Positions 1-64,000 of a stretch of DNA of 64,000 nucleotides are shown here, in pieces (within the stretch, counting starts at the first letter, position 1; each line of letters starts with the position of its first letter). The stretch is taken from positions 1,646,997 through 1,710,996 of the forward strand of contig NZ_CP012040.1 of NCBI RefSeq assembly GCF_001050135.1, written 5' to 3'. The notes beneath the pieces were generated by a model. That model had not been told where the DNA came from, did not search any database, and saw only the letters and a program-made list of their open reading frames with translations. This DNA is from Cyclobacterium amurskyense (GTDB lineage: Bacteria > Bacteroidota > Bacteroidia > Cytophagales > Cyclobacteriaceae). A program made the translations under genes and the position numbers.

Positions 1-247
1 CTGGACTTTGGTTTATATCAAAAATCAACTCACTTTTATACTGGAAATAGCAATATAGAAATCAAGCTAAAAACCCTAATCTTAATACCCCACCAAATTG
101 AAGTCTTTTCACTCAAAACTCACCATCCTTAATCAATTTATCATCTCTTAGTTCATTATTAGCTCATTGCAATCAGAAATAGTCAAGAAAACAGCCTATT
201 CACTGCAAAGCTGAACCCAAATGGCTTTATTATAAATTTCAGATAAC

Positions 248-754
248 ATGTTACAAAAAACCACCGAATACGCTATTTGTTCGCATCAGAAAGTCAACCA
301 TAAATATGGAGACAGCGATTATGCTTACCACTTAGAAATGGTATTTACTGTTGCTCAAAAGTTTATCTATCTGATAGCAGAAGAGGATCAAGAGAATGTT
401 TATTGCGGCTGTTGGGTTCATGACATTATAGAAGATGCCAGAGAAACCTACAACGATGTTTTACAGAACACTAATGAAACCATTGCGGAGTTGGCATTTG
501 CCCTAACCAATGAAAAAGGGAAAAGCAGAAGCGAAAGAGCAAATGACAAATACTACCAGGAAATGCATAAAACCCCAAATGCTGTTTTCATAAAATTATG
601 CGATCGAATTGCCAATATAACGCATTCTAAAAGCCAGGGATCAGGTATGTACGAAAAGTATAAAAAAGAAAATGACAACTTTATACAAAAAACCTATAGA
701 CCCGAATTGGAAGACATGATCAAGCATATTGACGCTTTACTTGAAAAGGAATAA
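248..754 (+). CDS. HD-domain phosphohydrolase
   Basis: 168-aa ORF with H...HD metal-binding signature (CGCWVHDIIEDARE). Size and motif spacing are typical of small HD hydrolases. Confidence 0.55.
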   Translation: MLQKTTEYAICSHQKVNHKYGDSDYAYHLEMVFTVAQKFIYLIAEEDQENVYCGCWVHDIIEDARETYNDVLQNTNETIAELAFALTNEKGKSRSERANDKYYQEMHKTPNAVFIKLCDRIANITHSKSQGSGMYEKYKKENDNFIQKTYRPELEDMIKHIDALLEKE

Positions 755-783
755 ACAGTTACAAACCATTCCTCCTGCTACAA

Positions 784-1512
784 TTACCTAGATCCTTCAT
801 TGTAAATTACTGGCATTTTACCTTTCCAAGATGCCCAAAGCTCATCATCTACAATCAGTTGAGCCATCGCATGCCCTACATTTACGCGACTGGTTTTTCC
901 TGGATTAAAAATAGCACTTCTGATAGGTGATGTATATAGTTTGTAAACAGTGACCTTCTCTTCATTAATCAAAGAATCCGGACGGAGGACGACCCATTTT
1001 ATTAGAGGGTTGTTTTGTCCAATATTTACCCTTAAATACTCTGCTGCCTCTTCGTTGTCTGAATGAGGCGGCAGCAATTTTCGAATTAAGCCAATGACTA
1101 TCCTTTCCTTAAACGTAAGGGCTTCAACCAAATCCTTATTCCTGTTACCAGCAGTATTCATCAAGACAAGTTTGATAGGATTATCCGCACCGTTTCTTTC
1201 AATGGAATCACATAGCAACTGAACAGCATCCCTTACTAATTTTCTAGGCTTGCCAAATAGCCCACTCATAGACATATTGTGACCCAAGCAAGAGACTACT
1301 GCCTGACAATCCTTAATGTATCCAGCCATCTCCTCCACCCCAATCTCATTGATATTGGCAATGACAAGAGAACAATTACCCTTGTTTTTCCAGTGTTCTG
1401 GAATATTCCCAGTGGACCTTAGGATCACCTTAACCTCCTGACCTAATGCCAAAAGTTGTTCGACCAGTTTTCTACCTGTTGCTCCGCTGCCACCTACTAC
1501 TAAAGTTTTCAT
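784..1512 (-). CDS. NAD(P)H-binding atypical SDR / NmrA-like oxidoreductase
   Basis: N-terminal Rossmann motif MKTLVVGGSGATGRKLVEQL, 242 aa. Confidence 0.6.
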   Translation of the reverse strand: MKTLVVGGSGATGRKLVEQLLALGQEVKVILRSTGNIPEHWKNKGNCSLVIANINEIGVEEMAGYIKDCQAVVSCLGHNMSMSGLFGKPRKLVRDAVQLLCDSIERNGADNPIKLVLMNTAGNRNKDLVEALTFKERIVIGLIRKLLPPHSDNEEAAEYLRVNIGQNNPLIKWVVLRPDSLINEEKVTVYKLYTSPIRSAIFNPGKTSRVNVGHAMAQLIVDDELWASWKGKMPVIYNEGSR

Positions 1513-1652
1513 GTTTTAGGGCTTAAATAAATGCTTGGAATATCATTCTCTTTTAAATTTTCTGCATCATTAAATAATAAAACCAACCGAAAAATCAATC
1601 GGTTTCGAATAGAATCCCTTCCCTTCGACTCTGCACAGGGATCAGCTAGGTT

Positions 1653-2519
1653 TTACTCCTTTTTCATTCGGTCCACTTCTTGGTTAAAAAAATCTTCAAG
1701 CCGCTTTGTTCCATACTGGGTGGCGATATTGTCCTCCGCCATAGCTGTTAAGAAAAATTCAATCGGCCCATAGGTTTTTGAAGAAGTAAAAGTCCGCAAA
1801 GCACCAATTGTCAAACGTCTTGTCCAATCGGGCAGGTGAAGGATTTTTATAGGTTTACCCCAGGCTTTTAAAGCAAGTGCAGCCAACTCATTTTGGCTTA
1901 AAATATCTTGTCCTCCAACAGTGGCCTCCTTTTCTCCGGAAATCATTTTATCAACGCACACTTTTGCCAAATCCTCTCCATCAATGGGATTCAGTTTGAA
2001 ATTGCCATCACCAAATAAATATACCCTGCCGCCTTTGGCCATTTGTAAAAAATCTTTCATGTCTGAAAAAAATCCATTTGGCCGAAGCACACAGTAGGTA
2101 ATGTTTGCATCTTTTAGTTCCTCTACAAATTTTTCCTTGGCTTCAAAAATCTTTAAATGTTTTAGTTTATCCCCATTGATAGCTGAGATGTATTGAAATG
2201 ATGCTACTCCATCATGTAAGGCCTCCTTCAATAAATTGGAATTGCCTTGGTAATCAACATCCATATAGGTCAAACCATCCTTCTGCCGGGTGATCCCAAT
2301 GGTAGAAAAAACCCAATCTATTCCTTTGGCTATTCCTTTCAGACTTTTCGGATCAGTAACCTCACCAATAAAAAAATCATCTACAGATTCAAACTTATCT
2401 TTTTGCTGTTCATTTCTAATGAGCGCCCTCACCCAATAACCTCTTTTTTTAAGTTCCTTTACCAAGTACTGACCCAAATATCCAGTTGCCCCTGCTACCA
2501 ATACTTTCTTTGTATTCAT
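1653..2519 (-). CDS. NmrA-family NAD(P)-binding protein
   Basis: N-terminal VLVAGATGYLGQYLVKEL Rossmann motif, 288 aa. Paralogous to the adjacent gene. Confidence 0.6.
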   Translation of the reverse strand: MNTKKVLVAGATGYLGQYLVKELKKRGYWVRALIRNEQQKDKFESVDDFFIGEVTDPKSLKGIAKGIDWVFSTIGITRQKDGLTYMDVDYQGNSNLLKEALHDGVASFQYISAINGDKLKHLKIFEAKEKFVEELKDANITYCVLRPNGFFSDMKDFLQMAKGGRVYLFGDGNFKLNPIDGEDLAKVCVDKMISGEKEATVGGQDILSQNELAALALKAWGKPIKILHLPDWTRRLTIGALRTFTSSKTYGPIEFFLTAMAEDNIATQYGTKRLEDFFNQEVDRMKKE

Positions 2520-2814
2520 CTTTAGACTATTAAGAAATGGTGGTTTTAATTTGAATTGTCTACGAATAAAATCTAAAATAGGATTTCAAATTCAATCAGA
2601 AATGTAATGATTCATTAAAGAACCAAGCCTGATTGCGAGACTATTTAAAACTAGCATGAATTTAATACTAAAGCCTTTGCAAAGAAGTAAGCCAAATCAC
2701 CCAATAGCCTTTATAATTTCGGATGAAATCCCTTCAAAAAATGAAAATTAATGAAATTAGAATCCTTTTCTCCTTTTACGGAACCTTATATACTCCAAGA
2801 TGGGTTGACCTTTC

Positions 2815-4005
2815 ATGACTTTTAGCAGTACCATAAGCAGTTTAAAGGACAAAACAAGTAATCATTGGCTTGTATTGGGTATTTTATTGGTGTCCTTTAA
2901 TCTAAGGCCATCCATTACTGCCGTTGGTCCACTTATTCCTTTTATCCGGGAGGAAATGTCTCTTTCACATGGCCTTGCGGGATTTCTTACAACGCTACCA
3001 TTGCTTAGTTTTGCTGTTTTCTCTCTATTTTCCGCAGCCATTGGAGACTATTTTGGCAAGGCCAAGGCCATTTTTCTCGGGCTTCTTGTCTTAGGCATCG
3101 GTTCGCTTATTAGAGTTTCCGCTGGCCCTCTAGCCCTTTTTGTAGGCACCGCACTTACTGGCATAGGTATAGTTATCTGCAATGTTTTGCTTATTCCTTT
3201 GGTAAAGGCAAGAATGCCTAAGAAAACTGGAGCTGTTACGGGAATGTACAGCACTGGTATGTCTTTGATGGCAGCCGTCGCCACTGCATTAAGCGTCCCC
3301 TTGGCCATTGACCTTGGCTGGGGCTGGAGAGGGTCACTGCTATTTTGGAGCTCTTTGCTTTTTGTCGCCCTTATCGCTTGGTGGCCACAACTTAAATTAA
3401 GCCCTAAACCAAAGGTAAAGCCTGAAAAAACCAGTAAATCCGTGTGGAAATCAAGACTGGCATGGCAAGTAACAATGTTTATGGGCATCCAATCCTTCCT
3501 GTTTTTCACCCTGGTGACCTGGCTTCCGGATATGATGATAGAAAGAGGCTTGTCTCCAGTAGAAGCTGGATTGACGGCTTCTTTGATGCAAGTTGTAGGA
3601 TTGACAGGTACATTTGTTGCCCCATTCATCGCTGTCAGGTACCAACAACAATCCACCTTCAATATGTCCATAGGCATTTTATATATTGTAGGTTTTGCCA
3701 GTTTATTTATCCCTATTCTATGGCTAAATATATTAAGCATTGGACTGGTAGGATTGGGAATGGGGGCTAGTATCAGTCTGGCTTATACTCTGATTACCCT
3801 TAGAACAAAAGGGGATAATTACACCTCAGCCTTATCCGGTATGGCACAGTCTGCAGGTTATTTCTTGGCAGCTTTTGGTCCTATGTTATTTGGTATGGCC
3901 TTTGATATTTGGCACAACTGGGACATGTTGATCTACTTGATGGTATTGGCCTCCTGTATGTTTACCTATTTCGGATATTTTGCGGGAAAGGACAAAACAA
4001 TTTAA
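2815..4005 (+). CDS. MFS transporter (CynX/YycB-like)
   Basis: 396 aa, about 12 predicted hydrophobic helices, MFS-like loop between TM6 and TM7. Antisense ORFs inside it are ignored. Confidence 0.7.
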   Translation: MTFSSTISSLKDKTSNHWLVLGILLVSFNLRPSITAVGPLIPFIREEMSLSHGLAGFLTTLPLLSFAVFSLFSAAIGDYFGKAKAIFLGLLVLGIGSLIRVSAGPLALFVGTALTGIGIVICNVLLIPLVKARMPKKTGAVTGMYSTGMSLMAAVATALSVPLAIDLGWGWRGSLLFWSSLLFVALIAWWPQLKLSPKPKVKPEKTSKSVWKSRLAWQVTMFMGIQSFLFFTLVTWLPDMMIERGLSPVEAGLTASLMQVVGLTGTFVAPFIAVRYQQQSTFNMSIGILYIVGFASLFIPILWLNILSIGLVGLGMGASISLAYTLITLRTKGDNYTSALSGMAQSAGYFLAAFGPMLFGMAFDIWHNWDMLIYLMVLASCMFTYFGYFAGKDKTI

Positions 4006-4314
4006 CCAAGATCTCGCACTTTATTATTCCTCTTTTAGTCCAAAGATCAGTTGGTCAAAGGGCATTGATATGCACCCTTTGTCTTCATCTAACTAGGGGC
4101 AAAAAAAAGGTTTAAATAATTTCAGTTATTAGCCAACAGATTTCCTGCTTTTGAAGGGAATGCATTAAAGGCCAAATGGTCCACCCCCTATTGCTGACCT
4201 AACAATTAACATTAATAAAACCCTATAAATGAACTTATTACAACTATTGTAAAATAATTATAAAAATCAGTTTACTTTACTTACTTTTGCCTGCTCTAAC
4301 CTTTCAGTATTCTC

Positions 4315-4917
4315 ATGCAAGAATTTTTTGAATCCATTGGTATTTCCACACCTGTTTTTGATTATCTGGTGATGCCTCTATTGATCTTCTTTGCCAGGGT
4401 AGTGGATGTTTCCATCAACACGCTGAGGATTATGTTTGTGCTTAATGGCAAAAAGACCGTAGCTCCTATTTTAGGCTTTTTTGAAGCCCTTATATGGTTA
4501 TTGGCTATAGGACAAATCTTCCAAAACATCAGTAACCCCATGTCCTACGTGGCTTATGCAGGTGGTTTTGCAACAGGCACCTATGTTGGCATGGTCATAG
4601 AGGAAAGGCTCGCACTAGGCAGAGTACTTGTGAGAGTAATCACTCCAGAACCTTTGCCAGAGCTTGTAGAGTACATGAAAGAAAAAGGGTACAGATTTAC
4701 CTCTGTGGGAGCGGAAGGACGATATGGAAAAGTAATATTGATGTTTACTGTCATCAAAAGAGAAATGCTTAAAAGCTTTATCGGCAAACTTAAAGAAAGT
4801 CATGAAAAGGCCTTCTATACCATTGAGAGTGTGAAACGAATTTCGGAGGATGACTTGAACATAATGGAAGACAGACCTAGATTCACTAGCCGCCTAAGAA
4901 GTATCATAAGGAAATAA
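4315..4917 (+). CDS. UPF0316/DUF2179 (YitT C-terminal-like) membrane protein
   Basis: 200 aa with N-terminal TM helices and a C-terminal DUF2179-like region (ERLALGRVLVRVITPE...RYGKVILMFTVIKR). Confidence 0.5.
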   Translation: MQEFFESIGISTPVFDYLVMPLLIFFARVVDVSINTLRIMFVLNGKKTVAPILGFFEALIWLLAIGQIFQNISNPMSYVAYAGGFATGTYVGMVIEERLALGRVLVRVITPEPLPELVEYMKEKGYRFTSVGAEGRYGKVILMFTVIKREMLKSFIGKLKESHEKAFYTIESVKRISEDDLNIMEDRPRFTSRLRSIIRK

Positions 4918-4926
4918 TTCCAAACC

Positions 4927-5613
4927 TTACTCTTCAAATTTCACTTCTCCCAGGTTCCTCATATTCCTCAATATCCAAGCTTGTCTTTTTTTGATATAAG
5001 CAGTGGGCTTGTCGGGCCTCCACCTAATCGGGTTGGGGAGTACAGCTGCAATTAAAGCCGCTTCCTGCCGGGTTAATTTAGATGCTGGTTTCTTGAAATA
5101 ATATTGAGCGGCAGCCTCTGCACCATAAATCCCATCTCCCATTTCTATCACATTCAGGTATACTTCAAGAATCCTTTCTTTGCCCCACAAAAACTCAATT
5201 AAAACAGTGAAATAGGCTTCAATCCCCTTTCTAATAAAATTTCTTCCAGGCCATAAGAATACATTCTTGGCTGCCTGATTGGAAATGGTACTTCCCCCTC
5301 TTAACTGCTTTCCTGTTTTGTTACCTTCAAAGGCCTTTTCTATGGCTTCCCAATCAAATCCACTGTGTGTCAAAAATTTCTGGTCTTCAGCAGCGACTAC
5401 CGCCAAGTACAAATGAGGAGAAATATTTTCAATAGGCTCCCAGTCCTTCTTAAAAGCAAGGCTTTTGTCTTTTAAAATAGCTTGTTCCGCCGTTCTAATC
5501 CCCATTAAAGGCGTAAAATAAACTGGAAAAACGCTCAATAAAGCGACCAATACTATTGAGCCTACAAACAAGGCTAGCGACACCTTTCCTACCCAAGCAA
5601 TTATTTTCTTCAA
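4927..5613 (-). CDS. mtgA: monofunctional biosynthetic peptidoglycan transglycosylase
   Basis: GT51 motifs (EDQKFLTHSGFDW, GGSTISNQAAKN, RKGIEAYFTVLIE), a single N-terminal TM, 228 aa. Confidence 0.75.
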   Translation of the reverse strand: MKKIIAWVGKVSLALFVGSIVLVALLSVFPVYFTPLMGIRTAEQAILKDKSLAFKKDWEPIENISPHLYLAVVAAEDQKFLTHSGFDWEAIEKAFEGNKTGKQLRGGSTISNQAAKNVFLWPGRNFIRKGIEAYFTVLIEFLWGKERILEVYLNVIEMGDGIYGAEAAAQYYFKKPASKLTRQEAALIAAVLPNPIRWRPDKPTAYIKKRQAWILRNMRNLGEVKFEE

Positions 5614-5930
5614 AGAATGAATGTTTAATAAATTAAGCCACTAACAATTAAAAGCCTATCCTTCAATCCCTTAGAAGGCACCTTTTCCTTCTAATCAAAA
5701 TTTAGACCATAAAAAAGGCTTTTGAAGCAAGGAATAACTTCAAAAGCCTTTAGATGCCCCATGTACTCCGATTAAAATAACATCAGATCTCAAGGGGCAT
5801 GTATTAAACCCGAAATATGCAATAGACATTCTATTACATAATCCGTGTTAAATCAATAATTAAAATCTTACCGGCTTTAAATTCTTCTAACCCTTTTACA
5901 AGGTTAAAAACCCAATTCAATCATGATAAC

Positions 5931-7196
5931 TCAATCCTCTTCAGGAAATTGTGACATGTCCAACACTTCATCAGCAAGGTAGTGAGGATACATTTTCTTA
6001 TGAATCTTCTTTACTTCTGCTGTAATGCTTGTTCTAAACCCTTCAATATTGGTTGCGTTTTCGGCGGCCATAAATACCGGCTTGATGGCCGATTTCTTCG
6101 CATAACTCGCTTCCAATTTATCAAAATCAATAAAATTGGCCTGCTCCACTTCAAATTCCGACATTTCCATCAGTACTTCCTCTGAAGGCATTTTAGGAGC
6201 GATGTCAATTTTGTTGAAAACCATTATCATTGGCTTATCACCTGCACCCAATTCACTCAGGGTTTGATTGACAACAGCTATCTGATCTTCAAAACTGGGA
6301 TGAGAAATATCCACCACATGAACCAAAAGATCTGCTTCTTCTATTTCAGAGAGGGTAGATTTAAAGGACTCAATAAGGTGAGTAGGTAATTTCCTAATAA
6401 AACCTACTGTATCAGAAATCAAGAAAGGAATATTCTCCAGCACTACTTTTCTCACAGTAGAATCTACCGTTGCAAAGAGTTTGTTTTCTGCTAGAATATT
6501 TTCTTTAGTCAATAGGTTCATCAAAGTACTTTTCCCCACATTGGTATATCCTACCAATGCTACCCTCACAATGCCTCCTCTACTTTTTCTCTGCGTCTGT
6601 CCTTGCTTCTCAATTTTCTTAAGCTTCTCTCTTAGGATATCAATTTTTCTGCGGATATCTCGCTTATCCGTTTCTATTTCTTTTTCACCAGCACCACCAC
6701 GGGTTGCGGTCCCTCCTCTTTGACGCTCAAGGTGGGTCCACATTCGGGTAAGCCTAGGGAGTAGGTATTGAAATCGAGCCAATTCCACTTGGGTTTTGGC
6801 TTGAGCGGTTTGTGCCCTGCTTAAGAAGATATCCAAAATCAACATGGATCTATCGTAAATTTTGATCTTCAATTCATTCTCCAGCACCTTTACCTGAGAG
6901 GGGCTCAGGTCCTCATCAAAGATGACCATATCCACCGCGAAATATTCGATATAAGCTTTAATATCCTCAAGTTTACCAGAGCCTACAAAAGACCGGGTAT
7001 CAGGTTTATCCATTCTCTGGGTAAACCGATGAATGGCTTTTGCCCCCAAGGTTTCTGTCAGAAAGGCCAACTCATCCAAATGTTCATGAACCAAGGCCTC
7101 AGTTTCATTCTGATGGATAAGTGCCACCAAAATAGCGGTCTCTTCCTTTGGAGAGGTATCTACTAATTTTGCTAATTTTCTACTGTGTTTACTCAT
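5931..7196 (-). CDS. hflX: GTPase HflX
   Basis: 421 aa with HflX N-domain plus G-domain motifs (GYTNVGKSTL, DTVGF, NKID). Confidence 0.8.
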   Translation of the reverse strand: MSKHSRKLAKLVDTSPKEETAILVALIHQNETEALVHEHLDELAFLTETLGAKAIHRFTQRMDKPDTRSFVGSGKLEDIKAYIEYFAVDMVIFDEDLSPSQVKVLENELKIKIYDRSMLILDIFLSRAQTAQAKTQVELARFQYLLPRLTRMWTHLERQRGGTATRGGAGEKEIETDKRDIRRKIDILREKLKKIEKQGQTQRKSRGGIVRVALVGYTNVGKSTLMNLLTKENILAENKLFATVDSTVRKVVLENIPFLISDTVGFIRKLPTHLIESFKSTLSEIEEADLLVHVVDISHPSFEDQIAVVNQTLSELGAGDKPMIMVFNKIDIAPKMPSEEVLMEMSEFEVEQANFIDFDKLEASYAKKSAIKPVFMAAENATNIEGFRTSITAEVKKIHKKMYPHYLADEVLDMSQFPEED

Positions 7197-7414
7197 TCAG
7201 AAAGTATAATTCTATCTTTTTTTAATTCAGTAAATCATAACGCATTCTGGCGGCAATAGATTCACTATCAATTAAATTAAATTACTCTGCTCTAGGATCC
7301 CTCTTTACTTTATTTTCTTTTTACTCCCAACTTTAAAAATTCATTTTAAAATTTTATATCTTCAAAAGATATTTACGAATTTACACCGTTTTTTAAAATT
7401 ATAAATCCAAAGGT

Positions 7415-7966
7415 ATGGAAATCAGGGAAACGCCTATTAAAGATGTATATGAAATCTACCCAAAAGTATTTAAAGATGCAAGGGGTTATTTTTTGGAAAG
7501 TTATCGTCAGGACAAATTTGAAAGTAAAGGTTTAAACACCAACTGGGTACAAGACAATCAATCCTATTCAGAAGCTGGAATTGTAAGAGGCCTCCATTTT
7601 CAGACTGGAGCTCATGCACAAGCCAAACTTGTCAGGGTTATTAGTGGCAAGGTTTTGGATGTTTGTGTAGACCTTAGGAAAGGGTCAGCCACTTATGGGA
7701 AATTTCATTCCGTGGTATTGGATGAAAAACTTCAAAACATGCTGTATGTACCTACTGGTTTTGCCCATGGATTTGCAGTTTTAGAAGCAGCCGTATTCAC
7801 CTACAAATGTTCAAACTTGTACAATAAAGAAAGTGAAGGTGGAATTATTTGGAATGATAAACAGTTAAACATTGATTGGGGAGTCGATGAACCACTACTT
7901 TCTGATAAAGACCAATTGTGGCCTGACATTGAAAAATTCACAGAAATAAGCAAAGGAGGACTTTAA
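7415..7966 (+). CDS. rfbC: dTDP-4-dehydrorhamnose 3,5-epimerase
   Basis: 183-aa cupin. RmlC signature GYFLESYRQDKF...RGLHFQ...AHGFAVLE. Confidence 0.8.
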   Translation: MEIRETPIKDVYEIYPKVFKDARGYFLESYRQDKFESKGLNTNWVQDNQSYSEAGIVRGLHFQTGAHAQAKLVRVISGKVLDVCVDLRKGSATYGKFHSVVLDEKLQNMLYVPTGFAHGFAVLEAAVFTYKCSNLYNKESEGGIIWNDKQLNIDWGVDEPLLSDKDQLWPDIEKFTEISKGGL

Positions 7967-8721
7967 TGTCTATCATTAAACTATTCAGAAAATTTAAAAA
8001 TTCATCAAATGACAAGCCACTTGACCTTAGTTGGGTGGAAACAGACATGCACAGTCATTTGATTCCAGGCATAGATGATGGTTCACAAAAAATGGAAGAA
8101 TCCATTGAGCTGATCACCAGGCTTTCGGGCTATGGCTTCAAGAAGCTCATCATCACGCCACATATCATGAGTGAGTTTTTCAAAAACACACCTGAGATCA
8201 TCAATGCGGGTTTAGAGAAACTCAAATTGGCAGTAAAAGAGGCTGGAATTGACATTGAGTTGGAAGCTGCTGCAGAATATTACCTGGATGAAGTTTTGTA
8301 CGAAAAAGTGGAAAACAAAGAGCCACTTCTTCATTTCGGCAGCAACAAGATGGTGCTTGTAGAGACTGGTTTTATGAGCAAACCTCCCATTCTTTTGGAA
8401 ACATTTTTCAAAATGGAAATGTTAGGTTATCAGCCTATATTTGCACATCCAGAAAGGTACATGTACTTGCACCAAGAATCCGACACCTTGGAATCTTTGG
8501 TGGATAGGAACATTCCTTTTCAGCTTAACTTGCTTTCTCTGACTGGTTATTATTCCAAAGGAGTCAAAAAATTTGCTGAAAAATTGATTGACAAGGGTTT
8601 AGTGAAATTAGTAGGCACTGATTGTCACAACGAAAAATACCTTGATGCCATGGAAAGGTTGCCACATAGTAAATACTTTGACAAATTGCAGGAATTGGAT
8701 TTGTGGAATAAAAATTTATAA
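7966..8721 (+). CDS. PHP-domain tyrosine-protein phosphatase (CpsB/YwqE family)
   Basis: DMHSHLIPGIDDGS N-terminal PHP motif, 251 aa. The start overlaps the rfbC stop. Confidence 0.65.
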   Translation: MSIIKLFRKFKNSSNDKPLDLSWVETDMHSHLIPGIDDGSQKMEESIELITRLSGYGFKKLIITPHIMSEFFKNTPEIINAGLEKLKLAVKEAGIDIELEAAAEYYLDEVLYEKVENKEPLLHFGSNKMVLVETGFMSKPPILLETFFKMEMLGYQPIFAHPERYMYLHQESDTLESLVDRNIPFQLNLLSLTGYYSKGVKKFAEKLIDKGLVKLVGTDCHNEKYLDAMERLPHSKYFDKLQELDLWNKNL

Positions 8722-8740
8722 CAACAACCTGTAAGCGTTA

Positions 8741-9709
8741 TTGCGTGTGAAAAAAATATTGATTACCGGCATTACCGGACTTTTGGGAAGCTATCTAGCG
8801 AAAAGCTATGCTGGTGAGGCAAAACTATCAGGTCTCAAAAGACCAAGTAGCAGCACGGCACTTCTCGGAGACTTATCCACTCAGGTTCAATGGTATGAAG
8901 GTGAAATCACAGATGTAGAATTACTCATTGAGGCTTGCAAGGATCAGGACCTGGTTATCCATGCTGCCGGCATGGTTTCCTTTGATGAATCCAAAAAGGA
9001 GGCCTTATTGAAAACCAATGCGCAAGGAACTGCTTGCCTGGTCAATGCCATGCTTTCTACCAACTGCAAAAACCTGGTTTTTATAAGTTCGGTGGCGGCA
9101 CTTGGAAAGGACAATATTCCTATCATCAATGAAAATCAAAAATGGGTCAATTCCACAATGAATACTCCCTATGCAATTTCCAAGCATCTTGCAGAACTTG
9201 AAGTATGGAGAGGTGCTCAGGAAGGTCTTGAAGTGATGGTTTTCAATCCATCCGTACTCCTCGCTAAAGTAGGAGATGAAAGAAGCAGCAGTCAGATATA
9301 CCGCTATGTTTTAGATGGCCACAGTTATTATCCAACTGGACACATCAATTACATTGACATAAGAGATGCTGTTTCGCTTATCCATTCCATAATCACCTCA
9401 GAATCCTGGGGCAACCGATACATTATCAACAAAGAAGCCGTTCCATATGAGAAATTCTTTAAGGAAATGTCTACTGAATTCAAACTAACAGCTCCCAAAA
9501 AACCTTTAAATAACTGGATGGCCAAATTGGTCGTTAATTGGTCTATGTTTTACAATTATTTTGCCGCAAACAAAATTCCTATTTCGCGGCAAACGATTCA
9601 AAATGCACAAACCAAAATCAGCTATGACAACACTAAAGTAAATGAATTAACGAATTTTACCTATACACCTTTGAAGGATACATTTAAATGGGCGATGTCA
9701 GAAAATTAA
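8741..9709 (+). CDS. NAD-dependent epimerase/dehydratase family protein
   Basis: ILITGITGLLGSYL Rossmann motif. The YxxxK-type region is consistent with the extended SDR family. Confidence 0.6.
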   Translation: MRVKKILITGITGLLGSYLAKSYAGEAKLSGLKRPSSSTALLGDLSTQVQWYEGEITDVELLIEACKDQDLVIHAAGMVSFDESKKEALLKTNAQGTACLVNAMLSTNCKNLVFISSVAALGKDNIPIINENQKWVNSTMNTPYAISKHLAELEVWRGAQEGLEVMVFNPSVLLAKVGDERSSSQIYRYVLDGHSYYPTGHINYIDIRDAVSLIHSIITSESWGNRYIINKEAVPYEKFFKEMSTEFKLTAPKKPLNNWMAKLVVNWSMFYNYFAANKIPISRQTIQNAQTKISYDNTKVNELTNFTYTPLKDTFKWAMSEN

Positions 9710-9807
9710 AAAAACTGCTTGACGTTAAATTATCTTAAACATATAAATGCATAGCCCTTCAAAAAGAAAATATTTGGTATCTTAAGTTTAAAATATACAT
9801 CAAACCT

Positions 9808-11220
9808 ATGACAGGAGATTTTGATAATCAACCAGATGAAGAGAAAGAGTTGGTTAAGAGGTTTGAAAACTCACTTAGCGCTAACTTGGACTTGTTCTTC
9901 GGAGAAGAAGAACTAGAGGACATCATTAGATATTACCATGACCATTTTAAATATAGAAAAGCATTAAAAACAAGCGAATGGGCCCTATCAAAATTTCCAT
10001 TTTCAATAGAAATCAAACTATTGATGGCCCAATCACTCATTTTCTTAGATGAAGTAGAGGATGGTTTGGAAATTCTTGAAAACCTAAACAATATCTCTCC
10101 AAACAATGAGGATATCGTACTGACACTTGCCAATGCCATGTCTATTCTTGACCAAAATGCTGACGCTATTCAGTTGCTAAATAGTTTCATGCCCTTGGCA
10201 GAAGACAAAGCGGAGGTTTTTTACCTTTTAGGTAATTTTTACAGAATTGAAAACAAAAACAAAGAGGCCATTGAATGCTTGAAGGAAGCTGTAAAACTCA
10301 AAATCAATCATGAGGACGCCTTGTTCCAATTGGCCATGTTGACCGATGAGGAAGGCTCATTTGATGAGATTTTAGACTTCTACCAGGAATTTATTGACCA
10401 TGACCCGTACAATGCCAATGCATGGTACAATCTGGGCGTAGTCCACAATCGCCTGGGAAATTTCGAAGATGCCATTGAGGCTTACGATTATGCCCTTTTG
10501 ATAGACGACACCTTTTCCTCTGCCTATTTTAACCTGGGCAATGCACTGATGAACACCAATCAGTATGAAAAAGCGCTGGAAGCCTATCAAAACACCATAA
10601 ACTGCGAAGGAAGCAATGCCGAAAACTGTTGCTATCTGGCTGCCTCTTATGAAAAGCTGGATCAGATAGACATGGCTTTCAAATATTTCAAAAAGTCAGC
10701 AAAGTTAGATTCAGAATACGATGATGCTTGGTTTGGCTTAGGTATGTGCATGGTCAAAAAGAAGAAGTATTTTGAGGCCATTCATTATTTTAAAAAGGCC
10801 ATTAAACTCACCGCTGAAAATGCCAGCTACTGGGTAGGACTTGCCGATGCGGAATACGAATTAGGCAATCTTCAATCAAGTTCCGAAGCCTATGAAGAAG
10901 CTATCAATCTGGAACCCGGCATATTAGAAACTTACGTCAACCTTTCTTTGATCTATTTTGACCAAAACCGATTTGAAGAGGCTGAAGATGTCATAATGGA
11001 AGGATTGGAGGAATTACCTGAAGAAGCATCCTTGTATTATCGATTGGTAGTATACATGATTAAGACAGGTAAATACAAAGAAGCCTTTTCAATTTTGGAA
11101 AATGCATTAACTTTGGACTTTGAAAAACACATCTTGCTTTATGAGTTGATGCCAGAACTGGAACAACAAAAAGCAATCTTCAAAATTATCAAACAGTATA
11201 GAGAGGGTTTGAAAGAATAA
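9808..11220 (+). CDS. tetratricopeptide-repeat protein
   Basis: 470 aa with repeated W-LG-Y-A-F-A-P TPR-like units (AWYNLGVVHNRLGNFEDAIEAYDYAL etc.). Confidence 0.65.
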   Translation: MTGDFDNQPDEEKELVKRFENSLSANLDLFFGEEELEDIIRYYHDHFKYRKALKTSEWALSKFPFSIEIKLLMAQSLIFLDEVEDGLEILENLNNISPNNEDIVLTLANAMSILDQNADAIQLLNSFMPLAEDKAEVFYLLGNFYRIENKNKEAIECLKEAVKLKINHEDALFQLAMLTDEEGSFDEILDFYQEFIDHDPYNANAWYNLGVVHNRLGNFEDAIEAYDYALLIDDTFSSAYFNLGNALMNTNQYEKALEAYQNTINCEGSNAENCCYLAASYEKLDQIDMAFKYFKKSAKLDSEYDDAWFGLGMCMVKKKKYFEAIHYFKKAIKLTAENASYWVGLADAEYELGNLQSSSEAYEEAINLEPGILETYVNLSLIYFDQNRFEEAEDVIMEGLEELPEEASLYYRLVVYMIKTGKYKEAFSILENALTLDFEKHILLYELMPELEQQKAIFKIIKQYREGLKE

Positions 11221-11257
11221 AAATTCTTGTTTATCTATTTTATCAAAATCACATTGA

Positions 11258-12019
11258 ATGAATTACATTCTAAAAAGCATCCCGTCCAGAACACAAAAGC
11301 CTAGAGATTCAGGATTCACCATGGCAATGGACAAGGGTTTAAGTCTAAGAGAAGTGGAGGACTTTATTGAATCTAACGGAGATTACGTTGATATCGTAAA
11401 ATTTGGCTGGGCCACTTCCTATGTCACATCCAAACTTAAAGAAAAAATAGACATTTATCGCTCTGCAGGGATACCCGTCTACTTTGGTGGGACACTATTT
11501 GAAGCCTTTATTATTAGAAATCAATTTGACGATTACAGGCGTTTATTGGACAAGTACCAACTGTCTTTCGTGGAGGTTTCCGATGGGTCGATCACTTTGG
11601 ACCATGACGTAAAATGCGAATACATTCGCACCCTTGCAAAAGACGTGACAGTTCTTTCAGAAGTAGGATCTAAAGACGCAGCAAAAATCATCCCTCCATA
11701 TAAATGGATTGATCAGATGCAAAAAGAGTTGAGTGCAGGTGCTTGGAAAGTAATCGGTGAAGCAAGAGAAGGTGGCACCGTAGGACTTTTTAGGGATTCC
11801 GGAGAAGTAAGACAAGGTCTTGTAGAAGAAATCTTAACTCAGGTTCCTGAAGAAAAAATCATTTGGGAAGCACCACAGAAAGAACAACAAGTTTGGTTTA
11901 TCAAATTACTTGGATCAAATGTCAACCTTGGGAATATCGCGCCCAATGAAATCATTCCTTTAGAAACATTAAGACTTGGCCTAAGAGGAGATACTTTCGA
12001 TTTCTTTTTGGATAAATAA
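11258..12019 (+). CDS. comA: (2R)-phospho-3-sulfolactate synthase
   Basis: 253 aa. The N-terminal KPRDSGFTMAMDKG...DIVKFGWATS matches the ComA family. Confidence 0.65.
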   Translation: MNYILKSIPSRTQKPRDSGFTMAMDKGLSLREVEDFIESNGDYVDIVKFGWATSYVTSKLKEKIDIYRSAGIPVYFGGTLFEAFIIRNQFDDYRRLLDKYQLSFVEVSDGSITLDHDVKCEYIRTLAKDVTVLSEVGSKDAAKIIPPYKWIDQMQKELSAGAWKVIGEAREGGTVGLFRDSGEVRQGLVEEILTQVPEEKIIWEAPQKEQQVWFIKLLGSNVNLGNIAPNEIIPLETLRLGLRGDTFDFFLDK

Positions 12020-12051
12020 TTTTACACCTCTTTATAAACAAAGTCCAACCA

Positions 12052-12987
12052 ATGAATAAGTTTAATGAGAAGGTATTGCTTTTCTTAAAAGGCATGGGTA
12101 TGGGAAGTGCCGACATTGTTCCTGGAGTTTCAGGGGGGTCCATTGCACTGATAACAAAGATTTATGAAGAACTGCTTTCTAGCATCAATTCATTTGATCT
12201 TGATGCCCTTAAGCTCTTGGCAAAGTTTGATATTGTCGCTTTCTGGAAACATGTAAATGCAAGCTTTTTGCTGACCTTATTCCTGGGAATCCTTACCAGT
12301 ATTTTTGCTTTCTCAAAGGCCATTACCTTTCTTATAGATAGCTATCCCATCCCATTGTGGTCTTTTTTCTGCGGTTTAATACTTATTAGTGCGATCATAA
12401 TCCTAAGGGACATTAAGCGATGGAACATTATTGCCATTTTGATGTTTCCGATAGGAGTGGTCATTGCGTATTTCATCACAGAACTACCGATGATTTCCTC
12501 TCCGAATAACATTTGGTTTACTTTTATTTCTGGAGCCATAGCCATATGCGCCATGATCCTCCCTGGAATATCTGGAAGCTTTTTGTTGCTTATTCTTGGC
12601 AAATACGAATACATCCTTCACGCTGTCAATGAAAAAGACTTTGTTGTTTTGGCAATTTTTGCCTTAGGTTGTATCACAGGTTTGCTACTATTCAGCAGAC
12701 TAATATCATGGTTCTTGAAAAACTACCATGCCATCACTTTGTCTTTTTTATCCGGCTTTATGATCGGCTCTATTAACAAAATATGGCCCTGGAAAAAAAT
12801 ACTCAGTTACAGAATGTCAAGTTCTGGAGATCAAAAACCATTTTTAACTGAGAACATCTTACCTCATGTATACCTTACAGAGACAGGTCAGGAACCTGCT
12901 TTTCTGGTTGCCATTTTGGCATTCTTAATCGGGGTTATTCTTGTGGTTGGACTTGAAAGAGTAGCATATAATTTTAGAAAAGAATGA
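12052..12987 (+). CDS. DUF368 membrane protein (putative undecaprenyl-phosphate translocase family)
   Basis: GVSGGSIALITKIYEEL and a second GISGS repeat, polytopic. The stop overlaps the aroE start. Confidence 0.65.
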   Translation: MNKFNEKVLLFLKGMGMGSADIVPGVSGGSIALITKIYEELLSSINSFDLDALKLLAKFDIVAFWKHVNASFLLTLFLGILTSIFAFSKAITFLIDSYPIPLWSFFCGLILISAIIILRDIKRWNIIAILMFPIGVVIAYFITELPMISSPNNIWFTFISGAIAICAMILPGISGSFLLLILGKYEYILHAVNEKDFVVLAIFALGCITGLLLFSRLISWFLKNYHAITLSFLSGFMIGSINKIWPWKKILSYRMSSSGDQKPFLTENILPHVYLTETGQEPAFLVAILAFLIGVILVVGLERVAYNFRKE

Positions 12988-13730
12988 AAAAATATGGCTT
13001 AATCGGTTACCCACTTACCCATTCCTTTTCGAAAAAGTATTTCTCAGATAAATTCACCCGAGAGGGAACCTCAGACTGCCAATACGATCTGTATGAAATC
13101 GACAGCATCAAGTCTTTACCTGAAATAATTGCCTCTCAAGAAGAATTAATAGGTATCAATGTAACCATACCCTACAAGGAACAGGTAATCCCCTATTTGG
13201 ACAAGCTAGACCCTGCTTGCAAGGCTATCGGTGCGGTTAACTGTATCAAACTTACGTCTAATGGTCTGGTGGGCTATAACACCGATTATTATGGGTTCAA
13301 AACCTCATTGACCAATTGGCTGGGTGAAGAAAGGCCTCAAGCCTTGATTCTAGGTACAGGCGGTGCTTCGAAGGCGGTTTGCCAAGCACTTAAAGACCTG
13401 GAAATCCCCTTTTTGAAGGTATCTCGGAACCCAGATCCATCAGCCAAGGACACCATCAGTTACGATGAAATAAAGAAATCCCCTGATTATCTGGCTAAAT
13501 ATCCACTTATCATTAACAGCACCCCATTGGGTACTTTCCCCAATGTTTCGGCCATGCCTGACCTACCTATTGCAGAATTAAACAAAGGCAATTGGTATTA
13601 TGATCTGGTTTACAATCCCACAGAAACAGCCATGATGACGGCTGCGGCAAATATGGGTGCAAAAACTAAAAATGGGATTGAAATGCTTCACTTACAAGCT
13701 GAGGCTGCCTGGGATATCTGGAATAAATAA
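12984..13730 (+). CDS. aroE: shikimate dehydrogenase
   Basis: GLIGYPLTHSFSKKYF substrate-binding N-terminus, GTGGASKAV NADP motif, 248 aa. Confidence 0.75.
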   Translation: MKKYGLIGYPLTHSFSKKYFSDKFTREGTSDCQYDLYEIDSIKSLPEIIASQEELIGINVTIPYKEQVIPYLDKLDPACKAIGAVNCIKLTSNGLVGYNTDYYGFKTSLTNWLGEERPQALILGTGGASKAVCQALKDLEIPFLKVSRNPDPSAKDTISYDEIKKSPDYLAKYPLIINSTPLGTFPNVSAMPDLPIAELNKGNWYYDLVYNPTETAMMTAAANMGAKTKNGIEMLHLQAEAAWDIWNK

Positions 13731-13772
13731 GCCAAAACCACCACAAAAAAAGTCCAATAATGGACCATAAAA

Positions 13773-13800
13773 AAACCCATAGGCATTTGCCCATGGGTTT
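13773..13800. terminator. bidirectional hairpin terminator between convergent aroE and protease genes
   Basis: cccataggcatttgcccatggg hairpin flanked by an A-run upstream and a T-run downstream. Confidence 0.5.
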
Positions 13801-13825
13801 CATTTTACTTTTTATAATATCCTGC

Positions 13826-16318
13826 TCAGGAAGGATTTAATATTACATTAATCCTTTCTAGACAGTCTTCCAGATGAATTTTGCTCATACTGTCTGAGGT
13901 ACCTGGTATAGCACGTTTAATTTCAGCTTGAATCACTTTTAATGATGCCCTTGCCACAGAAGGTATATCTGACTGAGAGGCATTTAGTGAAGAAGCTGAC
14001 CTTCCACTAGCATCCTTAGTCATTAGTTCTTCAAGCTTTTCAATATGAGCCCTTTGAAGGCTTCTTCTGTTTATATCGATGGCTTTGCGAAAACTTAGTT
14101 CTTCCCAAATCCCCTTTCTTAAGTCAGTCATCAATTCCAATAAACCATAGGCTTCGGAACCATTTAAGGCTTCATTTTCAATTACTCGTCCCAATCTTCC
14201 CCAATCAAGTATAGCGTTCAATGTACCTACTTGCAATTTTCTAATTCTGTCCAGTATTCCAAAATCCTGGATCCTACTAGTAATGGCATCATCCGTAAGC
14301 CAATCCTGGGTCGTAAAAAGCTCTTTTTGGATAAAATCCATGGCTTCCTTTTGCTTGGCCTTGTCTACATGCGTATAAACAGCTTCCTCCTGACCAATGG
14401 CCTTATAAATCTCATAAACCCCACCAATATTCGTCCTCACATGTCCCATGTAACGATTGTATTGGGTCAAGACTTGTCCGTAAAGCTCTTCCAAGTCATC
14501 GTAATTTTTAAAGGGCTTGTCCAATTCACCTGTCCATTCGATTAGGTTCGGAACAATGCGTTTTAGATTTTGAATTCCATAAGTAGAAGCCTTCACAGCA
14601 TCATCACCTAAATCTTCACTTTGGGTACTGGGGTCATAAGAATTTCCCTGTCTGCCATAGCGATAGATTGGGTCTCCATTCTTTTCTACAATCCATTGGT
14701 CCAGGATTTCCTGCTCATCTTCCGGTGTTTCGGCTTCCAGTATTGGCTTGTATCCCCAGGAAATGGCGAATTTATCATAGGGCCCGACTTCTGGAAATAA
14801 GTGCACTCCCTTGTCTTCGGGCTGGGCGACATAATTAAAACGGGCATAATCCATCAAAGATGGAGCTGTACCATATTTCGCTGTAAAAGTAGCTGACCGC
14901 AATGAATCTACAGGATAGGCAAAAGAAGAAGCAAAGTTATGCGGTAAACCAAGTGTATGCCCCACTTCATGGGACGACACAAAACGGATCAACCTGCCCA
15001 TAACTTCATCGTCAAACTGCATACCCCTTGAATCCGGGTTGATGGCTGCAGTTTGTACAAAAAACCAATTGCGCAAAAGGTTCATCACATTGTGGTACCA
15101 ACCTATGTCCGATTCTATAATTTCACCAGATCTTGGATCAGAAACATGTGGCCCGTAAGCATTCTGAATATTGGAAGCAAAATACCTAATGACAGAATAC
15201 CTGGCATCTTCAGGATTCCAATCAGGATCCTCTTCGGGGCTTGGGGCTTCTTTGGCCGTGATGGCATTCTTAAATCCCGCTTCTTCAAAAGCTGCATTCC
15301 AATCCTCCACCCCGGCTTTGAGATAAGGCACCCACTTTGTAGGTGTGGCAGGATCTATATAATAAACGATTTGTTTTTTGGGCTCAACCAGTTCTCCCGC
15401 TTTGAATTTCTCAATATCCTCCTCCTTCACTTCCAATCTCCACCTATCAAGGTAAATTCTTCTACTTGCCTTATGGGCATCCAGTCCATAGTCAGTAACA
15501 CGGGTATTGAACCAACCCACCCTTTGGTCAGCTAATCTTTGTTTCATTGGAACCTCAGGAAGCAAGACCATGCTACTGTTCATCTCCACTGTGATAAGTC
15601 CAGTTGAAGTGTTAGATGGAGGTGCAGAGGCGGCATAAGTGAGCACATACCTCGCTTCAATATTAGTAGGATAAGGACTTATACGCTCTATATAAGACCT
15701 ATCTGTATCCAAACGCGTTACCTTGTATCCTTTTCGTCTGCTTTGTTGTAAGCCCAATGCCTGCACATCCTTTGAAAAGAGATCCGACACCTCAATCAAC
15801 CAGCCTTTTCCGTCTTTGCCTTTGGCTTCAACATCAAACCTATAAAGAATTGGTTCCAAGTTTGAATTTTTAACCGCCTGATAAATGGGAAGGGAATCTG
15901 CAGCTGTATTGGCATAAGAGACTACTTTCAACAAAATGTTTTTGTCTTTCTTTTCCCATTTAAGCATCTGCGTATTGGTGCGCTCTCCGCCATAGCCTAT
16001 TCCATTGGCTGTTTTGGCAATGGTAGTGACCATAAGCATTTCCTTACCCAGCGTTTCTTCTGGGATTTCGTAGTAGTATTTTTCATCCACCTTGTGGACT
16101 GTAAACAGACCAACTTTTGTTTCGGTGCTGTCTTTAATAATCTCTTTATAGGATTTCAAACCATCTTTGCTCTTCGCCGGTTTTTTTTCCGGTTCTTTGG
16201 TTTCTTGCTCATCCTTTTTTTTCTTCCTTCGCTGTGCCTCTGCCAAATCTGGAGAAATTAGATTCAGGCCAAAACTTACTAACAGCAAAATCAAAATGCT
16301 TGCTTTTGACTTTAACAT
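13826..16318 (-). CDS. secreted zinc-dependent metalloprotease (DUF5117/DUF4953-type)
   Basis: Signal peptide, HEVGHTLGLPHN zincin motif, 830 aa. Confidence 0.7.
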   Translation of the reverse strand: MLKSKASILILLLVSFGLNLISPDLAEAQRRKKKKDEQETKEPEKKPAKSKDGLKSYKEIIKDSTETKVGLFTVHKVDEKYYYEIPEETLGKEMLMVTTIAKTANGIGYGGERTNTQMLKWEKKDKNILLKVVSYANTAADSLPIYQAVKNSNLEPILYRFDVEAKGKDGKGWLIEVSDLFSKDVQALGLQQSRRKGYKVTRLDTDRSYIERISPYPTNIEARYVLTYAASAPPSNTSTGLITVEMNSSMVLLPEVPMKQRLADQRVGWFNTRVTDYGLDAHKASRRIYLDRWRLEVKEEDIEKFKAGELVEPKKQIVYYIDPATPTKWVPYLKAGVEDWNAAFEEAGFKNAITAKEAPSPEEDPDWNPEDARYSVIRYFASNIQNAYGPHVSDPRSGEIIESDIGWYHNVMNLLRNWFFVQTAAINPDSRGMQFDDEVMGRLIRFVSSHEVGHTLGLPHNFASSFAYPVDSLRSATFTAKYGTAPSLMDYARFNYVAQPEDKGVHLFPEVGPYDKFAISWGYKPILEAETPEDEQEILDQWIVEKNGDPIYRYGRQGNSYDPSTQSEDLGDDAVKASTYGIQNLKRIVPNLIEWTGELDKPFKNYDDLEELYGQVLTQYNRYMGHVRTNIGGVYEIYKAIGQEEAVYTHVDKAKQKEAMDFIQKELFTTQDWLTDDAITSRIQDFGILDRIRKLQVGTLNAILDWGRLGRVIENEALNGSEAYGLLELMTDLRKGIWEELSFRKAIDINRRSLQRAHIEKLEELMTKDASGRSASSLNASQSDIPSVARASLKVIQAEIKRAIPGTSDSMSKIHLEDCLERINVILNPS

Positions 16319-16434
16319 TTGAGTTCAATTAATTAAGTTAGGAATAATAGAAAGCTAAAATTAAAATTTTAATTTGTAAACTTGGCAAAACCCAACACCT
16401 AAATCAAACAGGAGCAAACCTATCAGGCATCAAG

Positions 16435-17565
16435 TTGTTAATAAAAAACATGGATGAAAATCAAATCACAATTATTGGAGGAGGGCTTTCGGGACTTATT
16501 GCCGCTTACCTCTTAGCAAAAGAAGGCAAAAGCGTTCTTGTTATTGAAAAAAAAGAGTACCCTTTTCACAGAGTTTGTGGGGAGTACGTTTCCAATGAAG
16601 TCAGGGATTTTCTAATACAGGAAGATTTATTCCCTTCTTCTTTTGAACCTGCTGAAATCAATACCTTCAGGCTAAGTGCCGTAAATGGGGCGCTGGCAGA
16701 AATCCCCCTGGACTTAGGTGGATTTGGAATAAGTCGTTACAACCTGGATTACTTTTTATACAAAAAATGCCTTAATGTAGGGGTTAAATTTCTTTTAAAA
16801 ACCCAGGCATCCACCATCGGTTTCAAAGCAGCCCAAAATGTATTTGAGGTAAATACCAATGAAGGTGATCTTCTGACTGCTCCTATTGTCCTGGCAGCCT
16901 ACGGTAAAAGATCCCGAATAGACAAGTACCTTGACCGTGGCTTCCTCAATCAAAGAAGCCCTTATGTAGGTATTAAATACCATATTAATATAGCGCATGA
17001 GGAAAACATGGTGGCATTACACAATTACAATGGTGGCTATCTTGGCATCAATAAAATTGAAAATGGGGCGTTTAATCTTTGCTACCTGGGAAGTAGAGAG
17101 CAATTAAAGGCCGCTGGGAATATTCAAAGCATGGAGGAACAATATTTGTTTAAAAACCCTCATATCAAAGAAATATATAGTCGGGCAGAATTCCTTTGGG
17201 AAAAGCCTGAGGTAATCAATGAAATCAGTTTCGCAACCAAGTCTCCGGTGGAAAATCAGTTACTTATGATTGGAGATGCTGCCGGGATGATTACACCTTT
17301 GTGCGGCAATGGTATGGCCATCGCAATTCATACGGGGAAGCTTGCAGCTGATGCCATTCTCAAGCACAAGAAATTGGCAATGATTCAAAAAGCATACGCC
17401 AAAGCCTGGAACCAGTATTTTTCCAGTCGCCTGAGAACGGGAAGAGCAGTACAAAAGCTTTTCGGCGCTCCTTTTGTTTCAAACCTTGCTGTGAATGTGA
17501 TCAAAAAATCTCCTTACCTGGCGAAAAAACTCATTCTTCAAACCCATGGACAACCCATAAAGTAA
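16435..17565 (+). CDS. FAD-dependent oxidoreductase (geranylgeranyl reductase-like)
   Basis: ITIIGGGLSGLIAAYLLAKEGKSVLVIEKK dinucleotide-binding motif, 376 aa. Confidence 0.6.
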   Translation: MLIKNMDENQITIIGGGLSGLIAAYLLAKEGKSVLVIEKKEYPFHRVCGEYVSNEVRDFLIQEDLFPSSFEPAEINTFRLSAVNGALAEIPLDLGGFGISRYNLDYFLYKKCLNVGVKFLLKTQASTIGFKAAQNVFEVNTNEGDLLTAPIVLAAYGKRSRIDKYLDRGFLNQRSPYVGIKYHINIAHEENMVALHNYNGGYLGINKIENGAFNLCYLGSREQLKAAGNIQSMEEQYLFKNPHIKEIYSRAEFLWEKPEVINEISFATKSPVENQLLMIGDAAGMITPLCGNGMAIAIHTGKLAADAILKHKKLAMIQKAYAKAWNQYFSSRLRTGRAVQKLFGAPFVSNLAVNVIKKSPYLAKKLILQTHGQPIK

Positions 17566-17598
17566 AAATGCTCCCAAGCTTAAGCCAAGGAGCATTTT
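17565..17598. terminator. bidirectional hairpin terminator
   Basis: aaaatgctcc..ggagcatttt 9-bp stem with flanking A and T runs, between convergent genes. Confidence 0.5.
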
Positions 17599-17648
17599 CT
17601 ATAAAAACTGAATATTAAAGGTTATTCCTATTTTTTAAACCCAAAATA

Positions 17649-20051
17649 TCAAAAACGGATAGCTACACCAGCCATAAAGCTGGTTCCTGCCATTGGGTAA
17701 TAATAGTTTTCTGCTATACGTTCCATGCCCTGTCCTTCACTGGAAGGAACGAAATAACCAAAGGTATAACCATTTGGCTCATAAAGGTTGTTGAATAAAT
17801 TATTAACTTTACCTGAAAAAACCATTTCTTTCACAAAACCTGGATTCCAAGAATACACAAATCTCAAGTCAGAAGTCCAATAAGCATCCAGGCTTCTTCC
17901 CTTTTGCTGTGCATTGTCAAGGAACTGCTGGCCTACATATTTATTAAGTAAACTTACTTCAAGATTCTTCAACGGCCTGAAATCAATAATAGCACTTCCT
18001 ACAACATCTGGAGAGAAAGCAATGTCGGTATTGGTATAAGTGATGCTTTCCTGCCCTGTAAAATCCCAGTTCTCGTCATACACATCACTGTACTCAGTAT
18101 AGGAATCAATCTTATTTTGACTAAAAGCAATGTTACCACCTAGCGTCCATTTAGGTGTTAGCACTATTGCACCATCAAGTTCTATACCCGCCCTATAGCT
18201 ACTGGCGACATTTTCCCGAACATAAGCACCCACATCATTCAATTGTCCGGTCAGCACCAACTGATCTTTATATCCCATATAGTAAAAATTGGCATTGTAC
18301 TGGAAGTTGGATTTTTTCACCCTGATTCCAGCCTCTACATTTTTAAGTTTCTCTGGTCTTGGAATTTCAGATAATGGAGAGTCAGTAAAATCACTTCTTA
18401 CAGGCTCTCTATTGGCCACTGCGTAGGAAGCATAAAGGGTTTGACCCGTTCCTGTTTCGTAAGACACACCAAACTTAGGATTGAAAAAGGTATAGGACTG
18501 GTTTCCACTAACATCCCTTTGGTCGTTATTTTTCCCATCAAAAGAATAGTCGATTCCTCTTACCTGCATGTCAGCAAACAAATAAAGTCTTTCCTTAACC
18601 TCATAGGTCGCCTTGAGGTAAATATTCCGATCGTCTTTGACAGCTACATTGTTGTAATATTTGTCTCTAATATTGGTATTTCCAGTAACGCCCATCCAGA
18701 TGACTTCACCAAAATGGTCTCCATCATATCGATTGGCTCCACCTCCCAATATAGCGTCCAATTTACCATTGGTTGAAACGTAATTCAGAGAAAAAACTGA
18801 ACCATAAAAGTCATTGTCCAACCATCTTCTGCGAATAATGTCTGTACTGTTTATTACCTCACTGCCTATTTCAATTGGGGCAAAACCGTAATCTTCCAGA
18901 TCATCGTCTTCCTTAAACTGTTCATAATAACCCTGTCCAGCAGTATAATGCAATGCAAAATTCGCTTTCAAATTATCCGTCAGTGTTCCTGCATAGATAA
19001 ACTGATAATGGTTTTGTTGGTAATTGTCAGTTTCATTCTCATAGGTATAACCATTGAATGTCCTGTTGCTTTTAAGTAGGCTTTCCGGTACTCCATTCCA
19101 AGCCTGATAGGTTTGTTCGGCTCCTGCAAAGATATTCACCTTAAACACATGCTTGTCTCCATAATAGCCTCCGGAAACAAAGTAAGATTTAAGGTCAGAA
19201 AAAGCCCTGTCAATGTATCCATCAGAAGTAACTTGAGAAAGACGGGCATCTACAGCCCATTTGTCATTGATCAAGCCAGTACCGGCTTTAATGGTATGTT
19301 TTCGGGTATTGAAAGAACCATAGGAATTGTCGGTTTCTGCATAGGCTTCTTCCTTTTTGGTATCGGTCTGAATATTAAGGCTGGCACCAAAAGTAGCAGC
19401 CCCATTGGTAGAAGTACCCACACCACGTTGGATTTGGATATTGTCCACTGAAGAGGCAAAATCTGGCATATTTACCCAAAACACGCCATGAGATTCTGCA
19501 TCATTTAATGGAATTCCATTAACAGTGACGTTGATCCTGGTTTGGTCTGTTCCTCTGATTCTCAAACCGGTATAACCAACGCCCGTTCCGGCATCTGAGT
19601 GAGTAACAATGGAAGGGGTATAATTTAACAATAGTGGCAGATCCTGCCCAAGGTTGTCCTTCCCAAGTGTTTCCTTACTGATGACCTGAAAGGTAGTGGG
19701 CGTAGTCTCAGAGGCCCTTGTTCCTGAAACAATAAATTCTTCAGCGGTTAGGGTGGTTGGGTTCAGGGCGATTAATAAATCTCCTTGCTGAGGAAGGGCT
19801 ACACTTACGGTTTTGGAGGAAAAGCCTACAAAGGTTATGCGTAGGTTTGCCACTTTTTGCTTGATGTCATTAATCTGAAAAGCTCCATCTTGGTCACTTA
19901 CAGTACCTTTCTGGGTGTTTTCCAGGTACACAGTAGCTCCAGGAAGAGGCAAGGAAGTTTCAGCATCGGTGATTATTCCCTGTATACTGGTTTGGGCAAT
20001 AGACAATTGGCACAGCAATAAAAATATTGCTGTAAAACAAATACGATTCAT
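17649..20051 (-). CDS. TonB-dependent receptor with N-terminal carboxypeptidase-regulatory-like domain
   Basis: Signal peptide then IQGIITDAETSLPLPGATV (CarbopepD_reg-like), plug and β-barrel, C-terminal aromatic residue, 800 aa. Confidence 0.75.
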   Translation of the reverse strand: MNRICFTAIFLLLCQLSIAQTSIQGIITDAETSLPLPGATVYLENTQKGTVSDQDGAFQINDIKQKVANLRITFVGFSSKTVSVALPQQGDLLIALNPTTLTAEEFIVSGTRASETTPTTFQVISKETLGKDNLGQDLPLLLNYTPSIVTHSDAGTGVGYTGLRIRGTDQTRINVTVNGIPLNDAESHGVFWVNMPDFASSVDNIQIQRGVGTSTNGAATFGASLNIQTDTKKEEAYAETDNSYGSFNTRKHTIKAGTGLINDKWAVDARLSQVTSDGYIDRAFSDLKSYFVSGGYYGDKHVFKVNIFAGAEQTYQAWNGVPESLLKSNRTFNGYTYENETDNYQQNHYQFIYAGTLTDNLKANFALHYTAGQGYYEQFKEDDDLEDYGFAPIEIGSEVINSTDIIRRRWLDNDFYGSVFSLNYVSTNGKLDAILGGGANRYDGDHFGEVIWMGVTGNTNIRDKYYNNVAVKDDRNIYLKATYEVKERLYLFADMQVRGIDYSFDGKNNDQRDVSGNQSYTFFNPKFGVSYETGTGQTLYASYAVANREPVRSDFTDSPLSEIPRPEKLKNVEAGIRVKKSNFQYNANFYYMGYKDQLVLTGQLNDVGAYVRENVASSYRAGIELDGAIVLTPKWTLGGNIAFSQNKIDSYTEYSDVYDENWDFTGQESITYTNTDIAFSPDVVGSAIIDFRPLKNLEVSLLNKYVGQQFLDNAQQKGRSLDAYWTSDLRFVYSWNPGFVKEMVFSGKVNNLFNNLYEPNGYTFGYFVPSSEGQGMERIAENYYYPMAGTSFMAGVAIRF

Positions 20052-20279
20052 GTTGATATTTTATTCTGGTTAAACATAGCAGAAATGAGGGGACAAATCT
20101 CCTTTAGTTGTTTACCCAATAGCATTACGTACGATTAGCTATTTTTCATTTCCCTGCGCCGGCATTATCCGGATCAGGTGATATGGGTATGATCTCAGCC
20201 CGTTATATTAAGGCACCCCTAATGATCTTGCCACAAATGTAGCTGGTATTATTTAAAATGACAAATCACGACCTTTAGA

Positions 20280-21347
20280 TCAGGCCGTTCCCAAGCCCTT
20301 CAAATGTCTAAAATGAGACCTAAAGGCCCATCTTAATTTTTGATGCTCAAGGTATGGAATGTTATAATCCTTGCAGGTTTGCTTAATGATTTTACTTATA
20401 GCCGGGTAATGGATATGTGATACTTTAGGAAACAAATGATGCTCTATCTGGAAATTTAACCCACCCAAAAACCAGGTAAGTAACTTGTATCCAGTGGCAA
20501 AATTTGCAGTTGTTCTGATTTGGTGAATCATCCATTCGTCTTCAAGGCAATTGGACACAGGCTCAGGAACAGGGAATGCCGTTTCTTCCAAGCTATGTGC
20601 CAGTTGGAAAACAAGTGTCAGCACTAGCCCTGCGAATAGGCCATATACAAGAAAACCTACTAACCATGGGCCCCATCCAACCATATAAACCGGAATGGCA
20701 ACAAAAAGCACCAAATGAAGTGCCTTAAAAGCCCAAAAGCTGATATGATCAGACATTTTCATTTTTTGAATAGGCACTATTCCTACTTTTCCGGTAACGT
20801 ACTTTTTGTAATCTGTGAAAAATACCCAATAGAGGTACAATAAAGAATAGGTGAAGATAAAATAATAGTGTTGAAACTGGTGTATTTTAAATTTCTTTTG
20901 ACTTGGAGAAAGGCGTAAAAATGGCCTGGCATTCAAGTCATCATCTACACCATCTACGTTTGTAAATGAGTGGTGCACAACATTGTGCTTTGTCTTCCAC
21001 ATGAAAACATTCGCTCCTAGAAAATTTATTGACATTCCGGCCAGAGAATTGACCCAAGGTCGGTCACTAAAACTCCCATGTGCCCCATCATGCATTACAT
21101 TAAAACCAATAAATGCTGTCAATGCACCCAAAACCAAACATTCTACGAGTCCTAAAATCCAGTGCGGTGTAAAAAAGACCAGGTGAATGTACAACAATAC
21201 AAATCCAACGACCATGATACCCGCTTTTACGAATAATTCGGAATTTCCTGAACGTGCTAGATTGTGTGCTTTAAAATATTCTGCCACTCTGGATTTTAAA
21301 TCCTGGTGAAATGTTATTTTAGGTCTGGAGAATTTTGGCGTAGCCAT
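20280..21347 (-). CDS. membrane fatty-acid desaturase
   Basis: Three histidine boxes (HDGAHGSF, HNVVHHSF, QIEHHLFP), 355 aa. Confidence 0.7.
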   Translation of the reverse strand: MATPKFSRPKITFHQDLKSRVAEYFKAHNLARSGNSELFVKAGIMVVGFVLLYIHLVFFTPHWILGLVECLVLGALTAFIGFNVMHDGAHGSFSDRPWVNSLAGMSINFLGANVFMWKTKHNVVHHSFTNVDGVDDDLNARPFLRLSPSQKKFKIHQFQHYYFIFTYSLLYLYWVFFTDYKKYVTGKVGIVPIQKMKMSDHISFWAFKALHLVLFVAIPVYMVGWGPWLVGFLVYGLFAGLVLTLVFQLAHSLEETAFPVPEPVSNCLEDEWMIHQIRTTANFATGYKLLTWFLGGLNFQIEHHLFPKVSHIHYPAISKIIKQTCKDYNIPYLEHQKLRWAFRSHFRHLKGLGTA

Positions 21348-21471
21348 ATATTAAATTAAAATTAAATGATTTCGGGTAACATTACTCGGCTTAAGTACAC
21401 TATTAAAAATAGCCTTAGGTAGGGTTCAATTAAGATATATTAAAGATACCAATTTAATTTGACATTTTCAA

Positions 21472-22068
21472 TTAAAAAGTTAGGGTATTAATTAAATGCA
21501 TCATGTCAATTTTGATATACTCTATGATTGGAGCCAAGGAGTCATTTTTAACTGCTGTTTGGAAATACAAGGCTCCTCTTAAAAAATGTTGCGTAGAATC
21601 TGTAACAAAAAACTGAAATTGAGTGGGCACCTCTCCACTTAATTCTGAGACAAAACCGGTATACCCTCTGGGGGTTAACACTACTGCCTCATCTATACCG
21701 TAAGCTTTTACCTGATGCTTGAAGGTAAGGCTCATGGCATCATCCAGATAAGTTTTTAATAAAGCCTTGTCCCCGTTGATCGCTTTGTAAGTCAGGTGCA
21801 CTCTGGCATCTAAATCTGTGTAATGCACATTGGTCCAGGTCTTCTCTTGCAAGTTAAATGAATCCCTTTCTATTTGTGCATGAACAGAATGTTCAAAATT
21901 ATAAGGTAAGTTTTTATTTAAGCTAACAAAATCCCGCTTTGGTAGGTCAATGCGGTTATAGCCTTTGGGTTTGGGAAGGTAGTCTTCACTACATGCCCCA
22001 ATCAAAAGCAAAGCCAACCAACAGATTGCCAAAGCAGGATTTTGAAATTGTCTTTTAATAAAACTCAT
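21472..22068 (-). CDS. lipoprotein, possibly gliding-motility GldD-like
   Basis: Lipobox LIGAC. The PKPKGYNRIDLP N-terminus is reminiscent of the GldD family. Weak call without a database search. Confidence 0.35.
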   Translation of the reverse strand: MSFIKRQFQNPALAICWLALLLIGACSEDYLPKPKGYNRIDLPKRDFVSLNKNLPYNFEHSVHAQIERDSFNLQEKTWTNVHYTDLDARVHLTYKAINGDKALLKTYLDDAMSLTFKHQVKAYGIDEAVVLTPRGYTGFVSELSGEVPTQFQFFVTDSTQHFLRGALYFQTAVKNDSLAPIIEYIKIDMMHLINTLTF

Positions 22069-22676
22069 TATTCTTTTACCCAGGTCACTTTATCCGAAAT
22101 GGGTGTTCTTTTTCCTTCAGGCCATCCGTCTGATACAGGTTTGGCAATAAAGAAAAAACCCATTAACATGTCTTCTTCACCAAGTCCAAAAAACGGTTTG
22201 GCTTCTGGCCAGAAAGTAGGTGCACCTGTACTCCAGTATGCTGCTAATCCTCTAGCACTGGCTGTAAGATACATGTTTTGTACTGACATAGCAACAGCCG
22301 CTATTTCTTCCATTTCGGGAAGATTGGCTCGAAGATCCCTTTTCATACCTATTGCGATTACATGAGAAGCTTTCAATGGATTCTCCTTCAATTTGGTATA
22401 CACGGCTTCTTTGAAAACGCCTGTTTTTTCGCTTCGTTCTTTGTATAGATTGGACTGGTAATCAGCCAGCTTTTTCAATCCCTCACCTGAAAACACCATG
22501 TAATGCCATGGTTGTGTCAACTTATGAGTAGGGGCCCAATTGGCATTTTCCAAAAGCTCTTTAATAATACTGTCCTCTATGGGATCATTTTCCTTGAATT
22601 GGGCCACAAATTGGGACCTTCTGTGGCGGATGATTTTATTGACTTCTTCTATATTGAATACAGGCTTGTTGTTCAT
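22068..22676 (-). CDS. nitroreductase-family protein
   Basis: 202-aa fold with an N-terminal RHRRS FMN-binding motif. Confidence 0.65.
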   Translation of the reverse strand: MNNKPVFNIEEVNKIIRHRRSQFVAQFKENDPIEDSIIKELLENANWAPTHKLTQPWHYMVFSGEGLKKLADYQSNLYKERSEKTGVFKEAVYTKLKENPLKASHVIAIGMKRDLRANLPEMEEIAAVAMSVQNMYLTASARGLAAYWSTGAPTFWPEAKPFFGLGEEDMLMGFFFIAKPVSDGWPEGKRTPISDKVTWVKE

Positions 22677-22701
22677 ATTTTGTCTTTATTTTTTGGATCC
22701 A

Positions 22702-24954
22702 CTAATATTTTAGACCAACCTTTATTCCTCCGTAAAAGTTTCTTATGGCTGCAGGTTGGTAATACCTACCCCCAAACGGATTGAGGTCATTGCCTAGACT
22801 GTAACTGGCATTCGTTAAATTTTGAACCCCAAAATACAATTCCAGGTCAAAAGCTTTTCCAACATCCCCTCTCCATCCTGCTCTTGAGTTCATCAGGTGA
22901 TAAGACTCCTGAAACACAGTATTGGCATCATTCAAAGGAATGTCATCCACATACTGATGGGTGAAATTCAGGTAAAACCCAGGCTTGGTTTTAATATCCA
23001 ATTGGTTCACCAAGGTGTGGGGGGCAACGCCAGTGAGGTCGTTTCCACTGTAATCGTTGTCTCCTTTTACAAAGTCCTCAAACTTAAAATAATGACCTGT
23101 AAAAGAATGCGTGACTTTCACTTCTTGTACGAAAGACATTTGCTTTCTTACCAGGGCATAATCTACCATCAATTCTATTCCCTTCTGGTTGGTTGCTCCA
23201 GCATTTCTAAAGAGCACCACCCCTTGCTCATTGACAAAAGTAGTGATGGTTTCATCCAATTTAAAGTAGAAAACAGAACCATCTACATTGACCCTGCCCT
23301 TATTGAAACTTGAGCGGTAACCCAATTCATAATTCACTCCCTTTTCCGCCTCCAGGTCAAGGTTAATTGAGCCTTCATTGGTCCTTACCTCATCGATGGT
23401 AGGTGGAGAGAAGCCTGAGCTAATACTGGCATGCAAAGCTGCATTGTTGTTTAATTTTGCTGACAAAGCCACCCTTGGCACAATCACCGGGTCAAAAGTA
23501 CGCTTGGCATTGGAAGGTACCCCATTGATCATATCAATGTTTCTAGCGATGTTAAAACTAGAAAAGTTTTCGCTCAAGCCTATGGTCATTAAGAACCTAT
23601 CGGAGAGTTCCGCTTCCAACTGTTGGAAAAGAAAAGCAGTACTTGTCAATAGCTCATCACCAAAACGGATGGTATCAATTTGCCCTCCATTATTGCCAAA
23701 ATTTTGGGCAGATGTTTTAGAAAACTGGTATTCACCTCCACCTATAAGCCTTACAGGAATATTAGACCATATGTCGTCATAAGTAAAGCTTGTCCTTCCG
23801 CCATAACCAAATTGCGTCTCTTTTTTGTAATCCAGGTTAAAAGGATTCTCAAAATCTGTGGTATTGATATAAATAGACGTTTTATTGTCAAGGTTATGGT
23901 TAAATCTATAATCATGAGACAGCGTACCATACATTGACTTTTGATTGATAGAGGCATTCTGAGCTGCAGATCCTGGCCTGGCCTGTCTTGGATTTTCAGC
24001 TAATTGTGTCGCATTCAATGCCCCAGGTAATTCATAGAAAAGATCGGAATAAAGGATTTGAGTGGTTAGCTTTTGTTTCTTGGAAGGCTGAAAATAACCT
24101 GTCACTTGAAGCACTTCTCTGTCCATAACAGTATGGTCTCTGTAACCATCTGATTTTTGCTTGGCATAAGATACGCTAAGACCTCCATTTTCTAGTTTTT
24201 GGTCTATGCCCAATCGGTAACGAACCAAACCAAAGGCTCCTACAGAAAGGTCTGCACCAATTCTATTTTCATCTACCGTCTCTTTGCTGGTAAAGCTAAT
24301 CACTCCTCCATTGCCAGCACCATAGATACTACCTGCAGGACCTTTAATGATTTCTGTATTTTGAATATTGGACAAGTCCATTATGTTCAAAGGTGTGGTA
24401 CCATCTGGAGCTGTAAAAGGCATACCGTTCCAGTAAACCTTTACATTTCGCACCCCAAAAGGAGAGCGCAAAGAGCTTCCGCGAATAGACACCCGATAAC
24501 TGGCAGGTGCACGTTCTTCAATTCTAATTCCAGGTTTGGTATTAAATGCTTGAACAATGGAGGTTTCATTGAACCTGTACAAATCTGATTCTGATACACG
24601 CGCTATTCCAGCTGCCTGTTCCAATAGTGGCCGTTCTGACTCAAAAGAACTAACCAAAACTTCAGTAAGTGCATTTTCTCCTCTTACCAAAAACACAATA
24701 ATTTCACCTGAAGCAGGCACCAATACGGATTGTTCCTCAAAGGCTATGTGTGAAAATAGCAAATTTGAAGGCTCACTGAGGTCAACCGTTAATTCTCCGT
24801 TTTCATTAGCTGTTATGGCTTTTTTGGTATCTACCTTAACCGTGACAAAGGCAACTGGCTCTCGGGATTCGGCATCCAATACTTTAATATTCGTTTGTGC
24901 CAAAAGCCCCAGCGGAAGAAGGCATAATACTAATAGGTATAATTTTAATTTCAT
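22702..24954 (-). CDS. TonB-dependent receptor
   Basis: The likely start is the internal Met (MKLKLYLLVLCLLPLGLLAQT signal peptide), trimming 24 codons from the ORF-track start at 25026. Plug and barrel, C-terminal ...GLKY. Confidence 0.7.
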   Translation of the reverse strand: MKLKLYLLVLCLLPLGLLAQTNIKVLDAESREPVAFVTVKVDTKKAITANENGELTVDLSEPSNLLFSHIAFEEQSVLVPASGEIIVFLVRGENALTEVLVSSFESERPLLEQAAGIARVSESDLYRFNETSIVQAFNTKPGIRIEERAPASYRVSIRGSSLRSPFGVRNVKVYWNGMPFTAPDGTTPLNIMDLSNIQNTEIIKGPAGSIYGAGNGGVISFTSKETVDENRIGADLSVGAFGLVRYRLGIDQKLENGGLSVSYAKQKSDGYRDHTVMDREVLQVTGYFQPSKKQKLTTQILYSDLFYELPGALNATQLAENPRQARPGSAAQNASINQKSMYGTLSHDYRFNHNLDNKTSIYINTTDFENPFNLDYKKETQFGYGGRTSFTYDDIWSNIPVRLIGGGEYQFSKTSAQNFGNNGGQIDTIRFGDELLTSTAFLFQQLEAELSDRFLMTIGLSENFSSFNIARNIDMINGVPSNAKRTFDPVIVPRVALSAKLNNNAALHASISSGFSPPTIDEVRTNEGSINLDLEAEKGVNYELGYRSSFNKGRVNVDGSVFYFKLDETITTFVNEQGVVLFRNAGATNQKGIELMVDYALVRKQMSFVQEVKVTHSFTGHYFKFEDFVKGDNDYSGNDLTGVAPHTLVNQLDIKTKPGFYLNFTHQYVDDIPLNDANTVFQESYHLMNSRAGWRGDVGKAFDLELYFGVQNLTNASYSLGNDLNPFGGRYYQPAAIRNFYGGIKVGLKY

Positions 24955-25103
24955 TTTGTAAATTTTATAATAGTTGTGGTTAAGTTTCAACGCCAAAATT
25001 ACGGCATTTTTGTAGTAATGCACCACCGATGAAAAAAACCTTGCTCACTTAATCAAAATTTTGATAACTTGTTCGTGTATTTTCATTTTACCCAAAAACG
25101 ATT

Positions 25104-25646
25104 ATGGATAGAAGATCAGCTATGAAGCAATTAGCGATTCTAACCGGAGGGGCGGTATTAATGCCAGCCTGTGACTTCAGCGAGGAATCTATTTTGCAAG
25201 CCTATCAAAACCTAAACATCACCCAGAGTGATAAAGTTTTACTCACTCAGGTAACAAATACCATTTTTCCAGGCACTACACTAAAGAAGGCTGAAGAATT
25301 AATGATTCAGGACTTTGTACTTGTAATGAGTAACGATTGCCTAAGTGCGGATCAGCAAGATGGTTTCGTAAAAGGCCTTAAAGGCTGGGAAGATTTTTCA
25401 AAGAAAACCTTTGGCAAGGCATTTTCAAAAATGGACCAAAAAAAAGCTGAAGAGGCGATTGTGAAGGGAATGGCATTGGAAGGCGAAAATGAAAGTGAAG
25501 CCGGCCATACCCGCCAATTTCTAAATACCACAAAACGTTTCGCACTTCAGGGCTATCTCAATTCTGAGTATTTCATGACTGAAATTAAGCCCTACGAACT
25601 GGTTCCTGCCCGATTTTATGGCAGCAAATTAATTGAAAACGCTTAA
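25104..25646 (+). CDS. gluconate 2-dehydrogenase subunit-3-family protein (Tat signal)
   Basis: RRSAMKQLAILTGGAVL twin-arginine motif, 180 aa, immediately upstream of the GMC flavoprotein. Confidence 0.6.
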   Translation: MDRRSAMKQLAILTGGAVLMPACDFSEESILQAYQNLNITQSDKVLLTQVTNTIFPGTTLKKAEELMIQDFVLVMSNDCLSADQQDGFVKGLKGWEDFSKKTFGKAFSKMDQKKAEEAIVKGMALEGENESEAGHTRQFLNTTKRFALQGYLNSEYFMTEIKPYELVPARFYGSKLIENA

Positions 25647-25660
25647 AAAGAACGGACGCA

Positions 25661-27364
25661 ATGGCCAATTTGAATATAAAAAGCAAAAAAGAAAATAGCT
25701 ATGACGCCATCGTCATCGGCTCTGGAATAAGTGGGGGATGGGCAGCGAAAGAATTCTGTGAGAAAGGATTGAATACCCTGGTACTTGAAAGAGGCCGCGA
25801 GGTAAAACATGTCAAAGATTACCCCACCACCAACAGCATGCCTTGGGAACTTGAGCACAGGGGTGGAATACTCCAAAGTGTAAAAGAAGAAAACCCGGTA
25901 GTAAGCAGGTGTTATGCTTATAAAGAAGATACAAAGCACTTCTTCGTAAAAGATACCGAACATCCCTATGTTCAAGAAAAACCCTTTGACTGGATTCGTG
26001 GCTACCAAACCGGAGGCAAATCCCTACTTTGGGCCAGACAGGTACAACGTTGGAGCGATTTCGATTTTGAAGGACCTGCCAGAGATGGATTTGCTGTTGA
26101 CTGGCCCATCCGCTACAAAGACCTGGCGCCTTGGTACAGCCATGTAGAAAAATTCATCGGCGTTTCGGGTAACAAAGACGGAAAACCAAATTTGCCTGAT
26201 GGGGAATTTTTGCCTCCATTTGAATTGACAGCCGGAGAAAAATATTTTAAGGAGTTTTTGAAAAACAATTACCCAGAAAGGGAAATTGTAGTTGCACGTT
26301 GTGCGCATATCACTGAGAACCAGGAATTCTATGCCAAGCAAGGCAGAACCCTGTGTCAAAACAGAACCCTTTGCCAGCGTGGATGTCCCTTTGGTGGATA
26401 TTTCAGTAGCAATTCCTCCACGCTACCTTGGGCTGCCAAAACAGGCAATCTTACCATGCACCATCATGCAGTGGTACACTCCATCATTTATGATGATGCC
26501 AAAGGTAAGGCTACGGGAGTAAGGGTAATCGATGCCCAAACCAAAGAAATGAAGGAGTTTTATGCAGACATCATCTTTGTCAATGCAAGTGCGCTGAATA
26601 CCAATTTGATTTTACTTAATTCTACTTCCAGTCGTTTCCCAAATGGCTTAGGTAATGACAGCGGTATACTGGGTAAATATGTTGCCTTTCATAATTACCG
26701 TGCAGGCATTTCAGCCGAATACGATGGACTGAAGGAATACACCACCGAAGGCAGAAGACCTACTTCAGGTTACTTCCCAAGGTTCAGAAACCTACACAAG
26801 CAGGAAACGAACTTCCTTAGAGGCTATGCGGCAGGTTTTAGCTCAGGAAGAAGCACGCATAATGATTATTCAGGCATAGGTGATGAATTGGAACAGTCCA
26901 TGGCCAAGGCACCGGAATACGGTCCTTGGAGAATGGGTTCTCACATGATGGGCGAAACCATTCCTAAAGAAGAAAGCCAGGTTAGCCTTGATCCTAATCT
27001 AAAAGACGAATGGGGCATTCCACAATTGAAAATCTCCATGGATTATGACGACAATGATGAGGCCATGATAAAAGATTATTTGGAGCAAATGTCGGAAATG
27101 TTTGAGGCGGCAGGTTTCACCAATATCCGTACTAGGGATGACAAACGTGCACCAGGCCTGGACATCCACGAAATGGGAGGAGCCAGAATGGGCAAAGACC
27201 CGAAAACATCCGTACTCAATAAATGGAATCAGGTACATGCTTGCCCAAATGTATACGTTACGGATGGGGCCTGTATGACCTCCACCAGCACCCAAAACCC
27301 TTCCCTTACTTATATGGCAATTACTGCAAGAGCAGTAGACCATGCAGTAAAGAATCGGGGATAA
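25661..27364 (+). CDS. GMC-family FAD oxidoreductase (gluconate 2-dehydrogenase flavoprotein-like)
   Basis: AIVIGSGISGGWAAKE FAD motif, 567 aa, GMC C-terminal region. Confidence 0.75.
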   Translation: MANLNIKSKKENSYDAIVIGSGISGGWAAKEFCEKGLNTLVLERGREVKHVKDYPTTNSMPWELEHRGGILQSVKEENPVVSRCYAYKEDTKHFFVKDTEHPYVQEKPFDWIRGYQTGGKSLLWARQVQRWSDFDFEGPARDGFAVDWPIRYKDLAPWYSHVEKFIGVSGNKDGKPNLPDGEFLPPFELTAGEKYFKEFLKNNYPEREIVVARCAHITENQEFYAKQGRTLCQNRTLCQRGCPFGGYFSSNSSTLPWAAKTGNLTMHHHAVVHSIIYDDAKGKATGVRVIDAQTKEMKEFYADIIFVNASALNTNLILLNSTSSRFPNGLGNDSGILGKYVAFHNYRAGISAEYDGLKEYTTEGRRPTSGYFPRFRNLHKQETNFLRGYAAGFSSGRSTHNDYSGIGDELEQSMAKAPEYGPWRMGSHMMGETIPKEESQVSLDPNLKDEWGIPQLKISMDYDDNDEAMIKDYLEQMSEMFEAAGFTNIRTRDDKRAPGLDIHEMGGARMGKDPKTSVLNKWNQVHACPNVYVTDGACMTSTSTQNPSLTYMAITARAVDHAVKNRG

Positions 27365-27405
27365 TTATAAATAAAAACCCATTACACCCTTTAAGGTGAA
27401 TCAAA

Positions 27406-27439
27406 TAGGCCGGGACATTGTTCTGGCCTATTTTTTTTT
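27406..27439 (+). terminator. rho-independent terminator
   Basis: taggccgg..ctggccta hairpin followed by T9. Confidence 0.55.
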
Positions 27440-27843
27440 GGGGGGGGTGAAAAATCTAGTCTTCCCACAACAAATCGTCAATGCGAACCCTTTTTTGGGG
27501 AGGGGGTTGGCGGGGACAAGGGTTTAGCAGTCTCGCTTAATGTGGTTCCCCTTACAGTAATTGGTCCCTGAGCTTGTCGAAGGATCTTAAATCTGTAAAA
27601 ATGATCGATAACATTTGATGTACGATGCATAAGATTTTGTCAGCATTATTGCTAAAAACAAGCAACAATACCGCCAAAATCATGATGTATATATCTCCTT
27701 ACCATGGGCTGCACACATGGCTTTGATATTTAGGCCTTTCAGGCCTTTAGTGAAATAGGTTTGTTTCCGAAATTATTTTCAAGCCATTTAATTGAAAATC
27801 TACCAGATATTCAATAACTTATAACAAATAAAAACCTAAAGCC

Positions 27844-27963
27844 ATGAACATAGTTTGGATTGTTATTTTACTTATTGCAGCAGCGCTAGGAGGAGCATTC
27901 GTTTACCTGATGGTAAATAAGATTAAGGAAAGCCAAAAATCAACAAAAGATAAATCCCTTTAG
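27844..27963 (+). CDS. possible 39-aa membrane peptide (MNIVWIVILLIAAALGGAFVYLMVNKIKESQKSTKDKSL)
   Basis: Short ORF not in the track. A single hydrophobic helix plus a basic tail. No other support. Confidence 0.25.
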   Translation: MNIVWIVILLIAAALGGAFVYLMVNKIKESQKSTKDKSL

Positions 27964-28011
27964 GGAACTAGAAAGCACTGATAGTTCAGTACTCATGACA
28001 AATTAAAACGG

Positions 28012-28082
28012 AAAAGCGGTAAAGTCCTTTTGGGGCATTTACCGCCTTTTTTATTTTCAATTACTTGAAGAAGTAGTAAACT
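28012..28082. repeat. left copy of a ~70-nt direct repeat (terminator-like hairpin plus conserved tail)
   Basis: gcggtaaa..tttaccgc hairpin, then cttttttattttcaattacttgaagaagtagtaaact. A 47-nt stretch is identical to 38398-38444. Confidence 0.8.
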
Positions 28083-28142
28083 CGGGCTATGAGTTTTCCC
28101 TTAAGTAAATAACTATAAAAAGCAATACAATTACGGGATGTT

Positions 28143-28892
28143 TTACTTTTTTAATTTCTCAATTTCCATCCTTAAAAGGTTAATCTGATCCGATATTTCG
28201 CCAGAGGTTTCAGGAATTCGTTTATAGAACACATAGCGAATACGCCAAAGCTCATAGATTTGCTTCGCGTTAAAAACTTGGTCATCAATGCCTTTATGAT
28301 CCGCCCTTAGCACATAACCTTTATCTGTGCTAAAATATCGTCTTACTAAAATATCGGTATCGGTGACAACTATTACAGGGGTTCGATTATTGAGTTTCTT
28401 ATAGGCTGATTTTGGAACTAATTCACCCACTACAACATCGTTAGGATAGAATCCCACATCCTGATTCGCCATTTCCAAATCAGTAACGGTGTAAGCCCTA
28501 AATATTTTCTCATTACTGATGGGCAAGCTCATCACAGGCAAGTCTGCAATAAAGTTTTTCTTTGAATGGTGATTAAGATAGTCTGCAACACACTCGGGTA
28601 ATATTATAGGCACCTTTGTTAAGGCCGCAACCTCCATCTGGTCTGCATCGGTAGTTAAATTGGTATTAAATTTCAATAATTGATTTATGGTCAATTCCTT
28701 TGTTAGCAAATCATCAATGGGGATGCTAAAATAATTTGCAATTTTGATGATAGTATCTATTTTAGGCTCACTACGTTCTTCCTCATAAGCGCCTAAAGTA
28801 GCTCTTTTAAGGTCAAAAACCTCTGCAAATGCTTGTTGAGATAGCAACTTCAAACTTCGTATTTTTTTAATATTCCTTCCAAAAAAAGACAT
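28143..28892 (-). CDS. XRE-family HTH regulator with C-terminal LexA/CI-like (S24-like) domain
   Basis: N-terminal HTH (LSQQAFAEVFDLKRATLGAYEEERSEPKIDTIIKIANYF). The C-terminal β-rich region resembles the S24 fold but shows no clear Ser/Lys dyad. Divergent from the pspA operon. Confidence 0.55.
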   Translation of the reverse strand: MSFFGRNIKKIRSLKLLSQQAFAEVFDLKRATLGAYEEERSEPKIDTIIKIANYFSIPIDDLLTKELTINQLLKFNTNLTTDADQMEVAALTKVPIILPECVADYLNHHSKKNFIADLPVMSLPISNEKIFRAYTVTDLEMANQDVGFYPNDVVVGELVPKSAYKKLNNRTPVIVVTDTDILVRRYFSTDKGYVLRADHKGIDDQVFNAKQIYELWRIRYVFYKRIPETSGEISDQINLLRMEIEKLKK

Positions 28893-29135
28893 GTTTTGCT
28901 AATTTAATTTGCATAAATCCATTTTATTACTATATTTGTTCTAGCAATATTAGTTAAAAGCAGCGGTATTGCAAATTATTTTAGCCAATCATTCAGGGAC
29001 TTAGCCGTGACCTAACTTGCTAATTACAGGGAATTTTACTTGTATTATTCAGCAAAAAAATTAAAATTACTTCGGCTATATCTTCTTTTTTTAGATTGTC
29101 ATAAGCGAAATTGTTACTTAAGCAAACAATAAATT

Positions 29136-29531
29136 ATGGATAACTATTATAATCGTATCATAGAATTTTTATTGAAACTGGATGTTGATATTACAAAAGA
29201 AAATCCTGACGAAGGGATCTTGGTAATCCAGAAAGAGGACAACGGTATCAAGAACCTTATTGTAGGGATTGTACCCCCGGTTTTAATTTTAGAGCAGTAT
29301 ATCTTTAAAATCAAAAACAATAACAACTCGATCTACAAAAGTTTATTGCAAAAAAACAGAGACATTATTCATGGAGCATTTGTACTGGATGACGATGGCG
29401 ATAAAGTAATTTTTAGGGACACACTTCAAATAGAAAACCTAGATCTAAATGAGATAGAAGCTTCCTTAAATTCTCTAAGTCTCTTACTGAGTGAATACTC
29501 GGAACAAATCATTAAGTTTTCTAAATACTAA
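29136..29531 (+). CDS. YbjN-like (type-III-secretion-chaperone-fold) protein
   Basis: 131 aa. The pattern is typical of the YbjN/CesT-Tir-like 'sensory transduction regulator' family. First gene of the operon. Confidence 0.4.
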   Translation: MDNYYNRIIEFLLKLDVDITKENPDEGILVIQKEDNGIKNLIVGIVPPVLILEQYIFKIKNNNNSIYKSLLQKNRDIIHGAFVLDDDGDKVIFRDTLQIENLDLNEIEASLNSLSLLLSEYSEQIIKFSKY

Positions 29532-29543
29532 AATTCAAAAACA

Positions 29544-30257
29544 ATGAACTTCTTGAAACGAATATTTAAAATAGGACAGGCGGAAGCAAACGCTGCTATA
29601 GATAATATGGAAGATCCAATAAAACTAACCGAACAAGGCATTCGAGATTTAAAATTGGATTTAAATAAAAATTTAGATTCGCTTGCTCAAGTTAAAGCAT
29701 TGGCTATACGTGCAAGAAATGATAAAAAAGAGATGGATAGTTCGGCTGAAGAATACTACAATAAAGCCGTTATTATAATAAAAAAAGGGAAATCGGGAGA
29801 ATTAGCTTCTGAGGAAGCCGATCGTTTGGCAAAACAGGCATTGTTAAAAAAAGAGGAAGCTTCCAAAAAGGCTATCCAATATGCAAACGAAGCAAGCAAG
29901 TTGCAAGAATCCGTAAATCAACTTGATGTAAACATTCAAGAGCTAAAAAGCACCATTAATAACTGGGAAAATGAGCTAAAAACACTTAAGGCCAGAGTGA
30001 AGGTGAGCAATGCAAAAAATAGCTTGAACAAACAAATGGCCCAGTTGGACAGTACAGGAACCGTATCTATGCTGGAGCGAATGAAAGAAAAAGTAAACCA
30101 AGAAGAGGCACTGGCTGAGGCGTATGGCGAAATAGCCAATAAGAATCAAAGCATAGACAGCGAGTTAGATAAGGCCGCGAATATCAGTGAAGCAAATGCT
30201 GACAATGAGCTGAATGAATTAAAGAAAAATCTTGGCCTAAATGATAAAAACACATAA
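29544..30257 (+). CDS. pspA: PspA/IM30 (ESCRT-III-like) family protein
   Basis: N-terminal FLKRIFKIGQAEANAAIDNMEDPIKLTEQGIRDLKLDL aligns with E. coli PspA [26 protein letters not shown]. Coiled coil throughout, 237 aa. Confidence 0.8.
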   Translation: MNFLKRIFKIGQAEANAAIDNMEDPIKLTEQGIRDLKLDLNKNLDSLAQVKALAIRARNDKKEMDSSAEEYYNKAVIIIKKGKSGELASEEADRLAKQALLKKEEASKKAIQYANEASKLQESVNQLDVNIQELKSTINNWENELKTLKARVKVSNAKNSLNKQMAQLDSTGTVSMLERMKEKVNQEEALAEAYGEIANKNQSIDSELDKAANISEANADNELNELKKNLGLNDKNT

Positions 30258-30259
30258 AA

Positions 30260-30958
30260 GTGGAAAACATTATTGACATTATATTTTCGAGTGTAAATCT
30301 ACCATTAAGTATTTTTACCATTATTTTGATCCTCTATTGGTTATTAACCATGATTAGTGGGATTGACTTTGACTTAGATATTGATGTTGATGCTGGTTTG
30401 GATGCTAATACCGGTTTAGAAAGTAGCAATATTGATTTTGAAGATGTAGCGAACGCGGAATTCAACGAGAAAGATGTAGCGGGAAATAGGCGAATGCAAT
30501 TAAAATGGTGGCAGGTATTTTTGATTTATTTCAATTTTGTAGGCTTGCCCTTTATGTTTACTTTCACAAGTTTTGTATTTGCCTGGTGGTTTATCACTTT
30601 GACTGTAACAACTATAACACATAGCTATTCAAACAGTATAGGCTTTATTTTTATGCTGGCCAGTTTTATCCCAGCACTAATTTTCACGAAAGTTTTCACA
30701 AGTCCATTCAAAGGTTTTTTCAAGGGTTTTAATAAAAACGGAGATAAGGCCATAGATTTTATCGGAAGAAAAGGCACAAGTTTATCTAGTATTGAAAAGG
30801 ATAAATTAGGCAATGCAGAATTTATCATCGATGGCAACCCTATGTCTGTTTACATCAAATCTTTAAATGGAGAAAAAATCAGTTTTAGAGAAATAGTTCT
30901 CATTATCAAAGAGTCAGAAGACAAAAGTTTTTATTACGCACAAGTATATAACGACTAA
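30260..30958 (+). CDS. YqiJ/NfeD-like membrane protein with C-terminal OB-fold
   Basis: N-terminal TM, acidic linker, two TM helices, C-terminal β-rich domain. Immediately precedes flotillin, as in yqiJK operons. Confidence 0.55.
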   Translation: MENIIDIIFSSVNLPLSIFTIILILYWLLTMISGIDFDLDIDVDAGLDANTGLESSNIDFEDVANAEFNEKDVAGNRRMQLKWWQVFLIYFNFVGLPFMFTFTSFVFAWWFITLTVTTITHSYSNSIGFIFMLASFIPALIFTKVFTSPFKGFFKGFNKNGDKAIDFIGRKGTSLSSIEKDKLGNAEFIIDGNPMSVYIKSLNGEKISFREIVLIIKESEDKSFYYAQVYND

Positions 30959-30967
30959 TTAACAACT

Positions 30968-33034
30968 ATGACAGAGATTCCATCATTATTGGCAATAGGA
31001 ATAGCGTTAATCGTATTCCTAATTATAATTTTCTTTGCAATTATTGCATTGTTCTATAAAAAGGTTCGCCAAGGCGAGGCCTTAATCCGTACCGGTTTTG
31101 GCGGAATCCAAATCGCCACCGATAAGGGCATGTATGTGGTTCCTTTATTTCACAAGTTAGAAATCATGGATATTTCTGTAAAGAAAATCCAGATCGAAAG
31201 ACTAGGATCTGAAGGCTTGGTATGTAAAGACAATATGCGAGCGGACATTAAAGTAGCATTTTTTGTTCGTGTCAACAACGACATAGAATTTATCAAAAGA
31301 GTAGCACAGACAATTGGTGCGGAGCGGGCTTCAAAAATCGAAACCCTTGAAGACTTGTTCGAGGCCAAATTTTCCGAAGCCTTAAAAACCGTGGGAAAAA
31401 AGTTTGATTTCATTGAACTGTATGAAGCCAGACGGGAGTTTAGGGATGAGATCGTAGATATAATAGGGACAGATCTAAACGGATATACCCTTGAAGATTG
31501 TGCGATCGATTTTTTAGAGCAGACTCCGGTAAATTATTTAAGGGCTGACAATATTCTAGATGCAGAAGGAATAAAGAAAATTACTGAACTGACAGCAGAG
31601 CAAAACAAAAAAGCTAACTTCATTAAACGTGATGAGGAAAAAGTCATACGAAAGCAAGATGTGGAGGCACGAGAAGCCATCTTGGAATTAGACCGGCAAT
31701 TGGCAGAAAAGGAGGAATCCCAACGTAGAGAGATTGCCAACATTAAAGCCAGAGAACAAGCGGACATCCTAAAGGTGGCCGAAGAAGAGCGATTAAAATC
31801 TGAAACTGCTAGAATAGCCACTGAGGAGAAAGTAAAGGTGGCTGAAGAAAATATGCAACGTCAGATCATTGTTGCAGAAAAGAACAAGGAACGAACCAAC
31901 GCTGTAGAAACGGAGCGAGTTGAAAAAGACAGAATGCTTGAGGCAACCGAAAGAGAACGTATAGTAACTCTTGCTCAAATTGAAAAGGAAAAAGTTGTTG
32001 AAGTTGAAAAGAAAAATATCCAAGATGTTATCCGGGACCGAGTGGCGCTTGAAAAAGGTGTGGTTCAGGAACAGGAGAACATGAAGGATATTGAGGCCTT
32101 TAAAACAGCAGATAGGGATAAAAAGGTGAAAATCACAATTGCAGAAGGTGTTGCAGAGGAAGAGCTTATTAAAGTAATTAAGCAAGCGGAATCCAAAAAG
32201 GAGGCCATGAAGCAACATGCCGAGGAAATTAACATTGAGGCACAGGCGAAAAAAGAAGCAAGTGCCAAAGAGGCAGAAGGTAGAAAAATCCTGGCAGAAG
32301 CAACCGCGAAAGAAGAAGCGACCATTGGATTGTCAGAGGCACAGGTTATGCATGCCAAAGCAGAAGCAAATGAACGCCAAGGAATTGTAGAGGCATTAAT
32401 AATTGAGAAAAAAGCCTTGGCTGAGGCCAGAGGAATTGAGGCTAATGCAGAAGCAAAACGCAAAGACGGATTGGCAGAAGCAGACGTTATTAAAGAAAAA
32501 GCCCTAGCCGATGCAGCCGGAATTGAAGAGAAGGCCAACGCAATGAAGAAATTAGATGGTGTGGGCAAAGAGCACGAAGAGTTTAAGCTTAAGTTGGATA
32601 AAGAATTACAGGTTGATTTGGCAGAAATCAATATTCAAAAAGCAATTGCAGATGCGCAGGCACAAGTGATTGGAGATGCCTTAAAAACTTCCAAAATTGA
32701 CATCGTGGGAGGAGAAACAATGTTTTTTGAGCAAATTATTGGTCAAATCACTAAAGCAAAAGGCTTTGATAGAATGGTAAATAACAGCACAAACATCCAG
32801 GAAATTAAGCAAGCCTTACTTGGTGACGGCAGTGGTAATGAGGGAGAATTATTGTCACGGATAAAAGATTTTGCTGAAAGGTATAACATCTCAAGTGAGG
32901 ATATCAAAAACGTCACAATTGCCAATTTATTGATGACTATGCAAAATCAGGCTACAGATAAAAATGAACAAAACGTGATTGGCAACCTTCTGAGTTTAGC
33001 TAAAGGCCTAGGGATTTCAGGAAATAAATTGTAA
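30968..33034 (+). CDS. flotillin / SPFH (band-7) family protein, YqiK-like
   Basis: N-terminal TM, SPFH domain (VRQGEALIRTGFGG...), a long E/A/K-rich coiled-coil region, 688 aa. Confidence 0.8.
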   Translation: MTEIPSLLAIGIALIVFLIIIFFAIIALFYKKVRQGEALIRTGFGGIQIATDKGMYVVPLFHKLEIMDISVKKIQIERLGSEGLVCKDNMRADIKVAFFVRVNNDIEFIKRVAQTIGAERASKIETLEDLFEAKFSEALKTVGKKFDFIELYEARREFRDEIVDIIGTDLNGYTLEDCAIDFLEQTPVNYLRADNILDAEGIKKITELTAEQNKKANFIKRDEEKVIRKQDVEAREAILELDRQLAEKEESQRREIANIKAREQADILKVAEEERLKSETARIATEEKVKVAEENMQRQIIVAEKNKERTNAVETERVEKDRMLEATERERIVTLAQIEKEKVVEVEKKNIQDVIRDRVALEKGVVQEQENMKDIEAFKTADRDKKVKITIAEGVAEEELIKVIKQAESKKEAMKQHAEEINIEAQAKKEASAKEAEGRKILAEATAKEEATIGLSEAQVMHAKAEANERQGIVEALIIEKKALAEARGIEANAEAKRKDGLAEADVIKEKALADAAGIEEKANAMKKLDGVGKEHEEFKLKLDKELQVDLAEINIQKAIADAQAQVIGDALKTSKIDIVGGETMFFEQIIGQITKAKGFDRMVNNSTNIQEIKQALLGDGSGNEGELLSRIKDFAERYNISSEDIKNVTIANLLMTMQNQATDKNEQNVIGNLLSLAKGLGISGNKL

Positions 33035-33043
33035 AACTTATCG

Positions 33044-33093
33044 CGTTCAATGTCTTACTGCAAAAGCTTAATAAGTGCATTGAACGTATTTTT
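33044..33093 (+). terminator. hairpin terminator or attenuator between flotillin and the giant ATPase gene
   Basis: cgttcaatg...cattgaacg 9-bp stem with a long loop, followed by tattttt. Confidence 0.35.
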
Positions 33094-33198
33094 CTATTCC
33101 AAAAAGTTATTCTTAAAACAACACGCAAATGTTAGCATTGAGCAGCTCATGTGTAAATTATTCACGTAAGTTACGCACACCTATATAGCACAACTCCA

Positions 33199-36100
33199 AT
33201 GACTGAACCTAATAAAACGGAACAAAAGCAAATTTTAGATGGTGGCACATATGAAATCATTAGAAACAGGTTACAAAAGCATAAACAAGACCTTCAAAAT
33301 CGGTTAAACCAACTAAATGAGGATCGTAAAGCTGTTTTTGGTGCTTTAGAAACAAAACTAATCGCTAATGATAGAATTTCCACAGAAAATAATTGTATCG
33401 CACGTGATATCGTTTCTTTTGGGAATACTTGTGTGTTTGGCTATAATGTGCATTTTGGCTTACGTACAGATATAAAGCTCAATGACGTATTTAGCGTATA
33501 CAGTTTTACCAATAACAGGTTTGAAGCCATAGGGCTAGATTTTATAGAAGACGTTCAGTTTCAAGCAGATTTTGATAATCTATACAAATACTACCGAAAT
33601 ACCATCTTTGCGAGATTTGCCAAAATAGGCAATTTTCTATACATGATTTTTCAATTGAGTGAAAGTGTCACTGATATTAAGGCATTTAAATGGCTTATCA
33701 AAGATGGAAAACTGGTATATGTAGACAACAGAAGCGATCATGAATACAAGTTCCCTGCCCAATATGAGTTTAAATGGCTAGAAGTTACTCGTGATATGCA
33801 CCGGTATGGGGTGCATTCACATGTTTCAATATTGGATAAAGTATTTGTAGAGGCAATAGGAGGAGATCTTACCATAAAAATAGAGGACAATACAGAAGAT
33901 GGTAAAGGGGTCTATGATGAACCTGTAGATTACCCAGATCAAACGCTAGACGATGCACAGTACAAATATGCAGATTTAGGAAATCTTATTCTTATTGATA
34001 TAAAACCATTTCAAGAAGATTCCAGATTTTTTGTATACAATCACAAGGTACAGGAAGTGCAAAAAATTGACAGTTTACGAGAAGCTGCGGTACTTCTACC
34101 TGATGACCAAGGAATTATTTTTCCGACAGGTTATTATTTGCAAACCGGAGAATACCATGTTTTCGATAATAGCATCCCCAATGTAAAGTTTGTTTCGCGA
34201 ATTGCTTCTCCCAATGGTGAAGATTATATGTTCGTGTTCTATTCACCCTCGGAAGGTTTGTATATTCTAATGAGTTATAATGTGATCACTCAACAGATTG
34301 TCACGCCTATTATTTGTAATGGTTACACCATTTTACAAAATGGAGAACTTAGTTACTTTAAGGGTGAAGGAGAGCAAACCAAGCATCATGTGGTACAAAT
34401 TTGGCAAACTCCTTATTTAAAAGGTGATTTCATCCCAAGTAAACACACGGACTCGCTATTGTATAAAATCGGAAATAAAGACATTGTCAAAGCCATGGCT
34501 GAAAGCAATGCCTTGATCAATTTACTCAACAAAGATGATAATTATGAGGGCCTATATGAGGATGTTTCCAAGGCCGCAAAAGACCTATTGGACTCGTATT
34601 ATTGGATTAAGGAACCGGATACACAGGATCTTTCTGCACCTCTAAATGAAATTAGTGATGCAGCCAATGCTGCTATAGATGAATTTACAAAGGTTGTTCA
34701 ATTAAAAAAATCGGCTGCAAGCCAATCAAAGGCTTTGCAAAATAAAGCAGATGAACTTTTTGTTATAATAAAAAGCACCTCATTTAATAGCATCAATGAT
34801 TTTGTATCAATGTTAACCCAGCTTCGTGGCTTAAGGGGCGAAACCATTGAATTAAACGATGTTCGCTATGTAAATACCGACTACACCAAGGAACTTGAAA
34901 ATACGATTGCCGAGTATTCCGACAATATTGCTCAGCAATGTGTAGCATTTTTACTTAATGATGATGCATTGGCGCCTTATAAGTTGCAAGTTGAGGAAAA
35001 GAAAATGGCTTTGGAAAAAGTCACTAAAGTAATCGAAGCCAAGCAACTTGAGGAAGAGGTAAATCAAATTGCAAGGGATTTAGAGTTATTGATTGAAATT
35101 GTATCCAATTTAGAAATTGAAGACACATCCCAATCAACTAAAATAATCGATCATATTTCCTTGATTTTTGCCACGTTAAATCAGCTCAAAGCCGCAATAA
35201 AAAACAAACGCAAATCTCTGGGCAGCAAAGAAGCCATTGCTGATTTTTCTGCGCAAATAAAATTGGTGGACCAAAGCATTATCAACTATTTGGATATTGC
35301 CGATACCCCCGAAAAATGTGATGAATACCAAACCAAAGTATCTATTCAACTGGAAGAATTGGAAGGTAAATTTGCAGATTATGATGCGTTTATTCCCAAA
35401 ATAATTGAGAAACGGGAGGAAGTCCATGCGGCTTTTGACAATAAAAAAACGGGCTTAATTGAGCGACGAAATAAAAAATCAATTGCTTTAAAAACTGCAA
35501 CAGCACGCATTTTAAAAGGAGTTGCCAAAAAAGCAGAAACCTTAAAATCCACTGCAGAAATAAATGGTTATTTCGCATCCGACTTAATGATCAACAAGGT
35601 CCGTGACATCATCGATCAGCTAAATGAATTGGATGAAAGTGGGAATGCAGAAGAAGTAGCCACTTCTTTAAAGGTTGCCAAGGAAGATGCCTTACGTAAA
35701 TTAAAAGACAAGCAGGAGCTGTTTGAAGATGGCGAAAACGTTATTAAACTGGGCAAGTACAAATTTGGTGTAAATAAACAGCCCCTAGATATAACCATCG
35801 TTTTCAAAGACAATCACCTCAATTATCATCTAACAGGGACAGATTTCTATCAAAAACTGACCAACAAAGTACTGGTAAACAGCCAGAAATATTGGGATCA
35901 AGAATACCCTTCTGAAAACATCACAGTATATAGGGGGAGTTACCTAGCTTTTAAACTGTTTAAGGAAACACCCTGGGACCAATTGGCGGATGCCTCCCAG
36001 GAAAACTTGGTTCAATTGGTAAAAAAGGCAAGCAGTGCCAACTACAATGAAGGGTATACAAAAGGGGTACACGATGAGGATGCGGCAAAAATTTTACTAA

Positions 36101-38067
36101 CCCTAGTGAATACGCATAAAGACTTGGGTTTACTGCGTTACTCACCTGCCATAAGAGCCCATGCACAATACAGTTGGTATTCATTTACTGAAAAGGAACG
36201 CCTGCATCTTAATCGGATGATAAAAGCGGCTGGATCTGTTTTGGAAGTATTCCCTTATTCTAAAGAGTTTAATTACCTGATAGATGAATTGCAGCAAAAA
36301 ATCCATAGGCTTATTTCTGAAACTCAGCTATTTTCAAGTGCTGAAATTAATGTTATTTCAAATTATTTGTTTGAAGAATTGCAGGGTAATGATGCCTTTG
36401 AAGTAAGTTCAGAAGCAGAGAAATTAAGGCAAGCCTTTAATAATGTCATGAAAGCAAAAAATGCTGATTTACGTTTTAAAGAAGCCATTGACAATACCAG
36501 TACATTTCATGAGAAAATAAAACTCGCAAGGCAATGGGTTGCTGCATTCATCAATCAGGAGCATCCAAAGAATGCCCGTTATATTGATGAGATCGTTTGT
36601 AATTGCTTGTTTGATCAACCCATTGCAAAAAAGAAAATGATTTCGCCAAATGCTGTCATTCATAATTTAGCGGGAAACCACCATACCATTATTGAAGGAG
36701 AATTTCATTTTAATTATCATGATTTTGTGGCTACTTTAACTCATTTCACAAATGAGGAGGTAGCCGCTTACCAAGCCTTTAAAAAGGCAAAAACCGATAT
36801 TACCCTTCAGTTAAAAGAGCAGTTAAAATTGGAAGAGTATAAACCTCAGGTTCTGACTTCCTTTGTGCGTAACAAACTAATCGATCAGGTTTATTTGCCA
36901 TTATTTGGAGAGAACCTGTCCAAACAACTTGGTACCGTGGGGAACAATAGTCGGACAGATAGAATGGGGCTTTTGCTTTTGATTTCGCCTCCAGGCTACG
37001 GTAAAACCACTTTGATGGAATACATTGCCAACCGATTGGGCTTAGTGTTCATGAAAATTAACGGGCCAGCCATAGGCCATGAGGTTACCTCGGTAGACCC
37101 TGAAGCAGCCACAAATAGTGCAGCAAAAGAGGAGTTAAAAAAGCTGAATTTAGCCTTTGAAATGGGAAATAACGTAATGTTGTATTTAGACGATATTCAA
37201 CATTGCCATCCAGAGTTTTTACAAAAATTCATATCCCTTTCCGATGGCACCAGAAAAATTGAAGGAATATATAACGGAAAGCCACGTACCTATGACCTTC
37301 GAGGCAAAAAGTTCTGTGTAATAATGGCAGGAAACCCCTATACAGAGCGTGGGGCAAAATTCCAGGTTCCAGACATGCTATCCAACCGAGCCGATATTTA
37401 TAATCTTGGGGACATTATAGGCGATTCAGACCATCAGTTTAACCTTAGCTTAATAGAAAATTCTTTAACTAGCAATCCTGTATTGAATCAACTGAGGAAT
37501 AAATATCTTGAAGATGTTTATACCTTGTTAAATCGGGTTGAAAACGAAACACAGGACGGTGTACTTCATGGTAATCACACCAATCAAGAAATTCAGGATT
37601 ACTTAAGCGTAATCCAAAAGGTTTTAAAGATAAGAGACACTGTACTCAAAGTAAACCAAGCTTATATAGAAAGCGCTGCTAAGGATGATGCCTACAGGAC
37701 TGAACCCCCATTTAAACTACAAGGTTCTTATCGAGACATGAATAAACTGGTATCCAAAGTGGTTCCTATTATGAACAATAAGGAGTTACAAAATCTTTTG
37801 TTGTCGCATTACGAAAGTGAGGCACAAACGCTTACAAGTTCCGCCGAAGCCAACTTATTAAAATACAAAGAACTAACTGGCACAATTACACCAATAGAAC
37901 AAGCTAGATGGGGTGAAATAAAAACCACTTTTATTAAAAACAACAAGTTAAGAGGCTTAGGAAATCAAGATGAAATGGCACAGGTAGTGCTGCAAATGGT
38001 CAATTTCAGTGATAACCTGGAAGGCATAAAAGAAGTGCTAGAACGCGCCATTAAGGCGAAAGGGTAA
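33199..38067 (+). CDS. 1622-aa protein with single C-terminal MoxR/dynein-like AAA+ ATPase domain and large N-terminal region of unknown function
   Basis: Walker A LLLISPPGYGKTTLME, Walker B VMLYLDD, sensor-1 CVIMAGNP, arginine-finger/sensor region DMLSNRADIYN. The ~1200 N-terminal residues have no recognisable motif and several coiled-coil stretches. Confidence 0.65.
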   Translation: MTEPNKTEQKQILDGGTYEIIRNRLQKHKQDLQNRLNQLNEDRKAVFGALETKLIANDRISTENNCIARDIVSFGNTCVFGYNVHFGLRTDIKLNDVFSVYSFTNNRFEAIGLDFIEDVQFQADFDNLYKYYRNTIFARFAKIGNFLYMIFQLSESVTDIKAFKWLIKDGKLVYVDNRSDHEYKFPAQYEFKWLEVTRDMHRYGVHSHVSILDKVFVEAIGGDLTIKIEDNTEDGKGVYDEPVDYPDQTLDDAQYKYADLGNLILIDIKPFQEDSRFFVYNHKVQEVQKIDSLREAAVLLPDDQGIIFPTGYYLQTGEYHVFDNSIPNVKFVSRIASPNGEDYMFVFYSPSEGLYILMSYNVITQQIVTPIICNGYTILQNGELSYFKGEGEQTKHHVVQIWQTPYLKGDFIPSKHTDSLLYKIGNKDIVKAMAESNALINLLNKDDNYEGLYEDVSKAAKDLLDSYYWIKEPDTQDLSAPLNEISDAANAAIDEFTKVVQLKKSAASQSKALQNKADELFVIIKSTSFNSINDFVSMLTQLRGLRGETIELNDVRYVNTDYTKELENTIAEYSDNIAQQCVAFLLNDDALAPYKLQVEEKKMALEKVTKVIEAKQLEEEVNQIARDLELLIEIVSNLEIEDTSQSTKIIDHISLIFATLNQLKAAIKNKRKSLGSKEAIADFSAQIKLVDQSIINYLDIADTPEKCDEYQTKVSIQLEELEGKFADYDAFIPKIIEKREEVHAAFDNKKTGLIERRNKKSIALKTATARILKGVAKKAETLKSTAEINGYFASDLMINKVRDIIDQLNELDESGNAEEVATSLKVAKEDALRKLKDKQELFEDGENVIKLGKYKFGVNKQPLDITIVFKDNHLNYHLTGTDFYQKLTNKVLVNSQKYWDQEYPSENITVYRGSYLAFKLFKETPWDQLADASQENLVQLVKKASSANYNEGYTKGVHDEDAAKILLTLVNTHKDLGLLRYSPAIRAHAQYSWYSFTEKERLHLNRMIKAAGSVLEVFPYSKEFNYLIDELQQKIHRLISETQLFSSAEINVISNYLFEELQGNDAFEVSSEAEKLRQAFNNVMKAKNADLRFKEAIDNTSTFHEKIKLARQWVAAFINQEHPKNARYIDEIVCNCLFDQPIAKKKMISPNAVIHNLAGNHHTIIEGEFHFNYHDFVATLTHFTNEEVAAYQAFKKAKTDITLQLKEQLKLEEYKPQVLTSFVRNKLIDQVYLPLFGENLSKQLGTVGNNSRTDRMGLLLLISPPGYGKTTLMEYIANRLGLVFMKINGPAIGHEVTSVDPEAATNSAAKEELKKLNLAFEMGNNVMLYLDDIQHCHPEFLQKFISLSDGTRKIEGIYNGKPRTYDLRGKKFCVIMAGNPYTERGAKFQVPDMLSNRADIYNLGDIIGDSDHQFNLSLIENSLTSNPVLNQLRNKYLEDVYTLLNRVENETQDGVLHGNHTNQEIQDYLSVIQKVLKIRDTVLKVNQAYIESAAKDDAYRTEPPFKLQGSYRDMNKLVSKVVPIMNNKELQNLLLSHYESEAQTLTSSAEANLLKYKELTGTITPIEQARWGEIKTTFIKNNKLRGLGNQDEMAQVVLQMVNFSDNLEGIKEVLERAIKAKG

Positions 38068-38371
38068 ACTGAAATTACTACTTTGCTGAGGCTGAAAGAA
38101 CCTAAATACAACAAAAAACGGTAATTTTCTTCTAAAAGGTTTTTAACTGTTTTCACTCCACTCAGTTCAAACCAATAACTCACTTTTGACAAGGCACAAG
38201 GCATGTTAAAACTTTTCAGAAATGTGCAACAAACATAGATGATTCACAAGTCGAGGCTCCTACTGAGAAACTGAACCTTGATCAACCCCTTCCGAGGTTG
38301 AGGTAATGATGAATTATTCAACGGCTATGGGGTTTTCAACTATGGTTAATATAATTGAAGCCCAAACATAA

Positions 38372-38444
38372 AAAAGGCGGTAAATATCCCTAAGGGACAT
38401 TTACCGCCTTTTTTATTTTCAATTACTTGAAGAAGTAGTAAACT
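38372..38444. repeat. right copy of the direct repeat
   Basis: ggcggtaaat..atttaccgcc hairpin with compensatory stem changes relative to the left copy, then an identical 47-nt tail. Abuts the lspA stop. Confidence 0.8.
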
Positions 38445-39085
38445 TACTTCTCGTCAATAAACTGTTTTTGAACCTGGTCCTCTTCTTCTTTTTCTTCATG
38501 CTCCTCATTTTCTTCATCAAAGAAACGTTTCTGGAAAATAAGAATGATGCCTACTCCTACAAAAATGGAAGCATCTGCTATATTGAAAATTGGCCATAAG
38601 GCAGTATAGCCTCCACCAAAGATTGGAATCCATTCCGGAACAAAACCTTCCCAAATATCAACATAAAACATGTCAACAACTTGTCCATGAAACCATGGCG
38701 TAGAAGCATCAAAAGGTGCATTACCTAACCAAACACCGTAAAATACACTGTCGATAAGGTTTCCTACAGCCCCTCCTAAGATCATGGCAATACAAATTAT
38801 GTATCCCGGATGTGCCTTTTTACTTATCAAAGAATATAAATAATAGCCTATTCCGAACATGGCTATCAAGCGAAAGCTGGTCAACATAAGTTTACCATAT
38901 TCTGAGCCTAGTTGCATCCCAAATGCCATTCCGGGGTTGGTGGTGTAATGCAGCTTGAACCAATCTCCAAAAACTTTGATCTGCCCTGCTGTGCCAAAAT
39001 CCATTCCGTAATGAACCATCATCTTCACCGCCTGATCAATCACAATCACCAGTAAGGTGATGCCAAAATACTTCCAATACTTCAT
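38444..39085 (-). CDS. lspA: lipoprotein signal peptidase II
   Basis: Four TM helices, conserved Asp-containing boxes (NLIDSVFYG, FNIADASI). Classic position downstream of ileS. Unusual acidic C-terminal tail. Confidence 0.8.
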   Translation of the reverse strand: MKYWKYFGITLLVIVIDQAVKMMVHYGMDFGTAGQIKVFGDWFKLHYTTNPGMAFGMQLGSEYGKLMLTSFRLIAMFGIGYYLYSLISKKAHPGYIICIAMILGGAVGNLIDSVFYGVWLGNAPFDASTPWFHGQVVDMFYVDIWEGFVPEWIPIFGGGYTALWPIFNIADASIFVGVGIILIFQKRFFDEENEEHEEKEEEDQVQKQFIDEK

Positions 39086-39088
39086 ATG

Positions 39089-42000
39089 TTATACTTTCTC
39101 TACTTTAACGGCGAGTTCAAACTCATCCATGTCCAATACGGTGGAATTATTACTATCCCCATCTAGGGTTAACGCAAGTGCCTGTGTCTCTGTTTTAATA
39201 TAATCAGAGAAATTCAACAAAGCATTGTCCACGGTTTCATTAAGTGGAGCAATCTGAATTCGAATCTTATCCTGAACTTCCAGCCCCATATCTTTACGAA
39301 GGTTCTGAATCCTGTTGACAAAATCCCTGGCAACACCTTCTTCCTTCAGCTCGGTAGTCAAAGTAACATCCAATGCCACAGTAATTCCATTGTCTGTAGC
39401 TACAGACCAACCTGGAATATCCTGAGACTGAATCAACACTTCTTCAAGTTGAAGCAAGACAGATTCACCATCTAATTGTATGCTGGCTTGCCCCTCTTTT
39501 TCAATTTGAGCAATTTCTTCTTTGCCCCACTGCTGAATAATTTGGCTAACAGCTTTCATTTTCGGCCCAAACCGTTTGCCCAACAAGGCGAAATTGGGCT
39601 TGATGCTTTTCACCAAAATGTCAGAGGTATCATCAATGTATTCGATTGATTTTATATTAACTTCTGATTTAATTAGGTCCTCTACATGTTCAATTAAAGC
39701 CTTGGTATCTTCATTCAATACAGGAATAAGTACTTTCTGAAGTGGTTGCCTTACCTTTAATCTTTCCTTTTTCCTTAAGGAATGCACCAAAGAGGAAATG
39801 TCCTGAGCCAACTGCATGCTATTTTCAAGGGACAAGTTAATCAAACCCTCATCAGATAATTTCCAATCCGTCAGGTGCACGGACAAAGGTTTGCTCTCTA
39901 GACTTGCAGTAAGGTTTTGGAACAACCAATCTGCATAAAAAGGAGCTATCGGCGATATCAAGCTGGAAATAACTTCCAGACATTCATACAAAGTCTCATA
40001 AGCTGCTTGCTTATCAGCATTCATGTCTCCTCTCCAGAACCGCTTTCTGGCCAACCGCACATACCAGTTGGACAACTGGTCTACAGTGAAATTCATAATG
40101 GCCCTTGAGGCTGGTGTTACATCATAATTTTCGTAGGCAGTTTCTGTTTCTTTTATCAGCGACTGAAGTTTGGAAAGAATCCATTGATCAAGTTCAGGGC
40201 GCTCATTAACAGGTATTTTGTTTGATGAATCGTAAGCGAAGGCATCCAAATTGGCATATAAAGCAAAGAAATTGTAAGTGTTTTGAAGTGTACCAAAGAA
40301 CCTCCTTTGCACTTCCACTACTCCTTCTTTATTGAATTTAAGGTTGTCCCAAGGGTTGGCATTGCTTAACATGTACCAGCGCAAAGCGTCAGGACCAAAC
40401 TCCTTAAGGGTTATAAATGGATCTACTGCATTTCCCAAACGCTTGGACATTTTATTGCCGTTCTTATCCAATACCAAACCGTTGGCGATCACATTTTTAA
40501 AGGCTACACTATCAAATAGCATCACTGCCAACGTATGAAGCGTAAAAAACCAACCTCTGGTCTGGTCAACGCCTTCGGCTATAAAATCAGCTGGATAGTT
40601 GGCTTTAAAGATGTCTTCATTTTCGAAAGGATAATGCCATTGTGCATAAGGCATGGCTCCGGAATCAAACCAAACATCGATAAGGTCTGGCTCACGGAAC
40701 ATCTTGTCTCCATTGTCTGCTACCAACACAATATCATCAACAAAAGGACGGTGGAGATCCACTTCTTTTCCTTTATAGGGAGATTCTTTCATATAACCTT
40801 TGGCAACCGATTCTTCTATAGCTGCTTCTAATTCAGCTACAGACCCGATGCATTTGGTCTCGGTTCCTTCTTTGTTTCTCCAGATAGGCAAAGGTGTTCC
40901 CCAAAATCTCGAGCGACTCAAATTCCAGTCAACAAGATTCTCCAGCCAATTTCCAAACCTGCCGGTTCCGGTAGATTCAGGTTTCCAGTTGATGGTTTTA
41001 TTAAAAGCAACCAGTTTGTCCTTGTATGCAGTGGTTTTGATAAACCAGCTTTCTAGCGGGTAATATAAAATAGGCATGTCCGTACGCCAGCAATGTGGGT
41101 AGCTATGCTCGTACTTCTCTACCTTAAAAGCCTTGTTTTCATTTTTCAGAATGATGGAAATAATGACATCTGTGCTCTTGTAAGCCTTGTCACTTTCATC
41201 ATCGTGACTATAATTTTTGACATAAAAGTCATCTACACCAAAGATCTTGTGTACGGGGATTTCATGCTCTTCAATTTTGGAAAGCAAATACTCGCCCACA
41301 ACAGGAAGAAACTTACCCTTCTTGTCAACAATAGGTATTTCAAGCCCTTTTTCATCTTTAAGGAATACACCAGGAACATCTTGTTGCACAAGTGTTCTAA
41401 AGTCATCGGCTCCAAATGCTTTGGCCAGGTGAACTACCCCTGTTCCATCTTCTGTGGTCACATAATCTGCCGAGATCACCGTAAATGCCGGTTCAGGAAG
41501 CTCAAGTGCCATTATAGGGAACAATTGTTCGTACTTCAAGCCCATAAGGTCCTTGCCTTTCATTTCCTCAACGATTTGATAAGGAATGATTTTGTCTCCA
41601 GGCTTATAGGCATCCAATTCTACCTTAGCTCCTTTAGGATTAAAATAGGCCGACATTCTGGCTTTCGCTAAAAGAACCGTCTGAGGTGCAAAAGTATAAG
41701 GATTGAAAGTTTTAACTTTTACATAATCCAACTTCTCACCTATGGCAAGGGCTGAATTAGAAGGCAAAGTCCATGGGGTGGTGGTCCAGGCCAATATATA
41801 AAGATCCTCTTCACCTTTCACCTTGAATTGGGCGGTGATAGATGTGTCTTTAACATCCCGGTAACTTCCCGGTTGATTGAGTTCATGGGAACTTAGTCCC
41901 GTTCCTGCTGCAGGAGAATAGGGCTGAATGGTGTAGCCTTTGTAGATAAGGTCTTTGTCATATAGCTTTTTGAGCAGGTGCCACAGACTCTCTACGTACT

Positions 42001-42463
42001 TTACATCAAAGGTGATGTAAGGGTCGTCCAAATCTACCCAATAGCCAATTTTTTCTGTCAGGTCATCCCATTCATGCTTGTAGCGCATGACGGTTTCCCT
42101 ACATTTTTGATTGTATTCTTCTACGGAGATTTTCTTACCGATGTCCTCCTTGGTGATGCCAAGTTCTTTTTCAACCTGCAACTCAACAGGAAGGCCATGG
42201 GTATCCCATCCTCCTTTTCTTTTTACCTGGAAACCTTTAAGGGTTTTGTATCGGCAAAAGACATCTTTAATTGCCCTGGCCATTACATGGTGAATTCCCG
42301 GGGTACCATTGGCTGAAGGTGGGCCTTCATAAAAGGTATAGGCAGGTGCTCCCTCCCTATTGCTAATGGATTTTTCAAAAACGGCATTGGTTTTCCAAAA
42401 AGCCAATACATCTTCCCCAATTTTGGGATAATCTACCTGTTTAAACTCCTGATATTTCTTCAC
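39089..42463 (-). CDS. ileS: isoleucine--tRNA ligase
   Basis: 1124 aa with class-I HIGH (PSANGTPGIHH) and KMSKS (KMSKRLGN) motifs and an editing domain. Confidence 0.9.
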   Translation of the reverse strand: MKKYQEFKQVDYPKIGEDVLAFWKTNAVFEKSISNREGAPAYTFYEGPPSANGTPGIHHVMARAIKDVFCRYKTLKGFQVKRKGGWDTHGLPVELQVEKELGITKEDIGKKISVEEYNQKCRETVMRYKHEWDDLTEKIGYWVDLDDPYITFDVKYVESLWHLLKKLYDKDLIYKGYTIQPYSPAAGTGLSSHELNQPGSYRDVKDTSITAQFKVKGEEDLYILAWTTTPWTLPSNSALAIGEKLDYVKVKTFNPYTFAPQTVLLAKARMSAYFNPKGAKVELDAYKPGDKIIPYQIVEEMKGKDLMGLKYEQLFPIMALELPEPAFTVISADYVTTEDGTGVVHLAKAFGADDFRTLVQQDVPGVFLKDEKGLEIPIVDKKGKFLPVVGEYLLSKIEEHEIPVHKIFGVDDFYVKNYSHDDESDKAYKSTDVIISIILKNENKAFKVEKYEHSYPHCWRTDMPILYYPLESWFIKTTAYKDKLVAFNKTINWKPESTGTGRFGNWLENLVDWNLSRSRFWGTPLPIWRNKEGTETKCIGSVAELEAAIEESVAKGYMKESPYKGKEVDLHRPFVDDIVLVADNGDKMFREPDLIDVWFDSGAMPYAQWHYPFENEDIFKANYPADFIAEGVDQTRGWFFTLHTLAVMLFDSVAFKNVIANGLVLDKNGNKMSKRLGNAVDPFITLKEFGPDALRWYMLSNANPWDNLKFNKEGVVEVQRRFFGTLQNTYNFFALYANLDAFAYDSSNKIPVNERPELDQWILSKLQSLIKETETAYENYDVTPASRAIMNFTVDQLSNWYVRLARKRFWRGDMNADKQAAYETLYECLEVISSLISPIAPFYADWLFQNLTASLESKPLSVHLTDWKLSDEGLINLSLENSMQLAQDISSLVHSLRKKERLKVRQPLQKVLIPVLNEDTKALIEHVEDLIKSEVNIKSIEYIDDTSDILVKSIKPNFALLGKRFGPKMKAVSQIIQQWGKEEIAQIEKEGQASIQLDGESVLLQLEEVLIQSQDIPGWSVATDNGITVALDVTLTTELKEEGVARDFVNRIQNLRKDMGLEVQDKIRIQIAPLNETVDNALLNFSDYIKTETQALALTLDGDSNNSTVLDMDEFELAVKVEKV

Positions 42464-42913
42464 TGTAATTAGAAAATATAATCTGTGTCTGGATGCGTCT
42501 TATAATATCGGACAATTGAAAGTTGCCCAAAACGAAGGCGTAAAGTTAATAGAAAACAAGGGTATATGTATGGCAATTGACGAAAAACTATGCAGTTAGC
42601 CTACTGCACACTAACCTAGACAACAAATCAGCCTTTCAATTACATATAGTTTGGCTCTATTACTGCCTTTACGCAGGATAAACAGCTGTTTTACTCCTTC
42701 TTAAAAAAGTATGTAATACCATGCTATTTCTCACGAGTGAAATGCCTTAGGCTTAATTAATTGCGCATTCTGCCTGCAACTCAAGAATTCTCATCATACA
42801 AGTCGAGTTCAGGTCTTCTTAAAAAAGTTGGACGTTCTCGAAAAAATCATTTGGATTTAGTGCTTTCAGGACTGAAGAGGGCGAATTTAATTTCGAATTT
42901 CTCTCTCACAAAC

Positions 42914-44242
42914 TCATGTGTTAGGAATAGTGATTCCTTTTACTCTTCTGTAGAGGGAAAGTGCATGTTTGTCCGTCATTCCTGAGATAAAATCCAGTAA
43001 TTCTCTCATTAGAACATAAGCCTCATGGTCTGTTTGTAGCTCATATTCTTCAGGCAAAAGCCTTAATATACTTTTGTTGTGGCCTGAAAACCTTTCTTTA
43101 TCGAAGTGATAATTAAAAAGCGCTTCAGAAAAGGTTGACAATAGCCCTTCCAAAACCTGGTAGCCCGCTGCTTCTTTTTCCAATACGGGTTGAGAGCGGT
43201 ATATTTTTTTCACTGAAAGCTCCGTGATGGCTTCCAAACGCTTAGCCGATGGAATAATTTCTGTCAATGCCTGGTCAAATTCACCAGACAAAATCTCTGT
43301 TTCATATTGTTCAAAAACAAAAGTGGTTTCTTTTATCAACTGACTGATGGCCATGGCCCGCATGATGGCCAATTTCTGTTTTGGGCTACTGTATTTTTGA
43401 AGTTTCTTAGGATCATATCGTTCTCCGATAATAGCCGCCATTAGTAAAATCGTTTCTTCCAGAGAAACCAAGCCTAGGGTACAACCATCTTCCAAATCAA
43501 TGATACTGTAACAGATATCATCTGCTGCTTCCACAAGAAAAGCCAGAGGATGCCTCATGTAACAGTTTTCTGCCAATTGGGGAATGCCCATTTTTTGAGC
43601 AAGAAGCTGATAATCGGAAAGATTGCTCGTGTAAAAGCCAAATTTCTTCTGACTTCTTCGCTTCTTATCTGTTGACTGACACCATGCAGGTCTTGGGTAT
43701 TTTGTAAAGGCCGCCAAGGTAGCCGGAGAAATATTCATCCCATTTCCGGTATCTACCAACATTCGAAATCCTTGTGCATTGCCCTCAAAATTAGTGAGGT
43801 CCTGCCATTCGTTGGCTGAGCATTTCTGCTCCCACATTTTACCAATGTCATGAAACTTAAAAAAATCTGAAATGGCTTCCTCCCCAGCATGTCCAAAAGG
43901 AGGATTCCCAATGTCATGAGCCAAGGCTGCAGTAGCCACAATCCCTCCTATATCAAAAGGTTGCAGTTTTTTTGCCGCCAATTCCGGGTATTTGTCTAAT
44001 AGGAATTTTCCTGCTGACTTTCCCAAAGATCGACCTACACTCGAAACTTCAAGGCTGTGGGTTAATCTTGTGTGCACAAAATCATTTTCCGGTAAGGGAA
44101 AAACCTGCGTCTTGTCCTGTAGGTTTCGAAAAGGAGCCGAAAAGATTATCCTATCAAAATCTCTTTCAAATTGACTCCTTTGTAGATCTGTGTCCGAAGG
44201 TTTTAAACCCTCAGGTAAAAGTAATTTTTCCCAATTCATCAT
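42914..44242 (-). CDS. dgt: dGTP triphosphohydrolase-like HD-domain protein
   Basis: VHTRLTHSLEVSSVGRSLG and HDIGNPPFGHAGE motifs, 442 aa. Confidence 0.7.
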   Translation of the reverse strand: MMNWEKLLLPEGLKPSDTDLQRSQFERDFDRIIFSAPFRNLQDKTQVFPLPENDFVHTRLTHSLEVSSVGRSLGKSAGKFLLDKYPELAAKKLQPFDIGGIVATAALAHDIGNPPFGHAGEEAISDFFKFHDIGKMWEQKCSANEWQDLTNFEGNAQGFRMLVDTGNGMNISPATLAAFTKYPRPAWCQSTDKKRRSQKKFGFYTSNLSDYQLLAQKMGIPQLAENCYMRHPLAFLVEAADDICYSIIDLEDGCTLGLVSLEETILLMAAIIGERYDPKKLQKYSSPKQKLAIMRAMAISQLIKETTFVFEQYETEILSGEFDQALTEIIPSAKRLEAITELSVKKIYRSQPVLEKEAAGYQVLEGLLSTFSEALFNYHFDKERFSGHNKSILRLLPEEYELQTDHEAYVLMRELLDFISGMTDKHALSLYRRVKGITIPNT

Positions 44243-44293
44243 AACACCTCAAAAATACGAAGTGTAGGCTTAGGTAAAAAAGAAATAGCCGGA

Positions 44294-45730
44294 CTATTTC
44301 CAGCCACCTCCTAATGCGCGATAAAGATCTACTACGGTAAGGAACATCTCAATTCTTGTATTGGTTTTGTCCAATTCCGCTTCCAGCACCCTAGACTGAG
44401 CAGTAATTACCTCAAGATAGGTCGCGTAACCACCACGGAACAATTCATTTGCAGTAGAAACAGCATTGAGCAATACGGCGGTTTCTTCATCCCTTAGGCT
44501 GTACACTTCCCTGAGGTTGCCCACCCGTTGGAGTTTACTTGAAACTTCCTGATAACCATCCAATATACTTTTCTGATAATTGTACAAGGCTATTTTATTA
44601 GAGGCAATGCTTTGATCATAACCAGCCCTGATGCGATTCTGCGCAAAAATTGGGGCAGTCAAGCCACCCAAGATACCAATGGTCAATCCACCAGGCATTT
44701 TTAGGGCATCTGGTAAACTTTTATCGTTTAGGCCCACATAAGGAGTAAGGCTAAAAGACGGTAAGAATTCTTTTCTTGCAGCAGACACATTGAAGTTACT
44801 TGCACGAAGCTCATGTTCAGCCTGACGAATATCAGGTCTACGCAACAGCATTTCAGAAGGCAAGCCTACTTCCATGCCATAGGGAAGTTTAATTTCTAAT
44901 AAAGAAGAGGCCCTTTCAATTGGTTGTGGAAATCTTCCCAGTATAAAATTGAGTTTATTTTCCGTTTCTATGATCTCTTGCTGCTTTTCATAGGAAAGGC
45001 TTTTGGTAGATAGCAATTGGGCAGAAAACTGCTGAACAGCCAATTCCGTTGCTCTACCAGCCATTTTCTGGATTTTGATCAGCTCCAATGCCATTTCCTG
45101 GTACTCAATATTCCTGTTGATTGTTTCCAACTGAATGTCTAGCCCTAACAACTGATAGTAGATTTTGGCAATTTCTGACACCATATTGGTCACTACCAAG
45201 TGCCTGCCCATTCCTGTAGCCAGGAATTTTTCATAATCGGCTTCCTTACGGTTCTTAATTTTTCCCCAGACATCAATTTCCCAAGTACTCTGAAATCCGA
45301 TAAAATTGTTTTCTGTCCTATTGACTACATTTCTGTCCCCATTGATGGTACCGCTAAATAGGTTAGGGCGAATATCACCGGATCGGTAACGAACCATACC
45401 GTTTAAGGTAGGATACATTTGCCCTTTGGTGATTTGGTACTGAGCTCTTGCGATTTCTATTCTCTCCATTGCGGTGAGAATGTCCAGGTTATTTTCAAGT
45501 CCTTCCTCAATAAGATACACCAGATTGGGATCATTGAAGAAAGCTTCCCATGAAATATCGCCAATGCTGGCAGAATCCTCTATGTCCAAAAAGGTGCTAG
45601 GCAGAGGTTCCATTTCCGGCATTACCGGGGCCTCAATACTTTTACAGGCAAACATAGTTCCCGCCGCAAGGAGGCCCATTGAAAGACGAAGGATTATTTT
45701 ATTTTTTAAAAACATGTAGTATTGGTTCAA
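44294..45730 (-). CDS. RND efflux outer-membrane factor (TolC/NodT family lipoprotein)
   Basis: Lipobox MFAC, two OEP repeats, 478 aa, last gene of the efflux operon. Confidence 0.75.
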   Translation of the reverse strand: MNQYYMFLKNKIILRLSMGLLAAGTMFACKSIEAPVMPEMEPLPSTFLDIEDSASIGDISWEAFFNDPNLVYLIEEGLENNLDILTAMERIEIARAQYQITKGQMYPTLNGMVRYRSGDIRPNLFSGTINGDRNVVNRTENNFIGFQSTWEIDVWGKIKNRKEADYEKFLATGMGRHLVVTNMVSEIAKIYYQLLGLDIQLETINRNIEYQEMALELIKIQKMAGRATELAVQQFSAQLLSTKSLSYEKQQEIIETENKLNFILGRFPQPIERASSLLEIKLPYGMEVGLPSEMLLRRPDIRQAEHELRASNFNVSAARKEFLPSFSLTPYVGLNDKSLPDALKMPGGLTIGILGGLTAPIFAQNRIRAGYDQSIASNKIALYNYQKSILDGYQEVSSKLQRVGNLREVYSLRDEETAVLLNAVSTANELFRGGYATYLEVITAQSRVLEAELDKTNTRIEMFLTVVDLYRALGGGWK

Positions 45731-48700
45731 TTATTTGAAAAAGATACTTGAGAATTATCTTTCTTTTCTGAAGTGGGACCTGAGTTTTCTTCCACTTTTT
45801 TAAAGGTAAAATGGGCGAAAATCACATACAAACCCGGGATGATTATCAAACCAAATATCGTCCCAATAAACATCCCTCCAGCAGCAGCTGTACCAATAGA
45901 CCGGTTTCCCAAAGCACCTGCACCAGTGGCCATGGCCAAGGGCAAAAGTCCAGCGATAAAGGCAAAGGAGGTCATAAGGATAGGTCTAAGTCTGGTTACA
46001 GATCCTTCCACTGCAGCTTGAATCACAGAATGACCTGCTTCTCTTTTTTGTATGGCAAATTCCACAATCAAAATGGCATTTTTACCCAATAGGCCTATAA
46101 GCATGATTAGTGCTACCTGCGCATAGATATTGTTCTGAAGCCCTAGCAAATAAAGAGAGATAAATGCACCAAAAACCCCTACCGGAAGTGAAAAGATAAC
46201 AGGTAATGGCAAGAGGAAACTTTCATATTGTGCTGAAAGAATCAGGTAAACAAATAACAAACAGATAAGGAAAATTACTATGGCCTGGTTACCTGAGGTA
46301 ACCTCTTCACGTGACATTCCATACCAGTCATGGTTATAACCCTGTGGAAGTTTTTCCGCTGTAACCCTTTCAATTGCCGCAATAACATCCCCACTACTAT
46401 ATCCAGGTGCCGCAGAACCCTTTACGGTAGAAGAATTGTACATATTGAATCGTGTCAATTGTTCCGGTCCGTAGGCTTTTTCCATTGTAAGGAAAGCCGA
46501 AATCGGCACCATTTCGCCTACATTGTTTTTTACTTGAAGTGCCAAAACATCTTCAGGCTTGGCCCTGTATTCTGGCCCTGCCTGTAACATTACATCATAC
46601 ATCTGTTCAAAACGAACAAAATCTGAAACAAACTGACCTCCTAATAAAACCTGCATGGTCCCCAAAGCCTTGGCAATGGTCACCCCATTCTTAGCCGCCT
46701 GATCCTGGTCTATTCTAATTAAAAACTGAGGAAAGGTAGGATCAAAATCAGTAAAAGCATAGCCAATTTCTGGAGCTGCCATAAGTTCTTGAACCAGGTC
46801 ATTTGTAACCGTAGACAACCGATTAAGGTTACCCGTACCTGTCTGATCCAATACCTTCATTTGGAACCCACTGGAGTTACCAAAGCCTGATACAGTTGGT
46901 GGCAGGAAGAAATCAATTTTCGCATCGGAGATTTCATCACCCAATGCAGCAAACTCATCCAATGTTCCTTGGATGGGTAAATCCTTCCTTTCGTCCCATG
47001 ATTTCAAATTGACCATGGCCATACCATAAGAGGCTCCTGAGAGTCCATTACCCAATGAATAACCCGCCAAACTTGAAACACCAGCAACCGCTTCATTCCC
47101 TTCTAATTTTTGGACAAGTTCATCCAATACCTTTTCAGTTCTTTCTACGGTCGCTCCCACAGGAGTAGTGACATTTACATAGACCATACTTTGGTCTTCT
47201 GTAGGTATAAAGCCAGTAGGCAAAATCTTACTTACTCCCCAAGTGGCAGCAAAGAAAAACAACAATATTAGAGTAGTGATACCTTTTCTCGGCACCAAAT
47301 AGGTGATGTATTGTAGGTATTTGTTTTCGAAGAAATTATAATACTGGTTGAACTTGTTAAAGAACCGCTGCAACAGTGTTTGCTTCTGTTCTTCACCGTA
47401 ATGATTTTTAAGCAAGATAGCACAAAGAGCAGGGGTTAAGGTCAATGCATTGATACCAGAAATAAAGATGGCTACTGCAAGTGTCAATGAGAACTGTCGG
47501 TAAAACACACCCACTGGGCCGGACATAAATGCTACCGGAACAAATACTGCAGACATTACCATTGTAATGGCTATAATCGCCCCACTGATCTCTTTCATTG
47601 CAGCAAAAGTGGCTGCTCTTGGATCCAATCCTTCTTTTTCCATTTTGGCATGGACTGCCTCTACCACCACAATGGCATTATCCACCACAATTCCTATTGC
47701 AAGGACGAGCGCAAACAATGTGAGTAAATTGATAGAGAAGCCCAACCACTGCATAAAAAACATGGTCCCTATCAGTGCTACCGGAACAGCCAGGGTAGGA
47801 ATCAATGTAGATCGGAAATCCTGGAGGAAAATAAACACTACTATAAATACCAAGATAAACGCCTCTAATAAGGTCACCAATACCTCTTTAACAGAAGCGT
47901 CAAGGAACCTCGACACATCATAGGAGATTTTGTAATCCATCCCAGAAGGAAAATTATCCTGCTTAATCTGTTCGATTTTCTTCTTCACATTGGCAATTAC
48001 CTCACTGGCATTGGATCCTGGTCTCTGAATTACCATAACCGAAGCAGCAGGCTTGCCATCCATTTTGGCGATTCTACCATAATTCAGGTTACCGAATTCT
48101 ACATCGGCAATGTCTTTTAATCGTAAAATCGAGCCGTCAGGATTGGCCCTAATGACAAGGTTTTCGTATTGCTTGGGTTCATAGAATTTTCCTGTATACT
48201 TAAGTACATACTGAAGTACCTGCATGTCTTTACCAGAACTAATTCCCAGTTGGCCAGGTGCAGCTTCCACGTTTTGATTGTTTATGGCTTCAATCACATC
48301 GTCCGTGGCTATTTTATAAGCTGTCATACGATCAGGTTTGAGCCAAATCCTCATGGAGTAATCTTTGGTACTCATTATCTCTGCCAATCCTACACCGTCT
48401 ACCCGCTGCAATTCCTGCAATACATTAAGGTCGGTGTAGTTATAAATAAAGGCTTCATCCAGTGAGGGATCATCACTGGCAATATTGATATACATCAGTA
48501 GCCCTTCGACCTGTTTTTCTACCGTTACACCGGCTTTGGTCACAATCTCTGGCAGGTCATTGACTACTGTCGAAACCCGGTTTTGAATCTCCACAGCAGC
48601 AAGATCTGGATCTACACCTGCTTGAAAATAAACCTTGATAACTACAGTACCTCTATTACTACTAACAGAAGTCATGTAAGTCATGCCTGGAACACCATTG

Positions 48701-48906
48701 ATTACTTTTTCAAGAGGTGTGGCCACCGTCTTGGCAGCAACCTCAGCATTTGCTCCCCTGTACTTGGCACGGATGGAAACTGATGGAGGCGCAATGTCGG
48801 GGAAAAGCTCAACTGGTAAGGTGAAAAAAGACAAAAGCCCCAGTAATACAAAGAAAAGGGAAATAACCAGTGATAAAACTGGTCTTTTAATAAATAAATC
48901 AAACAT
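45727..48906 (-). CDS. RND efflux permease (AcrB/HAE1 family)
   Basis: 1059 aa with 12 TM helices and two large periplasmic loops. Confidence 0.85.
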   Translation of the reverse strand: MFDLFIKRPVLSLVISLFFVLLGLLSFFTLPVELFPDIAPPSVSIRAKYRGANAEVAAKTVATPLEKVINGVPGMTYMTSVSSNRGTVVIKVYFQAGVDPDLAAVEIQNRVSTVVNDLPEIVTKAGVTVEKQVEGLLMYINIASDDPSLDEAFIYNYTDLNVLQELQRVDGVGLAEIMSTKDYSMRIWLKPDRMTAYKIATDDVIEAINNQNVEAAPGQLGISSGKDMQVLQYVLKYTGKFYEPKQYENLVIRANPDGSILRLKDIADVEFGNLNYGRIAKMDGKPAASVMVIQRPGSNASEVIANVKKKIEQIKQDNFPSGMDYKISYDVSRFLDASVKEVLVTLLEAFILVFIVVFIFLQDFRSTLIPTLAVPVALIGTMFFMQWLGFSINLLTLFALVLAIGIVVDNAIVVVEAVHAKMEKEGLDPRAATFAAMKEISGAIIAITMVMSAVFVPVAFMSGPVGVFYRQFSLTLAVAIFISGINALTLTPALCAILLKNHYGEEQKQTLLQRFFNKFNQYYNFFENKYLQYITYLVPRKGITTLILLFFFAATWGVSKILPTGFIPTEDQSMVYVNVTTPVGATVERTEKVLDELVQKLEGNEAVAGVSSLAGYSLGNGLSGASYGMAMVNLKSWDERKDLPIQGTLDEFAALGDEISDAKIDFFLPPTVSGFGNSSGFQMKVLDQTGTGNLNRLSTVTNDLVQELMAAPEIGYAFTDFDPTFPQFLIRIDQDQAAKNGVTIAKALGTMQVLLGGQFVSDFVRFEQMYDVMLQAGPEYRAKPEDVLALQVKNNVGEMVPISAFLTMEKAYGPEQLTRFNMYNSSTVKGSAAPGYSSGDVIAAIERVTAEKLPQGYNHDWYGMSREEVTSGNQAIVIFLICLLFVYLILSAQYESFLLPLPVIFSLPVGVFGAFISLYLLGLQNNIYAQVALIMLIGLLGKNAILIVEFAIQKREAGHSVIQAAVEGSVTRLRPILMTSFAFIAGLLPLAMATGAGALGNRSIGTAAAGGMFIGTIFGLIIIPGLYVIFAHFTFKKVEENSGPTSEKKDNSQVSFSNN

Positions 48907-48909
48907 AGC

Positions 48910-50127
48910 TTATTGTTCTGTACTGGTAGGCATTACTTCTGCAAGGGTATCGTCATTTTCTGGTAATGTAGAACCAGTTTCATCAGCAACTATTTTAGGC
49001 TGAATGGTCATACCATCTTTCACATTCTGTATCCCTTCATACACCAGACGTTCTCCTACTTCCAAACCAGACTCTATAATATAATAATGAGAAAATCTTG
49101 CTCTAGGAATAATACTGCGCATCTCTACAGTGTTGTCCTCTTTAACTATGTATACAAAACTCCTGTCCTGAATTTCAAAGACCGCTTTCTGAGGTATAAT
49201 AATTGCGTTCCTTATCTTATTGGTAAGGATGATTTTACCTGTTGCTCCGTGCTTAAGGATCTTTGTTGGATTGGGAAATAAAGCCCTAAATGCAATTGAA
49301 CCGGTATTGGCATTGAATTCACCTTGCATGGTTTCGATAATGCCCTCATAAGCATAAGGCGCTCCATCTGCAAGTACAAGGTTGACAACATTGTTCTCAG
49401 TAGTCTCTCCTTTAGACTTGATGTATTCCAAGTATTCTTTCTCAGAGACATTGAAATAAACATGGACAGAGCTAATATTGGAAACGGTGGTAAATAAACT
49501 GCCTTGCTCTACCAAACTACCCGTTTTTAAAGGTATTCTATCAATAATCCCATCAAAAGGAGCCCTGATATTGGTATAGGACAATTGTACTTCTGCATTG
49601 TCCATGGCAGATTTGGCTTCCTCAATTTTCGCCAAAACAGCATCGTATTTCGCCTTGGTTAAGTTAAGCTCAGATTCCGAAATGACGTTGTTGTCCACCA
49701 TAATTTTCAAACGGCCGACTTCAAACTCTATCACTTTGGCTTCTGCCTTGGCACTTTCAAAATTGGCTTTGGCTTTGGCCAATTCCGCTTTGTATTCCTG
49801 TTCGTTGGTTTTGAAAAGAATCTGGCCTTTTTTTACTTCCTGCCCTTCATCCACATTTACTTTTTCAAGAAAGCCCTGTACCCTAGCCCTAAGCTCCACA
49901 TTCTGAATGGCTTTGATATCTGCTACGTAGTCCCTATGCATAATAGTGTCTGATGCAACCACTTCAATGACTGGGAATTCTTTGACTGCTTCAGCTTTTT
50001 TACCTGATTTATCGCCACTATTACATGAAAAAACAACTATTAACGGAATAAAAAATGCATATATTCCAATTTTATTTAATTTTATTCTGCTCATATTCAA
50101 TACCAAACCTGTTTTACCTTTATTCAA
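48910..50127 (-). CDS. RND efflux periplasmic adaptor (membrane-fusion protein)
   Basis: Lipobox VFSC, coiled-coil hairpin, β-barrel domain, 405 aa. Confidence 0.75.
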   Translation of the reverse strand: MNKGKTGLVLNMSRIKLNKIGIYAFFIPLIVVFSCNSGDKSGKKAEAVKEFPVIEVVASDTIMHRDYVADIKAIQNVELRARVQGFLEKVNVDEGQEVKKGQILFKTNEQEYKAELAKAKANFESAKAEAKVIEFEVGRLKIMVDNNVISESELNLTKAKYDAVLAKIEEAKSAMDNAEVQLSYTNIRAPFDGIIDRIPLKTGSLVEQGSLFTTVSNISSVHVYFNVSEKEYLEYIKSKGETTENNVVNLVLADGAPYAYEGIIETMQGEFNANTGSIAFRALFPNPTKILKHGATGKIILTNKIRNAIIIPQKAVFEIQDRSFVYIVKEDNTVEMRSIIPRARFSHYYIIESGLEVGERLVYEGIQNVKDGMTIQPKIVADETGSTLPENDDTLAEVMPTSTEQ

Positions 50128-50346
50128 ATTTTAAAGTGATGTATTATTTACACTTTAAAGCAACAACAAATAATACAATAATTCCGGTTAAATCCTGTTA
50201 GATTTTGCCAAAGACACTTTTACTTCCTGTCAACGGGCAATATCATGGATAAATAGGTGTTTAACTTTCTTTGAATAACTCGCTATCTTTGCTGCCTGTT
50301 GATTCTTTTACTTGTTGTATATTTGCGACTATACCTAGACTGTAAT

Positions 50347-51408
50347 ATGTTCAGAAAATCTATACTATTGATAGGCTTGTCAATAATTAATCTCGCGGTG
50401 TATGCCCAAGACATTCCCCAAGCCAAAGGCTATGTGGCCTATAAAGTCAGTCAAAAGCCTATTATAGATGGTAAGCTGGAAGAGTCCAACTGGCTCGCGG
50501 CCAATTGGTCTAGTCCTTTTATGGATATCCAGGGAACTGATTTTCCAATGCCCAATCAATTGACACAAATGAAAATGCTTTGGGATGAAAATTTTTTATA
50601 CATCGGTATTCTACTCAAGGAGAAAAATATTTGGGCCACCTACACTGAAAGAGAATCAGTAATATTCCATGAGAATGATATTGAAATATTTATAGATCCA
50701 GATGGAGACACCCATAATTATTACGAAATAGAGGTCAATGCCCTTGGAACTCTATGGGATCTCTTGCTAACCAAACCTTATAAAAATGGTGGAAACCCTA
50801 TCAATGGATGGAACATCAACGATTTTGAATATGCCATCCATCTAGATGGAACGATTAATGACCCCAGCGATGTGGACGACCACTGGTCCATAGAGATGGC
50901 TATACCCTGGAAAAGCCTCTCACAATCCGGCCCTTCCTACAAAGCCCCTGAAAATGGTGATCAATGGCGCATCAACTTTTCAAGGGTGCAATGGCAAATT
51001 GAACCTACAGCAAATGGCTACACGAAAAAAATCAACCCACAAACCGGTAAATCCTACCCGGAAGACAATTGGGTTTGGTCCCCCATGGGATTGATCAATA
51101 TGCACCTGCCGGAAAGATGGGGTTACGTTCAATTTTCTGATAGCCAAGTTGGAAATGGCAATCAAGCTTTTGTCATGCATGCAGATGAGCAGATAAAAAA
51201 CGAATTAAGAAAGCTATACGATGCAGAAAAGGCATTTTTCGCTATCCATGGTCATTATACCGATCAATTGACTGAGCTAAATAGCAATACTCCCTTGTCA
51301 GATGTGGCCATAGAAGCTACTAAGTCTTGGTTTAAAATCTCCTGCCCGGCAACTTCCAAGGACAAATACTGGTATATAACTGAGGACAGCAGGATATGGA
51401 AAAAATAA
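50347..51408 (+). CDS. secreted CBM9-like carbohydrate-binding domain protein
   Basis: The start is moved to an internal ATG that gives a signal peptide (MFRKSILLIGLSIINLAVYAQ). CBM9/DOMON-like core (WDENFLYIG...FIDPDGD..YYEIEVN). Confidence 0.5.
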   Translation: MFRKSILLIGLSIINLAVYAQDIPQAKGYVAYKVSQKPIIDGKLEESNWLAANWSSPFMDIQGTDFPMPNQLTQMKMLWDENFLYIGILLKEKNIWATYTERESVIFHENDIEIFIDPDGDTHNYYEIEVNALGTLWDLLLTKPYKNGGNPINGWNINDFEYAIHLDGTINDPSDVDDHWSIEMAIPWKSLSQSGPSYKAPENGDQWRINFSRVQWQIEPTANGYTKKINPQTGKSYPEDNWVWSPMGLINMHLPERWGYVQFSDSQVGNGNQAFVMHADEQIKNELRKLYDAEKAFFAIHGHYTDQLTELNSNTPLSDVAIEATKSWFKISCPATSKDKYWYITEDSRIWKK

Positions 51409-51471
51409 GTAGGGCATTTATCGACTTAGACAGCAAATTCTGACCGGCTAAATGGCAAAACAGATCAACTC

Positions 51472-52278
51472 ATGATAAAAAATACAATTAACTTTTTTGG
51501 TTTTTGGCTTCTTGGCCTTATTTGCATTGGTTGTACCGAAGCGACAGAAACACGCTCATTGATCAACCTATTACTTATAGACTCTCCTGGAGATTTTGAT
51601 GAAGTATGGGTAGAAGTCAATGGGGTAGAAATTCTGCCTGCGGGAATTCGCGGAAGTGAGGAAAATGCCAACTGGGTGAGTATCCCCTATCAGGCTGCCA
51701 GCAATATGGTTTTGGTAAGTGCACTGGTCAATGACACCCAGCTTCTCATAGGAAGAACAGAAATTCCAGCTGGAGATATTTCCAAAGTTAGGTTTCTTCT
51801 GGGAGATGTAGCCTACTTGATAAAGGACGACATCCGAACGGACATGAGCATCTCCACAGATAGCGAGGCACTATTGGAATTGGATGTGGACATTAACACC
51901 CAAAGTGGTCTTTCCTATGACATCATTCTGGATCTGGACCTGGCCCAATCTGTGGTCGCTAACCAAAGTGGAGGCTTTGATTTTGTCCCTCATCTTAGGG
52001 TATTTGTAGGGACTGGTTTATCAGAAATCACTGGAACAATCTACCCCATTAGCATCGCCCCACATGTGCTGGCAATCTCAGCCACAGACACCTTCAGCAC
52101 ACTCACCGCTGATGATGGTGGTTTCTTGCTTAGTGGCTTGCCAGAAGATGAATACGAATTCAAAATAGCCGCTCCTACAGGATATCAGGACACTACTTTC
52201 ACTCTCTTGACTTACCCTGACAGCACATTGACCCTAGACCCAATCACCATCACCTTACAAGAATCCACCTCCCCCTGA
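51472..52278 (+). CDS. DUF4382-like lipoprotein
   Basis: Lipobox ICIGC, β-rich sequence, 268 aa. Confidence 0.4.
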   Translation: MIKNTINFFGFWLLGLICIGCTEATETRSLINLLLIDSPGDFDEVWVEVNGVEILPAGIRGSEENANWVSIPYQAASNMVLVSALVNDTQLLIGRTEIPAGDISKVRFLLGDVAYLIKDDIRTDMSISTDSEALLELDVDINTQSGLSYDIILDLDLAQSVVANQSGGFDFVPHLRVFVGTGLSEITGTIYPISIAPHVLAISATDTFSTLTADDGGFLLSGLPEDEYEFKIAAPTGYQDTTFTLLTYPDSTLTLDPITITLQESTSP

Positions 52279-52294
52279 TAATATTGCCAAGATT

Positions 52295-53329
52295 ATGAAC
52301 GAAGATCAGCATAAAATCTACATGTTAAGGGCCATTGAACTGGCTGAATTAGGAAGGGGAAGTGTCAGCCCTAATCCCATGGTGGGCTGTGTGATCGTTC
52401 ATAATGGATTGATTATAGGTGAAGGCTATCACGAAAAATACGGGCAAGCCCATGCAGAGGTAAACGCCATTGCTTCAGTTAAGAACAAATCCCTTTTAAA
52501 AGAGGCAACCCTCTATGTTAGCCTGGAACCCTGCGCTCATTTTGGAAAAACCCCGCCCTGTGCAGACTTAATTGTCAAGCATCAATTAAAGGAAGTCATC
52601 ATCGCTGCGGTAGACAGCAATCCTCTAGTGGAGAAAAAAGGAATTCAAAAGTTAGAACAGGCAGGAATAGCCGTGACTACAGGAGTGATGGAGCAGGAGG
52701 TTAGAAAGCAGAATGTGCGGTTTTTCACCCAAATGGAGAAAAAGCGACCCTATATTATTCTAAAGTGGGCCCAGACAAAAGATGGCTTTGTAGCCCGTAC
52801 CAACTTTGACAGTAAATGGATTAGCAATTCGCTTAGCAGACAGCAGGTACACCGCTGGCGTACAGAAGAGGATGCCATTTTGGTGGGCACCAATACCGCC
52901 CGCTATGACAATCCCCGACTCAATGCCAGAGATTGGTATGGAAAAGACCCATTGAGGTTGGTTGTAGACAGGGAGTTGAAATTGGAGGAAAGTTTACATT
53001 TGTTTGATGGGCAGCAAAACACCATCATATACAATAACAAACTCAATAAGACAATCGGAAAGACCGAATGGGCCAAAATAGATGTTCGCATCGATGCCAA
53101 AAAAATCGTAGCAGACCTTTATGCAAGAAACATTCAGAGTCTGATTGTGGAAGGTGGAGCAGCAGTTTTGGGGGATTTTATAGCAAATGACTTATGGGAT
53201 GAGGCAAGGGTTTTTACCGGAAATGCCAAGTTTGGCTTGGGCATCCCAGCCCCTGTTATGACAACTATTCCCACTGCCCAATATACTTTTAAGGAGGATT
53301 TACTAGCAATTTACAGGAACCATGACTGA
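52295..53329 (+). CDS. ribD: bifunctional riboflavin biosynthesis deaminase/reductase
   Basis: CMP/dCMP deaminase zinc motif (HAEVNAI...PCAHFGKTPPC) plus C-terminal RibD reductase domain. Confidence 0.8.
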   Translation: MNEDQHKIYMLRAIELAELGRGSVSPNPMVGCVIVHNGLIIGEGYHEKYGQAHAEVNAIASVKNKSLLKEATLYVSLEPCAHFGKTPPCADLIVKHQLKEVIIAAVDSNPLVEKKGIQKLEQAGIAVTTGVMEQEVRKQNVRFFTQMEKKRPYIILKWAQTKDGFVARTNFDSKWISNSLSRQQVHRWRTEEDAILVGTNTARYDNPRLNARDWYGKDPLRLVVDRELKLEESLHLFDGQQNTIIYNNKLNKTIGKTEWAKIDVRIDAKKIVADLYARNIQSLIVEGGAAVLGDFIANDLWDEARVFTGNAKFGLGIPAPVMTTIPTAQYTFKEDLLAIYRNHD

Positions 53330-53792
53330 GGAAATCAATCTACCCAATAATGCCAACAAGGAGGAAATATACAAAGCCCTTCTGCCACAAGTAAAGGCCT
53401 TGCTTTCCGGAGAGGAAGATTTGGTTGCAAATATGGCCAATATGTCCGCGGTGCTAAAGGAGGCTTTTGGCTTCTTTTGGGTGGGCTTTTATATAATCAA
53501 GAAGGGTGAATTGGTTTTGGGCCCTTTCCAGGGACCAGTAGCCTGTACTCGGATCCAAAAAGGAAAAGGCGTATGTGGCCAAGCCTGGGAAACCGGTGAA
53601 ACGCAGGTAGTACCTGATGTCAATGCCTTTCCAGGTCATATTGCCTGCAGCGCCTCCTCCCAATCAGAGATAGTGGTCCCCGTATCTAAAGGAAATGAAA
53701 TTATCGCGGTGCTGGATATTGATTCCGATCAGCTGGACGCTTTTGATGCAATGGATCAGAAGTATTTGGAGGTGATGGTGGGGTGGTTTTGA
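53322..53792 (+). CDS. GAF-domain protein (free methionine-R-sulfoxide reductase-like)
   Basis: 156 aa with conserved Cys pattern (GPVACTRIQKGKGVCGQAW...HIACSASSQSEIVVP). Confidence 0.6.
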   Translation: MTEEINLPNNANKEEIYKALLPQVKALLSGEEDLVANMANMSAVLKEAFGFFWVGFYIIKKGELVLGPFQGPVACTRIQKGKGVCGQAWETGETQVVPDVNAFPGHIACSASSQSEIVVPVSKGNEIIAVLDIDSDQLDAFDAMDQKYLEVMVGWF

Positions 53793-54041
53793 GGCTTTAG
53801 TAGCATTTTTTTTAGATGATTTTGTGGCCTGCGTTTCCATTTCAAATGGAGTTTACAAACTTTTTTTGGCTGTTTCTAATAAAAATGTAGTTTCTCCCTA
53901 AGATTCTTTAACCGAAACCCTTAATTTGACAGGGAAAAACAAACTAAAGGAGCTGGGTACATAATCGATACATACGCAACACCCCTGCAAAACATGTAAA
54001 TATACAATTGTTGGCAATATTTAAAACAAAACCAGAATTCA

Positions 54042-54806
54042 ATGAAAAAATTAATTAAACTGATATTACCACAAATAGCAATAAATAAATTAAGAACCTA
54101 CAAACACCGAGGAAATAACGTCCTTTGCCCTATATGTAATTCCTCTTTTAATAAGTTTGGTCCTTATGGCATAATAAAAAGAGAGAATGCTAAATGTCAT
54201 AAATGCGGTTCTTTAGAAAGACATAGATTAATATTTAAATATATAAACGAAAAATTCACTCTTTTAAATAATAATTCAAAAGAGAAAATTAGATTGTTAC
54301 ATTTTGCTCCAGAGAAAATATTTTATAACATCTTTTCCAATAACAACGGCATAGATTATACTGCTTGTGATTTATTCCCCGAAAAATACAATTACAATGG
54401 GAAAACCGAAATCACCAAAGTAGATATAACAAAAATTCCATTTGCAGATAATTCCTTTGACTTTATTATATGCTCTCACGTTTTAGAACATATTCCAAAT
54501 GACTTTTTAGCTATGTCTGAATTATATCGGGTTTTAACAAAAAATGGTAATAGCATTTTGCAGGTACCAATAGACTATAATAGAGATGAAACTTATGAAG
54601 ATCATAATATAACAAGTCCTGAAGATAGGCTAAAAGCGTTTGGACAAGATGACCACGTTAGAATTTATGGGAAGGATTACAAAACAAGGTTGGAAAACTC
54701 TGGATTCATTGTGAATGAAGACAACTATATTTCTACTATGGATAAAGGTGAGGTTTATAAATATGGTCTAATGGAATCAGAATTAATTTATCATTGTAAA
54801 AAATAA
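54042..54806 (+). CDS. class-I SAM-dependent methyltransferase with N-terminal CxxC...CxxC zinc ribbon
   Basis: CPICNS...CHKCGS, then a methyltransferase fold (FDFIICSHVLEHIPND). The gene is markedly AT-rich. Confidence 0.55.
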   Translation: MKKLIKLILPQIAINKLRTYKHRGNNVLCPICNSSFNKFGPYGIIKRENAKCHKCGSLERHRLIFKYINEKFTLLNNNSKEKIRLLHFAPEKIFYNIFSNNNGIDYTACDLFPEKYNYNGKTEITKVDITKIPFADNSFDFIICSHVLEHIPNDFLAMSELYRVLTKNGNSILQVPIDYNRDETYEDHNITSPEDRLKAFGQDDHVRIYGKDYKTRLENSGFIVNEDNYISTMDKGEVYKYGLMESELIYHCKK

Positions 54807-55122
54807 CTACCGCCTATAACTAAGCATTCTGATGGCTGGGCCTTCGACAGGCTCAGAGACCGAGCTTCAGGACAGTGCTAAGGGATCATTTCTCGATTTT
54901 AGGAACTTGCCTTACTATGGGGAATGATTTTCCCCTTTTGTTTTTTTAGCATTAGGAGAATGAAAATTTACTGATTTTATTTGTTTTTTGACCTAGGGTT
55001 CTTTGCTTTAGTAGCTATTATTCAATAGGTAAAGGGTTTTGGAGTGAATTTTAGACTGTTATTACCTTTTGGACATACCTGTCCCATTAAGCTAAGTGGT
55101 TCTTTTTATTTTGCTTCCTCAT

Positions 55123-55239
55123 TTAGTTTAACCAGTTGCCTGGTGGCCCCTTTTGGTCGAAATAGGCCACTGTATGCAGTTTTCCGGTTTTGCAATAGGA
55201 ACAATTCTGAGCAGGGAAGCTGGTTTTTCCCAGAAATAG
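55123..55239 (-). pseudogene. remnant of IS91-like transposase C-terminus
   Basis: The minus-strand frame gives ...PAQNCSYCKTGKLHTVAYFDQKGPPGNWLN*. Its C-x-C-KTG-x-L motif is shared with the fragment at 57530-57739. Confidence 0.25.
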
Positions 55240-55560
55240 TTATCGACCTTCGGAGCCTTTTGAGTTGTAAATCAAATCCCGGTACATTTTCACAGGCTTT
55301 TTCAATGATAGATTGCTTTTTTTTTCATAGGTTAAAATGTTGAATATTAACGATAAGTCTAATGTAGGAAGAAACGGCAATAAAGCCGGATTCCTGCCTT
55401 AGCAGGATTCGTTCAACAATCGCTAAAATAGAGCGGGGGCGAAGTGTTTACCGCAGCTGTGTTTGCCTTAGTTAGCTTTTCACGGTTGGACAGAAACGCA
55501 CTTTGAAATCCCGCCTTATCTTAGCGGAAACGTTGGGCTTCATTCCGATTTTCACTCATA

Positions 55561-55665
55561 CAATTGTAATCGTATTTCATGAAATAAACGAATTAATAAT
55601 TATAATTCATGAAAAGTAATTGATTTTCATGCTATATTTATAATCGTATTTCATAGAAAAGTATA
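55561..55665 (+). promoter_or_regulatory. array of TTTCATGAAA-type palindromes and direct repeats upstream of the fic gene
   Basis: Perfect 14-bp palindrome TATTTCATGAAATA, plus AATTCATGAAAA, ATTTTCATGC and TATTTCATAGAAA. AATCGTATTTCAT occurs twice. Confidence 0.5.
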
Positions 55666-57213
55666 ATGAGTAATTATTTTTCACAACAAGTAACTGCATT
55701 TCATGGAAAACCTACTCCAGAACCTGGATTTCTTGCTGGGTACGCATTATTAGCAACTATTATAGAAGAAAATGGGGTAAATGTTCCTTTACCTGACAGA
55801 CTTGCTATTGTTACTGAAAAACATCAACGGTACAATACCGAACAATGGCAGGTATTTACAATCAGACACAAACCTGATAATGATTTAACCAGTCACTTAG
55901 CTTTTGCAATAAAGTACGAAGGAATTGATCTATACATTCTAAAAAAGTTTTTTGAGCACACAGGTAAGGAGCTCGTTCTCCACATGATAAAGAAAGAGCC
56001 CACCAGTCAGTATAGCAGGAGAGTATGGTTCCTCTATGAATGGCTAATGGATGAAGTACTTGATATACCAGATCTAAAGACAGGAACATATGTCGAAATA
56101 GTCAATCCCAAACTACAGTTCACGAGTTCTTCAATTAATTCGACCAGACACCGAATAAAAAATAATTTACCAGGTACACCAGCGTTTTGTCCCATGATTA
56201 ATAAAACCGATAAAATCGAAAGCTTCATAGCTAAAGATTTATCTGGCACAATCGAAAAAGGCTTAGATGGTAGGGATAAAGATCTCATTAAAAGAACTGC
56301 TGCATTTCTGTTATTAAAAGACTCAAAAGCCTCCTTTGCCATCGAAGGAGAATACCCCCCAAATCTTAGAGCAAGAAACTGGGGCAAAGCAATTGGACAA
56401 TCAGGAAAAAAAGAGCTAACAATAGAAGAATTAGAAAGGCTTCAAGACGTAGTAATTGGAACTAAAAAACTGAAGAACATGGGATTAAGAACGCAAGAAG
56501 GCTTTATCGGAGAGCATGATCGTGATACTTTTTCCCCGCTACCTGACCATATATCAGCAAAGTCTAAAGATTTACCATCTTTGATGAAAGGGCTACTAGA
56601 CACAAATAAATTGCTGCAAGAATCAAGTTACGATCCGGTTTTAGCAGCGGCAACAATAGCATTTGGATTTGTATTTATTCACCCTTTCTCTGATGGCAAT
56701 GGCCGCATACACAGATACCTGATTCATCATATATTGACTCGAATGGGGTATACTAAAAGGGGGATGATTTTTCCCGTATCAGCAGCCATATTAAATCGGA
56801 TTGACGAATACCAGTCAATTCTAGCGTCATACTCATCTCAAAGAATAGAATTAGTAGAATGGGAACCAACAGCAGATCACAATGTTAGAATTCTTAATGA
56901 CACAATTGATCTATATCGCTATTTCGACCTAACCAAACAGGTAGAATTTTTATACGAATGCGTAGAAGAAACCATCGAGAAAATAATACCAGAAGAACTG
57001 GATTATTTTGAAAAATATGATCGGATGACTAAATACATAAACAATTATTTGTCTTTGCCAGACACCAAAGTGGATTTATTAATCAAATTGCTAAATCAGA
57101 ATAAAGGTAGGTTATCAAAGAATAAAAGACAAAACGAGTTTGACGATATCACCGATGAAGAACTTTCAGCAATTGAAGAGAGCTTTCAGTCCATTTTTGA
57201 AAAAAAGCAATAA
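55666..57213 (+). CDS. Fic-family protein (class II, with intramolecular inhibitory motif)
   Basis: Fic motif HPFSDGNGRIHR. Upstream SFAIEG matches the (S/T)xxxE(G/N) inhibitory helix. 515 aa. Confidence 0.8.
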   Translation: MSNYFSQQVTAFHGKPTPEPGFLAGYALLATIIEENGVNVPLPDRLAIVTEKHQRYNTEQWQVFTIRHKPDNDLTSHLAFAIKYEGIDLYILKKFFEHTGKELVLHMIKKEPTSQYSRRVWFLYEWLMDEVLDIPDLKTGTYVEIVNPKLQFTSSSINSTRHRIKNNLPGTPAFCPMINKTDKIESFIAKDLSGTIEKGLDGRDKDLIKRTAAFLLLKDSKASFAIEGEYPPNLRARNWGKAIGQSGKKELTIEELERLQDVVIGTKKLKNMGLRTQEGFIGEHDRDTFSPLPDHISAKSKDLPSLMKGLLDTNKLLQESSYDPVLAAATIAFGFVFIHPFSDGNGRIHRYLIHHILTRMGYTKRGMIFPVSAAILNRIDEYQSILASYSSQRIELVEWEPTADHNVRILNDTIDLYRYFDLTKQVEFLYECVEETIEKIIPEELDYFEKYDRMTKYINNYLSLPDTKVDLLIKLLNQNKGRLSKNKRQNEFDDITDEELSAIEESFQSIFEKKQ

Positions 57214-57281
57214 ATAAACGAAAGCCCAATAAAACCTAAACTGCATTAAAACGCAGTTTAGCCAAACGTAGCATTGAAAAA

Positions 57282-57647
57282 ATGGACAGAAAAGAGAAAA
57301 GACAAAAAATTGACCAAGCAATTAGGGATATTACGATACCATTCTTGCGAGAAAAAGGATTTATGGGATCTCTTCCACATTTCAGGCGACAAAACAAAGA
57401 TGGAATAAACCTTTTGACTTTTCAACACAGTCTATATGACACAAAATTTATTGTAGAAATAGCCAATTGTCCACCTGAAGGAATCACAACCCATTGGGGA
57501 AAAGAAATTTCAAAAAATAAAGTGACCGCTCATGACATGGGACATAGACTCAGACTCGGAAGCGAAAAAAACAGTTCTCCCGTTTTGCAACAAGTACACT
57601 TTTTGAGCAGGGAGTCTGGTTTTTCTACAACCTCTATCGCCACCTGA
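57282..57647 (+). CDS. hypothetical protein
   Basis: 121-aa ORF. Its 3' end overlaps the transposase remnant on the opposite strand. Uncertain. Confidence 0.25.
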   Translation: MDRKEKRQKIDQAIRDITIPFLREKGFMGSLPHFRRQNKDGINLLTFQHSLYDTKFIVEIANCPPEGITTHWGKEISKNKVTAHDMGHRLRLGSEKNSSPVLQQVHFLSRESGFSTTSIAT

Positions 57648-57739
57648 CCGATTTGAAGGTCGATATTGACCTTATGTGAGGCCTTATAAGTACTGGCCAG
57701 GATGCCATAATGCTTTATTCGGGTAAAGCCCTTGGGCAA
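57530..57739 (-). pseudogene. remnant of IS91-family (Y2 HUH) transposase C-terminus
   Basis: GFTRIKHYGILAS resembles the R-I-R-Y-YG-L-L-N C-terminal signature of IS91/ISCR transposases and is followed by a CTCCKTGEL zinc-knuckle-like tail. Only ~69 aa, with no catalytic region. Confidence 0.3.
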
Positions 57740-57919
57740 GATCCCGTTTCTCGGGACAAGTTATGTAGCGTCAACCTTCTAAGGAATTCCCGAGCCTTTA
57801 GTGTACAGGTTTCTTTTTCACCCTCTGGATAAATTTGGTATCTTCGATACCAGATGCCTATGCCGGGCACACACACTTAAAGAGAAAGCCTAAAAGAAAT
57901 GAGCACATAGAGAAACGAC

Positions 57920-58768
57920 ATGGCCAATGAAATAAATCAAATTGCTCTCTTTGAAAAACCATTGTTTACATGGTATAAGTTACCCTTGTCGATCGATAGG
58001 GAATTGAATTTACCTGCCGAGTCTTGTTTTGCTTATATTCTTGAGGGGGATAATCAAGACTTAACGGATTCAGGTTTTTTAGCTGAAAAAGGAACCGTTA
58101 TACTTTCTCTATGTGGAAAAACAGTTGGTAATTCCCTTTCAAAAATAGAAACAGTTTTTTTAAGTACAATTATCGTTCATTTTGATAGAGAGGTTCTAAA
58201 AAAGGTATTCAACTACGAAAAACCTAAATTTTGGAAAGAGCTCAAACACCCATTAAAAAAAGACATTGCTCAACAAGACGCCTCAGCTTTAGTGAGCGCT
58301 TACTTTTTGAATGTTGCTGACTTATTCAATCACAAAAATGCACTTAACGAAGACATTTTATCAGTTAAACTAAAAGAGATCGTCTTATTACTTCTGCAAA
58401 CTCAGGAATCTTCAAATCTAAATGCAATCGCAAGGAGTTTATTTTCAGATAGGATTTTTTCATTTCAAGAAGTTATTGAAGCCAACTTATATGAACCTAT
58501 AAATTTGAACCGTTTGGCTGCCATGACAAATAATAGTCTTGCTTCCTTTAAAAGAAACTTCAGGAAAATATACAACAGCTCTCCTGCGAATTACATAAAA
58601 GAGAAGAAATTAGAACGAGGGAAAAAACTACTCAATCATTCTCAAAAATCAATAGGTGAAATTTGCTACGAATGTGGCTACGCTGATCCCTCCAGTTTTG
58701 CGAGATCGTTCAAAAATAGGTTTGGTATTTCTCCTTTAGATTTCAGGTTGAGCCAAAATGAACATTAA
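57920..58768 (+). CDS. AraC-family transcriptional regulator
   Basis: C-terminal dual HTH (IGEICYECGYADPSSFARSFKNRFGISP), 282 aa. Confidence 0.75.
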   Translation: MANEINQIALFEKPLFTWYKLPLSIDRELNLPAESCFAYILEGDNQDLTDSGFLAEKGTVILSLCGKTVGNSLSKIETVFLSTIIVHFDREVLKKVFNYEKPKFWKELKHPLKKDIAQQDASALVSAYFLNVADLFNHKNALNEDILSVKLKEIVLLLLQTQESSNLNAIARSLFSDRIFSFQEVIEANLYEPINLNRLAAMTNNSLASFKRNFRKIYNSSPANYIKEKKLERGKKLLNHSQKSIGEICYECGYADPSSFARSFKNRFGISPLDFRLSQNEH

Positions 58769-58811
58769 TTGAGCCCTTGTGTAGGACGCTTGTCCCAAAC
58801 CCTTTGGAACT

Positions 58812-59492
58812 TTGCAGAAACATCAATTTTTAAACACAAGAAGAATGAGTAAGACGAAAAGTTTTTGGGACAATGCATCAAAAAATTACGATAAAACAGA
58901 AGAACGGTTTGAGTACATCCATCAAAAGTCAAGGGAGAACACTAAAAAACATATAGAAAGCGCTAATGTAGTATTGGATTATGGTTGTGGAACGGGCACA
59001 ACAGCTTGCGAGATTGCCAATGACGTTAAAGAGATTTATGCCATCGATATATCATCGAAAATGATTGAAATTTCCAAAGGAAAAGCAGCTGAAAAAAACA
59101 TCAAAAATGTGACATTCGCTCAAGGGGATATTTTCGATGAAAACCTGAGAAAAGAGTCTTTTGATAGAATATTAGCATTTAATATGCTACATACTATCCC
59201 TAATCCTGAAAAGGTGACGAAAAGAATAAACGAATTACTAAAACCTGATGGATTATTTATTTCTGTGACACCCAGTCTAGGAGACAAGATGTCATTTTTA
59301 GTAGGCTTGCAGATTCGACTTGTACAGGTACTTTGTAAAATTGGAATAATCCCCATTCCGATTAGAATACTGAAAAGCACCGACTTAGATACTTTAATTG
59401 CCAAAGGAAATTTTCAGACAGTTGATTCCGAGAAAATTTATAAAGATGCCTCCAACTATTTTATAGTAGCTAAGAAAAAAACTGAAATGTAA
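58812..59492 (+). CDS. class-I SAM-dependent methyltransferase
   Basis: VLDYGCGTG motif I, FDRILAFNMLH post-II, 226 aa. Confidence 0.7.
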   Translation: MQKHQFLNTRRMSKTKSFWDNASKNYDKTEERFEYIHQKSRENTKKHIESANVVLDYGCGTGTTACEIANDVKEIYAIDISSKMIEISKGKAAEKNIKNVTFAQGDIFDENLRKESFDRILAFNMLHTIPNPEKVTKRINELLKPDGLFISVTPSLGDKMSFLVGLQIRLVQVLCKIGIIPIPIRILKSTDLDTLIAKGNFQTVDSEKIYKDASNYFIVAKKKTEM

Positions 59493-60821
59493 CAGGTGCT
59501 AATCGAAGGGATGGCCGCAGGCAATAAGCCTGCTGCCTGTCCCGACCCTTCGGGAGTGCGCCTATCACAGCTCTACTTAGCTTTCCAAAGTACCCTCCCG
59601 GTCGACCCCTGTGAAAAACAGGGCAGGCTGTACGAGTCTTGTACCTTCCCTGCATTTCGGCGCTTCACTAAATGTTAAACACCTGATTGATGCTGGAATA
59701 TTTACAGAGAATACAGCTTGTAATAATTCAATCAAATCACATGAAATAAGTATCTAAGAGAAGGATTAAATGGAAGGCCATCTTTACTACCTTGAACTAT
59801 ATAGAATACAATCTGAATAATAACTATTAATAAAACTAAGCTTTCTGAGGGATCTAACTCTTCGACAAACTTAGGACACACCTCAAAGAACCATTCACAG
59901 ACTCATTATTATCCTAGAGGTTTGGGTAATGGTACTACGGAAAATAATTAACTCATTCTATTTTTTAAGCGTCAAATTATTGATGAAGTAACAGTCCTTA
60001 TTTCCAATGTATAGGTGTATTTTTTAGTCGCTCAAATCCAATAGAAAAAGAATAATAGAGCACATTTTAGACTATTATCTATGTTTGAAGATAGTTTTAG
60101 ATTTAATAAAATAGAATAATCATCTATTACTAAAACTTAATATAAGATAATAAATACCGTCACAAAACACAATTTTAAAATTTTCTTTAAAAAACTTACG
60201 ACGTTACAGTGTATTTATTAAACATTTTTATTAAGTTGAAATACATTAAAAAATCATAGGTGCTTGATATACAACATGTATACCAGAAACTCTCTTGGTG
60301 AAATATAGCTATGTGAAGAGGCTGTATTGAATTAAAGAATCTTTTTAGGAGTGAATTTATAGGTTTTTCAGCAAGCGTGAGATTGAAACTATTTTAACAG
60401 TAATAAATTGGGTTTTAATCTTGATACTGAGACTGTGGCAATGAGAGTCAATTGAAGCTATTTCGAGAATTACAAATAATTATAATTCCTCAATAAATCG
60501 TTAGGTAAAGGAAAAAAAATAATAATTACAATTGAATAGATGACTTTCCGGAAACGGTTCTTATACAAGAATAAAAAGTCAGAACTAGATATAAAACCTA
60601 AATGGATAATAAGATAAATGGAAAATATTGTCCAAATCCGTCTTTATTTAGGTTTGTCTGTAAGAATGGAAGAAGAAAAGCTTATTTTTACAAGGCAAAG
60701 AAAAACTCAATAATAAATCAGGTATCTAGCTATTTAAATATGCCTATTAGTAGGTATTTACATATAAAATATTAATAATTAAATTTATAGAAAATTGGAA
60801 TAATATTAAACCTTAAAGATT

Positions 60822-61727
60822 ATGCCTTGTAAAAGTCCTTCATTAGAAAGAGTAACCGAAAAATCTGAGAAAGCTAAAAAACAAATTGAGCAATTAAATA
60901 AACAATTGTCAGATTTGGAAAATTCTGCTAAAGAGAAATTTGAAAAAAAAATTAAAGAACACTCTGAAAAGGCTAATGTCTATGATTTTAGACAATTAAT
61001 ATTTAATTCAGCTATAAAGACTGAATATTCCCACGAATTTAGTTTAGATAAAATTGCACCTGTAATTTCAGCTGCACTCGAGGCTGTATCCCAGTCCTTA
61101 ACAGGCGGAGTAATGCAAATTTTAACTTCCCCAAAAGCTGTAAGCAGTTATTCAGATTTAGTATTATCAATATCTGAAGCAGCAAAATCTACTTCATCTG
61201 CATCCAATAGTTTGAGTTTTAGTGCTAATAGAATTGCGCCTGGTGTATTTGCATTTTTGTCAGCTAATTCAATTTCAATAAAAGACAAAGATACCTTTGG
61301 AGAAGAAGCTGTTACAGCGACTTCAATTTTTTATAGTTTAAATAATAGTATAGAAGACCTTAAACAATCAACAAGTTTTGAATTAGCTTATTTAAATGCG
61401 GAATTGATGCTAAAATTTAAGAACATCCAAATTGGAAATACTGACGATTTATCTAAAGGATTAATCACTATTGCTGTTTGGAATGAAAAATATTTATTGA
61501 TTGAGGAGATTATGAAAAATATTCGAGAAAGATTAGATAATTCCACGTTCAAAGATATAATAGCAAGGTCTAAAGACGAAGATGTAGATATAGATTCTAC
61601 ACTTTTCAACACAAGTAAGAATAGACTTATACTTGAACAATCAGTTCTGCAATTTGAAAATCGTGGTTCATTATATAAAGGCGCTTTGGAAAATGCGAAA
61701 ACAATGTTGAACAACCCGCTTTTTTAA
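60822..61727 (+). CDS. hypothetical protein (AT-rich island)
   Basis: 301 aa with N-terminal coiled coil and Ser-rich middle. Ends ...AKTMLNNPLF. Confidence 0.35.
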   Translation: MPCKSPSLERVTEKSEKAKKQIEQLNKQLSDLENSAKEKFEKKIKEHSEKANVYDFRQLIFNSAIKTEYSHEFSLDKIAPVISAALEAVSQSLTGGVMQILTSPKAVSSYSDLVLSISEAAKSTSSASNSLSFSANRIAPGVFAFLSANSISIKDKDTFGEEAVTATSIFYSLNNSIEDLKQSTSFELAYLNAELMLKFKNIQIGNTDDLSKGLITIAVWNEKYLLIEEIMKNIRERLDNSTFKDIIARSKDEDVDIDSTLFNTSKNRLILEQSVLQFENRGSLYKGALENAKTMLNNPLF

Positions 61728-61772
61728 ATCAATCATATAATAGTTTTAATATTAATCTAAAAAAATATACTA

Positions 61773-62294
61773 ATGATTATTACTTTTAATGATAAACAAC
61801 CGAAAGTAGAAGAAGCAACAGAAATGGCTAATTCTGTTTTAAAAAACCCTCTTTTTTATTCTAAAATTCGTGAAAAAGATAGCTTTGACTTAAGTACAGC
61901 CTCACCACAAAATATAGCAGATTTAATAGAACAATCAGATTTAGAGTTTAAAATAGACCTTTTCTATCCATCAGGTTGGAAAGCCATAAAGTACAGAAAA
62001 ACTTTTGCTTATATGGATAGTCGATTCCCAAATACTTTATTTTTGAATTTAAAAAAGTTAAAAAGAAGTTCAAAAAGTATTGCAGCGACAATTATACACG
62101 AGAGTTTGCACGCTCTAGACCACGAAGCTATTGAATATACTTTCGGTCACGGAAATAACAGTTCAAAAGGAAAATCTAATACAGCACCATATTGGGTTGG
62201 AAATCTAGCAAATAAAATCTTGGAAGGCGATTTCGATGCTAAATTATTGGTTTTTGACCAAATAGAAGATGACGAAAATGATTATCTCGTGTAA
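61773..62294 (+). CDS. small HExxH-motif protein (putative minimal zinc metallopeptidase/toxin-like domain)
   Basis: IIHESLHALDHE contains HExxH plus a downstream acidic/His residue. N-terminal ANSVLKNPLF echoes the C-terminus of the upstream protein. Confidence 0.35.
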   Translation: MIITFNDKQPKVEEATEMANSVLKNPLFYSKIREKDSFDLSTASPQNIADLIEQSDLEFKIDLFYPSGWKAIKYRKTFAYMDSRFPNTLFLNLKKLKRSSKSIAATIIHESLHALDHEAIEYTFGHGNNSSKGKSNTAPYWVGNLANKILEGDFDAKLLVFDQIEDDENDYLV

Positions 62295-63140
62295 ATAAAC
62301 TGCTTACAACAATTAAGCTACAATGATGCTAAGTAAGGCTTCGGTTCAATATAGCGGGTGTTGAACTCAAGCTCCGGTAGCTTTCTGCTATGGGGATAGG
62401 AATGGTTTTGTTGCGTAAATCAGGGAATTAGGTGGTAGCAAAATTATTAAAAAGTAGACGAATTGATTGTCTAGTAGGGCTTTTATGTCCTTGCCTCATT
62501 GATTTTTGAGTTGCTTTTTGAGGTCTTAGAAAACCTAAAACATAGGTATACCAGGGCTTCCAGTGAAGCATTTTTGATAAATTGTGATTATTGGCGAGGT
62601 TATGCATTTTGGAGTTGGTTTTTGGGTACTCCTCACTACGGGGCGATTAACTTGGTTGTAATAAGCATTTTATTTCCACAGCAGTGGCACCTTTCAGGAT
62701 TGTAATTGAGTTTTTCTTTGGCAATCTATATCCAAGAAAATTCAGCTTTTTGCCATTTAAGTTGCTTGAGGTCTTTTTTTGCCGGATTTAGCTCTTTGTT
62801 CTTGTTTTTGGATGTCAATAAACCATGATGGCGTATCCTTTTCTTCTCAGGCTTGACAAAATAATAGTAGAAATCAGAATTGGACTTTGGGCTACTGCCC
62901 AGACGCCATCTGGCCCATCACGGCATATCACCCTAATGAATATATATGGTGATTTGCTGATGATTTAAAACCCTGATTTCTTCCAGAAATCCCTGCACAT
63001 AATTAATACCTTAGAAAACCTGAAAAAATGTTAATTCACAGCCTATTGATTTAAGGGTTAATTTTGTATATTAGTTAGCGAATAACCATGCGGGGGCACG
63101 CACTTTGTAAAATAAATTAAAATACAACCTATATTCAATT

Positions 63141-63482
63141 ATGGAAATTGAAAATGCAATTATAATCTCTCTTACTACCTACAAGATAACCTCTCTTTTA
63201 GTTGGTTTAATTTCAATATATATGGGTTACAATCTATTTATAAAAGGTATTTGGGGGCAAGCAGGAGATTTAGATATGAAATTCCAAGACAACAGATTAA
63301 TTCTTAAAAAAGCTGCCCCTGGAACATTCTTTGCTCTATTTGGCGCAATTATCATATCCATTACATTATGGAAAGGATTAGAATTTAATAAATATTCCAA
63401 TTCTCTAGAAAGTGGTAGTAAAAAGTCAGATGAATTTGAAAATAAAATCCAAGATTTACCAGATGTTCCTCCGATTAAATAA
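63141..63482 (+). CDS. hypothetical small membrane protein
   Basis: 113 aa with two hydrophobic helices, in the AT-rich island. Confidence 0.3.
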   Translation: MEIENAIIISLTTYKITSLLVGLISIYMGYNLFIKGIWGQAGDLDMKFQDNRLILKKAAPGTFFALFGAIIISITLWKGLEFNKYSNSLESGSKKSDEFENKIQDLPDVPPIK

Positions 63483-63490
63483 AAGAATCT

Positions 63491-64000
63491 ATGAAACTCA
63501 AAAAATGGATTGTAGCGTCAATATTTTTAATAATTGCATTTAGCTTCACTTCGAATAATGCACATTATTCGAATAATTTTGGTGAGCTATATAATAAAGG
63601 AAACAATGCATATAAGAATAAGAACTATGTAGACGCATTGAAGTATTTATACTCTTACAAAGTAATCAATGAACATAAACTATCTGATGGGCATAAGGAC
63701 TTCTTGAAAAAATTAAATATTGCAATATTAGATTGCGAACTTAAATTACGCCATAAACTTATCGTCATAAGGGAAAATGAAAACCAAAAAACTACCAGTT
63801 ATTTTAATGGTAATGGTTATGAAATCCCTGAATACTTAAAGGAATTTATTAAGAATCAAAATCCTGACAAACCAATAACTATTTTAGGTGGTAAGGGGCA
63901 TGAGCTACCGGAGAGCTACAATAATTATCTTAAAGATGCAAAATTAGATGGACTTGAAAATATTGATTTTGTAATAATACAAGACAACGAACTAATTATT
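63491..64000 (+). CDS. hypothetical secreted protein (3' partial, runs off window)
   Basis: ATG at 63491 with signal peptide MKLKKWIVASIFLIIAFSF. The frame is open to the window end. Confidence 0.35.
   Translation, partial: MKLKKWIVASIFLIIAFSFTSNNAHYSNNFGELYNKGNNAYKNKNYVDALKYLYSYKVINEHKLSDGHKDFLKKLNIAILDCELKLRHKLIVIRENENQKTTSYFNGNGYEIPEYLKEFIKNQNPDKPITILGGKGHELPESYNNYLKDAKLDGLENIDFVIIQDNELII

Follow-up and report, generated by a model that had tools for sequence, protein, structure and literature searches.

The 64-kb stretch of the Cyclobacterium amurskyense genome analysed here (the window) contains, between a GMC oxidoreductase gene and the core genes lspA and ileS, a six-gene module flanked by two directly repeated copies of a short non-coding sequence (Table 1). 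The segment between the copies is 10.3 kb long, and its genes (28143-38067) comprise a regulator of the XRE family, some homologues of which match Peptidase_S24, and a divergent five-gene operon. Upstream of the left copy is a small ORF, here called sm39, which is present as a gene call in many contigs and has 87-100% amino acid identity across species. Neither integrase nor other mobility genes were found by Pfam search of the six genes, no integrase is annotated within ~10 kb on either side of the module, and tblastn with a Bacteroidota integrase yielded no homologue anywhere in the window (E >= 1); the statement in a preliminary description of this DNA, that the segment holds no integrase or transposase, was thus borne out.

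Table 1. Features of the locus, in window coordinates.
Feature	Position	Strand	Remarks
GMC oxidoreductase gene with its own terminator	25661..27433	+	Gene 25661-27364, terminator 27403-27433; left core flank of hotspot
D1, structured non-coding element	27632..27757	.	Right edge (~27753-27757) recurs as a breakpoint in other haplotypes
sm39	27844..27963	+	Conserved 39-aa single-TM ORF; converges on lspA in empty-site genomes
Left copy of repeat	28012..28082	+	A-tract, imperfect hairpin (gcggtaaag...catttaccgcc), T-run, 30-nt trailer
Identical 47-nt core, left	28036..28082	+	3' arm, T-run, trailer
XRE-family HTH regulator	28143..28892	-	249 aa; HTH_3, HTH_19; divergent from operon; left end of module
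Five-gene operon	29136..38067	+	Pfam
CesT/Tir-like	29136-29531	+	
PspA/IM30	29544-30257	+	
232-aa membrane protein	30260-30958	+	No Pfam match; YqiJ/YuaF assignment by position only
SPFH/flotillin	30968-33034	+	
DUF3686-DUF7902-AAA+ ATPase	33199-38067	+	
Non-coding spacer	38068..38372	.	AAA+ stop codon to right copy
Right copy of repeat	38373..38444	+	Same 3' arm, T-run and trailer; perfected 5' arm
Identical 47-nt core, right	38398..38444	+	Final base is first base of reverse-complemented lspA stop codon
lspA (signal peptidase II)	38444..39085	-	Core gene; 100% identical to protein that NCBI names C. amurskyense LspA
ileS	39089-42463	-	Follows lspA

Linked genes for CesT/Tir-like and PspA proteins, a TM+band-7+flotillin protein, a large AAA+ ATPase and small multi-TM proteins form a previously described operon (Ravi et al. 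2024, PMC11237479), and the type found here (CesT-PspA-YqiJ-like-flotillin-AAA+ with an XRE regulator) is therefore already known. The window operon matches the CesT/Tir-PspA-band-7/flotillin-AAA+-YqiJ/YuaF operon of that study (PMC11237479) in domain content and order; unlike the operon described there, it is a patchy, horizontally acquired Cyclobacterium insert, with a divergent XRE regulator and duplicated host terminators at its flanks.

The identity of the 47-nt core at the two positions, as first reported in the preliminary description, was confirmed: it occurs exactly twice in the 64-kb window, both times on the forward strand (0 expected in shuffled sequences), and no third copy was found there when up to 3 mismatches were allowed. 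Homology between the copies reaches leftwards to a length of ~72 nt at 90% identity, the two units are 10.36 kb apart, and in most population contigs the identical core is 51 nt long. The left copy lies between the convergent genes sm39 and HTH, and the right copy between the convergent AAA+ gene and lspA, where it shares one base with the lspA stop codon (TAA, reverse complement, 38444-38446), in agreement with the contact reported earlier. That the repeats bracket the module is likewise correct, in that all six genes are enclosed, but the bracketing is not precise: the distance is 60 nt from the left copy to the HTH stop codon and ~300 nt from the AAA+ stop codon to the right copy.

Both copies are located just downstream of convergent genes and have the anatomy of an intrinsic bidirectional terminator, a GC-containing stem-loop with an A-tract on one side and a T-run on the other. 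The right copy, immediately downstream of lspA, forms a stem of 20-23 bp (inverted repeat 38365-38419), is predicted as a terminator on the reverse strand (20 pairs, 8 of them GC, with a T-run) and has RNA folding energies of -34.5 and -37.2 kcal/mol (z ~ -9); the left copy folds at -24.7 kcal/mol on the forward and -20.5 on the reverse strand (z ~ -3.5). From these features we infer that the repeat consists of a putative bidirectional Rho-independent terminator and a 30-nt lspA trailer. Its stem, A-tract, T-run and a fold far stabler than those of shuffled sequences are shared with bidirectional intrinsic terminators between convergent genes; unlike the usual case, the whole predicted unit and its adjacent trailer are present twice.

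The 3' arm of the hairpin (catttaccgcc) falls within the identical 47-mer and so does not vary between the copies. The six differences, two of them one-base indels, are confined to the 5' arm and loop, all within the first 25 of 72 alignment columns (P ~0.001). The two parts of the repeat therefore differ in history, and a breakpoint of recombination or conversion lies inside the hairpin. The preliminary description had reported compensatory changes in the stem and had argued from them for a selected structured element; direct alignment shows one arm alone differing, and that argument is wrong. The changes in the right copy are one-sided, pairing bases that form bulges or mismatches in the left copy, and there are no covarying pairs. 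The 5' arm of the left copy and its upstream flank are collinear with genomes in which the site is empty; this arm, also present in C. qasimii, is the ancestral one.

An empty site carrying one copy, as the preliminary description had predicted, was found in three related genomes (C. marinum DSM 745, Cyclobacterium sp. 1_MG-2023 and one MAG), where a single terminator lies between adjacent sm39 and lspA genes; L012, L011 and C. marinum DSM 745 represent the empty site in our comparison. These sites and the foreign operon support the earlier view of the segment as an insertion. C. qasimii has the same insert, with the same left junction and a perfect 70-nt repeat; its spacer at the equivalent position, a MITE-like element, has no homology to that of the window. 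Trailer variants are species-specific, with caattacttg in both copies of the window and caaatatttg in both copies of C. qasimii; this requires that the copies undergo non-allelic gene conversion or that the repeat is created anew at each integration. In L106, a further lineage, the module is present at this locus but both the repeat and sm39 are missing, a situation that the preliminary description had named as speaking against its interpretation. Within the window's own species, look-ups of LspA, CesT and sm39 returned occupied sites or a DRT haplotype alone, and those with the window's Glu2dh3 and HTH proteins returned nothing on record. No donor or recipient haplotype was found that would represent the state before insertion and share the trailer type.

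Composition and affinity both mark the inserted operon as foreign. Its GC content is 0.32-0.38, against 0.40-0.45 in the flanks, and the HTH homologues outside Cyclobacterium are all from Flavobacteriaceae (54-60% identity). The same six genes make up the module in L106 and in Flavobacteriaceae, and homology with the L106 module ends at the stop codon of the HTH regulator. The gene order of the operon is repeated in Nonlabens, where it stands among housekeeping genes with no integrase or recombinase nearby, and in another Flavobacteriaceae-type contig; an uncultured contig (L110) has an integrase ~3.5 kb from the module, beyond a GH92 gene. The operon was thus most likely acquired from Flavobacteriaceae. 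Carriage by phage was considered and rejected, as viral contigs contain no CesT relatives. Between the window and C. qasimii, dS is 0.27-0.63 for the module and 0.8-2.3 for flanking core genes, and the sm39 flank outside the repeat is unusually similar (92-96%). The locus provides a clean, dated example of a multi-gene envelope-stress operon entering a Cytophagales genome.

Unrelated cargoes occupy the same position in related genomes: the gap between sm39 and lspA holds a type I R-M system with GmrSD in L014, a DRT RT_UG5-nitrilase in L003 and PDC-M65A/B in L124. This previously undescribed Cyclobacterium hotspot, from GMC/sm39 to lspA, resembles known defence-island and integration hotspots between core genes in that one position holds any of these systems, the PspA module or nothing; it differs in its cargo in the window, an envelope-stress-type operon that matches none of the known defence models. 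Other haplotypes bear different duplicated pieces of the flanks. In L124, the last 170 nt of lspA, the trailer and the terminator are repeated (233 nt), and the second copy is 98.6% identical to the different lineage L106, so that it must have arrived with donor DNA; in L003, the 3' end of the GMC gene, its terminator and D1 are repeated. The preliminary description had considered an island type lacking its own recombinase; given that the hotspot is general and that other flanks are duplicated in it, the repeat looks instead like a by-product of recombination at the hotspot and not like the att site of a special island. Such recurrent duplicated core-gene ends and terminators can be used as markers for reconstructing recombination events.

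We therefore consider it likely that the repeats are the lspA terminator-trailer unit, duplicated when the foreign operon entered the hotspot, and that they are a by-product of cargo entry rather than an att site or members of a REP family. What we describe is an insertion-associated flank duplication, a real but fairly ordinary scar in a marine Cyclobacterium, and it reveals no new kind or class of mobile element. Ancestrally, the unit would have been present once, between convergent sm39 and lspA; the horizontally acquired XRE/CesT-PspA-membrane-flotillin-AAA+ operon, with no terminators of its own, would then have entered the intergenic hotspot, and recombination would have left one copy on each side. 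Each copy is predicted to insulate one convergent pair, sm39 from HTH and the AAA+ gene from lspA. Later transfer of the module among Cyclobacterium lineages probably occurred by homologous recombination in or near the flanks.

The type of recombination behind the duplication can be suggested from sequence, and two routes may be envisaged: the fragment may have entered with a piece of its own flank, by a homologous joint at one end and an illegitimate joint at the other, or a circular intermediate may have undergone a single crossover within the terminator. Homology-facilitated illegitimate recombination, or one-sided homologous insertion, occurs during natural transformation in Acinetobacter, Streptococcus and Pseudomonas. 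The first route resembles it in that homology would anchor the foreign DNA at one side and an illegitimate joint would attach it at the other, and the partial lspA or GMC copies in L124 and L003 are donor-derived and came in with the cargo. Unlike what such recombination predicts, the repeats are identical where divergence between lineages would be expected, and the novel joint in the window coincides exactly with the lspA stop codon (...gtagtaaact|cggg). Random illegitimate joining would rarely hit this position, so that a site-specific event fits this junction better; both the junction and the species-specific trailers shared by the two copies count against the explanation that we favour.

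Direct-repeat duplications at the 3' ends of genes are well known from e14 and phage 21 at icd and from islands at tRNA genes. The copies could accordingly be attL and attR of a degenerate integrative element, whose circular attP mimicked the lspA trailer and terminator and was recombined at the lspA 3' end by a site-specific recombinase, the integrase having since been deleted or acting in trans. With such islands the locus shares direct repeats of tens of nucleotides from the 3' region of a conserved, essential gene, low-GC foreign DNA between them and a single copy at the empty site; the placement of the junction at the stop codon and its identity in two species fit as well, and the non-homologous spacers beside the right copy, the usual position of int, suggest turnover there. 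Against this, the locus differs from known islands in the absence of integrase, excisionase and other mobility genes from the module (and of integrases from the ~10 kb on each side and from the window), in a repeat that consists of untranslated trailer and terminator only, and in that excision products were not seen among the contigs examined. A scan of 80 Cyclobacteriaceae lspA loci for repeats within 10 kb that are anchored at the 3' end of the gene found none, and we rejected this end as a general attB. Nor does an integrase consistently accompany the six genes elsewhere, given Nonlabens and, in L110, an integrase that lies beyond the GH92 gene, and fixed-core strand exchange alone cannot give host-type trailers in both attL and attR. 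We regard an integrative element as unlikely. Two other classes do not agree in their features: the repeat is 47-72 nt long, whereas transposon target-site duplications have 2-15 bp, and it is accompanied by no terminal inverted repeats beyond the hairpin and no transposase; and an integron cassette is a promoterless single-ORF unit that ends in attC and stands in an array next to intI/attI, whereas the insert here has 10.3 kb, six genes and a divergent regulator with a promoter region, and neither an array nor a tyrosine recombinase accompanies it.

The module might also be a mobile cassette without a recombinase, excised by RecA as a circle with one terminator and reinserted by a single crossover that regenerates the repeats. 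Such a Campbell-type crossover predicts what is seen in the copies, namely a left 5' arm like that of the host, a right 5' arm that differs from it and no difference in the rest of the repeat; the variants common to both copies imply sequence exchange, and the module, which in the comparison of two species shows about half the divergence of the core genes, must have moved between lineages. However, the similarity of the sm39 flank suggests that a larger block was replaced by ordinary homologous recombination, 47-70 nt of homology is a poor RecA substrate, L106 has the module without repeats, and neither an empty site of the window's species and trailer type nor a circle junction was found. The mobilisation by recombination between repeats that the preliminary description proposed also received no support from ~40 metagenome contigs, among which no deletion or circle form was present, although assemblies are a weak assay for rare products. 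This cassette therefore appears very improbable. A further alternative, that a REP- or MITE-like mobile terminator element produced its own second copy, with no involvement of the module, is largely refuted and has next to no probability. The element is palindromic and extragenic, and other MITE-like elements adjoin the lspA terminator in relatives, but even its hairpin arm searched alone has just two copies in 64 kb, a 32-mer of the repeat has no match in ~185,000 species genomes, viral contigs have none, and the trailer pattern matched, in JGI metagenomes, only the two copies on one TARA contig; for the copy number in the complete genome this evidence is indirect. Moreover, the gene-specific trailer of lspA is part of the repeat, which occupies a position orthologous to that of the one copy at empty sites.

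The use of one site by defence systems and the PspA-flotillin-AAA+ operon weakly hints at a possible role of the latter in phage or envelope defence. The lspA terminator-trailer might be a landing pad at which multi-gene cargo that encodes no recombinase is exchanged, through RecA or a chromosomal enzyme acting in trans on the hairpin, and the operon a swappable defence-hotspot cassette that may protect the membrane against phage; we regard this as quite unlikely.

Several minor features of the region were also assessed. A weak 15-nt motif (GGCTATGAGTTTTCC at 28084 and GGCTATGGGGTTTTCA at 38322), considered as a pair of arm sites, is not conserved in C. qasimii and is ascribed to chance, and the 60 nt after the left copy were rejected as a decayed lspA fragment (~50% identity, with gaps). 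At gathering thresholds the sole Rfam match is a TPP riboswitch elsewhere, with nothing significant around the left copy. One contig of 10,371 nt (L096), both ends of which lie inside the repeats, was considered as a circle and found to be an assembly artefact, since its ends coincide exactly with the obligatory breakpoints of k=31 unitigs; contigs with a start or end inside the repeats reflect such k-mer assembly breaks.

The 47-nt sequence catttaccgccttttttattttcaattacttgaagaagtagtaaact occurs exactly twice in the window, as the preliminary description had stated, and both copies are on the + strand; its expectation in shuffled sequence is zero, and no third copy was found in the window at up to three mismatches. 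Similarity extends leftwards of the 47-mer to about 72 nt, at 90% identity. The hairpin, the 3' arm with its T-run and the 29-nt trailer, each searched alone, gave no further matches in the 64 kb. The idea of a REP-like element was consequently rejected, as the window holds only two copies, with none further even for the hairpin or trailer alone. At the right copy, positions 38365-38419 form an almost perfect palindrome, in which the terminator scan finds a stem of 20 pairs with a T-run after it. The folding energy of this copy is -34.5 kcal/mol for the + strand and -37.2 kcal/mol for the - strand (z about -9); the left copy folds more weakly (-24.7 and -20.5 kcal/mol, z about -3.5). The right copy does touch the lspA stop codon, with which it shares one base.

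Stem differences between the copies had been read as compensatory, and hence as evidence for a selected structured element. This argument is invalid: the 47-mer that the copies share includes the 3' arm, which is therefore the same in both, while the six differences, two of them 1-nt indels, are confined to the 5' arm and loop. The right-copy changes pair two bases that bulge in the left copy, and are a one-sided improvement rather than covariation. The placement of the differences is non-random, all six falling within columns 1-25 of the 72 aligned (P ~0.001); thus the two halves of the repeat have different histories.

Features of the locus in window coordinates
Feature	Position	Strand	Remarks
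Gluconate_2-dh3 subunit			left of the repeats
GMC oxidoreductase	25661-27364		left of the repeats; own terminator at 27403-27433
D1, structured non-coding element	27632-27757		two small hairpins
sm39, conserved ORF	27844-27963		left of the repeats; 39 aa, single TM
Left repeat copy	28012-28082	+	47-mer at 28036-28082
XRE HTH gene	28143-28892	-	between the repeats, divergent; 249 aa
Five module genes		+	between the repeats: CesT_Tir_1, PspA_IM30, 232-aa membrane protein, SPFH/flotillin, 1622-aa DUF3686-DUF7902-AAA+ ATPase
Inverted repeat, 35 nt	28725-28759 / 28951-28985		arms in the HTH 5' coding end and in the HTH/CesT divergent promoter region
Right repeat copy	38373-38444	+	47-mer at 38398-38444
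lspA, ileS		-	right of the repeats

The window LspA shows no difference from the protein listed at NCBI as C. amurskyense LspA, and the closest genome loci are all from Cyclobacterium; most marine metagenome contigs with an identical LspA share the window arrangement, at 98-99.7% identity. Using tblastn of the window proteins onto 80 lspA loci, together with direct reading, we searched for empty sites, in which sm39 and lspA are adjacent without the module. The empty site with a single copy that the preliminary description envisaged was found in three genomes, Cyclobacterium sp. 1_MG-2023 (L012), a Cyclobacterium MAG (L011) and C. marinum DSM 745 (L125), where sm39 lies about 100-120 nt from lspA with one terminator between them. 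These sites are collinear with the window left copy from the sm39 stop through the hairpin 5' arm; thus the left copy occupies the ancestral site, and the 'imperfect' form of its 5' arm is the original one. The 30-nt trailer between terminator and lspA stop exists in several forms that differ between lineages: the window, C. qasimii and locus L014 share type A, whereas C. marinum, L011 and loci L106, L003 and L124 share type B, and L012 has a type of its own. No empty site with a type-A trailer was found among the loci examined. In both of these unrelated types, A and B, a small hairpin of 5-7 bp lies between the lspA stop and the main terminator (window 38416-38444; type B in L125, L011 and L106), and between species the type-B terminator-trailer has changed less than the synonymous sites of lspA, which hints at a functional lspA 3' UTR.

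This module is an operon that Ravi et al. 2024 (PMC11237479) had described before; they list CesT/Tir-PspA together with a YqiJ/YuaF-type membrane protein, a TM-band-7-flotillin protein and a novel AAA+ ATPase. The inverted repeat around the HTH gene start has an 18-nt perfect core (GCTAAAATAATTTGCAAT / ATTGCAAATTATTTTAGC) and is a candidate operator for the XRE regulator. Some homologues of the HTH protein (P0051, P0061) have a Peptidase_S24 match, which suggests a CI/LexA-like repressor that would control the PspA operon and whose self-cleavage domain is possibly degenerate.

We found that the cassette proposed in the preliminary description stands as an insertion, on the evidence of the empty sites, of low GC (0.32-0.38 in the module versus 0.40-0.45 in the flanks) and of an affinity with Flavobacteriaceae; for a repeat-mobilised or autonomous island there is no evidence. 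Homologues of the HTH protein occur in three Cyclobacterium lineages (at 99%, 94% and 76%), and the best others are all from Flavobacteriaceae (54-60% identity). In Nonlabens the operon lies among truB, bacA, ftsX and leuS, with no recombinase found near it; another contig with the operon has an integrase 3.5 kb away, past a GH92 gene. Between the window and C. qasimii, dS is 0.27-0.63 for module genes versus 0.8-2.3 for flanking core genes, and sliding-window identity, ~0.92 across the module and ~0.85 for the left flank, falls sharply past the AAA+ stop. A third lineage, L106, has a much more divergent allele of the module at the same locus (dN 0.10-0.15 versus 0.02-0.07 for core genes). From these comparisons, the module is foreign and has moved between lineages, with alleles exchanged across species. 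The preliminary description had tied the entry or mobility of the module to recombination between the repeats; the L106 locus has neither sm39 nor the repeat, and thus the module can occupy this site without the repeats.

In C. qasimii, both sequenced strains have the module inserted between sm39 and lspA, and its left junction matches that of the window (...gtagtaaact/cgagatatgag). Their direct repeat is a perfect 70 nt, running from the A-tract at the hairpin base to the base preceding the lspA stop, and so comprises the entire terminator and trailer. The trailer reads caaatatttg in both C. qasimii copies versus caattacttg in both window copies. In a variant contig (L094), the left copy is of window type and the right copy of qasimii type, the latter joined to an lspA segment 94% identical to that of the window. 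By parsimony, the copies within a genome have exchanged sequence at least once, or else resident sequence re-forms the repeat on integration.

The locus is a cargo hotspot. In L003 (hotspot at 10697-16284), whose LspA is identical to that of the window, the place of the module is taken by a truncated type I methylase, apparently left over from an L014-type R-M island, and by a DRT reverse transcriptase (RT_UG5-nitrilase, E = 4e-188); homology to the window ends exactly at the lspA stop codon. The RT_UG5-nitrilase gene adjoins about 1 kb of structured non-coding DNA. The cargo of L014 is HsdR, HsdS and HsdM with GmrSD, and that of L124, a C. marinum-like contig, is PDC-M65A/B. Among the module proteins, only the HTH protein matched PADLOC models.

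Flanks are also duplicated elsewhere at this hotspot. In L124, the last 170 nt of lspA with trailer and terminator (233 nt) are repeated 920 nt downstream, and the identity of this second copy and the 136 nt that follow it is 98.6% with the L106 lineage, against 92% with the resident C. marinum lspA; a piece of donor flank was thus carried in with the donor cargo. L124 is an inter-lineage recombinant (L124 10472-11756 / L106 470-832): the spacer preceding the PspA module in L106 precedes PDC-M65 in L124, so the cargo was swapped at a breakpoint ~20 nt from the cargo genes. In L003, the GMC 3' end, the GMC terminator and D1 are each present in two copies (78-88% identity), evidence that is weaker in its D1 part because D1 is a low-copy dispersed element. 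Breakpoints recur at the right edge of D1 (27753-27757) in L003, L014 and L094, and C. marinum has a diverged additional D1 copy upstream of ileS (L125 5808-5923). Given the duplicated flanks in L124 and L003, flank duplication appears to be a recurrent by-product of recombination at the hotspot; the window repeat is the instance whose duplicated stretch has its end at the lspA stop codon.

As a general explanation, the repeat is probably a duplicated lspA/sm39 terminator-trailer unit that marks where a horizontally acquired PspA-flotillin-AAA+ operon inserted into a Cyclobacterium hotspot. Both copies could plausibly then serve new convergent gene pairs as bidirectional terminators.

The duplication may have arisen by joining that was homologous on one side and illegitimate on the other, by a circle entering through a single crossover, or through an integrase since lost. 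A joint placed exactly at the stop codon, a junction identical in two species and copies that are identical within each genome fit the integration, site-specific or of Campbell type, of a circular molecule with a terminator copy on it; however, the module and its surroundings contain no recombinase, none of the other Cyclobacteriaceae lspA loci scanned has an anchored repeat, no viral or plasmid-like carrier was found, and neither a deletion nor a circle form was found among the contigs examined. That the copies are att sites is unlikely. Some contigs start or end inside the repeats (L008-L010, L096, L119, L121); these ends were rejected as excision products, as they fall exactly at the points where shared k-mers must interrupt assembly.

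In several Cyclobacterium genomes, the lspA terminator has MITE/REP-like elements beside it, which contain internal inverted repeats (gagcggagtcgaa...ttcggctccgctc, ccggcgg motifs) and occur again close by (L013 4840-5060; L014 10740-11100 and 5800-6150; L003 10740-10870), with no copy in the window. The only Rfam match in the window above the gathering score is a TPP riboswitch (RF00059) at 20134-20230 on the - strand (73 bits, E = 1.7e-12). At 55559-55705, two adjoining intergenic direct repeats of 73 nt are AT-rich and 73% identical, and TTTCATG motifs recur in them.

Follow-up and report, generated by a model that had tools for sequence, protein, structure and literature searches.

What does a giant AAA+ protein act on when its gene lies beside those for a flotillin and PspA? 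The question is raised by a six-gene cassette in a 64,000-nucleotide stretch of the Cyclobacterium amurskyense genome (NZ_CP012040.1, positions 1,646,997 to 1,710,996; hereafter the window). A first, sequence-only reading had proposed a self-contained membrane-remodelling system, in which the ATPase acts on a PspA/flotillin scaffold as a bacterial counterpart of the ESCRT-III/Vps4 pairing. The analysis described here supports that interpretation in part.

A conserved six-gene cassette

The coordinates and lengths of the six open reading frames (Table 1) agreed exactly with those of the sequence-only reading, as did the tight run of four genes (spacers of 12, 2 and 9 bp), the hairpin and 164-bp gap ahead of the ATPase gene, and the divergent XRE-type regulator. 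Domain searches bore out the PspA/IM30 and flotillin assignments, and two calls needed minor correction. The 131-aa protein, described as YbjN-like, instead matches the CesT_Tir_1 family over its full length (188 bits against a cut-off of 27), with CesT (E=0.002) and YbjN (E=0.005) both under their cut-offs. The AAA+ module is not the sole recognisable domain of the giant protein, in which DUF3686 and DUF7902 also match. The 237-aa PspA protein matches solved Vipp1/PspA structures over its full length (E=1e-11) and begins with an amphipathic-looking helix (MNFLKRIFKIG). The cassette is syntenic within the genus and has housekeeping genes on its flanks (lspA and ileS, both identified by Pfam, and a GMC oxidoreductase gene); on the 3' side the module ends at a strong hairpin between the ATPase gene and the convergent lspA.

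Table 1. Features of the cassette, in window coordinates
Feature	Position	Strand	Basis or remark
Divergent regulator, 249 aa	28143..28892	-	HTH_3 E=1.7e-10
Candidate operator/promoter in divergent spacer	28893..28992	.	conserved; function inferred
CesT/Tir-like chaperone-fold protein, 131 aa (Pfam CesT_Tir_1)	29136..29531	+	PF22550 E=8e-56
PspA/IM30 (ESCRT-III superfamily), 237 aa	29544..30257	+	PF04012 (PspA_IM30) E=8e-36
YqiJ/YuaF-like membrane protein, 232 aa	30260..30958	+	sub-threshold but consistent matches
Long flotillin (SPFH/Band-7), 688 aa	30968..33034	+	Band_7 E=6.6e-14
Stem-loop, then U-rich tract	33043..33098	+	between flotillin and ATPase genes; candidate partial terminator/attenuator
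Giant cytoplasmic AAA+ protein, 1622 aa	33199..38067	+	DUF3686, DUF7902 and AAA matches
Propeller-like beta domain, residues 53-403 (core of DUF3686)	33355..34407	+	
MoxR-like AAA+ ATPase module, residues ~1250-1450	36946..37548	+	
Strong hairpin, 20-bp stem, flanking A and T runs	38371..38413	.	terminator scan; between ATPase gene and convergent lspA

We compared 15 loci from five phyla (Bacteroidota, Planctomycetota, Pseudomonadota, Actinomycetota and Deinococcota), six of them from Bacteroidota, the window included. The genes for the small membrane protein, the flotillin and the giant ATPase are adjacent and in the same order in all 15, with the flotillin gene directly 5' of the ATPase gene. 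The CesT-PspA pair and the repressor occur only in the six Bacteroidota loci, where the CesT-like gene always lies immediately 5' of pspA. The full cassette was found with differing flanks in Cyclobacterium, Dokdonia, Tenacibaculum, Echinicola and Hymenobacter, and the locus of Dokdonia sp. Hel_I_63 corresponds to the window gene for gene. Because the cassette is kept amid differing flanks and the three-gene core recurs throughout the sample, the genes of the module have not come together by chance; in the Bacteroidota loci the six form a conserved, self-contained and membrane-associated module, in line with the first reading.

Outside that phylum the neighbourhood of the core varies. Upstream of it, the Pseudomonas plasmid pQBR103 has another PspA dyad (YjfI-PspA), accompanied by polyamine genes, genes for a PLD-like hydrolase and TelA adjoin it in Vibrio, and a pspA gene is absent from the fetched sequence in 8 of the 15 loci. 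Since the flotillin gene is invariant beside the ATPase gene and PspA is so often missing, flotillin is the constant partner and PspA a lineage-specific addition. This pattern makes the SPFH scaffold the more likely primary client of the ATPase.

The cassette is genuine and has been known computationally since 2024, when Ravi et al. (mSystems; PMC11237479, section 19 and Table S3) described the same operon by comparative genomics, with Dokdonia donghaensis ANH61663.1 as its prototype. The Dokdonia layout in their Table S3 is identical, including the divergent cHTH+protease gene; genes, order, orientation and the proposed ESCRT-analogous role in membrane dynamics all coincide, and we find no essential difference, the window being the Cyclobacterium orthologue. 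The sequence-only reading had pointed, correctly if tentatively, to such surveys of Psp neighbourhoods, and the Vps4 analogy that it put forward was already drawn in PMC11237479. It had also known of no experimental characterisation, and our literature search likewise found no experimental work. To that description we add the MoxR-like structure of the ATPase, the finding that its invariable neighbour across the 15-locus sample is the flotillin and not PspA, a regulator without a catalytic dyad, a conserved control region and the hairpin between the flotillin and ATPase genes.

The giant ATPase and its membrane partners

The 1622-aa protein, for which no transmembrane segment is predicted, matches DUF3686 at residues 31–468 (E=7e-177), DUF7902 at residues 589–673 (E=3e-26) and AAA at residues 1259–1351 (E=2e-7); the first two are domains of unknown function. 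Its predicted layout begins with a helix (15–47), the propeller-like beta domain and a spectrin-like helical rod (420–841) that includes DUF7902, and continues through a small beta unit and helical domain (~848–1240) to the AAA+ module and a helical C-terminal domain. The AAA+ module contains a Walker A motif (GYGKTT, 1266–1271), a Walker B motif (DD, 1331–1332), a sensor 1 residue (N1379) and an arginine (Arg1397), all of which are invariant among 89 sequences, and a beta-hairpin (1354–1365) precedes sensor 1.

By structure the module is MoxR/dynein/midasin-like, with CbbQ and NorQ as its top structural matches. Members of this clade are protein-complex remodellers, and canonical MoxR ATPases act with a VWA-domain partner. 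Compared with the MoxR remodellers (CbbQ/CbbO, NorQ/NorD, RavA/ViaA) and with midasin and dynein, the giant protein differs in having a single AAA+ module placed after a 1200-residue propeller-rod-helical extension, and its Walker A region is classical-clade-like by sequence. A domain search found no VWA/MIDAS partner among the cassette proteins, which counts against a remodelling role, as does the Walker B motif, DD rather than DE, with which hydrolysis may be slow or regulatory.

The 232-aa protein had been described as YqiJ/NfeD-like, and the signals for that identity are weak and below threshold in every test, but mutually consistent. It gave no Pfam hit in the window's copy, and its orthologues gave sub-threshold matches to YqiJ_N (3e-4) and NfeD (0.0078), the Hymenobacter orthologue being annotated DUF1449. 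The best PDB match of a seven-sequence profile was the soluble domain of YuaF (2k14, E=0.13, residues 172–227), and an hhalign comparison with E. coli YqiJ was colinear (E=0.0068). A hydropathy scan predicted transmembrane segments at residues 4–39, about 94–116 and 124–148; an acidic, D/E-rich linker follows the N-terminal segment, and the C-terminus appears to form an NfeD-like beta domain. In E. coli, yqiJ occupies the corresponding position 5' of yqiK, and yuaF-floT of B. subtilis likewise has, immediately ahead of the flotillin gene, a gene for a small membrane protein whose C-terminus is NfeD-like. The cassette protein is too divergent to reach the Pfam YqiJ or NfeD thresholds, and the E. 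coli locus lacks the giant ATPase, PspA and the CesT-like gene.

The flotillin itself is homologous to E. coli YqiK (29% identity over 456 aa, E=6e-45) and longer (688 against 553 aa). It comprises an N-terminal membrane anchor, the SPFH domain (32–176), a helical region of ~350 aa rich in E, A and K, and a variable C-terminal tail that is absent in Pseudomonas and Deinococcus. A docking element common to all of the ATPase-linked flotillins was sought, and none was found, which counts against remodelling of the flotillin by the ATPase.

The divergent regulator and intergenic elements

The regulator gene is divergent in all six Bacteroidota loci, and its product combines an N-terminal XRE/Cro-type HTH (residues 5–66) with a C-terminal S24/LexA-like domain. 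A profile of five orthologues matched HTH repressors in the PDB and, at residues 163–224, LexA (3k2z, E=0.007); hhalign against E. coli LexA gave E=0.0015, and in Hymenobacter the orthologue carries the annotation 'LexA family'. These matches lend weak support to the S24 fold first proposed. The domain lacks the LexA-type catalytic dyad: LexA Ser119 aligns with Ala142 (Ser or Thr in the orthologues) and Lys156 with an invariant arginine (Arg184). A repressor without that dyad would therefore probably sense a ligand or partner rather than cleave itself.

Within the divergent spacer, ~95 nt can be aligned across Cyclobacterium, Dokdonia, Tenacibaculum and Echinicola, and the remaining spacer cannot. 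A 23-nt inverted repeat (arms 28891–28913 and 28970–28992) encloses a near-palindrome, CTAGCAATATTAG, and Bacteroidota-type promoter elements (TTTG ... TAnnTTTG) can be read on both strands. The exact control-region motif showed no enrichment within the window. We infer that the conserved segment is a candidate operator/promoter, although overlapping promoters could equally explain its conservation.

The stem-loop 3' of the flotillin gene (33043–33087) has a folding energy of -17.4 kcal/mol (z -4.1), and none of 200 shuffled sequences folded as well. A stable structure (z <= -2.6) occupies the same position in 7 of 10 other loci, from several phyla. It would probably reduce expression of the ATPase relative to the scaffold proteins, and so help to set their stoichiometry. 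It could also stop transcription completely, leaving the ATPase gene as a transcription unit of its own; this would count against a joint role with the scaffold.

The likely client of the ATPase

We favour, with middling confidence, the explanation that the cassette is the form taken in Bacteroidota by a widespread membrane-scaffold system, in which the ATPase remodels a flotillin lattice. The ancient core would consist of the YqiJ/YuaF-type (NfeD-like) protein, a long YqiK-type flotillin and a cytoplasmic MoxR-type AAA+ protein of ~1600–1800 aa. Aided by its NfeD-like partner, the flotillin would assemble on the cytoplasmic side of the inner membrane into an SPFH cage or microdomain; the ATPase would oligomerise through its AAA+ module, grip the lattice or proteins within it by its propeller and rod arms, and remodel or take apart the lattice through ATP hydrolysis. 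In Bacteroidota, the CesT/Tir-like protein and PspA would have been added upstream of this core, the former probably holding PspA unpolymerised until its delivery to the flotillin platform, where PspA would seal or reshape damaged membrane. In B. subtilis, an SPFH protein, YdjI, is reported to bring PspA from the same operon (pspA-ydjGHI, or samGHI) to the membrane (PMC8581546), an experimental precedent for such a pairing. YdjI is soluble, unlike the membrane-anchored long flotillin here, and its operon includes neither an AAA+ ATPase nor a CesT-like protein. The HTH/S24-like repressor would control the cassette through the palindromic control region, and the system would probably be inducible, responding to envelope stress.

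At the inner membrane, the AAA+ protease FtsH is enclosed by SPFH cages of HflK/C, which regulate it, and the flotillin might similarly corral the giant ATPase for the extraction, unfolding or complex maturation of other membrane-associated proteins, leaving the scaffold itself untouched. The MoxR-type proteins CbbQ and NorQ do mature or remodel third-party complexes (Rubisco and nitric-oxide reductase, respectively), and the lack of a conserved docking tail on the flotillin fits such an arrangement. We nonetheless regard it as unlikely: FtsH is a membrane-anchored protease of the classical AAA clade, whereas the giant protein is soluble, MoxR-like and devoid of protease and VWA domains, and no candidate client gene is kept beside the core across phyla.

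We are similarly doubtful that the ATPase mainly disassembles or recycles the PspA polymer, with flotillin only as a platform. A PspA polymer-former and an AAA+ ATPase are encoded together in the six Bacteroidota cassettes, an ATP-driven cycle is conceivable, and the PspA dyad on pQBR103 is a second, unrelated one beside the same core. Snf7/Vps4-style ATP-dependent remodelling was suggested in PMC11237479, and a 2025 review states that bacteria seem to lack a Vps4-like regulator of PspA, so the niche is open. However, the giant ATPase belongs to a different AAA+ clade from Vps4, lacks an MIT domain, is four times larger, and occurs with flotillin where PspA is missing; the likeness is at best one of analogy, not homology.

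An anti-phage or abortive-infection island, in which a repressor-controlled, membrane-acting system is triggered by infection, seems improbable. The regulator's HTH resembles those of phage and toxin-antitoxin repressors and the PADLOC control-protein, RmrA and CapH models, the family is patchy and found on megaplasmids, and PLD-like and TelA genes are linked to the core in Vibrio. The ter clusters have been associated with phage resistance. Against this, PADLOC returned only trivial P-loop or coiled-coil matches for the five structural proteins, PHROGs gave no relevant match, no relative emerged when 2.9 million viral contigs were scanned by motif, the cassette has housekeeping genes on its flanks and is syntenic within the genus, and the ~65% identity of the giant protein across Flavobacteriaceae suggests vertical inheritance.

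Very improbable is a DNA-repair ATPase separated by a terminator from unrelated membrane genes. It would agree with the labels given by Pfam ('ATPase involved in DNA repair', DUF3686) and NCBI ('DNA repair ATPase'), with the hairpin and gap, and with RuvB_N matches that are weak (E about 1e-4) and confined to the Walker A region. Against it, the searches placed the protein in no characterised unrelated family, the name has been propagated on a DUF for which our literature search found no paper (DUF3686 or PF12458), the domain searches revealed nothing of nuclease, SMC/Rad50, helicase or DNA-binding type, the structural neighbours are not repair ATPases, and the flotillin gene adjoins in every locus of the five phyla.

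Two further observations count for remodelling of a flotillin lattice: the membrane-stress genes beside the core on pQBR103 and in Vibrio are independent additions, and the contextual inference in PMC11237479 was reached independently.

Linkage of flotillin and a giant ATPase across phyla

The six ORFs of the cassette lie exactly where the sequence-only reading had placed them, with spacers of 12, 2 and 9 bp among the first four plus-strand genes and a 164-bp gap 3' of the flotillin gene. The cassette sits among chromosomal housekeeping genes, with a GMC oxidoreductase pair upstream and convergent lspA and ileS genes downstream. Its closest public sequence is that of Cyclobacterium qasimii M12-11B, with protein identity of 91–98% over all six genes and both flanks. 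In that genome the flotillin and giant ATPase genes are each split into two ORFs; since identity is 95–98% on both sides of each break, the splits are probably frameshift errors in the draft assembly and not pseudogenes.

Coordinates of features in the window and in comparison loci (L handles) fetched from other genomes
Feature	Sequence	Coordinates	Strand	Size
Divergent regulator ORF	window	28143-28892	-	249 aa
CesT/Tir-like ORF	window	29136-29531	+	131 aa
PspA ORF	window	29544-30257	+	237 aa
YqiJ/YuaF/NfeD-like ORF (probable)	window	30260-30958	+	232 aa
Flotillin ORF	window	30968-33034	+	688 aa
Stem-loop 3' of flotillin	window	33043-33087
Giant ATPase ORF	window	33199-38067	+	1622 aa
ORF-poor stretch	window	27365-28142		~780 bp
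GMC-oxidoreductase terminator	window	27403-27433
Hydrophobic mini-ORF	window	27844-27963		39 aa
Small terminator-like hairpin	window	28032-28048
TPP riboswitch (RF00059)	window	20134-20230	-
Low-GC stretch	window	60001-62000
Split flotillin gene	L001, C. qasimii M12-11B	7771-9836
Split giant ATPase gene	L001, C. qasimii M12-11B	9953-14868
Inserted ORF	L004, Tenacibaculum	4662-5024		120 aa
Inserted GIY-YIG gene	L004, Tenacibaculum	8103-8393		96 aa
YjfI-PspA to giant ATPase run	L007, P. fluorescens SBW25 pQBR103	1019-14223
PLD-like and TelA genes	L016, Vibrio campbellii	12849-14627
ORFs size-matched to PLD-like and TelA genes	L014, Photobacterium	12866-14662

The operon is real and biologically attractive, but in the form proposed earlier it has already been described. 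The paper by Ravi, Anantharaman, Aravind, Gennaro et al. (mSystems 2024; preprint 2020; PMC11237479) describes exactly this operon and draws the Snf7/Vps4 parallel, so neither the operon nor the Vps4 analogy is a new idea; it also notes that other lineages have shortened flotillin/YqiJ(/AAA+) operons and that Proteobacteria have a PLD add-on, and its Table S3 gives a Dokdonia donghaensis neighbourhood that includes a divergent ‘cHTH+Protease’ gene. A 2025 review lists Band-7 partners with ‘undetermined roles’ and says of a Vps4-like ATPase that it ‘appears absent in bacteria’; our literature search turned up no experimental work on the giant ATPase. What is added here to Ravi et al. 2024 is refinement, not discovery: the structure-based, predicted assignment of the ATPase to a MoxR-like class, the division into a three-gene core (with flotillin as the constant partner) and lineage-specific accessories, a regulator that has lost its catalytic dyad, and a conserved control region together with an inter-gene hairpin.

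The loci compared were taken from contigs encoding homologues and from plasmid records; a scan of genome contigs with a single protein gave only two loci. Five further Bacteroidota loci (C. qasimii, Dokdonia, Tenacibaculum, Echinicola and a Hymenobacter plasmid) carry the full six-gene cassette with its divergent regulator, amid unrelated flanking genes. Outside Bacteroidota only three genes travel together, encoding an ORF of 144–224 aa, a flotillin of 643–731 aa and the giant ATPase; such loci were found in two Planctomycetota and in Pseudomonas fluorescens (plasmid pQBR103), Streptomyces, Deinococcus, Proteus, Nonomuraea, Photobacterium, Halomonas and Vibrio. Co-occurrence of all six genes, which the earlier reading had put forward as a check, holds for six Bacteroidota loci and is replaced elsewhere by the three-gene core, and the CesT_Tir_1 protein and its PspA are confined to those six among the 15 loci. 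In all 15, spanning five phyla, the flotillin gene lies immediately upstream of the giant ATPase gene, and flotillin is the constant partner of the giant ATPase in this sample. Several of the PLSDB ‘plasmid’ records used (L011, NZ_OL790811.1; L013, NZ_LT559118.1; L014–L016) are 1.7–11.9 Mb in length, including those of Proteus mirabilis H63 (4.08 Mb) and Nonomuraea (11.85 Mb); these are evidently chromosomes or chromids, and ‘plasmid-borne’ should not be read into those matches.

The genes that accompany the core differ between lineages. On pQBR103 a different PspA dyad, YjfI-PspA, and polyamine-metabolism genes are found upstream of the core; here a PspA system is joined to the flotillin-ATPase core for a second time, independently. 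Vibrio and Photobacterium carry two extra genes 3' of the ATPase: in V. campbellii a PLDc_2 gene (PLD-like hydrolase, E = 2e-30) abuts the ATPase stop codon and a TelA gene (E = 2e-78) also follows, while the Photobacterium counterparts are judged by size and position. Judging by the pQBR103 dyad and the Vibrio additions, various membrane or envelope-stress modules have been recruited by the core on repeated occasions. Unlike the PLD gene, the TelA linkage was not noticed in the available portion of PMC11237479.

On the megaplasmid pQBR103 the genes form one co-directional run of YjfI, PspA, rhomboid, DUF2491, DUF350, DUF1190 and glutathionylspermidine synthase, with no break before the small ORF, the SPFH gene and the giant ATPase. 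In Tenacibaculum an ORF with no Pfam match separates pspA from the YqiJ-like gene, and a gene for a GIY-YIG protein separates the flotillin and ATPase genes; these insertions show that the cassette can be interrupted at the very junctions that have the longest spacers.

Domains and predicted structure of the giant ATPase

The giant protein had been described as having an AAA+ ATPase as its only recognisable domain, which proved incorrect: Pfam also matches DUF3686 (residues 31–468, E = 7e-177) and DUF7902 (residues 589–673, E = 3e-26), in addition to AAA and AAA_5 at residues 1259–1384. In Pfam searches of the inter-domain segments at E ≤ 10, DUF7902 was the only useful match, and no transmembrane segment is predicted. 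The family comprises 935 clusters at 50% identity with a constant architecture, and its full-length members are 1600–1900 aa long.

The protein was modelled as two pieces, using 89-sequence alignments that covered Bacteroidota and Planctomycetota (residues 1–860, pLDDT 84; residues 841–1622, pLDDT 86 and pTM 0.70). The N-terminal piece is made up of three parts, among them a helix at residues 15–47. The modelled AAA+ core is structurally closest to MoxR-clade members, and by this comparison the giant ATPase is MoxR-like rather than Vps4-like; it has neither the MIT domain that Vps4 carries at its N-terminus nor a AAA core of the classical clade. Sequence searches had pointed to a classical-clade (p97-like) ATPase, an assignment overruled by the structure comparison, and the similarity to p97/VAT is limited to the Walker A-beta2 region. 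A VWA/MIDAS partner was found neither among the six proteins (Pfam) nor among the annotated neighbours of distant loci. Foldseek matches to coat-like proteins with a propeller-plus-helical arrangement (COPI, IFT-A, Nup) had TM-scores of only 0.08–0.13, and a protocoatomer relationship was not accepted.

Walker A (GYGKTT, residues 1266–1271), the Walker B aspartates (1331–1332), the sensor-1 Asn1379-Pro, Arg1397 and several lid arginines are invariant in 89 of 89 sequences, which argues for a working nucleotide-dependent machine. The Walker B motif (LDDIQH, residues 1331–1335; AAA+ module at window 36946-37548) is unusual, in that Asp-Asp replaces the usual Asp-Glu in every one of the 89 homologues; it resembles the DnaA-type Walker B (hhhhDDIQ).

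Accessory proteins, regulator and control region

The PspA/IM30 identity of the 237-aa protein stands (PF04012, residues 4–229, E = 8e-36, 124.1 bits against a cut-off of 33.9), as does the flotillin identity of the 688-aa protein (Band_7, E = 6.6e-14, 52.8 bits against 23.6). The former matches solved Vipp1/PspA chains in the PDB over essentially its whole length (residues 3–225, E = 1e-11), and its N-terminus (MNFLKRIFKIG) is amphipathic-looking. The flotillin has a transmembrane segment at residues 1–35 that forms an N-terminal membrane anchor, a helical region of ~350 residues rich in E, A and K (by composition, residues 200–550), and homology to E. coli YqiK (29% identity over 456 aa, E = 6e-45); Pfam searches of its C-terminal half at E ≤ 10 gave nothing useful. 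A C-terminal docking tail specific to ATPase-linked flotillins was considered and dropped, as the tail is variable and is missing in Pseudomonas and Deinococcus. The 131-aa protein, which had been called YbjN-like, matches CesT_Tir_1 along nearly its full length (PF22550, residues 1–130 of 131, E = 8e-56, 188 bits against a cut-off of 27) and falls below the cut-off of the YbjN family itself (PF10722, 17.5 bits against 22), so that the label is retained at the level of the superfamily or clan and not of the family.

The 232-aa protein, with predicted transmembrane segments and an acidic linker, has no Pfam match up to E = 10. Several weak results nevertheless agree: the best PDB match of a seven-orthologue profile is the YuaF soluble domain (2k14, residues 172–227, E = 0.13); hhalign gives a colinear alignment with E. 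coli YqiJ (E = 0.0068); orthologues show sub-threshold matches to YqiJ_N (3e-4, 21.3 bits against 23) and NfeD (0.0078); the Hymenobacter orthologue is annotated DUF1449; and the gene lies 9 bp upstream of the flotillin gene, the same placing as yqiJ before yqiK in E. coli. Because of this agreement the protein is probably YqiJ/YuaF/NfeD-like. An ORF of 144–252 aa occupies the position upstream of flotillin in all 15 loci, recognised by sequence match in nine and by position alone in the other six.

The divergent regulator had been read as an XRE/S24 protein. Its HTH is clear (HTH_3, E = 1.7e-10; a five-orthologue profile also matches HTH repressors), and an S24-like fold is weakly supported by matches to LexA (residues 163–224, E = 0.007) and, by hhalign, to E. 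coli LexA (E = 0.0015); Pfam gave no Peptidase_S24 match, nor anything useful for the C-terminal half at E ≤ 10. The Ser-Lys catalytic dyad of self-cleaving LexA/S24 repressors is absent: in the hhalign alignment Ala142, a Ser or Thr in the orthologues, takes the place of the nucleophile Ser119, and Arg184, which is invariant in the five orthologues, that of the general base Lys156. Given these substitutions, the C-terminal domain is S24-like but very probably does not self-cleave in this organism; a role in dimerisation or sensing is more likely. An alignment by eye had set Ser119 opposite Glu140 (‘LEM’ versus ‘GDSM’), two residues from the hhalign position; the window protein is without the serine either way.

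Conservation across four genera is limited to the first ~95 nt of the divergent spacer; the remainder cannot be aligned. This block contains a 23-nt inverted repeat around a near-palindrome and, read from the sequence, Bacteroidota-type −33/−7 promoter elements on both strands, and is a plausible candidate operator and promoter. The exact motif CTAA-N5-TTAG is not enriched within the window and the window's own copy carries a mismatch, so the block is kept only as a conserved region. At the other end of the four-gene run, the stem-loop that opens the 164-bp gap is more stable than any of 200 shuffles (dG −17.4 kcal/mol, z = −4.1) and is followed by a U-rich tract. Since a stable stem-loop also lies directly 3' of the flotillin stop codon in seven of ten other loci (z ≤ −2.6), it suggests that ATPase expression may be attenuated relative to the scaffold.

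Between the GMC-oxidoreductase terminator and the 3' end of the regulator gene lies a stretch with no ORF longer than 58 aa; it contains the mini-ORF and small hairpin listed in the table, has an equivalent in C. qasimii, and matched no Rfam family. Unrelated to the module, a TPP riboswitch (73.2 bits, E = 1.7e-12) precedes a minus-strand gene to the left. The low-GC stretch (0.277, against a window mean of ~0.39) could be horizontally acquired or intergenic-rich DNA.

Possible functions of the cassette

SPFH proteins such as HflK/C, flotillin and stomatin form large cages or domes on membranes, and NfeD partners bind SPFH C-termini; PspA and Vipp1 polymerise, have the ESCRT-III fold and act in membrane stabilisation or repair, and MoxR-clade ATPases remodel protein complexes. 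In B. subtilis, PspA is reported to be linked to the membrane by an SPFH protein (PMC8581546). The ATPase would oligomerise via its AAA+ ring, its six propeller-on-rod arms would grip the flotillin/NfeD lattice or proteins bound within it, and the lattice would be remodelled with ATP; in Bacteroidota, the CesT-like protein would chaperone PspA to the flotillin platform and the pseudo-protease repressor would gate expression. We give this whole picture an even chance. That the cassette is one membrane-associated functional module stands on much firmer ground than this specific mechanism, since every locus examined showed the linkage. Our more pointed proposal, that the giant protein serves specifically to remodel or disassemble SPFH cages with ATP and that this cycle is coupled in Bacteroidota to the PspA/ESCRT-III polymer, is tentative.

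An arrangement like that of HflKC-FtsH, in which the ATPase acts on third-party clients, seems unlikely. It is likewise improbable that PspA is the main client of the ATPase, as the proposed analogy with ESCRT-III/Vps4 implied: PspA and the AAA+ protein do share a cassette in Bacteroidota, but the reading is weakened by the constancy of flotillin as partner and by the MoxR-like class of the modelled ATPase. A defence island is very doubtful, since in PADLOC no structural component matched a defence model (the regulator matched only as a generic HTH, and there were marginal P-loop matches, such as IetA, E = 3.7e-4 over 30 residues) and PHROGs and viral-contig searches, which bear equally on a phage reading, were negative. 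We give almost no credence to a true DNA-repair ATPase: although ‘DNA repair ATPase’ is the usual name of the homologues and recurs among those named, the annotation is without domain support here, since domain searches of the giant protein returned only DUF3686, DUF7902 and generic AAA matches and no nuclease, SMC/Rad50, helicase or DNA-binding domain, its RuvB matches are confined to the P-loop/Walker A, and we found no published mention of DUF3686 or PF12458. Placement in such a well-characterised, unrelated family had been named as grounds for abandoning a membrane role, and none was found.

If the giant ATPase does remodel SPFH cages, it would be the first regulator known to spend energy on SPFH microdomain dynamics, with conservation in at least five phyla, and its Bacteroidota version would be an independently arisen analogue of ESCRT-III/Vps4. 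The operon bears on how SPFH/flotillin assemblies are taken apart and on how PspA (ESCRT-III) polymers are controlled without Vps4; on genomic grounds it is the strongest candidate for an ATP-driven answer to SPFH disassembly, PspA dynamics or both. It is present in the genetically tractable Proteus mirabilis and Vibrio campbellii, on the P. fluorescens plasmid pQBR103, and in flavobacteria.

Follow-up and report, generated by a model that had tools for sequence, protein, structure and literature searches.

The window, i.e., the whole stretch of 64,000 nucleotides of Cyclobacterium amurskyense DNA that was analysed, carries a gene cluster whose last member is a giant AAA+ ATPase. The gene order is HTH regulator, CesT/Tir, PspA, transmembrane (TM) protein, 688-aa flotillin and ATPase:

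28143..28892, minus strand: HTH_3 (Cro/CI-type) regulator, 249 aa, divergently transcribed (Pfam HTH_3, E=1.7e-10)
29136..29531, plus strand: CesT/Tir-like chaperone, 131 aa, the first gene of the cluster (PF22550, E=8e-56)
29544..30257, plus strand: PspA/IM30 (ESCRT-III-like), 237 aa (PF04012, E=8e-36)
30260..30958, plus strand: hydrophobic multi-TM protein, 232 aa, no Pfam or NCBIfam match
30968..33034, plus strand: long flotillin, 688 aa, with N-terminal TM, SPFH domain, coiled coil and flotillin tail (Band_7 PF01145, E=6.6e-14)
33199..38067, plus strand: giant AAA+ ATPase gene, 1622 aa, 185.3 kDa, pI 5.5

The CesT/Tir and PspA genes are separated by 12 nt. The multi-TM protein gives E=4.2 against E. 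coli YqiJ in BLASTP; from profile searches, the small TM protein of such operons has been assigned to the YqiJ/YuaF type, with 3TM, by Ravi et al., who label the HTH regulator as ‘cHTH+Protease’ (their Table S3; PMC11237479). The flotillin has a single N-terminal TM followed by KKVR, and its bulk is therefore predicted to lie in the cytoplasm. The locus is surrounded by housekeeping genes (ileS, lspA, a TonB receptor), with no defence island.

In 2024, Ravi et al. described through comparative genomics (mSystems) a CesT/Tir-PspA-YqiJ/YuaF-flotillin-AAA+ operon, exemplified by ANH61663.1 of Dokdonia donghaensis DSW-1, and proposed ATP-dependent membrane-associated assembly roles for it (PMC11237479). 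The ATPase of this operon was said to carry an N-terminal beta-propeller and coiled-coil regions (PMC11237479). The cluster in the window is a further member of this operon, with nothing substantive different, and the Dokdonia orthologues of the ATPase are 67-68% identical. The family is also catalogued in Pfam and has an NCBI product name; thus, the novelty implied by a preliminary description of this DNA is not supported. The published account is a comparative-genomic inference alone, in which the constancy of flotillin versus PspA was not counted and the AAA+ motifs were not analysed. A neighbourhood count made here refines the operon, with flotillin near-invariant and PspA present in about half of the loci.

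Architecture of the giant ATPase

As judged from Pfam and from comparison with its homologues, the product of the 33199-38067 reading frame belongs to a DUF3686/DUF7902/AAA+ family. PF12458 (DUF3686) matches aa 31-468 with 588.8 bits (cut-off 25; E=7e-177) over profile positions 1-448 of 448, and PF25472 (DUF7902) matches aa 589-673 with 91.9 bits (cut-off 26). The features of the protein are as follows:

33289..34602, plus strand: DUF3686 region (aa 31-468), a beta-rich domain preceded by an N-terminal helix
34633..35748, plus strand: helical arm (aa 479-850), long helices in spectrin-repeat-like three-helix bundles
34963-35217, plus strand: DUF7902 (aa 589-673), inside the helical arm (Pfam)
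35791..36828, plus strand: domain modelled with confidence (aa 865-1210), alpha-helices and a small beta-sheet
36061-36084, plus strand: KGVHDxDA, within the conserved cluster of the aa 865-1210 domain
36862..37878, plus strand: single, C-terminal AAA+ module (aa ~1222-1560)
36985-37011, plus strand: Walker A
37177-37194, plus strand: Walker B MLYLDD, with invariant DD (DDIQH)
37255-37296, plus strand: predicted pre-sensor-1 hairpin
37321-37338, plus strand: sensor 1
37378-37392, plus strand: LSNRA, with invariant R1397
37720-37734, plus strand: candidate sensor 2, QGSYR

The DUF3686 region has been interpreted as a beta-propeller (PMC11237479). The domain at aa 865-1210 has neither a Pfam family nor a strong structural match, and it holds a conserved cluster comprising E906, R912, Y953, G956, H958, D959, D961 and R986. 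Around 580 residues of the ATPase (aa ~674-1255) have no Pfam family. The model of the N-terminal part is poor (pLDDT 65, pTM 0.32).

More than 4,400 homologues of the ATPase are found, and full-length relatives from at least seven phyla remain colinear with it down to ~26% identity. The family is widespread in bacteria, with a broad, vertical distribution. The N-terminal ~1200 aa are conserved and colinear throughout, and both DUF3686 and DUF7902 were present in all 28 diverse members scanned with Pfam; hence, the arm is a part of the machine. The thousands of full-length colinear homologues rule out a fusion or frameshift artefact. A phage origin is rejected as well: the N-terminal 1200 aa gave zero matches in the phage collection. 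Copies of the ATPase are also seen on megaplasmids.

No known enzyme domain was detected in the N-terminal region by Pfam, NCBIfam, PADLOC and PDB sequence and profile searches. The PDB holds no solved structure of a relative, the matches being confined to the Walker A region, and a Rosetta-stone search of the longest family members (1858-2036 aa) revealed no further Pfam domains. The literature search brought up no experimental paper on any member of the family, nor one pairing DUF3686 or ‘DNA repair ATPase’ with flotillin. A 2026 paper on SPFH proteins of P. aeruginosa does not mention such an ATPase.

No TM segment was found in the 1622 aa. In the preliminary description, the protein was giant and soluble, with one C-terminal AAA+ module, four named motifs (Walker A, Walker B, sensor 1, LSNRA) and ~1200 N-terminal residues of no known function. 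All of this is borne out: the motifs are correct, R1397 is invariant in 28-32 relatives, and the families that Pfam finds in the N-terminal part are DUF3686 and DUF7902.

The AAA+ module and its clade

The motifs SPPGYGKT, DDxQH, AGNP, NR (R1397) and QGSYR are invariant across 28-32 diverse relatives of 29-68% identity. Such conservation in the sequences implies an active nucleotide site under selection. In the pore-loop region, the conserved beta2-alpha2 loop GPAIGHEVTSVDP contains no aromatic residue; in the model, this is an 18-residue loop (aa 1289-1306) between beta2 and alpha2 without a hairpin. The invariant DD of Walker B, together with the absence of an aromatic pore loop, suggests a slow ATPase that acts as a switch or grips a partner, as opposed to an unfoldase that threads polypeptides processively.

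The module had been placed earlier in the MoxR/dynein-related group (clade 7, whose features are taken here as listed in PMC7973254). In the model only, a beta-hairpin of the pre-sensor-1 kind is predicted to lie between alpha3 and beta4, immediately ahead of sensor 1, with strands at aa 1353-1358 and 1361-1366 (pLDDT ~75); such a hairpin is, however, common to clade 7 and clades 4-6. The helix-2 insert, a beta-hairpin within alpha2, is absent from the model, a weak, model-based conclusion. No VWA-domain partner was seen among the operon proteins (Pfam) or annotated at two annotated plasmid loci. As regards the pre-sensor-2 helical insert listed for clade 7, the model puts two long helices (aa ~1427-1449 and 1462-1494) after the first lid helices and ahead of the QGSYR helix. 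The module gives weak matches to MoxR, HCLR and classical AAA+ proteins alike, and it resembles HCLR-clade ATPases (ClpA/B, Lon, RuvB) as strongly as it does MoxR. MoxR chaperones (RavA, CbbQ, NorQ) and the dynein/midasin AAA_5 proteins are of 300-600 aa, whereas the present protein has 1622 aa, lacks a VWA partner and a predicted helix-2 hairpin, and carries DD rather than DE in Walker B.

The module does not look like the classical clade 3 type (Vps4, p97, katanin) either, since a pre-sensor-1 hairpin is predicted and R1397 is the sole invariant arginine at the finger position. The PF00004 match spans only positions 1-95 of the 131 in the profile, and no MIT domain was detected by Pfam.

Flotillin as the constant neighbour

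Whether the ATPase is always adjacent to pspA and flotillin, a link raised in the preliminary description, was answered differently for the two genes. In 68 of 70 loci, flotillin is the immediate upstream neighbour in the same orientation. This includes 63 of the 65 loci whose upstream DNA is long enough (Bacteroidota, Planctomycetota, Verrucomicrobiota, Desulfobacterota and Clostridia; the two exceptions are L050 and L051) and all five more distant ones, from Pseudomonas pQBR103, Streptomyces, Deinococcus, Vibrio and Proteus. PspA, on the other hand, is found upstream in just 31 of the 64 loci, each of them from Bacteroidota; it is absent from every Planctomycetota, Verrucomicrobiota, Clostridia, Streptomyces and Deinococcus locus examined. 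The CesT/Tir chaperone accompanies PspA in 30 of these 31 loci, and the divergent HTH regulator is also kept in 30 of the 31. Outside the 64-locus count, PspA and the CesT/Tir chaperone occur on Pseudomonas pQBR103 too. Homologues of the small multi-TM protein are found upstream in 48 of the 64 loci; except for it, no third, ‘client’ gene is conserved alongside flotillin and the ATPase across phyla. The constant partner of the ATPase is, therefore, flotillin rather than PspA. This adjacency shows a functional link and is not by itself a proof that flotillin is the substrate.

The flotillins linked to the ATPase are long (643-731 aa) and score 236-854 bits with each other across phyla, reaching 1010 bits between those of two Clostridia loci. 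Against YqiK of E. coli, which has no ATPase, they score only 89-181 bits, the gammaproteobacterial ones included. By sequence, they are a subfamily of their own, distinct from E. coli YqiK. The latter has 553 aa and shares 29% identity with the flotillin of the window over aa 4-445 (E=6e-45). In E. coli YqiJ-YqiK and B. subtilis YuaF-FloT, a small TM protein is likewise followed by a flotillin; unlike in the window, no ATPase gene comes after yqiK in E. coli K-12. The YuaF-FloT operon of B. subtilis presumably has no such ATPase gene. The work of Ravi et al. is likewise a basis for its absence from that operon (PMC11237479). Many bacteria, E. coli and B. subtilis among them, use YqiK/FloT-type flotillins without the ATPase, which is thus no general requirement.

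Possible roles of the ATPase

The near-invariant linkage, the separate flotillin subfamily, the predicted topology and the invariant AAA+ motifs are the grounds for a model in which the ATPase is a soluble cytoplasmic mechano-enzyme acting on the flotillin (SPFH) scaffold encoded upstream of it; the chances that this is so are put at about even. By analogy with other AAA+ proteins, the ATPase would probably form a hexamer of ~1.1 MDa, with the ring of C-terminal AAA+ modules as the source of ATP-driven conformational work. Each subunit would contribute an arm of ~1200 residues, made up of the beta-rich DUF3686 head, the spectrin-like helical bundles and the novel helical domain. We infer that the arms would dock directly on the flotillin assembly anchored in the membrane, at its cytoplasmic face. 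This assembly may then be remodelled by the machine, whether opened, taken apart or recycled, which would control the turnover of membrane microdomains. In Bacteroidota, including the window, the flotillin-ATPase pair is joined to a CesT/Tir-PspA envelope-stress module under the Cro/CI-type regulator, and flotillin remodelling would probably be coupled to the recruitment or release of PspA at the damaged membrane.

AAA+ partners of SPFH cages (HflK/C-FtsH, PMC12048511) and of ESCRT-III (Vps4) provide a precedent for such a remodeller. In HflK/C-FtsH, too, a scaffold of the SPFH family is functionally tied to an inner-membrane AAA+ machine (PMC12048511). FtsH, however, is membrane-anchored with an M41 protease domain, whereas the ATPase has neither a TM segment nor a protease domain. 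Further, the HflK/C cage is periplasmic, while the bulk of the flotillin is predicted to be cytoplasmic, so that the ATPase could touch the scaffold directly.

The likeness to Vps4/ESCRT-III and PspF/PspA, in which the gene of an AAA+ ATPase adjoins that of an ESCRT-III-superfamily PspA and polymer turnover is possible, suggests another target. The ATPase could be a functional analogue of Vps4 that disassembles the ESCRT-III-like PspA polymer, with flotillin as its membrane adaptor. PspA and CesT/Tir do share the cluster here and on pQBR103, PspA is present in 31 of 64 loci, the ESCRT-III/Vps4 analogy was drawn by Ravi et al. (PMC11237479), and a 2025 review describes bacteria as lacking a Vps4-like regulator of PspA (PMC7619361). 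This proposal is nevertheless rather improbable, as about half of the genomes have no PspA at the locus while flotillin is near-invariant, and the ATPase has no MIT domain and a module unlike classical clade 3. Vps4 is, moreover, ~4x smaller, and PspF has a sigma-54 activator domain and a DNA-binding HTH, neither of which is found in the ATPase. It is also conceivable, though unlikely, that flotillin is only a platform and that the ATPase acts in a MoxR-like manner on other membrane or peripheral proteins of the microdomain, by maturing, extracting or inserting them. The VWA-domain gene that usually accompanies MoxR ATPases is missing, no client gene is conserved across phyla besides the small TM protein, and the MoxR matches are no better than the HCLR ones.

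The family carries the NCBI product name ‘DNA repair ATPase’, and the Pfam description of DUF3686 says the same; this annotation is wrong genome-wide. Apart from the name, what favours a repair role are weak hits to RuvB_N/RuvB (E=1.2e-4 in Pfam; 22 bits in NCBIfam, where the cut-off is 282; E=5e-4 in Foldseek), of which the sequence-based ones span only ~45 residues around Walker A, far under the family cut-offs. The name has no NCBIfam model behind it, and no supporting paper was found. No nuclease, helicase or DNA-binding domain was found in the whole 1622 aa, the neighbours that are annotated or were scanned with Pfam include no repair gene, and those that are conserved are membrane proteins, so that a function in DNA repair is hardly credible. 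A component of anti-phage or abortive-infection membrane defence is very improbable too. A large ATPase with an HTH regulator that matches generic PADLOC HTH and control-protein models, and with copies on megaplasmids, would fit such a role. The ATPase, however, matches PADLOC-DB 2.0 only at its P-loop (E>=3.7e-4; IetA, E=3.7e-4 over 30 residues), the flotillin, the TM protein and CesT have no PADLOC match, and the N-terminal 1200 aa have no homologue among 50,697 phage records. The locus also lies among housekeeping genes, in a family that is broadly and vertically distributed.

Remodelling of flotillin, in its strongest form, would make this family the first dedicated ATP-driven SPFH/flotillin remodeller: a soluble ring of ~1.1 MDa whose six spectrin-like arms grip a cytoplasmic flotillin cage, opening or recycling it, and which, in Bacteroidota, gates the PspA membrane-repair response. 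This fuller version is put forward tentatively, and with more doubt than confidence. If true, bacterial flotillin microdomains would undergo active turnover of the kind that Vps4 brings about for ESCRT-III, and in Bacteroidota this turnover would gate membrane repair by PspA. The family bears on the assembly, opening and recycling of SPFH/flotillin cages, and on how bacteria regulate the PspA polymer without a Vps4-type ATPase (PMC7619361). For at least one large subfamily of flotillins, found in many phyla, it is the obvious candidate for the source of energy. The strict pairing of flotillin and ATPase offers a two-protein system that is open to direct testing. Co-transcription of the pair is not guaranteed, because 164 nt separate the two genes here and unrelated small ORFs can lie between them in other genomes. 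There the two may be as much as 2.4 kb apart, with small ORFs for lipoproteins or TM proteins in between but no conserved extra gene; in one locus, the ORF in the gap appears transposase-like by eye.

The ATPase gene, its family and its cluster

The gene claimed in the preliminary description is confirmed: 33199..38067 (+ strand) is the sole long open reading frame (ORF) at this position, with an ATG start and a product of 1622 aa (computed mass 185.3 kDa, pI 5.5). No transmembrane (TM) helix was found in the product, no 19-residue window being hydrophobic enough (maximum Kyte-Doolittle mean 1.24), and the motif positions (aa 1263-1398) place the ATPase module in the last quarter. Thus, the proposed soluble giant AAA+ architecture is upheld.

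A search among 5.8 billion proteins returned at least 4,487 homologues, the best 120 of which are each 1612-1657 aa long with 64-99% identity. In an exhaustive HMMER search of representatives of 50%-identity clusters, aa 1-1200 matched 1,345 clusters at E<=1e-3, of which 407 reached E<=1e-30. Full-length representatives (~1500-1930 aa) are colinear with query aa ~10-1198, at identities down to 26%, and the 1200-residue arm is, therefore, a conserved part of the family. These abundant colinear relatives and the homologue count rule out the fusion artefact that had been raised earlier. The closest named relatives among the matches listed are Flavobacteriaceae (Leeuwenhoekiella, Dokdonia; 67-69% identity), and public marine metagenome assemblies contain near-identical contigs.

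The ATPase is the final gene of a tightly packed same-strand cluster, 164 nt behind the flotillin gene. The wider flanks are of a housekeeping nature (TonB-dependent receptor, GMC oxidoreductase, HD-domain phosphohydrolase, outer-membrane efflux protein of the OEP family).

Genes of the cluster (window coordinates, strand, product)
28143-28892, -, divergent HTH regulator, Cro/CI-type (Pfam: N-terminal HTH_3 only)
29136-29531, +, CesT_Tir chaperone (PF22550, E=8e-56)
29544-30257, +, PspA/IM30 (Pfam, E=8e-36)
30260-30958, +, multi-TM protein, 232 aa (no family match)
30968-33034, +, flotillin, 688 aa (Band_7; N-terminal TM, then KKVR)
33199-38067, +, ATPase

The novelty implied earlier was not borne out. 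The operon class, CesT/Tir-PspA with the same three further genes, was described by Ravi et al. (2024, mSystems; PMC11237479), who also report abbreviated flotillin/TM/(ATPase) operons as more widespread. Their Table S3 includes Dokdonia donghaensis DSW-1, which shares with the window an identical gene order and the divergent regulator, of a type labelled 'cHTH+Protease' (PMC11237479). The locus is a further member of this published system, and a literature search found no experimental work on any family member.

Domain architecture and the nucleotide site

Among 28 diverse relatives, Pfam finds DUF3686 and DUF7902 in all 28, AAA in 27 and AAA_5 in 26; the longest family variants (1858-2036 aa) contain no extra Pfam domain. 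Two AlphaFold models were built on a shallow alignment (33 sequences), an N-terminal one (aa 1-850; mean pLDDT 65, pTM 0.32) and a C-terminal one (aa 831-1622; mean pLDDT 76).

Features of the ATPase (aa positions)
17-46, N-terminal helix (AlphaFold)
31-468, DUF3686 (Pfam, E=7e-177)
68-360, beta-rich region with paired strands (AlphaFold, pLDDT 60-77)
479-850, long helices, confidently predicted (AlphaFold, pLDDT 80-88)
589-673, DUF7902 (Pfam, E=3e-26)
865-1210, high-confidence domain, small sheet and ~15 helices (AlphaFold, pLDDT ~90)
955-962 (window 36061-36084), KGVHDxDA (alignment of relatives)
~1222-1405, AAA+ alpha/beta core (AlphaFold); weak Pfam match of the AAA+ core (PF00004 32 bits, AAA_5 26.4 bits)
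1263-1271, Walker A, SPPGYGKTT
1327-1332, Walker B, MLYLDD (window 37177-37203 covers aa 1327-1335, through DDIQH)
1375-1380, sensor 1, IMAGNP
1394-1398, LSNRA

Residues ~290-470 were modelled poorly. The C-terminal model also has a helical lid region and a helical tail at the C-terminus. The ~350-residue domain at aa 865-1210, confidently folded in the prediction and without known relatives, is newly described here; no HD-domain fold match was found for it. It carries an invariant polar cluster (E906, R912, Y953, G956, H958, D959, D961, R986; KGVHDxDA forms a part), which may bind a ligand, a metal or a partner.

All four ATPase motifs quoted in the preliminary description were found in their places. 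Across 28-32 relatives at 29-68% identity, the invariant residues are S1263-T1270 of Walker A; D1331, D1332, Q1334 and H1335 of Walker B, which reads DDIQH, with DD in place of the usual DE (hhhhDE); A1377-P1380 of sensor 1; G1385, F1388, P1391, M1393, L1394, N1396 and R1397, the last a candidate arginine finger; and P1503, F1505 and Q1508-R1512 (QGSYR), with R1512 as candidate sensor 2. A single AAA+ module with a conserved nucleotide site is present. In classical unfoldases the beta2-alpha2 loop bears an aromatic pore-loop residue; here the loop is strongly conserved as GP-A/S-L/I-G..V.SLDP, with no aromatic among its residues. A DD Walker B is also known among AAA+ proteins of the switch type (DnaA, DnaC/IstB), and by this likeness DDIQH may entail slow or regulated hydrolysis. 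The DD Walker B and the non-aromatic pore-loop region argue against a fast processive unfoldase and favour a gripping or switch-like remodeller.

Structure searches confirm the AAA+ fold and match several clades: Foldseek returned RuvB (E=5e-4), p97 (E=1e-3) and NorQ (E=1.9e-3), and by target-normalised TM-score NorQ comes first (0.47). Searches of the PDB by sequence and by profile matched only ~45-65 residues around Walker A, and therefore no relative with a solved structure was obtained. MoxR systems typically come with a VWA partner gene; none was present among the operon proteins scanned with Pfam or at two annotated plasmid loci. Of the earlier MoxR/dynein-related placement, the AAA+ fold stands; membership of the MoxR/dynein-related group is no more than plausible. 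A beta-hairpin predicted at aa 1353-1366, directly ahead of sensor 1, corresponds in the model to the pre-sensor-1 insert, the defining feature of the superclade made up of AAA+ clades 4-7 (PMC7973254). No helix-2 hairpin is predicted in the AAA+ model, and two long helices that follow the first lid helices and precede the one with QGSYR may represent a pre-sensor-2 insert. This description of the site at motif level, unusual for its DD Walker B, its lack of an aromatic pore loop and its predicted pre-sensor-1 hairpin, is new.

Linkage with flotillin across genomes

A scan with one genome per species gave at least 589 ATPase loci, of which 80, from Bacteroidota, Planctomycetota, Verrucomicrobiota, Desulfobacterota and Clostridia, were analysed by tblastn with the operon proteins of the window. 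Where enough upstream DNA was available (65 or 64 loci), flotillin lay upstream on the same strand in 63/65, the small TM protein in 48/64 and PspA in 31/64. All 31 PspA-bearing loci are from Bacteroidota, and 30 of them have the CesT gene and the divergent HTH regulator. Flotillin was also immediately upstream in five of five more distant loci (pQBR103 of Pseudomonas fluorescens, a Streptomyces linear plasmid, a Deinococcus plasmid, a Vibrio replicon and a Proteus replicon), which brings the total to 68/70. The supposed link to neighbouring membrane genes is, therefore, borne out, with flotillin near-constant and pspA, the other neighbour proposed, failing as a constant one. These numbers, showing flotillin and not PspA as the constant partner, are new.

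The ATPase-linked flotillins are conserved over their whole length and measure 643-731 aa in a cross-phylum comparison set (652-729 aa at most of the 63 scan loci). They score 236-854 bits against each other across phyla (1010 bits between two Clostridia loci) and only 89-181 bits, gammaproteobacterial ones included, against E. coli YqiK, a flotillin with no ATPase gene after it, which falls outside their similarity group. This is new evidence for a separate flotillin subfamily. On this evidence, flotillin and ATPase behave as a co-inherited pair, to which PspA/CesT is a lineage-specific addition. The ATPase is thus linked near-obligately to one subfamily of cytoplasm-facing flotillins.

Two of the 65 loci (L050 and L051) lack flotillin upstream; in L051, from a Desulfobacteraceae MAG, several small unrelated ORFs precede the ATPase, which suggests rearranged upstream DNA. 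The largest flotillin-ATPase gaps reach 2.4 kb and hold unrelated small lipoprotein or TM ORFs, with no conserved gene found inside them. Five loci (L004, L013, L018, L025, L074) have gaps of 1-2.4 kb with one to three ORFs bearing lipoprotein-like or TM-like N-termini; one in L013 is transposase-like by eye. In many genomes, transcription of the ATPase gene may start from a separate promoter. On the 425-kb pQBR103 (L081, P. fluorescens SBW25, NC_009444.1 84437-97641), the ATPase is annotated as 1748 aa, and the flotillin-ATPase pair ends a YjfI-PspA-rhomboid-DUF2491-DUF350-DUF1190-glutathionylspermidine-synthase cluster; two PspA operon classes described separately by Ravi et al. are joined there.

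Possible role and control of the operon

In the reading favoured here, the ATPase would form a hexameric ring, by analogy with AAA+ proteins in general, and its beta-rich heads and spectrin-like arms would dock it on flotillin assemblies. ATP would then be spent to open, disassemble or recycle these assemblies. A precedent for an AAA+ machine paired with an ESCRT-III protein is Vps4/ESCRT-III. Eukaryotic flotillin assembles as a barrel of 44 subunits with a width of 19-32 nm (bioRxiv 10.1101/2024.05.09.593390), a target that long arms would suit. HflK/C-FtsH similarly pairs an SPFH scaffold with an AAA+ machine (PMC12048511). In Bacteroidota, the flotillin remodelling would probably be coupled to the PspA/CesT envelope-stress module.

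Flotillin could instead be merely the platform of a client-directed MoxR-like chaperone, which is considered unlikely. A Vps4 analogue directed at PspA is slightly less likely still; a recent review describes bacteria as being without a Vps4-type regulator for PspA (PMC7619361), and the proposal is weakened because PspA is missing from half the loci. A defence system is highly improbable, as PADLOC gave no match; for the first 1200 residues, a search of a phage collection returned no homologue. Least credible is DNA repair, suggested by the NCBI name 'DNA repair ATPase' and by the Pfam description line of DUF3686, 'ATPase involved in DNA repair'. No NCBIfam model backing the name was found, domain searches including Pfam found no DNA-related domain, the RuvB likeness at sequence level is restricted to the P-loop region, and the conserved neighbours are membrane proteins; the name is therefore without visible basis.

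The regulator and CesT genes are separated by a 243-nt divergent promoter region. An imperfect inverted repeat of 23 nt at 28891-28992 (ATGTTTTGCTAATTTAATTTGCA / TGCAAATTATTTTAGCCAATCAT, arms 56 nt apart) makes a candidate pair of operators for the HTH regulator. The Bacteroidota -7 promoter motif, TAnnTTTG, is matched by TATATTTG at about 28932-28939. The regulator's C-terminal half reads T-D-L-E-M where S24 peptidases of the LexA/CI type have G-D-S-M, which raises the possibility of a catalytically inactive peptidase-like domain. At the other end, a strong hairpin (38371-38413; 20-bp stem), which stands between the ATPase gene (stop codon at 38067) and the convergent genes lspA and ileS, has A-runs and T-runs on both sides and therefore looks like a bidirectional terminator.
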